A stretch of 52,987 bases of DNA, counting the filler, from Bipalium vagum (lineage: Eukaryota): assembly GCA_037834085.1 (NCBI GenBank). It is 3 parts of 3 records of this genome, joined end to end, with 100 filler letters (N's around TTAATTAATTAA, not from the genome) between each part and the next. Parts side by side here need not be neighbours in the genome. Positions count along the whole stretch, not along the records: positions 36,977 to 52,987 come from JBBMKC010132493.1; 2 more parts are not named here. One strand, given 5' to 3'. The notes under the pieces were generated by a model. It was not told the origin of the DNA. It worked only from the letters and a program-made list of their open reading frames with translations, and ran no database searches. Numbering within the stretch: the first letter of the stretch is position 1; every line of letters begins with the position of its first letter. The position numbers were made by a program, and so were the translations under genes. Shown piece after piece: positions 1-52,987 of the stretch.

Positions 1-784
1 GTTATAATTTTAATTTAATTATGACATTCAATTTTTATTGGAATCTCACGAAAGTTTACAAAAAAATGAAAAATACATAATCAATCTTTTTGTACTGTTT
101 TAATATTTTGTTTAAAATAATTAATCAATTATTAATTATTAATCAATATATATTACCATAATTACTTAAATTATTACATTGTGTATTTTAATTGGTTAGA
201 TTTATTACTTCTATCCATCAATATTTTGTTGCATTTTTTTATAAATAAAAATTCATATATATCTTTATATTGCATAAATGAAGTTTAAGTACATTTATAA
301 ATATATTTTAGATTTTTAAAATATTAATTCTAATGCAACTAGCTGGAGAAATGTTAAATAATTGAAAAATAATTATCAATACGCTCATGAATATTAAATG
401 AAAAGCGTACAATAGAATTGAAGATTATAAAAAACAGGCTTTAATTTTGGAAAATAAAAAAATTACAATAAAAATTTATTCAATGTTCATTTACCAATAA
501 TTTAAGCTTTAGAAATAAAATACTTTATTAATTTGTATAGATAGTTTATATATAGTAATATTTTAAATAATGATTTTGGTTCGTTATTTGAAATGATATT
601 TTAAAAATATCAATCGATAGTCACATAAATTAAATCGATTTTTACAGAGGTCTTTAAAAATATTGATTTTATAAAAATAATCGAAAATATCGATTTTATG
701 GAAAATTTTAATACAGGGTAATAATTATTATACTAATAGTATTACATTAAAAAAATGAAATTTTGTTTAGTTTCACTAAACATG

Positions 785-1900
785 CGCGGTGTGGAAAAAA
801 AGCACTTAGACCAATACAGAAATATGATTGATACTGAGAAGAAACTTTTTATTTATTTGATACAACAAATTAAACTATACACATATAGTTAAACTCAGAA
901 CCATTTTTCTAATATAAAATCACTTACTGCATCTAGGCACTTCATTCATAATTTACTAATGAAAACAGACCATTTTAGAAGAAACATGTATCTTTCCATT
1001 GAAAGAATGTTGTGGTAGTTTCTTTTACTCTATTTTCCGACTCTCTCTTTTCAAGTTTAATCAAAAACAAATTATTACCCGGTCCCAAATCAGGATTATA
1101 TGGTGGGTGAAAAACCGACACGCGGCCTTTCCAGCAATTAAATCCAGTAGTTCGGTGAGTTGTGTTAATTGGAGCTTTGTCTAGCGAAAGACAGAGTTCT
1201 TGATTGCTTGGCTTCTGTGGCCCTTTTCTGACAGTACTGAGAAATGCACAGTATTACTGTGATTCACGGAGTAAAGTCAGTCTTGATAATATTTTTTGCA
1301 TCTCAATATACACTATGCATAAGGCATTCTTGATGAGTTATTTTTGAACAAAGCACTTTAGTTTCATTTCCTCTGGAAAAACACATTCACCAGGCGCACG
1401 CTTGGTGTATGGAACATAGAACATCCCATACTCGATTATAATATTCTTCAAAATAAGCTGTTTTAGAGAATAAGACCGGACTCTTTTGGCAGATTTGCAT
1501 TCGCTTTTCTCTGGTATCTGCTGACAAAACCCTGGAACGAGTCGACTACATTATTTTCTGATTCCAATGATCTCCAATATGTTCTGTTCAGCTTTCTTGC
1601 TTAAAGTAATTCTAATATATTGCACAATCCGTCTCTTTTCTTTCATTATAATTTTTAATTTCTCGAATTTCTTCTACGTGACACACAGGATACTTAAATA
1701 ATGACAAAAGCAGTCAACGGTAAACCGTGTTGGCAGATTTTATATAACCCAGCATATTTGTCGCACTTAACTTCAGAAGATAACCATTTCTTCCATTATC
1801 AATGGAATAGTAAATTTGGAATTTCTTTTAAAGATAATGTTGACCAACTAAATTGAATCAAGGACCTCATGAAAATAAAACATGGTCTTTTCAAAGGATT
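785..1900 (-). mobile_element. Degenerate mariner transposase remnant
   Basis: Minus-strand HPPYNPDLGP at about 1081-1110 (mariner YSPDL motif) and an RLVPG..REKRMQICQ (WVPHEL-region-like) segment at about 1490-1545. Many stops and frameshifts; ends approximate. Confidence 0.75.
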
Positions 1901-2115
1901 AAGATGCTGCCTAATATTGATTATGGTGTTATGAACAGTGATGAGATTATATTATTTTTGTTGATATGTTTTTTAACATATGCAATATATCGAACACTTA
2001 AAGTTTGTCCATTTTTTTAAAAACTTCAAAGGTGCTAGTATATTTTAAGCAGAAAAATAAACAAAAATGTAATTAATCTTGAAAATAGAATGAAAACCTT
2101 TTTTGAAGTAATAAA

Positions 2116-2780
2116 TATCAGATGGACCGGAAAAATTCAATTAAGACATTCTTTGAAATATTTATTTTAATATTCCAAATGAAAAGCTAATCAATTATTT
2201 ATTCTTTATTATATATTCACTTTTAACTTGTCAATTCCATTTAAAAAAAAGTTTTATTATCTTTGGATTCGTAGAAACCCATTAATCCATAATAGACATA
2301 ATCAATATTCCACAAACCATATTCCAGAGAGCGGAATAGATAATAATTTGTCGGGGAGCCATGTCAGGTGAATACGGAAGATGCGGTAGAACTTCCAATC
2401 CCAGATGATTGACCTTAATAAATTGCAGCATTTTTAGATTTTCCTGGAATGGAATTCAGCTTCTCTGACAAATCATGTATGGTTTGGTAGACTGAACCAC
2501 TGACGTCAGTAAATCAACATCCAACTGGGTTGGCCTTCCGTCAAAGTCACCAGATTCAAATTTTCTAAACCAAAGTTCGCATTTGTTGGGATTCAAATAT
2601 AATCATATGTTGCAAAAATTTCTCTTGTGGTTTCTGTTACATTTTCCTTTGATGGAACCGAAACATCATACATTGTCACAAATGAGTCTCATTGATTTTC
2701 AAATCTTCATTGTTTATATAAAATTCAAACTTTAAATAAGCATATATTAAATAATTGATTACTTTCCGGTCCACCTGATA
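2116..2780 (-). mobile_element. Internally deleted mariner element (665 bp) with TIRs and TA TSDs
   Basis: TA-tcagatggaccggaaa...tttccggtccacctga-TA inverted termini; minus-strand LGLEVLPHLPYSPDMAP and N-terminal HTH remnants. Confidence 0.9.
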
Positions 2781-3235
2781 ATATAAAAAGCAATTCCTAT
2801 TCAATTTTAATTTATATAAAAAGTTTACAGTGTAAATTAATGAATTTTTAACATAAATTAACGATTTTCACTGAAGTTACTGTATTTTCATTTATATCCA
2901 GTTTAAGGCTAATTATTTCTGGTCCCTTTCCAAAAATAATAATAAATAAATCCCTTTCCAATTTGAAATTTCCTTATTATTGTTTAACAAGTATCTAATG
3001 ACAAGTAACTGCACTCATTTCCTGATTTGAGTTCTTTGGTATCGAGTATCTTTTTCTAAAAATGTAATGATTCACCATAATAGTGTCCAATTTTCGTTGA
3101 ATTGCAATCTGTTTTCTTGTTACGGAAAACATTTAAAATTATTAAAATATAGAAAATTTACATAACATACTGAATTAGATATTAAAACAAGTATATTATC
3201 CGGGTATCTTAATTAGAAAAATATTTTTAAAATAT

Positions 3236-3680
3236 ATATTGACTTGTTCGGAGAGTAATTCTTGATAAAAATCAAAGTCAAATTATTTTGTGGTAAACAT
3301 ATATTTTAATCAATTACAATATTGACCGTTTTGGTCCAACATCCTCGTAGAAATCATAGAAGGTTACATCTTTACTCGCAAAAACTGATTCAAGTGATTT
3401 TTGACCTCCTCACTGGAACTCGAACTTTTACAATTTAACAATATTGTAAGGACCAAAAGAGATTATAATCAGATACCAGATCTGGTGAATATGGTGGATG
3501 GGGCAACATATCTCACCAAAACTGTAACAACTTCTGACGAGTGTACAAACTTGTGAGATCGGGCATTATCCTGCTGGAATACGATACATTTCTGTTAATG
3601 GATTCTGGTCTTCTTTGCTTCATGATTTCATTCAATTCGTCCAGTTGATTCCAGCAGTACACCATGGAATCTACTGCGAT
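3236..3680 (-). mobile_element. Mariner 3' fragment
   Basis: Minus-strand LPHPPYSPDLVSDYNL around 3460-3508, with an upstream QQDNAR motif. Confidence 0.8.
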
Positions 3681-5267
3681 TTATTAAAAAACAAACAATC
3701 TATTTAGAGTACCTGGGGTATATTAATATGAAATCTTTATTATTGAAGTACCTGAGATACTCTTTTGTGGAATAATGTATTAAGATCTTAGCGGCACTGG
3801 TCTCAAATTGTTTCTTATTTTTGTTCATTTTATTAAAAATTGATCATTTTAAACAATCGATAATTTAAATTAAAAATTCGTTAATTTACATTGTAAACCC
3901 TGTGAATAGAAAAATGTTTCTTTTTCTTCAAACGGATCTAAATAATCATTGAAATTTTCCACTGTAGAAATATTTTATAAACATTAATTACGAAAAATGA
4001 AAATTATAATAATGATCTCATGTTTAAATTGATTAAGTTTGGTTATTTTCATGTTATCTGACAAGAAAATATGAAAAAAATCATTATCATGTTCCCACTG
4101 TAATTGTAAAAATTGATATTTCAAATATACTTTCTCTAACATTTTCTCCTATCTTGTTATACATACTTTGTTTTTAATTAAGTTTCGTAGAAAAATGTTA
4201 TATTTTTAATTATTATATAATTATAAATTATGGTTTCAAAAATTATTTTCAACTTTCAATGAACTACTGCGCTCTGAAATGATACGGATCTCTCAGCGAG
4301 AACTGTTGCCTTTACTATCATCAGATAATATTTATAATAAAAATTATAATTAATAAATGATAATCATTATCTTTGAGCAGATTTATCTGCATTAATAAAT
4401 TATTTTTCTCAAATTATTTTTTATAATTTTTCAATTGTGAAAAATGGATTTTTAATAATTTAAAAATTAATTATCATTTGTTTTTTAAAATTTATAAAAA
4501 GGGACTTACAATCCGAGAAAATATATGATGGGTGTCTAAGTGGTCCGTGTTAAAACCACAGAAGTTCATTTGAGTCGGTATCCTTAAATTAACTGAAAGT
4601 CGAGATAAATGATTGTGTTTTTATGTATATTTTGAATTATCGCGGCTTTGTTATCAACACAACTCTGCATTATTTTTTGGTGTACCACTATTATATTTAG
4701 TTTTATAAAATTTTTTTTATTAATTAGTGGATGTATTTTCCAAAAAAATAATTGCCAAACAAAATCATGAGATCATCATTATCGAATATTAAGCACTGTA
4801 TGTGATTTGAAAGCTACAGGAAAATGTTATGATCTGAAAGAGTGAGGTTCATATAGCATGCTGTATAAGTGCTCTTGGATTGTCATCAGTGTGAATATTA
4901 GGGTAAGGTGCTATCAATCATCAAAATCACTTTTATTGAATAATCTGGACCAAGTGTGTAGTGGATGAACAAAGAGATATTCTGATGTCCAAGTATTGTT
5001 TCATAGTTGCTTGATTGCTCTTGCTTATACATCCCTGAGAAGTGAAATACACCACTATCAATATTATGCAGAAGTATTATTTTACATCCTTCAATACTTT
5101 GTGATTTACAGATAAGTCGGCTGTAAGTAATATTTTTGATTTTTGCCTGAGGCATTCACATTCCTTTCCTTTGATTCTTACCAATTAACGTTATATGGAG
5201 ACAAAGTCTTCTAGCTTCAATTCTATTAGATTGTCTATTATGAATTTTCCAATCAAATAAATTTTAT

Positions 5268-5475
5268 TAATTAAAAGATTTTTCATTGATGTTCAAGCAC
5301 TCTTTCCAAGTCAATAATAGATTAGTAATTCTTTTATACTAAAACGCCCGACTTCTGGAATCGGAAAACTGAGCTGTGTCGTTTTCAATGGTATTTTGGT
5401 TGTGAAACATTTTATCAGCAAGAAATGCATCTATATGGCTGAATAGATGATAATCTGTCGTTGAAAGATGAAGTG
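5268..5475 (-). mobile_element. Mariner transposase C-terminal fragment
   Basis: Minus-strand LSTTDYHLFSHIDAFLADKMFHNQNTIEN...WKECLNINEKSFN*, typical of a mariner C-terminus. Confidence 0.7.
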
Positions 5476-5529
5476 ATACAAACATGCAATTTCGTAATAA
5501 TTTTGAACCTTGATAAGCTTTAGCAATTA

Positions 5530-6673
5530 TATAGGGTGTTTCTCTAAGAACTACCGAATGTTATTGAAGAAAACATATTTAAGTTTTTAAAAGATCAAAA
5601 GCTCTAATTTAATATAAAAGCAACTCATTACATTAACATGTGAAAGATAATATCATTCAAATGACTGCCAGGACTTTTTTCGAAAGATCTTATTTTTTCT
5701 TCAAATTCTTGATCGTTTTCATGCATGAGTTCCTGTTCAACACGAACAACAATTCGAAAGCTTAGGGATAATTTTGGCGCGCACAACCGCCCCATAGAAA
5801 AGACAATCCGTAGCATTATTCAAAAATTCGAAGACACTGGATCCATGTTAGATAAGCATAAATCCTTGAGTCTGAAAACGGCTCGTTCGGATGATAATGC
5901 TGCAATGATTAAAGGAAATACAAAGCATTACTACAAGTTATCAACGTGACGCTGTTCAAAAAAGTTGGATCTTTTTACTACATCACTGTGGCAAATTTTA
6001 AAGGAAACTGAAACCTTACAAAATTCAGTTGATTCACATTTTAAAACCTACAGGCCATGGAGAACATTGTGTGTTACTCGATTGGGTCTTTAAAAAAAGA
6101 AGCGGCCGATCCAAATTTCTGCTAGAAAAGCATTTCCACTGATGAGGCCAATTTTCATCTCAACGATATCGCAAAATGCTATCAACTTTTCTCTGGTCTC
6201 AATTGGAGAACATAAATTTAAATAACTTATGGTTCCAATAAGACATGCCAAATAGCCAAAACAACAATATCTTTATTGCAAACAAAGTTTGCAGGTCGAA
6301 TTATCTCCAAGTACGGTGATATCAACTTGCCACCAAGATCATGCCATTTGACACTGTTGGATTATTTTCTTAGGGGCTATGTTAAAAGTAAAGTGAACTG
6401 AAGCAAACCACAAAGCATTAAACAGTTGAAAGTTAATACTCAAGAAGTGAAGAGCACAATTGGACCAAATTTATGTGTGAAAAAAATCGAGAATTTTGAG
6501 GAAAGAATAAGATCTGGTGAAAAAGCCTCGGCAGTCATTTGAACGATATTATCTTTCACATGTAATTATAATGAGTTGCTTTTTATATTAAAATAAAGCT
6601 TTTGGTGTTTTTTTAAATTAAAAAGATTTCTTCAACAATAACGTTCTGTAGCTCTTTGGTGAAACACCCTTTA
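5530..6673 (+). mobile_element. rosa/DD41D-like Tc1-mariner element with long (about 200 bp) TIRs, decayed
   Basis: TA-tagggtgtttc...gaaacaccctt-TA ends; about 5533-5727 is the imperfect reverse complement of about 6474-6670. Motifs IRSIIQKFEDTGS, FTDEANFHLN, LPPRSCHLTLLDYFLRGYVKSKV and C-terminal GSHLNDIIFHM*. Confidence 0.88.
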
Positions 6674-8149
6674 TAAATAATTATATATCACCGTGTGGAA
6701 AGTATTATTTCTCCTCTTGGTACTGCAAAGACGTTTTAAAGACACATGTTTGGTTTTGGAATAGTGATCATTTATTCCGTTCAATTTATTAATAGATCGA
6801 AATTGTACACAACATTGATCGGATCCTCCATTATAAAAATATATTTCTGCTTTTCTGGATTTCAATTTAATTAAAAAAATCCAATTATATTTTATTAAAA
6901 AAAATAAAAGAAGTGTTTAATTATAGATTTTTTTTCTCTAAAAAGATTAGTATAATTAAAATTTAAAAATTTTTTCCTTTTTCTTTTTTTGCTCATCATT
7001 TTAATATTGAATGAAAATGTAATTAAAATTTTATTCTTTATTTTCCAGAAGAAAAATAATCTAAATTATAATTTTATTAGACAAAATAACCAATTTTGTC
7101 TGTGATCGATTTTTATTTATATTTTTTTTGGTGAAAGTTAATTAAAATTCGCTGAATAAATTTTTTAAATTCTACTACCAACTTCGTGGGTTAACAACTT
7201 TTGATACCCTTTCAGTTTCATTTCTACGGTACAAAAAGCCATTTTCAAAAATATTCAATCAATAATTTTGAAAAATTTAATAAAACCATCGATGTGTGAC
7301 CCCTAATTTCTCGGATGTAAAATAACATAATAATAATAATAATAAATTACATATAATTTAGTAAATTATACATCCTCTCAACGAGAATTAAGGAATTATT
7401 ATTGCGATAGGAGAAAATAATTCCAACTCTGTACGGTTTCAAGTTGATTAATAATTGTAATGTTTCCACGTCCAGAAAAGCGTTGCTGTGAAAAAGACGG
7501 GAAATAAACAAGACAAAAATTCTTCATAATTATTTTTTGTATGAAGAAAACTGTAAGTAATAATCTCTTAGTGTGATCAAACGTTTCTACGAATGTTCCA
7601 AATGAATATTTTAAGAAAAAACATTAATTAATATAATTATTATTGTACTATATATTAAATTTATGTAATTATATTTTATATTATATATAAGTTTTAATAA
7701 GTGATTTAATATTATTTTTTGTAAATAACAATTTGTTTAACTACACTGTTTAAATATTGAATAACAAAATTTGAAATCTCTTTTTCTGTTCTACTAACCT
7801 CAGTAATATTTTTGTCTACCAATGGAAATCTTTGAAATATTATAGATTTTAGAAATACAGTGCAAACTCCAAAAAATTAACATTTCAACCATTTACATTT
7901 ATTGTCTGTTAATTGAGGTCCTAAAGATGTTCCAAGAGATACCTTTTTAACAATCTCGAACAGTTGACAACAGATTGCTTGGGACTTTGTGTTCTGTTCG
8001 ATGCAACAGAAATTTTCTAACAAGATTTGATGATGTAACATTTAAAGGATGTAACATTTCTTTCCAATTAAAAACTTTCAAAAAATAATAATATTACAAG
8101 ATTACGAAGAAAACTAATTCATTAATCAAAGAAATATATAAGATACTGT

Positions 8150-8608
8150 ATATTATACATAATGAGGTATGTTCAAACCGATACTTCTGTGAACGATAAA
8201 ACAAGTGCTTTGGAGATATAGTAGAAACATGCTTGACAAAGTTAGATTTAGACTTAATCAATTTAACCTTCTTTAATAAATCTGTCTAAATTCTTCATCA
8301 TATTTATGGGTCGTTGTAAATGATAGATTGTCATTGTTCAATGTTTTTACCATGTCTTGGTGGATTTAAGTAGTTGAATATTTTTTTACTAAATATTTGA
8401 TCACTGCTGAGATTTCAAATTTGTCCATTTCTTAAAACAGTCGAAACTAGTTAAATTAAATTCATATAGAAAAACAGAAACTTTACCAATTGATTCGATA
8501 TTTAAAATTAATTAATATCAATAATGTAGTTTTACGATAAATATAATGCTTTGGTTATACAAATTTTCTTCGTGTTTCATTTCTCGAACTTTTCATAACA
8601 CCAGAGTA
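8150..8608 (-). mobile_element. Mariner 5' fragment
   Basis: Minus-strand MDKFEISAVIKYL start near 8427; mariner-type terminus tactctggtgttatgaaaagttcgaga near 8608. Confidence 0.6.
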
Positions 8609-8685
8609 TATGAAATGACCTATTACACAATATAAAATGAAAGAATAAAATCCAATAAACTTAAGCGGATCACTTGAGAATTGAA

Positions 8686-8885
8686 ATCCGTTGTAAACGA
8701 TGGAAAACGAAATAGAACATTGTTTTGGAACTGATAAACCGTCGTTGTAAGCAATACTTAGTTGTTGAAGTCCGGTATAAGCGAATCTTTTATTTACCTA
8801 ATTAAAAAGAGAACTGGTCCATTAGATTATCGACTATAACCAGATATCCGTTATAATCGATTCGTTTTAACCAGAGTCGACCGTA
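8686..8885. mobile_element. pogo/Tigger-like MITE end with subterminal repeats
   Basis: About six degenerate copies of a YCGTTATAA-N-CGA-like motif ending in gagtcgaccg-TA. Confidence 0.55.
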
Positions 8886-10039
8886 CTCTCCAGACCTGGT
8901 TAGACCTGATTATTATCTTTTCCTTTTCCTTTCTGAAATTCCGGTGTCATCATATATGTAGTTTTGTTGATACAAAAAATCAGATCCTAAACAGAGAGAA
9001 AATACATTATTGATTAACATGTTATTATAGTGAAAAATGTTCAAAATAAATAAATCTTTAAAAATCAGAAAAGTGTTTCAATCATTATTGGAAATTAAAG
9101 AACATAATTAATTATCATTGATTTTCTTCGAAAATATTCTTCATTTCATAAAGAACATTATATATAATTTATATTCAATATTGATATTTCTTGAAAATGA
9201 AAGTGAAATAAATTTTCTGTGATATATAAATTATAAAAGTGAAATAATTTTGCTTTTTGATGTTTTAATATATCTTAAGTTTCGTATTTCAATGGGCCTA
9301 AATATTAATGCATACAATATAGGGATTTCTTTTATGTTCGTTGTCATGATTACTCGTATTTTCCCTTTTGGACAAATCCTTGCAGACTGTATTCTTTCCT
9401 AAAAATAAAATCACTGCGAAATATTTATTTATTTATATATATAAATAAATAAAATAAAATAATAGCTAATAGGCGAATGTTGAGTATAAAATAACAGATA
9501 TTATAACAGATGTAAGAGATGTCTAAGCTACGGGCTGCCAACAGACCGAGGATGTCTAAAATCGGTTTCAGCTCTGATTATTTTCGTGATTATTGCTGTG
9601 AATATGAAACCATTGTTAAAATTAAAGTCGTTATGTCGTGATATTTTTATTAGGTGCTTCTCGAAGACTTTGTAAAATATAGAATTTTCTTTTTCTTTCT
9701 TCTTGAGAAGAAAACAAGAAATTTATCGAATATCGCTCCTAATTTTTAATTATTAATTTATTTTTTTTATTGACTTTAAGACTTAATAATAATAATAATA
9801 ATGATAATAATAAATATTATTTAAACAAATATGTAAAAAATGAAATTGTGCTTTAAAGATGTAAATGTGCAAAAATATGAATGCAGAACATGCAGAAAAA
9901 TGCATTACGTAAAATGAGTTATTTTTGGTTGCCCTACTTATTAAACATTATTAAGAAAATTGATTTTTTGTTTAAATAATTCTATTAATAATAAATAATA
10001 ATTATTTTAATTCTAATAATAATGTTGAAATTCATATCT

Positions 10040-10342
10040 GTTATTGTCAATATTTCTGCTTAATTCTCTCGTAACCGAAACCAATCCCAAAAATATTTTT
10101 GAAAGGTGTGAATTGAACGATTTCATATGTCATGATTGGTTTAGAAACTTTCAAAAAAATGATTTTGATCTCGATAAGCGAATAAAGATCGATAAGACTC
10201 ATTGTTTCACCAATATCTATTAGAGGAGGATAGAATGGATGAGAGCACAAATAAAAACCATTTCAGTCATGTTGGAGAAATAGGTTTAGTGGAAGATGAG
10301 ACTAAAAAAGGAAAATGAACTTACTTTCAGAACCAATTGAGC
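10040..10342 (+). mobile_element. Short decayed mariner derivative, possibly same family as 2116-2780
   Basis: CHDWFRNFQKNDFDLDK HTH-region motif; 3' ttactttcagaaccaattga resembles the TIR at 2759-2780. Confidence 0.5.
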
Positions 10343-10389
10343 CAACCCAGTCATGGGCAAGCACTGGGCAAGCACTGAGCAGGCATACA

Positions 10390-11050
10390 CATTATCTTTT
10401 GACAAATCCCTGTATATATTAAATATAAATGATGTAATCAAGAAAGCACATTGGATTTTTTTAAGACGAATTCTTTTTCAGTGAATACGATTGATTTATA
10501 AGTTTTAGCTTATATAACTTAACAAAATAAGAGATGTCACGGTTGAAATAAATGGTAAAGTATTTGTAAACAGAAAGTATTTGAATTTGGTAATCTTTTC
10601 CGATTAAGAAACGGATTCGCCGAAAAACCATTTTTGACACATTCTTTTTTTAAGAAAGGTAAAAGTGTTCAATTTATCACCAGTAAGATTTATGAACTCT
10701 ACGAACAAGGTACTATGTCCACAGAAACAATTCAAAAATGGTTTATGAAATTCAATAAAGATATTATGACTCAACTGCTATATTTACCTACACACCCCCC
10801 TTATGATCACCATATATTATTATATCCCTCCTAATTGTATTAACCGATGGGAATTTTAATTCTCACTTGAATGACTTCTCCAGTAAGCCAATGGATTTCT
10901 ATCAGATTTCTATTTTCAAATATCGGACCAATGGCGAAGAGTAATTGAACAGAATGGAAAATATTTTGTTAAATAAGACTGTTAAAAATTGTTTGGTTTT
11001 TCTTAGATTTGCTTGGTCAAAATATACAGGACTTTCCAAATGACTTAATA
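10390..11050 (+). mobile_element. Internally deleted mariner
   Basis: NHF*HIL, KKGKSVQFITSKIYELYEQGTMSTETIQKWFMKF, THPPY and C-terminal QWRRVIEQNGKYFVK*; degenerate TIRs sharing cctgtatat/atatacagg. Confidence 0.75.
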
Positions 11051-12065
11051 TTTTGAAAACTGTATTGTCTTTTTCTTACTGGATAATTTCTATCAAAATT
11101 TAGAGGAAAATGTTTTCTTTTGTTGAGATTTTAATGTAACTATTTTAACACTATTTAAGGATAGCAGTAAAAAGATTGAGGATATAAGAAATGTGAAACA
11201 AAGTTGTACTCAATTATTTTTCTGTATCAGTTTTAATTGGAACACAAGCCAAGATATTCAACAAGATATATTGAATGTTACTCGAAATTAGTTTGGAGAA
11301 ACGTATTTCGTCAGTATCCTGATTTCTAAGACATTCTACAATTTTATAACTATTTTTATAATTATTTTTTTAAAATTATTTTATTTTATAAGTATTTAAT
11401 TTATATATTTGCTTGATTTACCAATGTCAAGTTCAACAGTACACGATATTGTCTGGCTTATTTATTTCCTTGAATTTTAAGTAATACAGATTAAAACAAC
11501 GATGTATTTCAACACGATGTAAATAAAAGGTTGTCCCATAATAAATGACATATTTTGTAGTCAAAATTTCTATATCTGTACTCACTAGATGCGAACGATA
11601 AATGAGATATAACAATATATCATTTTAAAAGGTTATTTTCTGCTCTATCTATCTGTATAGTGATTATTTATTATACATATCAAATGTATTATCAAATATT
11701 GGTTGTTATTTATCAATATAACCTCAATTATATCAATTATATCTTCAATCAATCTAACTGTAAAAGTAGGTGAATGAAATTTTCATATTAATATTATTAT
11801 TAAATGATATGGTAAAACAAGAACTTTAAATAACTAAAATCATGAATAACTTTTGACTCAATGTGATATTTTAGATAATTGATGGAAAAGTTATTATTAT
11901 CCAAACAAATCTTTTTATTTATTTTGCAAAATCTTATAGAAAAAAATATTCTTTGTGGAATTCTTTTAAAAAAAGATTATTTTATTTTATATTTTTTTTG
12001 AAAATATTCATTTGATAATAATGCGACATAAGTAATTATTATTGAAAATAATATAACAATTTCAG

Positions 12066-12194
12066 AGGAACGAAAATTATTTGTGGGGATGCTAAATAAA
12101 AATCAGACTGAAGAAGATGTCAGAAGACTCTTCAAATCATTTGGAGAGATTGAAGAATTGACTGTATTGCGGGATCAAAATGGAAATAGCAAAG
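12066..12194 (+). CDS. CELF3-6/Bruno-like RNA-binding protein, internal exon (first part of RRM2)
   Basis: tttcag acceptor; translates (E)[42 protein letters not shown](G), matching CELF RRM2 including RNP2. Ends at AAAG|gcaagc (GC donor), phase 1. Confidence 0.95.
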
Positions 12195-13796
12195 GCAAGC
12201 ACTGGTTTTATGCGCCATAATTCTTATTTTTTTGTTTTACTAATTGGAAAATAAAAATAATCTAAAATACTTTCACCAGTCGACATATTAACGGAAAAAA
12301 AGAATTGAAATACTTATTCTATTCATTCTATTTCTATCGCCTTACATTCCCGTGGAATTCGTTGTTCTTACAATAATAGAATTCCATTTCGTTCCTCAAA
12401 TGTGACAATTAATGAAAAATTCAGTGATAAAAATACATCATTTTACGTTTTTTGACAGTTTGACAATTGATAAATTATAAATTACGATGCTCTGATTTTT
12501 AATTCATTTAATTTTTAATAGAAATTTTTTAAAAAAAAATTATAATTTATTTTTTGTTTTTTTTTCAATGTAATTTTTGAACAAATTAATTATTTAAGTG
12601 AAAAATCAATGTTTTATTTCATGGCAGAAATTTTGACCAATTTTTTTTAAAATGATTAATTAATTATTTTTTAATTTAACCATTTCTATTGCACACACAT
12701 ACACACACATGTGAACCATGTTAATTTGAAAATAGATAAAATAATAAAATCTGATTTGTTTTAATGAGCTGTGCAAATTACTTAATTAAAAAATTATTAA
12801 TCAATTTAATCAGTTTACAATGTAATTAATTATTTATACAGATTTTTTTTCGTTTTCAAATTGTCATTTTTTGCTCAAGTTTATTAATTAAACCATTTTT
12901 CTCCGTAATTGGGATTCGGAATTGTTAGTTCAGAGGAAAATTACGTGAAAGTAATTAAAATCTTAATTAAAAATGTAAAGAATAATTAAAGAAAATTTAA
13001 TTAATAACATGATAATAATTGATATTTTAAAATAATAAATAAAGTATCCGTCACGAGCTTCCTAATACAATTTCTGTCCATAAGATATCGGCAGGGGGTT
13101 TTGTGTACTTATCAATTTTATACAATTTCCTTGCCGACTTTCTGTCAGAAAATAAATGAAGACGAGTCTAAGTAGACATTTGTTCACAAATAATTATCGA
13201 AGACTTTCATTTAATAAAGAAGAATAAAAGAAATGGAACGGTCTTGGGAAGTCTTAGCATCCTTTCTTTATGAAAAATCATTGAGACTTGATACTTAATA
13301 ATATTTTTTTCGTATTCTCCTTCAAAATATATTTAAAAGTGACACCGTTATCCCCAAATGTCTTCCCATCCTTAAGCTAGACAATGAAGAGTCCCACCAA
13401 AGATGTATGTAAGGTATGGAACTATATAGAGCGGAAGGTCCTTAAACCAGTATCGAGAATTAGAAACGCAAGAAATTTCTTGTTTGTTTTTCTCAATTCC
13501 TCGGCCTTCTTTACTGAAATGGAATAGAACTTGGTCTTCCGTCGAACATAGGAATAGAAAAATCAATAAGAATATTTTTTATGGTTTTAAATGAAACGTA
13601 TTTATGATATTTTGTAGAAAGGTAATGAAATCATTTTCACTGAAATGACTTCCCGTTTCTTTTGTCTTTGTACGTTATGGAATAATGTAGTGAAACAAAA
13701 TAATGTTACTTAATTGTTTTTGTATTAGGTTCACCTTTTATTAATAGTCAAACGGATCATCAATAGGAATAACCAATTATTGAGAATGAAATACTA

Positions 13797-14986
13797 TACG
13801 AGGCTAATTGAAAAGGTTGTGGAACATAATTAAGAATAAGTTATTCAATAAAACAAATTTTTCATCAAAATAATTTCCCAAAAACCCAATGCATTTGTTA
13901 CAGAGGTTCTTCAATTTATTTACCAAATTCGGAAAATGATATTTACGTCTGCTATAACTTCGTCTTTTGATGAGAGCCACTTATTATGTACAATCATTTC
14001 AGATTTGGGAACCAATGGAAAGCAGATGGTACCATAATATGGCGGACTTTTCAGTAATCTATAATGTAATTCCTTCAATTTGACCACTGAATGGACGCAT
14101 TTTTGGGTTGCCTCATTGCCTTGATGAAAAAAAAATTTTTTGGCTAAGCCTTGTCTATTCTTACGAATGTTTGCATAATTGATGCAAAAAGGCAAATATT
14201 ATATTCACCTATTCATTTTTTGGAAGGTAACCAATTAACAAAATAACTTTAGAATAAAAAAAACCTGATGCTATAACCTTTGCGACGATTTCGTCCATTT
14301 ACGCTGTTTTGGAACTGAGCAGCCAAGCTGAGTCCACTCTACAGCTTTCAGTCTCAAGACTGAATCATAATAGTCAATCAAAGTTTCATTAATTGTTACA
14401 AATCAGTTTTATTCTAAAGAATAAGGGCCAAATGTTGGGTTTTTATTTTTACTCGAAATTCTTTTTGATCAAAATTTGAGAAATCTGGGATCTGTCTTGT
14501 ATATTGGTTTCTCCTTCAAATTGTTGAACGCACGTTCAATTAATATTTCTATGACTTCATATATTTGAATCAAAATCAGTTGATGATCACAAATGGAATC
14601 AATCATTTGCTGCAATGTTGCACTTGTGTGTAATCCCGAATGACAATCATCTCCAATGGTTTCATGCAAACTTTGGAACATCAGACCCCATTTGGAAACT
14701 ATAGATTGTGATGACGCAATATCACTTAGTACTTTTACCATTTCATTATGAATTTGCATAGGTCTCACACCTTTTCTATAAAAAAATTGTTAATAGAGCG
14801 ATTGTCAATCTCTTCCATTCGTAAAACACGTCACTTTAAATTGCATTAAATGAAAATTAATTTGGCAAATGACCTTGACATTGTGTATGAGTTATTATGA
14901 ATAACGGTTTTTAAAATTGCACATAATTCATAGTTATAAAACTGTGTCAAAGGTGGCGCTCCACGAAATTCTCAATTAGCCTATTA
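13797..14986 (-). mobile_element. Near full-length degenerate mariner (irritans-like) inside the CELF intron
   Basis: TIRs TA-cgaggctaattgaaaaggttgtgga / tccacgaaattctcaattagcctat-TA; ORFs 14469-14768 (QIHNEMVKVL...SKW...DDCHSG) and 13920-14195 (FFHQGN, LKSPPY). Confidence 0.88.
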
Positions 14987-15108
14987 TTATAAGTATTGTA
15001 TATATTTCATTTTTTTAGTTTGACATCCTAATTTTAATGTCATCTTTAATGCTGGAAGTGTATTTTAGGATTACTTGTAAAAATATTTTATAATAATTTT
15101 TCATTAAG

Positions 15109-15188
15109 GGTGTGCTTTTGTAAAATTTTCTTCACAAATTGAGGCTTTAGCGGCAATTTCGGCCCTCCACGGAAGTCAGACAATGCAA
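15109..15188 (+). CDS. CELF3-6/Bruno-like gene, internal exon (RRM2 RNP1)
   Basis: ttaag acceptor, phase 1; (G)[26 protein letters not shown] then gtaaat donor. HGSQTM points to CELF3-6/UNC-75/Bru-3 rather than CELF1/2. Confidence 0.95.
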
Positions 15189-15236
15189 GTAAATGGGAAA
15201 ACTACTTTTATACTTACAATAAAAAATCTTTAACAG

Positions 15237-15392
15237 GGTGCTTCATCCAGTATTGTAGTTAAGTTTGCTGATACAGAAAAAGAAAGACAAACAAGAAAAC
15301 TCCAACAGCTAATAAATCCCTTGAATATCATGAATTCCTCAATCGCTCTAGCCCAACTTGGTGGAAACATATATGGACAGACCATAATTGAT
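15237..15392 (+). CDS. CELF3-6/Bruno-like gene, internal exon (end of RRM2 and start of linker)
   Basis: Follows a 48-nt GT-AG intron; [52 protein letters not shown] then gtttgc donor. Confidence 0.93.
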
Positions 15393-15440
15393 GTTTGCAT
15401 AACTACAAGCTTATTTAAATTACCATTTTCACTATTCTAG

Positions 15441-15867
15441 AACCAATTTTCTCCACCTCGAATTTTTAATCCCGTTGCCGCTTTATCGTTTCAGCTTCAA
15501 CAAACTAGTGGTATACCGTCTCTAGCAGGAATTACTGGATTATCTATAAATCCATCAAATGGTCAAGCGTTTTTAGATCCCATAGCAGCTAATCATACTG
15601 CCATTCTATCCCCTCTTCTTGGGTCAGCTCAGGCCTTTCAGCTCAATGCAGGAGGAAACTATATAGCCCAGAATCCCAATGGTCCTTCTTTTGCAATGAT
15701 AAGTAATCCAGGTTTTACCACTGCTGGAATAACCATGAATAACCAGAATCATAACTTACCAGTATCGGATGTACATTCCAGTTCTCAGATAACAAATATT
15801 TCTGACTCCTGTATTAACGTTTCTTTGTATCAAAATGCTTGCCTCGGGGGCCAATTTGTAAATACTA
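15441..15867 (+). CDS. CELF3-6/Bruno-like gene, divergent linker-domain exon
   Basis: Follows a 48-nt intron ending ttctag; open in frame for about 140 codons (NQFSPPRIFNPVAALSFQLQQTSGIPSLAG...), includes ORF 15696-15896. Donor is either A|gtgaga (15867/15868) or T|gtaaat (15857/15858). Confidence 0.85.
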
Positions 15868-16339
15868 GTGAGATTTTCTTTTTACCTTTTATATAAATAA
15901 GTTATTTTTGAGGATAAATTTCAAAAATTATATATATTTAACAAAAGTATTAATATAAAATAATAATAGTAAAATTAGACATGGAAATTGGTTCCCATCG
16001 TCTCGATATAGATTAATTATTATTATAAATATTTGTCATGGAAAATAAAACCAAAAAGTAATATTGTAATATAACTATAAGATATCAATAGTCAGTATTT
16101 GTTTTAAACGATTAAATATATTTTTTATTTTAGTAAAAATGCAAAATCATAGATAAAGAAAACAGCATTTGCGGGAATCATTATTATTTTGCTACAATGT
16201 AAAGAAATCAGCAGATAAATTTCATAGATTAATTTATTTTTATATTTATTTTCATAAGAAAAAAAACAATGGGAATTAATTTCTATACCTAATAATAATA
16301 ATAATAATAATAATACTAATACTAATAATAATACTAATA

Positions 16340-16439
16340 NNNNNNNNNNNNNNNNNNNNNNNNNNNNNNNNNNNNNNNNNNNNTTAATTAATTAANNNNN
16401 NNNNNNNNNNNNNNNNNNNNNNNNNNNNNNNNNNNNNNN
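16340..16439. other. Artificial contig-joining linker
   Basis: N44 + TTAATTAATTAA (stops in all six frames) + N44 = 100 bp; identical to 36877-36976. Confidence 0.97.
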
Positions 16440-16516
16440 GATTTGTTTAAGTGCCTCAAAATTAAGGCCAAAACGATTCATGTAAAAAACGCACAAACTT
16501 TCCGGACAACCCAATA
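16440..16516 (+). mobile_element. Mariner terminus at contig start
   Basis: aaaaaacgcacaaactttccggacaacccaa-TA is a typical mariner TIR. Confidence 0.75.
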
Positions 16517-17737
16517 CTTTCACCTACCAAAATCGAGTATTGATCTGGATATTCCATCCATTCTAGCGGTTATCCGTTTTGGAAAGAGTATTTACAAAAT
16601 TGAATATCTTTGAAGATCCGAGATTCAAAGAGCAGACCTAGTTAACTGAAGATCAAAGGACCTATGGAAGAAGAAGAAGCAAGTAAAAATTAATGATTGT
16701 GAAATAAATTTAAATAGAACCTATATCAAAATTACAATTAACACCCTATATAGTTCTTTAGACAATAAAATCTTAGTAAAAAAAATGAAGACTGGATCTT
16801 AGATAGCACAGGTTTCATGGTGGGAGCAAGCTTCATACATGTTTAATAATTTGACAAAATTGTATCCGACCTTTACAGATTACAATCGAGAAAGAGCTGA
16901 GAACAACAAAAAGACCCATAGTACAGAAAGCTTATATTGAAAAATTGATGTATATTTGTTCTTATGAAAATTGTAATAATAATTTTAATATAAATATTAT
17001 TAACTAATTAAATTAAATATTATTAAAATACAAAATAAATATATATTACTGCTTCCTGGTGTCTTATTCATTCATTAATAATATTTAAATTAGGAATAAT
17101 GCTATTAATAATTATTAATAATTAAAACTCAGTATTATATATTCATCAATTATAAACTGTAATGTTATTCTGAGTGAAAACGTAAACAATGTCGGTTTAC
17201 AAATAAACAATATTGAATTACAAGGTGAAAACCTATATATTTATAAACATTTTTGTTCTGTTTTGTTTTTAACAATTTTCATTTGTCCTACCTGTTTCCT
17301 TGTCAATGTTACCCGCAAGACTTAGTTAACTCTTTCAATGATCTCTATATCTCAAGAGGCCCAATGAATATAATAGTTCTATACTACCTCTTTTGTAAAG
17401 TGTTTCAATGTTTATAAATGAGCTGTCAATTCAAAACCGTGTCAACAAAAGATGGGCATTCTGAATTCATTTGTTCAGATTTCAACACATCAAGCAAGTA
17501 ACAGAGAGATTTATAAGACTATTATTCTTTTTGATTCAATAGTCAGTTCTTCTGAATACGTCTTGGTGTCCTAAGTTTTTCATATCTAATAAAGTTTGAT
17601 TCAGGAAAGTTGGATCAAATATATAAAAGTGATAATGAACTCATTTATCCCTGAAAGGTTTCACATTAATCATATTCGATAAGATTTTGGATTTTGATAT
17701 AATCGTGTTAATTAAATATAATTTTTTCACAAATAAA

Positions 17738-18957
17738 TATTAAACGAGTGAATTAATTCGGTCAATTTTTATGTCAATTAATTATTGATTATCTTTTTAC
17801 ATACAGTAACTTCAGATTTATTTATTTTTAGTTTGGAAATATTTTCATAATATTTTGCTAAGTAACGTTTGAAATTGTAACAATAAAATCTTGTTTAACT
17901 CAATTAAAAATGTCAAAATTTGAACGGTAAAAACAAAATTTCCTGAAAGTGCTCATTTTCTCCTTCCATTTGATAAATAAAGAAACTGAAGCATATCGAA
18001 TTTTCTTGGAAGATTTGGTAAAAATTTCTCACAGCAATTAGTTATGCAGAAAATTGATTAGATGTTTTAAGTTGAATGATTTCAGTGTAATGACAAACTT
18101 TACCCAGGTCTACCAAAAACTTCGATGACGATGGATTACAGGTGATAATAGTTGAAAATCCATGTCAATCACAACATGAGCTCGGGCAATTTTTTATTGA
18201 TAGAACAATATTTTCAATCCGTTTTGTAGCCATTAAAAAGATTTAAAAGAAGAATGATGTTTTACATATGAACTGAAAGAAAGTGACATGGAGACAAACT
18301 ATTTGTAAAATCTTGCTTGAGAGGTAAAAAAAAGTTTTTTGCACTACATTTGACTGGAAATAAAAATTCAATATACTTACATAATACTCAACGAAGAAAA
18401 TCGATATTTGAACCAGGGCAACTGTCCAAATCGACACCAAAGTTGAATATTCACTGCAAGTATTTGTAATTTTTATGATGACTAAAAAGATCTAATATAT
18501 TACGAGTTCTTAAAAGAGAACCAAACATTGACTGCTGAACTTTACTAAAAAAAATTATATAGAAAAATAAGTGACCAGAAAACGCATAGTATGAAAAAGT
18601 TATTTTCCAACATGATGACGCCCGGCTACATCTTGTAAAAATTTCAAAGGCCACTTTGGAAGATATTGTTTGATAAGTCTTACCTGACTCACCGTATTCA
18701 CCGGACATTATTCTTAGTCACTATCTTTTGTTTCGATCGATGGAACATGAACTTTTAGACCGGTCTTTCAACAATTATGAAGAAATAGAAAAATATCTCA
18801 TTGAATGAATCACTTCAAAAGACTATTATCAGTCAGATTCAAAAACATAATGAAAGAAAACGATGAAAATACTTTGATTAGTGCGTATGTACCTGGTTTT
18901 CATAATAAAGTGTTTTTTGTATTAAAAAACTGACCGAATAAATTCATATACCTAATA
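17738..18957 (+). mobile_element. Full-length degenerate mariner, mauritiana (Mos1-like) subfamily
   Basis: TIRs sharing gaatt(a/t)attcggtca; MSKFER*KQNFLKVLIFSFHL (Mos1-like start), FQHDDARLH, PDSPYSPDIILSHYLLFRSMEHEL. Confidence 0.92.
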
Positions 18958-18970
18958 TAAATTATTGATA

Positions 18971-20050
18971 TATTAGGTTGATGCATAAATTAGCACACCA
19001 AATTTGCTAAAATAATTTTAGAACAAATTTATTCAAAAATAGGTTTATCTATTCTTCAAAAATATAAACCACAATTTTCGATGATTTTCTTCCACCGGAT
19101 GTGGCAGAATCTCGATACCGTCCAGCTCCGTAAACTTTTGTTTGGTCTTCTCGGGTTGGCGTTATTCTGCTGGAATAGTGGACGTTCTCGATTAATTAAA
19201 GCCGGGTATTTCAACTTCAGCTTCTGGTAGACGCAATCCAATTGCCGACAGTAAAGCTCAGAGTTAATGTCATTACCATTTGGAACAATTTCAAAGTGCA
19301 AGATGTCCTCAAAGTTCAACAAGTCAGAAATCATCACTTTTTTACTAACCGAGTTTTTTGTGGAACTGGTGGCGGAGACTGTCCACAAGGAATCTATTGC
19401 TTTTGTCTCTCATGGTTTACTAGATAAACCCACTTCTCATCGGATGTCACAATTCTTTTCCAGAAACGATTGTCTAAAAGATTATTGAGCAACTGTTGGC
19501 AGATTTCGAGGCGTTTGCTTCCCTGATCCTCAATAAGTTCGTTGGGATCTTGTCTAGGTTTCAGCTGATGCAGGTGACGTAAGATTTTGAGCACCATTTT
19601 TTTCCTAAATCACGACTGGTAGAAGGTTCTTTAACCAAAGCTGCCAACAAATCCTCACTACCCATTTTGATGACCGACCTGAGTGAGAATGGTTTCCCAA
19701 TTTTAAATCACCTTCGTTGAAACGCTTGAAGCATTTTCCCACTGTTTACTTAATTACTGTACCGACACCTTCGATCGCACAAATCTCGTCTGTGATATCT
19801 GTGATTGTCTGGTCTTTCTTCCAATAATGGTGAAGCAACACAAGTAAATCGTACAGATTCTAAATATAATAGTATTATTAGTTATTATTTATTTTAATCA
19901 TTCGTTATAAAAATTATTATTGATATTTTTTAATTTAAATATTATTTAAACAAGAGCATATATGAATATAAAAAATTTTGATTATAATCATAAATCAAAA
20001 CAATTAAAGAAATGCTATTTTTGTCCGCGAATTTATGCATCAACCTAATA
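18971..20050 (-). mobile_element. Mariner element with perfect 21-bp termini, internally deleted
   Basis: tattaggttgatgcataaatt / aatttatgcatcaacctaata; RIVTSDEKWVY, INSELYCRQLD and FQQNNA motifs in ORFs 19394-19597 and 19056-19388. Confidence 0.93.
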
Positions 20051-20901
20051 TTAAAAAATAATATTTATTTTCCTTACAAAAATTGTATCTTTTTTAAAAT
20101 TGTATCAGTTTTTATTTTAAAGCGAACAATCTAATGAGTATAAAATATGAATTTTTCGTGGTTTCTTACATTATTTAAAATCTAAGATGTTTTTGCTTCT
20201 GTGGTTATTCATTCACTGTAGAAAAGACCCAAATGAAAGAGCATCACTGAACTGGTTTTCCAGTCAGAGCGAAATCAGTAGAGATTTATATAGTCTTAGA
20301 CACTACGTTCACTTTTAATATTATAAAATCCTTGCTAAGCTTTGATTTATTAATATTAACGAAAATAAAAAATAATTTTGATAGAAAACCACCTTGTACA
20401 CTTCAATATTGCAAAAATTGACCTTTGTACATTTTCGTAACAGGTTAATTATGTTACAATTATTAGGAACGCTACTATTACTTTAAAAAAATTTTTAAAA
20501 TATCAACAGGTTTTCATAAAATTCGATTTAATATTTGAGAATTTACACGACATAATCACCAATTAACAAAAATAAATAAAATAAAATAAAAACATTATAT
20601 ATTGAAAATTTTTTGTGTTTTCTTGTTCTACTTTGAAAAATCAAAGCAAATATTTGAAACGTAAATTAAAATATGAATATAAAACTTAAGTACTTGAGAT
20701 TCTTTAAATAGTCTCACTAAAAATAAATAAAATTTGGATAAATATAAAATAATTGTCGAAACTTTATTATTATTTATGACACTGGTGAATTTTTATTTCC
20801 AATCAGTGTAATTAAAATTCTGGAGATTTTCAAAAATTGTTAAATAGCAAATGAGTATTGAGAAACAAATGTTTAAAAGGAGTCTTTACATTTAAACTAA
20901 A

Positions 20902-22132
20902 TATTGGGTTGGTGGGAATGTTTTCATCGATTGATTTATTTTCATAATTCAAAAGTCAAAATGAAAGTTCTATTTTCAAGCTCATTGAATAAAATAATGT
21001 CCATCTTTATAAATGATCTTCTCCCACTTTTGTGTTTAATACTTAATATCATTCTTGTAGAACTTCTCTTTATTTTATTCACAAAATCTTTCAATACCTT
21101 TTTGATAACACTCTTATCTTTGAATTCTTATACTTTCAAGATTTCCTATATCAATTTCAATAAATGGAAGTCTGATGCAGTAATGTCAGGACTGTATAGC
21201 GGGTGTGGAAGGAGTTCCCGGCTAAACTCCATAATCTTTTCATGAGTGATCTTTGCCAAATGCGGTCTGGAATTGTTTCAATGGTTTATGATTCCTTTTT
21301 AATTTAGCAACGTCGATCGTTTTATATTCAATGTTTATCTGAAATGGTCTAATTGCTGCTAGTATATTTCGGCAGTAGCTGTTTGGCCATATTTAACAAT
21401 CCATAGTATATCACACCATTTATGTTTCTCTAGATAAAAACACTACTTTTTCTAGGTGTAAATTTTGTTTAGGTTTAGTTTGCAGAACTTTGTCTTTGCT
21501 TTGACTTGTGTTGACCGGATTGACATAGAGAATCCATTTCTCATCTCCACACTTTCCAAAAATGAAGACAATTTCTGTCTGGCAAGTAATGAAAACAAGA
21601 TCATAATTCTATGAAAAACGTTACGTTGAGATAGTTTGTGCGGAACCTAATCAGTATGCAAAGAAAACTTTTCAATAGTATTCACATGGGTTAAAACTGT
21701 TCTGTGATATTTGCCATGAATCTGCCCCAAGTCATGAGACGTCATCTTCGAATATCAGACAATTAATTGTCTCAAGGCATCACTGTTCAGTTCTTCAAGA
21801 TGACCCAACTTTGGTAGATCCTAAAAAATCGAAATTATTTCCTCTAAAGCAAGCAAGCAATTCCCAAACAGTTCTTTCTCATAGAGATTTTGAATATAAT
21901 GCACAGATATTTCTTGCGGTCTCCAAAGCAGTTGGTTTGCGATGAAACTCATAGAGCATCACAACTCTTAAAATCCATCTGTCAGTTGGAATAACATTTT
22001 TTTAATGATTTTAAAACAAAGACCATACATAGAATTATTGATTAATTTATTAAGACTTATTAATGATACAATAACTAAGTTTCCTTTATTAATGAAATAA
22101 ATCGATGAAAACATTTCCACCAACTTATAATA
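20902..22132 (-). mobile_element. Full-length degenerate mariner
   Basis: TIRs gttggtgg(g/a)aatgttttcatcgatt at both ends; minus-strand LRVVMLYEFHR..ALETARNIC and ELLPHPLYSPDITASDFHLL. Confidence 0.9.
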
Positions 22133-22876
22133 TAATGGGAATTCGGAACTTTGTTAATTTTTGTTCATCTTTTCCCATAATAATTTCAATAAGGTTCCTT
22201 TGGTTATTATAATTTAAATGGTTTAACAATTTTAATATATAAATTTTAATATTAAAAAAACTAATTTTTTAAGTTTACTTAAAAAGCAAATGTGGGTCAC
22301 TGTCTCAAAAGGAAAACTCAAAAGTAACTGATGGTAAAAAGATTGAGATAAAGTTTAAAAAAAATAATGATGAAAACATAACTGACAGTTCTAATCATTA
22401 TAACACATAAAAAGGATTGAAATTGTAAAAGTCTGTTGGTAATATTTCACCTGGCCTTATTTTCAGTGGCAGAGGAATTTGGGAGATGTTTACTTTAAAG
22501 TTTGTTGCAAAATTCCTCAATTAATATATATAGAACGTGGGATCCAAATATCTTATGTGATTAGGACGGTTTCAAAGACGTTTTAGTTTAATTTTATTTA
22601 TTATAAATTAATTAATTAATCCATTCCTTGTACCCTCTGCGTCAAGAGGAATTCATATGCTATAATCTTTCATAAAAGCTCAATGCTGGTATCGCAGTTT
22701 TGATGTTACAAAAAATCGTTTTTAAAACAAAATCAAAACTAATATTAGTTATATTTTATATATTTAAACAACAGAATAAAACATTATTGAGTTTACTTAA
22801 GCCTACGTGGATATCTAAATAAACATTGCGAAAAATAATGGGTTGTTCGTTAATTAAAAATTATTTTTTCCGAAAA

Positions 22877-23380
22877 TATTAGCTTGGTACGAATAAATAT
22901 GGCTGTTTTCAAGCTTATTAGTTGGGTTTGTTTTGTTGAAATCAATCAGATTAAATTCTATAAATAAACTTAAAGAACATTTTCCGCCTAATAACCTGAT
23001 ACTTACTTGTTTAAATTCATTAAATTATTTGAATTCGTAAACAATTTCTAGAAATGATTTCAAAACAAAAAATTCAAATCATTCTGATACATGAATTTAA
23101 ACTTGGCCACAATTCTGCAGAAGAAACGATAAGAAACAAAATTCATCCGTTGAGTGATCAGACAATCTCTTAACGTACCACACGTAAAAAGACTTTAAAA
23201 ATATCAACCCGGCAATACCAGGATTGTAGATGAATAGGATTGTGGACTTTTATAAGATATTTAATTAAAATCAATTATCGACAAGGACCCACAAAAAAGC
23301 ACAAAGGAAGTTCAAAAAGACATCAACTTGGATTACATTATATTTATTTAAAAAACTATTAAATTAAAAAGTGTTTACAA
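22877..23380 (+). mobile_element. Mariner 5' half, cecropia-like
   Basis: TA-ttagcttggtacgaataaatatggctgttt terminus; MISKQKIQIILIHEFKLGHNSAEET resembles cecropia-subfamily N-termini. Confidence 0.75.
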
Positions 23381-23599
23381 ATTCTTACATTATTATAGAT
23401 AGCGCTTTGAATTTGTATTATTTCTAATGAATAATCAGATAATAGTAATAGCACAGAACCGTCGATAAGTTATAAAAAAAAGACGTTTATTTGAATAATC
23501 ACTAATTGTTTTGTTTAAGTAGGCTAATTTATCAATAAAATAAATTTATCAAATTTGAATTATTCAATATTAGTCATGGCTTTTTAACAATAGCCAGAT

Positions 23600-23840
23600 A
23601 ATGCCACCTTACTTTTCAAAGTGATTATAAAACCGTGGCTACACGAAATACCCGATGGGAAAAGTATGTCTTCCAACAAGATTCTACTTCCGCTTATAAA
23701 GTTTAAAAATTGACATGGATTTACAGAGATCTGTCTGGTCACCTGATTTATGTCACCTAACTGTACATCTCTTGATTTTTACCTACGGGCATTGTTAAGT
23801 CATAAGTTAACTCAAAACACAACATAATCCACTATTTCTG
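23600..23840 (+). mobile_element. maT/DD37D transposase fragment
   Basis: IIKPWLHEIP, YVFQQDSTSAYKV and WSPDFMSPNCTSLDFY resemble the QQDSAPAH and WPPSSPDLNPLDY motifs. Confidence 0.7.
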
Positions 23841-23909
23841 TGTACCATTTATGATAGCAAAGAATGTCTGAAGTCGTAACGATACAACTGTAAGGTGAAT
23901 TTATCATTC

Positions 23910-24130
23910 ATTATACTCCATCCTTTTCTGCATTGTGACTGTGATCAAACGTACTCGGTGAGTGGAAGCATTATTGTTTTACAACAGATCGAGTTTGGAC
24001 AACGTCTTTAAAATTTCATAGACACGATTCAACTGTTCTGAGTACAACGCAGGGTTCACCGATGAAGAAACAACTGGAAAGGAATTTTCAAAATATCATC
24101 TCACGAATTAAATAATTTCTTGTACATGAT
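23910..24130 (-). mobile_element. Mariner catalytic-domain fragment
   Basis: VNPALYSEQLNRVYEILK..LL*NNNASTH, similar to the 18971-20050 element. Confidence 0.6.
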
Positions 24131-24435
24131 TGTATAATTTAATATTGATAGAACTGTCAAATGAACCCAGAAAGGACCTCATGGATAATAAATTATAGAG
24201 GAAATACTTTCCCTCAGAATTTTATTTCAAAGGTGAGTTAATTTGATAAAGATTCACAGATTTTCAGAAAAAATAATAAACAAAATTATTTTATATTATT
24301 TTTATTATTATAAAATTATTAACATTTTATATTTATTCGTGTCAAACTGCAAAAAATACTGAAAAATGTTATTTTACCTCTTAACTTCGCCATCAGCAGA
24401 TTTTGATCTCTAAAAATAAATGTGGTTTAAAAAGA

Positions 24436-24503
24436 TAATAATAGTAACAATAATAATATCAATATTAATAGTAATAGTAAATAATCGAATAATAATAATA
24501 ATA

Positions 24504-24562
<59 letters not shown>

Positions 24563-24602
24563 AATGATAAAAGAAATAATTATAATAATTAAAATAATAA
24601 TA
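24436..24602. repeat. (AAT)n/(ATT)n microsatellite
   Basis: Seen directly; it explains the poly-Ile ORF 24420-24716. Confidence 0.95.
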
Positions 24603-25149
24603 AAGGGAAAAGGTGAAGGAAGAACATATCAATTGATCACGGTTTTAATTATATTCAGAAGTCGATTAACAGACAAAACTGTGTTGTGCCATATTGGAAT
24701 AATATTCAGATCATGAATAATCTTAAATAAATAAAAAATAAAATGATTAAATGAATAATTGAATAAATATTATCAAAGAACACAAATATATATATCACTT
24801 TAAAATGTAAATAACAGTCAGAGAGAAGATTAATTTGTTGAATCAAAAAATTATATGTCAAATCTTTGGGAAAAAATAGCTAAAATCATTTGAAAACCTT
24901 AAGAAAAACAAATATTTTTACAAATCGATATTTCCTGGTATAGGAATGTATAAAAAATATTATAAAAAACAATGTTTATTTAATTTTTTTTTATTTTTTG
25001 TTGTGATACCAAATTCTTTTACGTATACTTTTTTAAACACCGTTAGCTACCGCCTAAATATCAACGGGCATCATCGAACCACTTTGTTTTATCTATTCTC
25101 GACTTACCAATCACCATGGACGTTGTTGACCTTTCACTACTAAGAGCAT

Positions 25150-38329: not shown

Positions 38330-38672
38330 GGTTACATGACGAAGGCTATACCGAAAGTCTAAGTAATAAAATCAAAAATAATCGACTTTTTCTTCAAAAT
38401 CGAATGGTAACATCTGAAGATAAATGCATTTAGAAGAAAACCAAGAGATTTAAAGATATTATTCAAACAGAGGGTATTAGAATATCATCAGAAATGTGTG
38501 AAAGTGATATCAATGATTTTTATAATCGTTTAAAATTGTAATTATTCTCCAGAAAAATATTATAAATTTTCATAAGTAAATGTTACCTTGTCAAAAATCT
38601 GCAGTCTTTATTGAATATATTTAACGTTATTACATTTTAAATTGTGATACTTACTTTTTATACACCCTGCAT
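38330..38672 (+). mobile_element. rosa/DD41D-like 3' fragment
   Basis: DFFL, LKDIIQTEGIRISSEMCESDINDFYNRLKL; terminus tacaccctg near 38661-38669. Confidence 0.6.
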
Positions 38673-40199
38673 AGTAATAAAATACTTCTCACAAATGTTT
38701 ACTTTTGGAATATATGCTGACAATTTTGAATCAATATATTATTTGAACAACGATTTAATCAATGAAGATTTCAATGAATGATATTTGTTAATATTTATTA
38801 AATGATTTTGTATTTTAATAGTTGGAGTCACATTTGTGTATACCTAATATTATTATCGTTAAATATTATGTTTAACCTATTTTCATATTATTATTTTTAT
38901 TTCTTCTTCTTTGACATTTTAATAATGTTATTTAATTAAATTTGAAAAATAATTAATTTAATTATTTTTACATTTAACAAAAAAAATTTTTTTTCGATTT
39001 GGTAATACAAAAATTTTCTGAAAATATCGATCAAATATTTGGTGAATTAAAACAAAATTATTTCTTCAACAAATTTATTTCATTATGTATATAGAGAAAA
39101 TGTGTAAGAGAATCTGGTTTATTTCGTAAAATATGGAAAAAAAAGAAACTGAATTTCTTTTTATAAAATCGACTTTGACGAAAATATTCATTTTGGTTAC
39201 ATTTTCTTTAAAATATATTTCCAATTTCATCGGTCGTATAATAATAATAATAATAATGAAAAATATTTTACGTTTCTTTCAAAATAATTTCAAATTTTTT
39301 CAACCAAATTCAGCGTAACATTTTAATCATAAATAAATAATGTTGTGGAAATTGAGAAATTGAGAAAATTTATTTTAATATGTGGAAAAATATTTTTTTT
39401 TAAAAAATAAATTATGAAGTAAAACACAGAAATAATTACGCGGGGATCTTCCTTCGATAATCGTGATAATAGAATTAATTGATTTGTTTTACTGCATCAA
39501 ATGGTTTTTATTTAGGACACAATCGATAAAATTTTAGATATTTATAACAACATTGCATTTTTCCTATCACGGATATTGAGGAATATTCCGAAATGAGTAC
39601 CATTTGGGCGAAGAGATGCTGTTTCACTTTAACATTAAAATATGTTGTGTAGAGCCTCAAATAATATTTGGCGTGGCTCATTGTGATAATGGTCCAAGAA
39701 AGCAACTTAAACATTTTTTTCAAGGGATCTAGAAGCGATTATTTTTAGGAGGAACATAAAGAGCGCCTTGAAGGAAACAATATGAAGTATTGGTTGATGA
39801 AGATCTGAGTTAAAGTGAAAATGGTACTGTCGAATTTTTAAATGTTTGTTGGTCATCGGTCAATTTACAATGGAAAGGTGAACTCATTTATTAAGGTAAT
39901 GGGAGAGTCTTTGAAAGATGGAGAGTTAGAAGCGCGTTTTGGCTGTTTGGGAAAAAACGTTCTGTCTCAAATGTTAGAATAACAATATGAAATCGGGTTA
40001 TCCTAATCAACCAGTATCATAGAGGAACATCCATGTGAAGTAGCTGTTGGAATCTGATCAGACGATTACAAATGAATGTTACCATGACCTGATAATTAAT
40101 GTGATCCACATGTGGAGACGAGATAACGTATTTTTGATATGAGATGATGTCATACTACCTGTACCAATCTGATTATTTTGAGGCAGTTCTCAATTCTCA

Positions 40200-40450
40200 A
40201 AAGTTAAACATTGACCTTAAAGGAGATGTGTCAAAGACTTAAATAGGAGCAAATCAGATAGGGCGGGATCAGGGATATATGCAGGGTGGAGAGTGATTTG
40301 GAAATCCAAAGCTTATTGTAGCTTTTAGAATACGTTTCATGAGGAATTGTCATGTTGCAAAAGTACTCTTCCACGACTCATCAATACGGATGATCGATTC
40401 GCACTGTGATCTGAAAATCATAAATGTGTTTTAGCTTGGAGCCGAAATCA
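40200..40450 (-). mobile_element. Mariner 3' fragment
   Basis: VLLQHDNS and LHPAYIPDPALSDLLLFKSLTHLLKG motifs. Confidence 0.75.
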
Positions 40451-40692
40451 CTTTAGTTAAGGTTACATCAAAGTGTAGGTCTCATGTGTTACAGTAGAGG
40501 GCTCTTTTTATTTTTTTACGACATGGGATTTGTCAATTGGCAGAAAGATGGCTTCAAGTCATTGAAGATGATGGAATGTATTTCGAGGAATAACTGAATA
40601 ATTTGTGTTTTGTAAATAAAATGTTCTCATAAAAACAACAAAGACGTTTGACTCACCCTGGTGGTTGAGTCACAAATCTTGAGACGGACATT

Positions 40693-41040
40693 ATGTCAGA
40701 TAAAAAGCGAAGGTTTTTCAGGTTGCAATTTCGTTTAGAAGCGGTTAATTATGGCCTGGATTCAACGAATTCAAAGGCCAATAAGCCTTTTTCAGTCCAT
40801 TTAGGTCGACTGAGAAACTGGCTTATAACCGGAAAAATAGTGTGGTGATGAGAAGATAATTACTTCCCTAACTCTTCTTGTAAGACCTCAGTGACCGTTG
40901 TGGCAAGTGGCCGGCCAGGAAATGTGAAACAGAGCCTGGACTAAGTCTTGAGATATCCAATTTCGTGACTTTAGATAAATACATTTAAAAAGGGAAAAAA
41001 TATTTTTAAAAATAGTCCAGTTTTGAATTACGACGCCCTT
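40693..41040 (+). mobile_element. pogo-like transposase N-terminal (Brinker-like HTH) remnant
   Basis: MSDKKRRFFRLQFRLEAVNYGLDSTNSKANKPFSVHLGRLRNWL followed by a GKWP segment. Confidence 0.55.
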
Positions 41041-42409
41041 TTATTTTATGATCTCAGAAAACATAAATTCTTTCCCAATGAAAATTATAGAGGTCGTCAC
41101 CAGGTGATTTTGTTTAGATCAATCATAACATTAAAACAATTAAAATAGATTTTTATGACAATATTTTCTGGTTTCTGACACTGGGATTGGTGATAAAATA
41201 TCACAAAGATATAAAAGTACTTCAATGGATAAGCTTATATCGACAGAAATTGTTTCTGTTTGGTTATTATCTTTTAATAATAATAATAATAATAATAAAA
41301 TATTAATAATAAAACATAAAAAATAAAAAATAAATAAAAAATAAATAACAAATAAATAACAAAAAAATAATTAATAAATAATAAATAAATAAATAAATAA
41401 AAAATAATTATAATAATAATAATAATAATAAAAAAAATATTTTCTGAATTATTATCACATAAAATTAATTTATTGCCATTATTTTTTATGACAGGAGTTT
41501 TATGAAGAAACTTTAATCGCTTTTTATCAGAGTTTGACGTTGACAGTTTTGAATAAATTCATTTAATTTATTTAATAATTTCCTGTAATTGATTTTTCTT
41601 TTCAATATTGAAATTTTTCATTATTTCTCCATTAAATTGTTAAAAAATTAATATATTGATTTTGTAAAGAAATTTTCTTCTCGGTGTATTTTATTTTCAC
41701 TTTATTTATTCTCTTTTTCTATCTCTTTTTTTTAAAAAATAATTTTAATTAAATTTTACCCTTTTTTTATAAATTATCCACATTAAAAATTAAAGATGAA
41801 AAAATACATTAAATTATAAAATCAATAAATGAAAAATTTCACAATCTTTTTTTTGCTGTAGAAATGAATTTTGAATGTAAAAATATTTCCGCTAAGCTTT
41901 TCTCAATTTCAGAAGGAGATCTGAATATGTTTTCAAAATAAATGGAATATTTGTTTTAAAATTAATATTTATTTTATTATTTTTAATATTATTAACTACT
42001 TTTGTTTTGTCTAAATGAAATATGCCTAAATATTATTGTTCACGTAAATTATATATAATTATTTATAAATTAAAAAGGAATCTTATTTAATTAATAATTA
42101 TAATAATTATATTATAATATGCGTCTTAACTTAAAAAAAATGAATTCATTAACTTAAATTAAAATGAATTAACAAATTAAATAAAAATAAATTAAATGAT
42201 TTAATTAAAATTAAGTAATATGAATTAACTAAATAAATTTTAAAGAAATTAATGAATTAATTAAATTAAAATAATATTATATAATTTAAATGATTTAAAA
42301 TAATGATTAAAATAAAATAATATGAATTAATTAAAATTTACTTGTAAAGATATCTTCTGTGTATTTAAGAAAAAAGGAAGATTTTGTCTAATTTATTAAT
42401 TTTATAATA

Positions 42410-43502
42410 TATTGGGTTGGCAAGAAAATTCGTGGGCGTTTTAATATTGTAATTTGTAAATCAATTTTTCATACATCAATCATTCAGTTGTTGTTTAAAT
42501 AATATAATAGTCTTACGCGATAATTAAAATATCATTATGCAAGATAAGAACTGCATTTCCGTTATATTTTGTTGTTATATTTTGAAAAAGGTAATTACTG
42601 TATTATTTATAAATATTATGTTAATTTTAAAAAGGTAAGCGAGTCCCGGATGCACATACGAAAATATGTAAAGTATATGGAGATAATGCTTTATCAATAC
42701 ATGTATGCGAAAAGTGATTCGCCAAATTTAGTTGTGAAGAATTTGATGTGATCGATGCATCCCGCTCCGGACGTTAGGAAAAATTGTGCCTTCTGAGATT
42801 CGTTTCGCGAATCAATGTTTGGGTACCGCAAAAATTAACAGAGCAATTGATTTCCAGGGATGAAAAGTGGATTGTCTTTTACAATGTGGTCCGCAAAAGG
42901 TCATGTGGTCGTCCTGGTGAGCCACCAAAATTGTCACCAAAAGCAGGAATACACTCCAAAAAATGATGCTTTCTATTTGGTGGGTTTTTAAAGGTGTAAT
43001 TTATTACAAGCTGTTATCATCTTGCCAAACGATTTATTCGAATGTGAACTGCCTCCAATTGACAAAGGTGAACAATGTAATCCACGAAAAGCGTCCAAGA
43101 TTAGCAAATCGGAAGAGTGTCATCTACCAATACGACAATTCCAGGCCTCATATATCTTTGGTCAACCGGAACAAATTACTGGCTCTTGGATGGGATGTTA
43201 TGTCTCATCCTCCATACTCACCGAACTTGGTTCCTATCGATTATTATTTGTTTCTGTGACTGCAGAATTCCTTGAACGGGAAAACATTCAATGACTATGA
43301 GTCTGTCAAAAGAAACATTGAAACTTTTTTTTTCAAAGAAAACCCAGAGGTTCTACAAATGTGGCATCATGTCTTTGGCAGAAAGATGAAGAAAGATCAT
43401 TAATAATAACATTATTTTAATATTAACATTATTTTTGTCCATAAGAATAATTGATTTTATCTTTTCTTTATAAAGCACACGAACTTTCTTGCCAATCCAA
43501 TA
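42410..43502 (+). mobile_element. Mariner element, mellifera-like, internally deleted, with an intron-like insert
   Basis: TA-ttgggttggcaagaaaattcgtg / cacgaactttcttgccaatccaa-TA; motifs HFRYILLLYFEKG, WVPQKL, DEKWI, YDNSRPH, HPPYSPNL. Confidence 0.95.
42591..42634 (+). other. 44-nt GT-AG intron-like insert in the mariner transposase ORF
   Basis: AAAAAG|gtaattactg...tgttaattttaaaaag|GTAAGC; removal restores FEKGKRVPDAHTKICKVYGDNALS. Confidence 0.7.
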
Positions 43503-43552
43503 CATTTCATGGAATATTTGAAGTAATAATAAAAAAGTAAGAATCGTGATTT

Positions 43553-43860
43553 TAATTGGACCGAGGAATAAATTATTTCGTTTTTTTATTTATATACTTT
43601 AATCAATGCAATAAAAAAGTTCTTGATTGTCAATCACTGATGTATTCTCCATCGGATTGAACAATTTGAAATCATCTCTGTTTGAAAGCCTCCATATCTT
43701 CGATAAAATTCTGATAAAAAGGCTGAGATCTCTGATTTGATCTTGGAACTCTTGTCAACTGATTTTGGATAGATCTGATTCAATAGTAAATTGATATTTC
43801 CAGATCTGAAAAATTGGTGGATGGGAAAAGACTTCCAAATCCGTACTCTTTATATTCTCT
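43553..43860 (-). mobile_element. Mariner 3' fragment
   Basis: Minus-strand LEVFSHPP and *FQIVQSDGEYISD* C-terminus. Confidence 0.65.
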
Positions 43861-44204
43861 CAAGTCAAATTCTAGTGGTATGTGGTCTCTTGTTACCGTA
43901 TTGCAGGAGTACACTATGATATTAAACTACAATTTAAAAGTTATTCAAATTAATTTTATCAAAACCAATTAAAGATTTATAACGTTTTTAATAAATCAAT
44001 AAATATAAATATTATTAATGAGGATAATAATATCAATAATATTAATAAAAATGTAATTATTAAAATAGATATTCGATAAATAATAGGCATTATTTAAAAA
44101 AGATTTAAGTAAAGGAAATCCTTAACCTAATAATTCTTATATTATAATAATATAATAATATATATAATAATAATAAAAAAAACTATAATATTGATAATAA
44201 TAAT

Positions 44205-44690
44205 GACTCAAATTGACTCTTTGCGAAACTGTGATGTATGTGATAATAAAAATATCGTAAAGTATTCGGACTTGAAGAGAAAAATTAAACTCACAAAACC
44301 TCATTATAAAATCCAACTGAAGACGTTGCTTATTGGATCTCTTGGGACGATACATCCGGATGCAATAGACATTCTAATCAATATTGGAATCCCAAAAAGG
44401 AAATCAAGTGCACTTTTAAAGTCATGTGCAATATCAATTATTGAACAATCGACGAAGATCTAGAACTTTCATGCTGCATGATATTTAGTTAATTTTATGT
44501 AGGTTGAATCAAATCAATTATTCAAATGAATGAAATTTGTCAAAAACCATGCTGGGTTATTGTATCTATGGCACTTGTGCTTGTTTATTTAATTTATCAG
44601 TCTCGTATGCATCAAGATTTTTTTATAAATAAAATGTTATAATAATAATTATAATAATAATAACAATAATAAAAATAATAATAATAATAT
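44205..44690 (+). mobile_element. 5'-truncated REL-endonuclease non-LTR retrotransposon (NeSL/R5/R4-like) 3' end
   Basis: NKNIVKYSDL..IQLKTLLIGSLGTIHPDAIDILINIGIPKRKSSALLKSCAISIIEQSTKI*NFH matches the K..KY..L / IGSLG / S..IW..H tail of REL domains; AATAAA at 44628 followed by (AAT)n. Confidence 0.8.
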
Positions 44691-46492
44691 TAACAATTAA
44701 GAAAAGGTTAAATATTCTGATTTGAGGCTGAGATGTAAAATAACATATTTTTTGTATTAAGAAATTCCTCGTTTGAAAATATTATTGAGAAAAAAACGAT
44801 TTATTATGTAAAATTTATTTTATCAACATTTCTTAATCGCATTTCAAATGGAATGAAAAAGAAATTTATCAAAAACAGTTTCTCCTCAGAAGGATGCTTT
44901 GCTGCCAGCACTTTTGACAAAGAATCAAGTATCCATTATTTCTCACGTTCTCCACAACCCAGTGGCTTCCTGCTTGTTTGGAAATCCTTTTTCATGTCAA
45001 AGTGTTTGATTAACATATTTACTTTTGATGTAAGAACGATTTCATAAGTAAACAATGTTGGAGAGAATTGCGAGGATTTTATTTTATTAGTTTATTTTTC
45101 AATTTATTCTGTATAACTTGGCTAATTAACCATATTTGTGTTTCACTTATTCGTAAGCCCTGCGTACATTCTGTGGTGTAACAATAATTTTTATCTGAAT
45201 TTATTTGTTTTTGGCCAATTAATTTATTTTAAATTATTTTTAATTAAAATATAATAATATATATATATTTTTAAATTAATCTCATTTTAAATTAGTTTGA
45301 AATAAAATTATATATTTTCGAGACAAAGTGAAATTTTCAAGATATCATGATAATAATTATCTCATTATTATTATTATTATTCATAATTTACAGTATTTTA
45401 ATAACTGTAGACATAAAAACAATTAAATAAAAGAATGCAATATATATATATATTTTTAAAAAATAATGTAACAATATTTACTTTATATAATGCTTTATGT
45501 TGGGTTGTCACTCATAATAATAATTATTAACAAAATTAAAAAATATAATCTAAATAATGAATATATTAAAATATAAAATTACTAATAATATTATTATTAA
45601 TATTAATAATAATAAAAGAAAAAATTATACTGTTCTTTTTCTGATACTTAAGCTATTTTAATTAATTAATTAGTCCAGTATTTTTAACTGATCCAGAATT
45701 TTATACCAGTAGCATTATTTTATCGTTGATGATATTGTGACATGGAGAATGTAATCTTGAGCTGGATAGTTATATTCCTCATTAAACCCGTTGAAGGTCT
45801 GGTAATGGAAAATTATTGATTTTTTGGTGATTTATTCCGTAGTATTATCAATAATCTTGACTATTTTAGTTCCATATTCTAATTGTTACTGGTGGAAAAA
45901 TAATGTCTTAGTGTATCATTTTATTTTTCAATGGATAATTATTGAATCTAACCATATTTAAAGTAAATGAGTCAGATTAGCGTAATTTGGTTAATATTCA
46001 AATATTGATTTATATTATATTAAAATATCATATATTGATTTCAGAAAAAATTAATATTTTCTTTTTATTTTTCATTTAAATAAAAATGGTTTCTTAATTT
46101 TGTTAACTTTTATATCTATAAGGAGTAGTTCGAAAAATTAGTTTGCCTGAATTTTTTTAATAACAACCTGACGCCTAAATTAACGATTATTAAATGTTTT
46201 TAATTTAAACTTTTTAAAAATTATTATGTTACGGATATTTAGATATTCAAATAAATAATTTAAATAAATTTTGGTAAACGTAAATAATTTAATTTTGCAA
46301 GAAGGTGAGGTCCATATTTGAAAAATATTTTTTAGTAATCGAATTTAATGAAATATTATTATTGCTTTGATCTTATATTATTATTAAAAATGACAAGGCA
46401 AGAATATAACTATATCTCTTTATTATTAATTTATTCAATTTTTAGACATTTTCAAACGTTTTACTATGCTCACTTTTATATTTCTGTTTACA

Positions 46493-46494
<2 letters not shown>

Positions 46495-46560
<66 letters not shown>
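46495..46560. repeat. (TTA)22 microsatellite
   Basis: Seen directly; it explains the poly-Leu ORF 46348-46566. Confidence 0.95.
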
Positions 46561-46561
<1 letters not shown>

Positions 46562-49362
46562 ACTGACTTGACAGTTCTATTTAAATTTTTTATATTTTAC
46601 AGAAATTTTCCGGTTTATCTCGAGCACCCGACATAATATGTAAAATAATTATTGAGATTTAAAATATTTATTTTTTGAAATTGAAATAAAATTTTTAAAA
46701 TTATTTTTTTATTTAAATTTATTTAAACTAGAGACTCTTCTAAATATCCGTTCATTTTTCCATTTGCAAAAAGATATTATTTTCTATCAAAACACCTTTC
46801 TATATTATCACAAGTACTACCACGAATCGATCGAAAAATGTTGAATTAAAAACCACTCAAGCGTGGTTAAAGTATTTTAAAAAAATAAATTTAAGGTAGA
46901 ATAATAGTGGAAAATAGATAAATATGTGAGAGTTATCTGTGCATGTTGAAATACAATTGAACGCCTCACGATTTACGTACAAATATTATATATATAATTA
47001 AAAATTTTATATTTTTATAATCCACGAAAATGAATTGAGAACCGAAGAAGAATTTATTCATAAAATATTTTTCGTAATATAAATTCAATAAAGTGAAAAA
47101 ATGTCATAAAAAAGAGGAATTAAATTCAGATAAAATATTTTTATACTACATTATAAATTCAACAATGTTCTTTTCAGTGAAAGAGAAAACAAGTTTTATT
47201 TAAATTTTATTTTTCCAGATTGATTAAATATCGAATCGTCTCACAAAAAATATAAATAAATAAAATTTATTTTTAAATAACGGATAAAAATATTTTGAGA
47301 GAAATGAAATGAGATTCGTTCTCCCGTTCAGATATATAAAGTATTATTATTTATATCATAAAGTAAAACTGATATAAAATTTTAGGGTTAAAAATAAATA
47401 TAATTAATATTTAATAATATCTAATGAAACAGAAGATATTATTTGTCGAGCAACAGAACCGGAAATAATCCATATTCATTAAATGAAATATTTTACAATA
47501 TTATATCCAGAACGACTATGATATAAAAAGGATAAGAACCTGGTTAATTAGAACCTCACTCTTTAAGTGGGTTTGTTTAAATGGCACTGGTCCGAGTATT
47601 CAACAATTATTTGAATTAATTATTTAGAGCTTTTTGATAAATAAATTTAATATTAAAATTAATGAGACTGTCAAAGTTTTCATAAATATTTTAGGAATTG
47701 GAAAAAATAATATAGGAACAGTTTATATTTTTGTTTAAACATGTATGTACGCACGAGAATGTTGGATGTGATTTTTGCTTATGTATTATAAAAATATAAT
47801 TTTATTTTACTTTATTCCATGTTAAAAGGTCAACAATAGGAAGTACGATTAATATTATTTTATCAGTCAATCAATATAATAGCTGTAAATAAAATAATTA
47901 TAATTTCAATATTTTAATATTGATCGGCTACGCTTAATCTGACTAACTGTCTTTTATTACGGTTAGGTTCTACAGTAATGTCACGTGTAAATCAAAATAA
48001 CTTATAACCACATTAATCAAAATCAAGAAACGCCTTACAATTAAGCGCAAACACTATTCATGTAAAAATCAAATAAGATAATCTAATATCAAACGAATTA
48101 TAATACTGAATTAAAGAACCATACTTTAAGTTAACGACTGAATTCACTAACAGAGATTAAAATGAAAAATATATTAAATTTATAAAAAATTAATTTAAAT
48201 TTTAAAAAATAAAAATAAGATAACTCATTTAGGTTAGTTGGGTTCCAAGGACCCCGAGTGTCACACGAATCATAATTTCAAATAGCTGTCGACTATTAGA
48301 ATCTTCATCAACAAATCGGATAAATTAAAATTAAATCTTCTTCATAACGTGTAATAGATTAAAATAATTGTATAATATATATTTTAATAATAATAATAAT
48401 AATAATAATAAATCTGTAATAAACCAGAACTAAATAATTATATTCTTAATAAATAATTTTGATACATTTAATAATTCTATTTTTGTCTTTTAATAAATGT
48501 TTCCAAAAAAATTATAGCTATAATTACATTTTTTGTAATTACTGGTGCATTTCTAAAAAATTAATTAATATATTTGATGAAGTTAGTCGAGAGTAATTTT
48601 CGCTAGAAATAATAACAAAACATTTCGTTTTTATTTATTATTTGTTAAAATATTAATAAAACAGTGCCCATTTATTGCTCTATCATTAGTAAATGAAATA
48701 TGACTATTTTTATAACTTTAAAATTTTTTAAAGAATCCTTAAATATGAAAACTTTAGTGAAATATTGATTATCATAAATAAAAACAAGTTTTTATTTTTT
48801 TTAAATAAGTATTGATTTAACTTATAAATAATATAAATAAATAATAAATTAAAACAACCTGTATGAGTCTATTTATTATTTATTATAGAGTTTGAGGAAA
48901 AAATATTTTTCTGCACCTTAAAAAATGTTACAAATTGAATTATAAAAATAAATGGTTAATTTTTTAAGTTTCTTTGGATATCCGAAGATATAAGCGACTG
49001 TTAAAATAACCATTTTTAGTGTATATCAATAACTCAAATTTAAAATAACATTTGTTTAAATAATTTAAATATTTTGGTGAAAAATTTATTTTCTCACTCA
49101 TCTCAAACTAAATTTATTAAATAATTATTAATTAGAAGAATATTAGATTTGCAATTTTGGATAGGTTAGTAGATTACGTGAGAAAATGTTTATAAATATA
49201 AGTAGAATATTTCATTTAGGTGATAGAAAAAGTCAATAATTAACAGCATCGCAGAAAAAGAGAAACGTATAACTGAAGTCTAGAAAGATATTTGTAAATC
49301 CTACAGATTGCTAAGACAATCTAGAAAAGTTGAGGCTTTCATCCTGTTAGTTGAAATTAGCA

Positions 49363-49426
49363 ATAGGTACCGAGATTGGAACCCGGGACCGTTCATATGT
49401 GCATGACCTGCTCTGAACGCTGACTA
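49363..49426 (-). pseudogene. tRNA-derived sequence in the 3' LTR
   Basis: GTAGTCAGCGTTCAGAGCAGGTCATGCACATATGAACGGTCCCGGGTTCCAATCTCGGTACCTA: D-arm, anticodon arm and B-box remnants; the 5' acceptor strand is deleted. Confidence 0.75.
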
Positions 49427-49593
49427 CTTTTCAATTATCTCATATCCGCCTCTTTTGTAGCTGACAGTCAGACCCTTAACTGTCCCGAGTCTCTTTACTT
49501 CAATTTCCATTCCAGTCCTTTACTTTTTTACTTTCGAGATCTCGTCTGCTGGTTGGTGTCCTGATGTTGTCGTCATGTTAGTTGAAAATTAAT

Positions 49594-49654
49594 TGGACAT
49601 ACCGGAATTCGAACTCGGGGCACATGAACTGCCTGACCGCTAAGCTACATCCCC
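49594..49654 (-). pseudogene. tRNA-derived sequence (Ala-like acceptor and D arm) in the 5' LTR
   Basis: GGGGATGTAGCTTAGCGGTCAGGCAGTTCATGTGCCCCGAGTTCGAATTCCGGTATGTCCA: A box TAGCTTAGCGG, B box GTTCGAATTCC; anticodon arm partly deleted. Confidence 0.85.
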
Positions 49655-50640
49655 CGACGAATTTTCAATTTATCTCACACATCCAATATTGTTTCAAAAG
49701 TATTGGAAGAGAAAAGAAGAATAGTAGGCCGAAACAAAAGCATTCTGTTGGAACAAGGCGGATAATTATCCGAGAAGCAAGCACTAAAGCAACCAGTCTA
49801 CAACGTATAAAAACAGATTTAGATTTAAATGTTTCAAAAGACACCATTGGACATTTTAAAATCTGGTAAAAGTTCGATTCAGAAAAAATGAAAGTAAATC
49901 CGAAATTGATGCCACCACACAAACAACAGCCACTTTTTTAGATTAAAGGTAAATTTAATTGAGAAGATCAATGAAAAATGTTATATAGGTTGACGAAATA
50001 AACCTAATCTAGTAAACCAGAAGGTTGTCCGTACTATTGACACTATTTGAGGAAAAAAATTGGATCGATCTTGGAGACATACTCAGAAATGTCTCTTTAA
50101 TGATCTGGATACAAAAGAGAATTGTATACCACAACAAACTTCTCAAGTTATTAATAAAAACGGATCTGACATTAAATATTATCATTTCATTTTAATTAAA
50201 TTTATTTCAGTATTTAATATATTTTTATGTGTGACAATAAATGTTATGTTTCCTCAGTTTTTATTTTTCTCTAATTAAATTTTAAGTGTAAATTCAATAA
50301 TATGTACCTATATGCTCTAAAGTTTAGTCTAAACTCATAAATTTTTATTTAGTGAGAAAACCTAGCTATATTTAAGTACTTAGCACGATATATTGTTGTA
50401 TGTGTAAGTGCGCAATTAAATTAGTGCCGTATTTGACGTTCGTCAAATAAAAATAAAATATATGTACACTAAGATATTTAACCAACAGAATTGTTGCTGC
50501 ATTAATCGGGAAAGGTAATACAATTAATTTTCAATGTCTGATTAGAATGTCGATTTAATATGTAATCAATTTTCAGGTTATTTTTAAAATTTTTGCATTG
50601 TTCAGATCTAATCTCAGTTATTTTGAGATATCGGTAATTT

Positions 50641-51610
50641 TATGACAGAAATAAGAGAATTATTAGATTTTGAGAGACAACTTATAATTCTCCTTAGAAA
50701 GGAGAATCTTATGTAAGGATTATCAAAGTGTCCAAAGAGATTATCTGAAAAAACAACAGTTTGACAATCTTGTTGCCCTTTTTAAAAGCAGATTCATTAA
50801 CATCTGGCCGGAAAAGAAAAGCTGGACTCTCTAAATGCTTTTCTGATGTGAAGGTCTTAGGTTTATCACCCATTCGTGTAGAAGATACTGAAAGAAGGAA
50901 CTTGAGTTAAACAGAAATCACTGGGAAATGAAAATATCCAAGACATCTGTTTTTAATATTCTTAAACAAGTGCTATTAAAGAATAAAGTGTAATTTTTTC
51001 ATTTACAATATCAAGCAATGCGTATGAGTAATTCCAGTGCTCTTGGTGACCATTTTGGACAAATGGTTGATTGATAGAAATAATGGTTCTCAGATGAAGC
51101 AATATTTTCATTACTAGATCCTTTGAATTCTCAAAATGACAGAATTTACCGAGAGAAAAGTGTAAAATTCACAAACACAATGAAAATGTACTGGTTAAAT
51201 ATAAATATCCAATCATTTCTTTTTTGTTATGGTGCAGTGTCTTTGTATGGGAAATTTTGTTTCAGGTCAGGAGCATTTTCTTCAATGTAGAAGAAAAGAA
51301 AACTGTACATCCAAATTTTTATTGCTAGGACTGTACCAGAACCCAAACTGTCAAGGCTACTTTTGCCTTCTTGCGAATCTGAACATTAGCCATCAAAATG
51401 TTATGATGGTTATTGTATTTGAGGTTTGTTACTGATAGAGACACAGAAAAGTCGTCTTGATATAAATATATTTGGATATATGGAATAACATGAAGTAATA
51501 TAGAATAATGTTACATCGGCCACACCTCGAAATGAAAAAAAAGCTCTTATTCCACGATTAAAAAAAGGTAAAGTAGTGCAAGGAAGCCATTTTAAACATT
51601 GTATATGAGT
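50641..51610 (+). mobile_element. Decayed DD37D/DD41D-like transposase
   Basis: ISKTSVFNILK, WFSDEAIFSLLDPLNSQNDRIYR and C-terminal QGSHFKHCI*. Confidence 0.72.
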
Positions 51611-51689
51611 TTACTGAATATTTGTTGTAAATATTAAAAATAAAAAAAATAGTAAGTTTCCCTGTTTTCTAATAATCACCATAAATATT

Positions 51690-51953
51690 TAAACCAAATC
51701 TGCACAATAACTTTGTTAAAGAATGCCATCATAGAAGTCATGACTAAATTGAGCAGGGAGCAGGTCAAGCGAGCATGAAGAACTTTCTGATCCCAGCTCG
51801 AAGTGGCTATTACCACAAATGGTGATCACATCGAATAATCCTAAAATTTACACTTTCATTCAGCTATGTGCTAATATTTATTGTAATGAAGTTATCAGCT
51901 TAGGTCTTTTATTAAAATTAGAAATTTTCCGGAATTATCTCGACGACACTATA
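51690..51953 (+). mobile_element. maT/DD37D 3' end
   Basis: LKNAIIEVMTKLSREQVKRA*RTF*SQLEVAITTNGDHIE*, then terminus gaaattttccggaattatctcgacgacactata; a related same-orientation terminus lies at 46601-46635. Confidence 0.78.
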
Positions 51954-51963
51954 TTCAAAATTT

Positions 51964-51967
51964 AATA

Positions 51968-52006
<39 letters not shown>

Positions 52007-52033
52007 TATTATTATTATTATTATTATTATTAA
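51964..52033. repeat. (AAT)n-(ATT)n inverted microsatellite
   Basis: Seen directly. Confidence 0.95.
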
Positions 52034-52987
52034 TTGTAATTATTATTTAAAAATGCACAAAATAATTTTTGACACTTTCAAATGCAAATAATATTGTCCA
52101 ATATTGAAATCTTTCCCATTTTATGTCTTACAATCTCACACGTTTTGCAATATAAGATTGAGCTGGGAATTAATTGTCTTCAGAATTTTGTATGAAACTT
52201 CCTCCTGGGAATAAAGATTTAATTATCGGCCGGGTTGGAATTAGTCGTAAAAATGAAACAATTGATCTTTTCAAGAATGTTGTTAAGAGAGATGGAGAGA
52301 AATGGTGATATCAGACCATTCCAAAAAGTAACATTTGTCATGAATATATATTTGAATATATAAAAATAACCAATTTTTTTAATCATTTTTATAAAAAAAA
52401 GGAAATTGAATTTTTTCATAAAATTGAGAGAACGTACGTATAAACTGCCAAGAGTAATTCTTCAAAATTTATTATTTAAATACATAATATTTTAATACTA
52501 CATTTTCATAACACAAAGAATAAAACCGAATTTATAACAAATCTGATTACTTCAACCAAAGGAAGCAATAAGTACAATAAGGTAAACAAAAAGCAGTAAT
52601 GCAAGGATAAGAGGATAGATGGTTAAAATCATCTTTTTTGTATTGCTTTCAGATACTGTCAATTATAAATGATTTGATGTATACAGATATTTATAACTAA
52701 TAATAATAATTTTAAAAATAATAATTAAATCTAATAATAATAATAATAATATTATTATTAATATTAATAAACTTAAAAAGGAGATGATATAGACAAATAT
52801 ACATTAATATATGGTAGTTATATTATAAACCAAGATATATTATCAAATATTATGACACCAGTATTAATAAAACATAAGTAATATATAATAAATATAAAAT
52901 TTATATATATAATTATTTATCACATTAAACAATCCGATAACATTATTATAGCTATGTTTATTATCAAAATGTCTATGCAAGCCTTTA

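Follow-up and report, generated by a model that had tools for sequence, protein, structure and literature searches.

Tc1 and Tc3 of C. elegans each carry a single short intron in the transposase gene and, like Minos, are Tc1-type elements and not true mariners. In Minos itself (Drosophila hydei) the transposase intron is 60 bp long, in a source that writes DD34D for the element (PMC2874221), and in TLEWI of bivalves GT-AG introns are described as gained within a Tc1/mariner transposase gene of the DD36E type, which is low-copy, without terminal inverted repeats (TIRs), split by several introns and probably domesticated (10.1101/656579). As a rule Tc1/mariner elements are stated to be intronless (PMC10379824), and mariner-like elements are said to hold one intron-less gene, which is a description and not a catalytic criterion (PMC3158080). 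On the account given in PMC3443670, introns can be gained by tandem genomic duplication of AGGT, both splice sites deriving from one exonic site and the protein remaining unchanged.

Here we describe two mariner families of Bipalium vagum (assembly GCA_037834085.1), A and B, whose transposase gene is interrupted by an insert of 44 or 46 nt that is very likely a functional intron. With the mellifera mariners, to which Famar1 belongs (PMC8664452), they have in common a length of about 1.28 kb, TIRs of about 30 nt, a TA target, a 342-aa transposase in which 34 residues separate the last two Asp, and the motifs WVPHKL and YSPDLAP. The A/B clade differs from these mariners in reading TSDE instead of TGDE and in having its first helix-turn-helix domain interrupted by a putative intron, and it is an exception to the intron-less description of DD34D mariners. 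No intron-bearing DD34D mariner was found in the open-access literature, a scope outside which Repbase and most subscription journals fall, and the term 'intron' had no match in 10.1101/2022.10.13.512200. As mobile Tc1/mariner elements with one short transposase intron, A and B resemble Minos, Tc1 and Tc3, but for the A/B clade intronless sister families and a duplication footprint are both at hand; nor are they TLEWI, being DD34D, TIR-bearing, multi-copy and furnished with one intron, with which they appear to have transposed. They are like the tandem duplications of AGGT in that both splice sites would come from one duplicated exonic site with the protein unchanged, and unlike them in that the duplicate accounts for no more than about 24 of the 44-46 bases, filler making up the remainder, and in that the intron sits in a multi-copy transposon, so that reversions can be counted. 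For most new introns the source cannot be traced; in this case the gain falls on a single branch, with an intronless sister in the same genome, duplicated codons still legible and precise reversions countable. Homology pipelines would score such families as frameshifted and dead, and since mariners spread by horizontal transfer, a very short intron yields a testable host-range prediction.

An earlier note on this DNA, made from the sequence alone, had held that a mariner transposase in the window (the whole stretch of 52,987 nt that was analysed) is interrupted by a 44-nt GT..AG insert, that excision restores a frame collinear with intronless transposases, and that one 10-mer spans both junctions. 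All of this is borne out: the insert lies at 42591-42634, the 10-mer AAAAAGGTAA begins at 42585 and again at 42629 (the only other window copy lies at 51562), and the transposase gene of the family majorities has no interruption besides the insert, a T-run close to the 3' end of the A sequence being ambiguous. By itself the 10-mer says little, part of it being splice consensus; in the A majority the junction repeat extends to 11 nt. The window copy is dead: it has lost 103 nt near 42770 and 72 nt near 42841, it carries small frameshifts and indels as well as stops, and it retains a Pfam Transposase_1 match on 42921-43256 (E 3e-14). Where the family has the donor GTAAGT, this copy has the decayed GTAATT, and its exon 1, which in the family comprises 18 codons and one base, is one base short near 42545. 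In an intron-less copy (L162) the domain HTH_48 spans the intron site. Over the first 212 majority bases (42410-42625) the window copy has 7 derived variants in common with a copy on another contig (L052, C253625), 4 of them intronic and with few further downstream, a pattern for which gene conversion or a common sub-lineage is possible.

Table 1. Features of the window; positions count along the whole stretch.
Feature	Position	Strand	Remark
Whole mariner element	42410-43502	+	contig C132493 (JBBMKC010132493.1); TA to TA, inverted repeats of about 30 nt
Left TA target-site duplication	42410..42411	+	read from sequence
5' terminal inverted repeat	42412..42441	+	about 30 nt, inner edge approximate
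Transposase exon 1	42537..42590	+	begins first helix-turn-helix domain
Junction repeat, copy 1	42585..42594	+	exon end and donor
Putative intron, predicted to be spliced	42591..42634	+	44 nt, phase 1, GT..AG
Junction repeat, copy 2	42629..42638	+	AAG acceptor and exon 2 start
Transposase exon 2	42635..43415	+	broken DD34D transposase, 3' end approximate
3' terminal inverted repeat	43471..43500	+	inner edge approximate
Right TA target-site duplication	43501..43502	+	
Exons of CELF/Bruno-like RRM gene	12071-12194, 15109-15188, 15237 onward	+	Pfam RRM_1
Decayed mariner/Tc3-like transposase pieces	19059-19609 (-), 10559-10831 (+), 49582-49866 (+)	-, +, +	Pfam Transposase_1, HTH_48, HTH_Tnp_Tc3_2_like
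Short open frames beside the element	44203-44460 (+), 43637-43849 (-)	+, -	no Pfam match

Family A was gathered from the genome with the whole element (78 matches, the best 40 of 620 candidates being scored) and with its 5' part (40 matches, the best 40 of 196 candidates being scored). Among the 73 loci aligned, one (L029) came from another family and the others are 0.82-0.93 identical to their own majority; judged by this divergence, family A is an old burst. The insert, scored across the 52 A copies that span both junctions, is whole in 46 (a doubtful copy, L006, and one with a large further insertion, L021, included), partial in 5 and absent from 1, a set partly biased towards the insert, some members having come from insert-holding queries. 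Genome-wide, 23-letter junction probes with 1 mismatch allowed found 34 junctions with the insert (control 1) against 1 without it. The 5' flanks, compared for 37 A copies, show no relationship to one another (no pair above 52%), and TA flanks the element in 18 of 18 cases, a count that is partly circular, as the majority sequence includes the TA. The A majority has the donor GTAAGT and the acceptor AAG and, left unspliced, its frame stops after 71 aa; across copies the splice-site bases decay at the pace of other bases, as is expected of dead copies.

The stray locus L029 led to family B, whose members differ from their majority by a mean of 2.7% over 56 loci and which is, on that measure, the younger of the two. 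Its insert occupies the same site as that of A and measures 46 nt; without it the B majority is an open DD34D frame of 342 aa, and with it a stop follows after 34 aa. Of 31 B loci chosen by their exon 1 sequence, 19 have the intron through to the acceptor, 3 end inside it, 8 end too early and 1 is without it. When 71 contigs were tallied automatically, 37 contained the anchor, with the intron present in 25, absent from 2, too short to score in 9 and otherwise in 1; this tally overlooked a third insert-less copy, L219. In a B fragment (L123, near 900-960) a deletion at an internal repeat has left about 26 nt of the intron, and in L132 a TIR is joined straight to the acceptor region.

That the insert is spliced is suggested by frame and selection. 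Neither 44 (A) nor 46 (B) is a multiple of 3, and both exons remain collinear; removing the insert gives a frame collinear with intronless relatives. Between the A and B majority sequences, compared over 308 codons, A being cut at codon 308, amino-acid identity is 77%, with dS 0.69, dN 0.13 and dN/dS 0.18 (bootstrap 0.13-0.26). In exon 1 alone, with site counts taken from the same comparison, changes fall at 5/8 silent as against 6/46 replacement sites (p 0.006), and since exon 1 is thus constrained on its own as well, it is likely spliced to exon 2. On the simplest reading, both lineages would have spliced the insert out during their transposition. Among the 7 sequencing runs listed as containing the sequence (5 of them with 0.21-0.30 of its words) none was of RNA, and contigs from 4 of the 7, aligned to the exon 2 side of a B copy, end before reaching the junction, which speaks neither for splicing nor against it. 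U2-type features are present in the GT..AG ends and the majority donor GTAAGT, and removal restores a conserved, selected frame; the acceptor is AAG after an A-run, unlike the usual YAG, and by alignment a branch-point-like motif of the A intron is not kept in B. Unusual conservation of the intron itself was considered and set aside: A and B agree at 40/44 aligned intron bases, where fourfold sites show 40% change, and composition may account for this, the changes in AT-only columns being 3/40 in the intron, 3/35 at fourfold sites, 3/37 in the 3' UTR and 15/75 in the 5' UTR.

A search of Logan proteins gave a single close cluster, that of P0001 (311 aa, which begins at residue 32), followed by full-length proteins at no more than 68%. 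The N-terminal residues of P0122, of the P0001 cluster, match the B intron read in two frames, so that its source DNA probably holds an intron, although for both P0001 and P0122 the intron state is read from protein N-termini alone; the P0122 intron end seems to converge on the ancestral exon codons. P0122 matches Mos1 (E 5e-86), and its family was not found in this genome, where the best matches, at 79-86%, are family B. In a midpoint-rooted tree of 53 proteins, none of them a labelled outgroup of another subfamily, A, B, P0001 and P0122 fall on one side of a branch with support 100/99, adjoining the intronless family D. Because these four form one clade, a single intron gain suffices, and the intron is, on this tree, placed as gained once, before the A/B split (dS 0.69). 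In family D, of the same genome, the insert is absent in 17/17 copies (L223, L225-L237, L239, L240, L243), and it is likewise absent from all 9 metagenome loci, one of which (L256) is unaligned over its first 32 residues. P0130 (JGI) shares 97% identity with the D majority protein, and metagenome contig L249 carries an intact, near-identical element; horizontal transfer is possible, as is the presence in that sample of a relative of the host. At the first catalytic Asp, TSDE replaces the usual TGDE in A, B, P0001 and P0122, whereas D retains TGDE. The A and B majorities have the DD34D spacing of 34 and the motifs HDNA and YSPDLAP, and their proteins are 60-63% identical to Forficula transposases; all near matches are of the mellifera type, a subfamily placement that is provisional.

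The ancestry of the insert can still be read in part. Over its final 19 nt the intron agrees with the D coding sequence immediately preceding the site at 17/19 positions in A and 18/19 in B (p 0.0014 and 0.00013 in composition-keeping shuffles) and with the element's own present exon end at 15 (A) and 16 (B), below the D match; it is this longer match to D coding sequence, unlike the 10-mer alone, that carries the likeness beyond chance. The B intron end is in coding register and resembles the final codons of the exon. The D majority and the two nearest metagenome relatives have the Gly codon GGC, where A and B have silent variants that read AAG/GTAAG, and the proto-splice site therefore likely arose first and was duplicated afterwards. 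The course of events we propose begins from this comparison, the Gly-Lys codons of the intronless outgroups forming no GT donor and the silent variants of the clade supplying AAG/GTAAG. A local duplication of about 24 bases around AG/GT, by slippage or break repair and together with about 20 AT-rich filler bases, would then have left an AG/GT site flanking both sides of a 44-46-nt stretch, of which the host spliceosome would have taken copy 1 as donor and copy 2 as acceptor, giving the exact 342-residue protein. As the comparisons show, the element so equipped spread in at least two bursts in this genome (the old A and the young B), its coding sequence under purifying selection, and the persisting repeats allow occasional loss of the insert from single copies by deletion between them. 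A source for the filler of about 20 nt was not found on comparison with the 24-nt unit (p 0.15-0.17), which leaves triplication of that unit unsupported; with no source for the filler, slippage duplication and repair with a templated insert are indistinguishable. The earlier note had entertained a snapshot of intron birth: duplication of the AG/GT site is likely, but the birth would lie before the A/B split and not in this copy. A real intron and its birth by duplication of the AG/GT site are, taken jointly, probable.

Three B copies lack the 46 nt, have an open frame and read Gln for Lys at codon 17, with intron-side letters at both diagnostic positions, which points to deletion between the repeats and not to loss through cDNA. 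A cDNA route in B was set aside, the genome junction probe returning 0 exon-type intronless B junctions; the single A loss (L002) fits either route. Over 266-368 bases the three insert-less B copies have no private variants in common, and a common origin was rejected on that ground, although a star-shaped family leaves their independence unproven. Two of the three came through a protein search that favours open frames, so that about 1 in 20 is closer to an unbiased figure. The loss shares, 1/52 at about 11% decay (A) and 1/20 at 2.7% (B), imply by hand arithmetic an expected loss of about 10-70% over dS 0.69, and retention of the intron is therefore not significant. Loss in one step leaves an open frame, yet the intron persisted in at least three transposing lineages, and on this rests the idea that selection keeps it as a means of tuning transposase output or dose, an idea that we regard as doubtful and that has so far no positive support. 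If it were true, splicing might aid expression, or dead products of 34-71 aa from retained introns might limit dose, and the clade may be confined to hosts that splice introns of 44-46 nt, a self-made splice-based control and a host-range filter in one.

Other readings of the insert differ in how they fare against this evidence. The earlier note named as a possible refutation that the insert be present only in this dead copy, as a neutral insertion mimicking an intron; the window copy is indeed dead and its donor non-consensus, but dozens of dispersed A copies and the sister family B carry the insert, which has already refuted that reading and leaves it with practically no chance, while the note's alternative, an intron-bearing mariner family, stands, the insert being family-wide in A and common to B. 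A second reading makes the insert a disabling duplication and its bearers non-autonomous passengers of an intronless helper transposase. The AAG acceptor is weak, the genome is very mariner-rich (20,565 HTH_48 candidates, 150 of them scored, the best 30 matches being several intronless families) and so offers, family D included, intronless mariners that might act in trans, and an open frame is present in the three B copies that lack the insert. Passengers of this kind are nevertheless highly improbable, for purifying selection acts on insert-bearing sequences on both sides of the insert, exon-type intronless junctions number 0 for B and only 1 for A, and the intron-side letters mark the insert-less B copies as descendants of insert-bearing elements.

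The intron might also be real and of other origin, whether foreign DNA taken up at break repair or a small mobile insert with target duplication, the likeness to the exon end then being AT-rich chance plus splice consensus. An intron about 90% AT would suit this, as would the filler without a source, and in the account of PMC3443670 old and new Drosophila introns alike are repeat-flanked. The match, however, extends 19 nt upstream of the acceptor and withstands composition-keeping shuffles, the intron end is closer to outgroup coding sequence than to its own present exon, and it keeps coding register, a deletion through the intron end leaving an open frame; on these grounds we consider another origin improbable and prefer an intron born from a duplicated AG/GT site.

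The host itself appears to splice introns of nearly this size. The earlier note likened the insert to host introns of 46, 48 and 48 nt, of which a 46-nt intron (35310-35355, by heuristic only) and one of 48 nt (15189-15236) were found; with intron 1 of PRP8 (47 nt) these make a small sample of three. The insert measures 46 nt in B and 44 nt in A, the latter below all three. AAG occurs in 1/5 host acceptors examined (at 15108), a tiny sample. The PRP8 gene (L246, C176348, 1017-8219) has two introns, of 47 nt and about 220 nt, over about 2,350 codons, and is intron-poor for an animal gene. The best matches of PRP8 are to flatworms, at no more than 79-80%, with a brachiopod and insects close behind at 78%. 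Within the window, the RRM gene that we take to be of the CELF/Bruno family has an intron of about 2.9 kb (12195-15108) which holds mariner remnants and whose splice sites, judged from the continuity of the RRM, appear to be GC (donor) and AAG (acceptor). Elsewhere in the genome, open frames of 342-371 aa stand at some mariner matches (C113130, C234365, C235450, C235533, C233906). Of the two short frames beside the window element, the one on the plus strand presumably resembles the end of a non-LTR retroelement gene.

Follow-up and report, generated by a model that had tools for sequence, protein, structure and literature searches.

A decayed, gene-less LTR retrotransposon with tRNA-like terminal repeats inserted in a Tc1-type transposase gene of Bipalium vagum

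Positions 49340-49684 of the 52,987-nucleotide stretch of Bipalium vagum DNA analysed here (the window; assembly GCA_037834085.1) hold an old, decayed copy of a tiny LTR retrotransposon that has no genes and carries tRNA-like sequence in its terminal repeats. The copy lies in the 16-kb piece taken from JBBMKC010132493.1 and belongs to a high-copy family dispersed among unrelated flanks. Read on the minus strand, the element runs from GGATG through a 104-bp LTR, a PBS-like tract, a 131-bp interior, a purine tract and a 100-bp LTR to a second GGATG. Its parts, and the gene that it interrupts, are as follows.

49680-49684, minus strand: upstream copy of the target-site duplication (TSD), GGATG (CATCC on the plus strand), identical to 49340-49344
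49576-49679, minus strand: 5' LTR, 104 bp, TG...CA, TGTGAGATA...CAACTAACA
49594-49654, minus strand: tRNA-like core of the 5' LTR, RF00005 score 20.1 bits, anticodon arm mostly deleted
49647-49637, minus strand: A box of the 5' LTR, TAGCTTAGCGG, intact
49616-49604, minus strand: B box of the 5' LTR, GAGTTCGAATTCC, degenerate in the present copy
49585-49588, minus strand: TTTT run, candidate RNA polymerase III (Pol III) terminator and putative end of R, 10 nt before the end of the 5' LTR
49559-49575, minus strand: PBS-like tract, TGACGACAACATCAGGA, a primer-binding site (PBS) decayed in the present copy, adjoining the 5' LTR
49445-49575, minus strand: non-coding interior, 131 bp, sense strand A-rich and T-poor (A 53, T 19)
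49445-49456, minus strand: polypurine tract (PPT), AAAAGAGGCGGA, adjoining the 3' LTR
49345-49444, minus strand: 3' LTR, 100 bp, TA...CA, TATGAGATA...CAACTAACA
49340-49344, minus strand: downstream copy of the TSD, GGATG
49230-49869, plus strand: host gene, the degenerate N-terminal (HTH) part of a Tc1-type transposase, into which the element was inserted in the opposite orientation

The first-pass annotation had described a miniature LTR element on the minus strand, and each part was found where it had been placed. The whole element measures 335 bp, and open frames within it reach at most 46 aa. Alignment of the two LTRs gave 76 identical positions among 85 paired columns, with 34 gap columns, and a score about 20 standard deviations above that of shuffled sequences (z ~20). 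The second base of the 3' LTR has changed from G to A, so that this repeat starts with TA instead of TG. Within the present copy the 5' and 3' LTRs are about 89% alike and differ in their deletions. The flanking duplication is exact at 5 bp, a length read from one copy alone, and the flanks of this copy are incompatible with a 4-bp reading; in this DNA, 5 bp would match at such a distance by chance with a probability of about 0.003. Insertion into a Tc1 HTH region with a 5-bp duplication, also proposed at the outset, was confirmed: the frame at 49582-49866 matches PF21517 (HTH_Tnp_Tc3_2_like, E = 2.1e-7), and excision in silico of the element with one TSD copy left a single Tc1 frame across the join. 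Searches of the 16-kb piece found no further copies of the element, and an exact-protein look-up with the neighbouring mariner frame returned no record. For an unexplained frame close by, an Atlas look-up led only to eukaryotic clusters (Mollusca/Arthropoda).

Evidence for a family came from the contigs of the single public run that contains the locus (not an RNA run), of which 1,931 were compared; depths given here are summed contig k-mer depths and not copy numbers. Summed depth was 43,000-85,000 over the LTR versus about 22 on the single-copy flanks, and over the interior it was 4,400-12,000, declining from the PBS end to the PPT end. Contigs with unrelated flanks (agreement 0.44) broke off exactly at 49576 in 111 cases and at 49679/49680 in 156 (+25), indicating that the repeated unit runs from TG to CA. 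The TG at which the family unit starts lies 24 nt upstream of the tRNA-like start. The first-pass annotation had made its reading depend on other copies that share both termini and have distinct TSDs, and more than 100 contigs with unrelated flanks end at each LTR end. It had likewise counted a consensus without PBS and PPT against the element; tracts of both kinds occur in other copies. The LTR continues into the PBS in 77-92 contigs, which read TGG where the present copy has TGA, and purine-rich sequence immediately precedes the LTR in three other copies (joints that lead from 49679/49680 back to 49469-49494). Taken together, the TGG-type PBS, the purine tracts in other copies and the exact contig boundaries exclude a chance arrangement. 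A metagenome scan with a 17-letter word spanning the LTR end and PBS returned 45 loci, about the number expected by chance on a rough estimate, none with further similarity to the LTR or interior, and a full-text literature search for four sequence words of the family found no paper.

The same contigs show how far the PBS of the present copy has diverged. Its family counterpart starts with TGG in about 96% of the summed depth (at 49573, 18,923 of 19,613, from 81 contigs, differ from the present copy), so the TGA seen here is a private mutation, as had been guessed. Most family members also have C for A at 49568 (20,478 of 20,983 depth) and C for T at 49564 (18,761 of 20,494). For the family PBS, the 3' end of a tRNA-Arg may be the nearer match. 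The tRNA-Ser primer suggested earlier was not supported: the family PBS fits only 10 of 17 places of the one tRNA-Ser printed in Fig. S2 of Kojima (PMC10886601), which was the tRNA compared.

Judged by sequence, the likeness of the LTR core to a tRNA appears weak for the present copy alone and good for the family. In a search of positions 49000-50000, RF00005 aligned over its full model length with 20.1 bits (E = 0.27 in this 1-kb search), which is below the gathering score of 29. ARAGORN predicted no tRNA in the 16-kb piece, either in an LTR core or as a separate tRNA gene, and energy folding of either core alone gave no cloverleaf (z-scores 0.24 and -1.0). In the contigs, the majority letters at 49642 (D-arm) and 49606 (T-arm) are the canonical ones lost from the present copy. 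The complementary LTR deletions that had been reported were confirmed: about 13 nt are missing at the 5' end of the tRNA-like core in the 3' LTR. More of the anticodon-arm region survives there than in the 5' LTR, which lacks part of it, with 86 and 119 contigs breaking off at 49614 and 49633. The 'merged' tRNA built across these deletions fared less well, being a chimera of two LTRs whose anticodon-arm letters differ from the family majority. The core may be closer to tRNA-Ala(UGC). Over 49000-50000 there was no match at E up to 10 to 5S rRNA, nor to the hammerhead that would mark a Retrozyme.

The tRNA-derived sequence with A and B boxes in the LTRs identifies the element as Helenus-type, and these data support the original proposal of a TRIM, a miniature LTR retroelement that is non-autonomous, with a tRNA-like part in each of its LTRs. 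Very probably, it is a gene-less Helenus-type element (TRIMp3 in Kojima's terms) that was mobilised by an autonomous LTR retrotransposon and inserted cleanly at this site. Its RNA would be reverse-transcribed by the enzyme of such a retrotransposon in the same genome, with a cellular tRNA on the PBS beside the 5' LTR and the polypurine tract beside the 3' LTR serving as primers. The partner's integrase would then make a staggered cut of 5 bp and insert the DNA copy there, the target here being a Tc1 transposon. Since insertion, both tRNA-like cores have become incomplete, and the changes acquired by the copy are mostly G/C-to-A/T, including PBS TGG to TGA and 3' LTR TG to TA. Present-day mobility is very unlikely.

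How the template RNA is made is a separate matter. We infer that the A and B boxes within the LTR may well direct its synthesis by Pol III, from about LTR position 25, through a weak T4 run in the 5' LTR, to the T run of the 3' LTR. Under this model U3 would be about 24 nt, R about 70 nt and U5 about 9 nt. The run at 49585-49588 is the sole T4 on the sense strand of the element, and the 3' LTR has TTT at the matching place. A T4 run in the 5' LTR would stop many Pol III transcripts short of the PBS.

It is also conceivable, though we consider it rather unlikely, that the tRNA-like sequence is a passenger, a captured fragment of an old SINE or tRNA, in a TRIM transcribed like ordinary TRIMs by RNA polymerase II (Pol II) or by read-through from a neighbouring gene. 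With a T4 run in the 5' LTR ahead of the PBS, early termination is to be expected, which is consistent with such an origin, as is the A-rich, T-poor sense strand, which is typical of Pol II-transcribed retroelements too; Pol III use is, moreover, unproven for Helenus according to Kojima (PMC10886601). On the other hand, the LTR has just 24 nt upstream of its tRNA-like part, with no evident TATA box, which leaves little space for a Pol II promoter. At A-box and B-box positions where this dead copy has changed, the family majority has the canonical letters, which suggests selection on the boxes. The sense strand, moreover, has no further T4 over 228 nt, and in this DNA a 221-bp stretch lacks T4 on a given strand in only about 3% of cases.

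Far less probable is that the locus is a fragment of a tandem LTR-interior-LTR array, produced by unequal recombination or satellite-like amplification rather than by one integration. Tandem arrays have been reported for one fish Helenus family (PMC10886601), and the contig joints that 'go back' would also be expected from an array. The present locus, however, has exactly two LTRs and one interior, it is bounded by an exact 5-bp duplication on whose removal with the element the Tc1 frame closes, and the joints in question are explained as 3' LTRs of other copies aligned to the better-kept 5' LTR of this one. Least credible of all are two independent tRNA-derived SINE insertions lying 131 bp apart in the same orientation: repeats about 89% alike with different deletions, and a unit depth far above that of most of the interior, could be read in that way, but the unit begins 24 nt upstream of its tRNA-like part, its final letters are CA and it has neither an A-rich nor a LINE-like tail, the interior is repeated too and is joined to the unit through the TGG-type PBS in 77-92 contigs, purine tracts precede the unit in other copies, and the 5-bp duplication surrounds the composite and not single units. 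The contig boundaries, the TGG-type PBS and the purine tracts in other copies rule out two independent SINE insertions, the alternative that the first-pass annotation had itself named as fatal to its reading.

The integrated Helenus-type element thus represents a new family within a kind already described, possibly a variant of it, and not a new kind of element. It had been suggested that a family with a 5-bp TSD in this lineage may be undescribed; its terminal and PBS words are absent from the published families, and the kind of element was described by Kojima in 2024. A bolder reading, which we put forward tentatively, is that the family belongs to an animal Helenus lineage that regularly makes 5-bp TSDs and is moved by a different integrase clade, a further, independent birth of a tRNA-promoter TRIM in a lineage from which none has been recorded, with, very roughly, a thousand copies. 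Candidates for the integrase would then be BEL/Pao, Copia or a Gypsy clade cutting 5 bp apart. If the 5-bp TSD proved to be family-wide in an animal host, the rule that animal Helenus elements make 4-bp TSDs and are Gypsy-mobilised would need widening. More generally, the family adds an abundant member to a class named only in 2024, in which a SINE-like promoter is combined with LTR-type replication. Families with tRNA-like LTRs inflate tRNA-gene predictions and are easily filed as SINEs by repeat annotators. The T run near the LTR end also offers a testable model in which a Pol III transcript would have the terminal redundancy on which LTR replication depends. Apart from these points, the finding is one of ordinary repeat annotation.

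Among known systems, the closest is Helenus, the TRIMs with tRNA-like LTRs (TRIMp3) described by Kojima (2024; PMC10886601). Published Helenus families have LTRs of 104-323 bp and whole elements of 311-1263 bp; their TSDs are 4 bp in all animal families and 5 bp in fungal and plant families (PMC10886601), in agreement with both the name and the 4-bp animal TSDs given in the first-pass annotation. Like them, the present element has two short LTRs that contain, in sense orientation, a tRNA-like stretch with A and B boxes retained; a PBS adjoins the 5' LTR on its downstream side, and a PPT immediately precedes the 3' LTR. The element is likewise non-coding and of high copy number, its 335-bp length and 104-bp LTR fall inside the published range, and its tRNA-like part probably encodes no working tRNA. 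It differs from the published families in its LTR ends, its tRNA-like start and the words of its family PBS, none of which are shared; when six words of 10-13 letters were compared with Kojima's consensus file, no matches appeared other than to generic tRNA box words. Unlike animal Helenus with its 4-bp TSDs, the present element has a TSD of 5 bp, as seen in a single copy.

Cassandra of plants and Ajax of nemerteans are also TRIMs whose LTRs contain an internal Pol III promoter type from a small RNA gene, as is predicted here, and they make 5-bp TSDs, as does the present copy; their LTR insert is derived from 5S rRNA, whereas here it is tRNA-like. PbTRIM of ants (PMC3532108) is similarly an abundant, non-coding animal TRIM with PBS and PPT. 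It differs in its 152-184-bp LTRs, TATA box (Pol II type), tRNA-Leu PBS, 4-bp TSDs (mostly ATAT) and lack of a tRNA-like LTR core (PMC3532108), differences on which identity with PbTRIM was rejected. Finally, the tRNA-derived SINEs (SINE2) share with the present family a tRNA-like head with A and B boxes, short length, lack of coding capacity, abundance and mobilisation in trans. In SINE2 elements, however, the tRNA start is also the start of the element, the far end is an A-rich or LINE-derived tail, and copying is by LINE enzymes, whereas the unit described here has TG..CA ends, with a PBS and a PPT lying between its two copies.

The DNA at 49345-49679, on the minus strand, has every part expected of a miniature LTR retroelement (TRIM). 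LTRs, primer-binding site (PBS), polypurine tract (PPT), interior and target-site duplication (TSD) were all located, as described for 49340-49684 in the first-pass annotation, whose structural interpretation is correct.

49684-49680, minus: upstream copy of the TSD, GGATG
49679-49576, minus: 5' LTR, 104 bp, starting with TG and ending with CA
directly adjoining the 5' LTR end, minus: PBS-like tract TGACGACAACATCAGGA
49575-49445, minus: non-coding interior, 131 bp
49456-49445, minus: purine tract (PPT) AAAAGAGGCGGA
49444-49345, minus: 3' LTR, 100 bp, starting with TA and ending with CA
49344-49340, minus: downstream copy of the TSD, GGATG

Of the 85 paired columns in the alignment of the two LTRs, 76 are identical, with a further 34 columns of gaps; the alignment exceeds shuffles by about 20 standard deviations. 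No frame in the element is longer than 46 aa, and its G+C content is 44%, against 26% for the 16-kb piece around it (36,977-52,987). In the surrounding AT-rich DNA, a 5-bp TSD match at such spacing would arise by chance with a probability of about 0.003; a 4-bp reading of the TSD of this copy does not agree with the flanks.

The element interrupts a decayed plus-strand gene for a Tc1-type transposase, to which it runs in the opposite orientation, and the frame immediately downstream of it encodes a Tc3-type HTH domain (PF21517, E = 2.1e-7). Removal of the element and one TSD copy left a single continuous Tc1 frame over the join, in agreement with the exact duplication and rejoined HTH region proposed earlier. 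Because the host Tc1 copy is full of stop codons, the restored frame is supporting rather than decisive evidence. Four contigs from other Tc1 copies join both flanks while omitting 480-613 bp including the element, with joints that are not exact. Just upstream of the Tc1 frame lies a second repeat (49020-49200), where summed contig depth rises to 2,830 (single-copy DNA: about 22) and several contigs align with 80-87% likeness across about 150 bp. This repeat may be a Tc1-family terminal region or a derived MITE, and no inverted partner was found within the 16-kb piece. A plus-strand frame starting WFSDEAIF (51084-51170), which follows the HTH remains at a distance of about 1.4 kb, resembles the first catalytic-Asp region of Tc1/mariner transposases; a Pfam search gave no significant match. 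The host Tc1 may reach this frame, with AT-rich filler between.

The same piece holds other remains. A mariner transposase fragment (42921-43256, plus strand; PF01359, E = 3.4e-14) has the usual C-terminal motif and an open frame of only 112 aa, and is thus a dead copy. A 109-aa open frame at 44134-44460 (plus strand), with no Pfam match, has unnamed eukaryotic proteins from Mollusca and Arthropoda as its nearest Atlas clusters (scores 0.92-0.93) and is possibly a retroelement protein tail. The mariner fragment, the Tc1 remains and these clusters suggest that the host is probably an invertebrate animal. A 59-aa plus-strand frame at 40669-40845, lying in the sole stretch of the piece with 38% G+C, weakly matches a Brinker/psq-type HTH (E = 0.031) and may represent pogo-like transposon remains. 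A perfect (TTA)22 microsatellite occupies 46495-46560, and many more AT-rich tri-nucleotide and minisatellite arrays occur throughout.

Related copies of the element were sought in contigs of one public run matching the locus (0.96 of sampled words), aligned at 80% likeness. Summed contig depth was 43,000-85,000 over the 5' LTR, compared with about 21-25 over single-copy flanks, and 4,400-12,000 over the interior, declining from about 20,000 at the PBS end to below 300 at the PPT end; these sums are, by the tool's own warning, not copy numbers, and we read them only as a sign of great abundance, on the order of a thousand copies at a very rough guess. Contigs with unrelated flanks (agreement 0.44) end exactly at 49576 (111 contigs) and 49679 (156, plus 25 at 49680). 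The unit that is repeated thus coincides with the LTR delimited above, starting 24 nt upstream of the tRNA-like start and ending at CA. The LTR continues into the PBS tract in 77-92 contigs. Joints running back from the LTR start to 49469-49494 carry intervening letters that end in minus-strand purine runs, for example AAAGGGAGGGAGA and AAAGGAGGGG. Such letters represent PPT regions from other copies, the 3' LTRs of which aligned to the better-kept 5' LTR of this copy. The family seems to share LTR and PBS, with the remaining interior diverged or split into subfamilies. Abundance, exact unit boundaries, PBS, PPTs of other copies and interior depth, taken together, exclude chance and reject two independent SINE insertions.

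About 96% of the depth at 49573 supports a TGG start of the PBS, where this copy reads TGA, confirming the single change suspected earlier; two further private changes lie in the PBS at 49568 and 49564. Among the 16 best-supported differences within the element, 11, the PBS change included, are A/T in this copy and G/C in other contigs, and the 3' LTR, with its TA start, shows a change of the same kind. Decay thus seems to have been strongly AT-biased, in line with a G+C content of 26% in the DNA around the element. Between the LTRs, 9 of 85 aligned positions differ (Jukes-Cantor 0.11), and there are several deletions as well. The element is an old, dead copy, whose age in years would need the host mutation rate.

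Evidence for a tRNA-like core is weak from this copy alone and stronger from the family. The Rfam tRNA model aligned full length to 49654-49594, scoring 20.1 bits versus a gathering score of 29 (E = 0.27 in a 1-kb search); ARAGORN found no tRNA, and no cloverleaf formed when the two LTR cores were folded separately. In the 5' LTR the A box TAGCTTAGCGG is retained, together with a B box that is degenerate; the core of the 3' LTR is missing its 5' part. The earlier merging of the two LTRs into one tRNA gave a chimera that differs from the family letters at 49614-49633. Family majority letters at 49642 and 49606 give canonical D-arm and T-arm letters. The core may be closer to tRNA-Ala(UGC). Most family members have additional letters between 49614 and 49633, the site of a deletion in this copy, and these form no clean anticodon stem, in agreement with the view that such LTRs are promoters, not tRNA genes (Kojima 2024, PMC10886601).

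The LTRs, PBS, PPT, TSD, lack of genes and many copies point to the ordinary LTR-retrotransposon replication route, in trans. Minus-strand synthesis would be primed by a tRNA and plus-strand synthesis by the PPT, and integration would use a 5-bp staggered cut made by the integrase of a partner element. The arrangement of signals makes Pol III slightly more likely than not as the source of the element's RNA. Only 24 nt of LTR precede the tRNA-like start, and the A and B boxes are retained in the family. The sole sense-strand T4 run (49588-49585) lies 10 nt ahead of the 5' LTR end, and no other T run follows until the matching place in the 3' LTR, 228 nt downstream; in this DNA, just some 3% of 221-bp stretches lack a T4 on a given strand. 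Together these features fit a leaky Pol III transcript, which would begin at the tRNA-like start, read through the T4 run in the 5' LTR and end in the 3' LTR, so containing the terminal repeat (R) required for strand transfer. The T4 within the 5' LTR, however, would abort many transcripts, and the interior is T-poor overall (19 T versus 53 A), as in many retroelements.

The family PBS may lie closer to a tRNA-Arg 3' end. It matches the tRNA-Ser of Kojima's Fig. S2 at just 10 of 17 places, which does not support the resemblance to a tRNA-Ser type first proposed. TRIMs with tRNA-derived LTRs are a kind of element already known, named Helenus (Kojima 2024, PMC10886601); both this name and the 4-bp TSDs of animal members had been given correctly in the earlier reading. 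Helenus is recorded from fungi, a single plant and six phyla of animals, within arthropods only in chalcidoid and cynipid wasps, with LTRs of 104-323 bp and whole elements of 311-1263 bp (PMC10886601). PBS types are in common with Gypsy in animal families and with Copia in fungal ones (PMC10886601). Kojima's published Helenus consensus file contains none of the words tested, which came from the LTR ends, the tRNA-like start and the family PBS. The ant PbTRIM, with its TATA box, tRNA-Leu PBS and 4-bp TSDs, is unlike the present element, which resembles Helenus in every structural feature testable here and is a new Helenus-type member. Among Helenus families, those of fungi and the plant make 5-bp TSDs, and all animal families for which the TSD is known make 4-bp ones (PMC10886601); the present element, its TSD read in one copy, is possibly a 5-bp-TSD variant.
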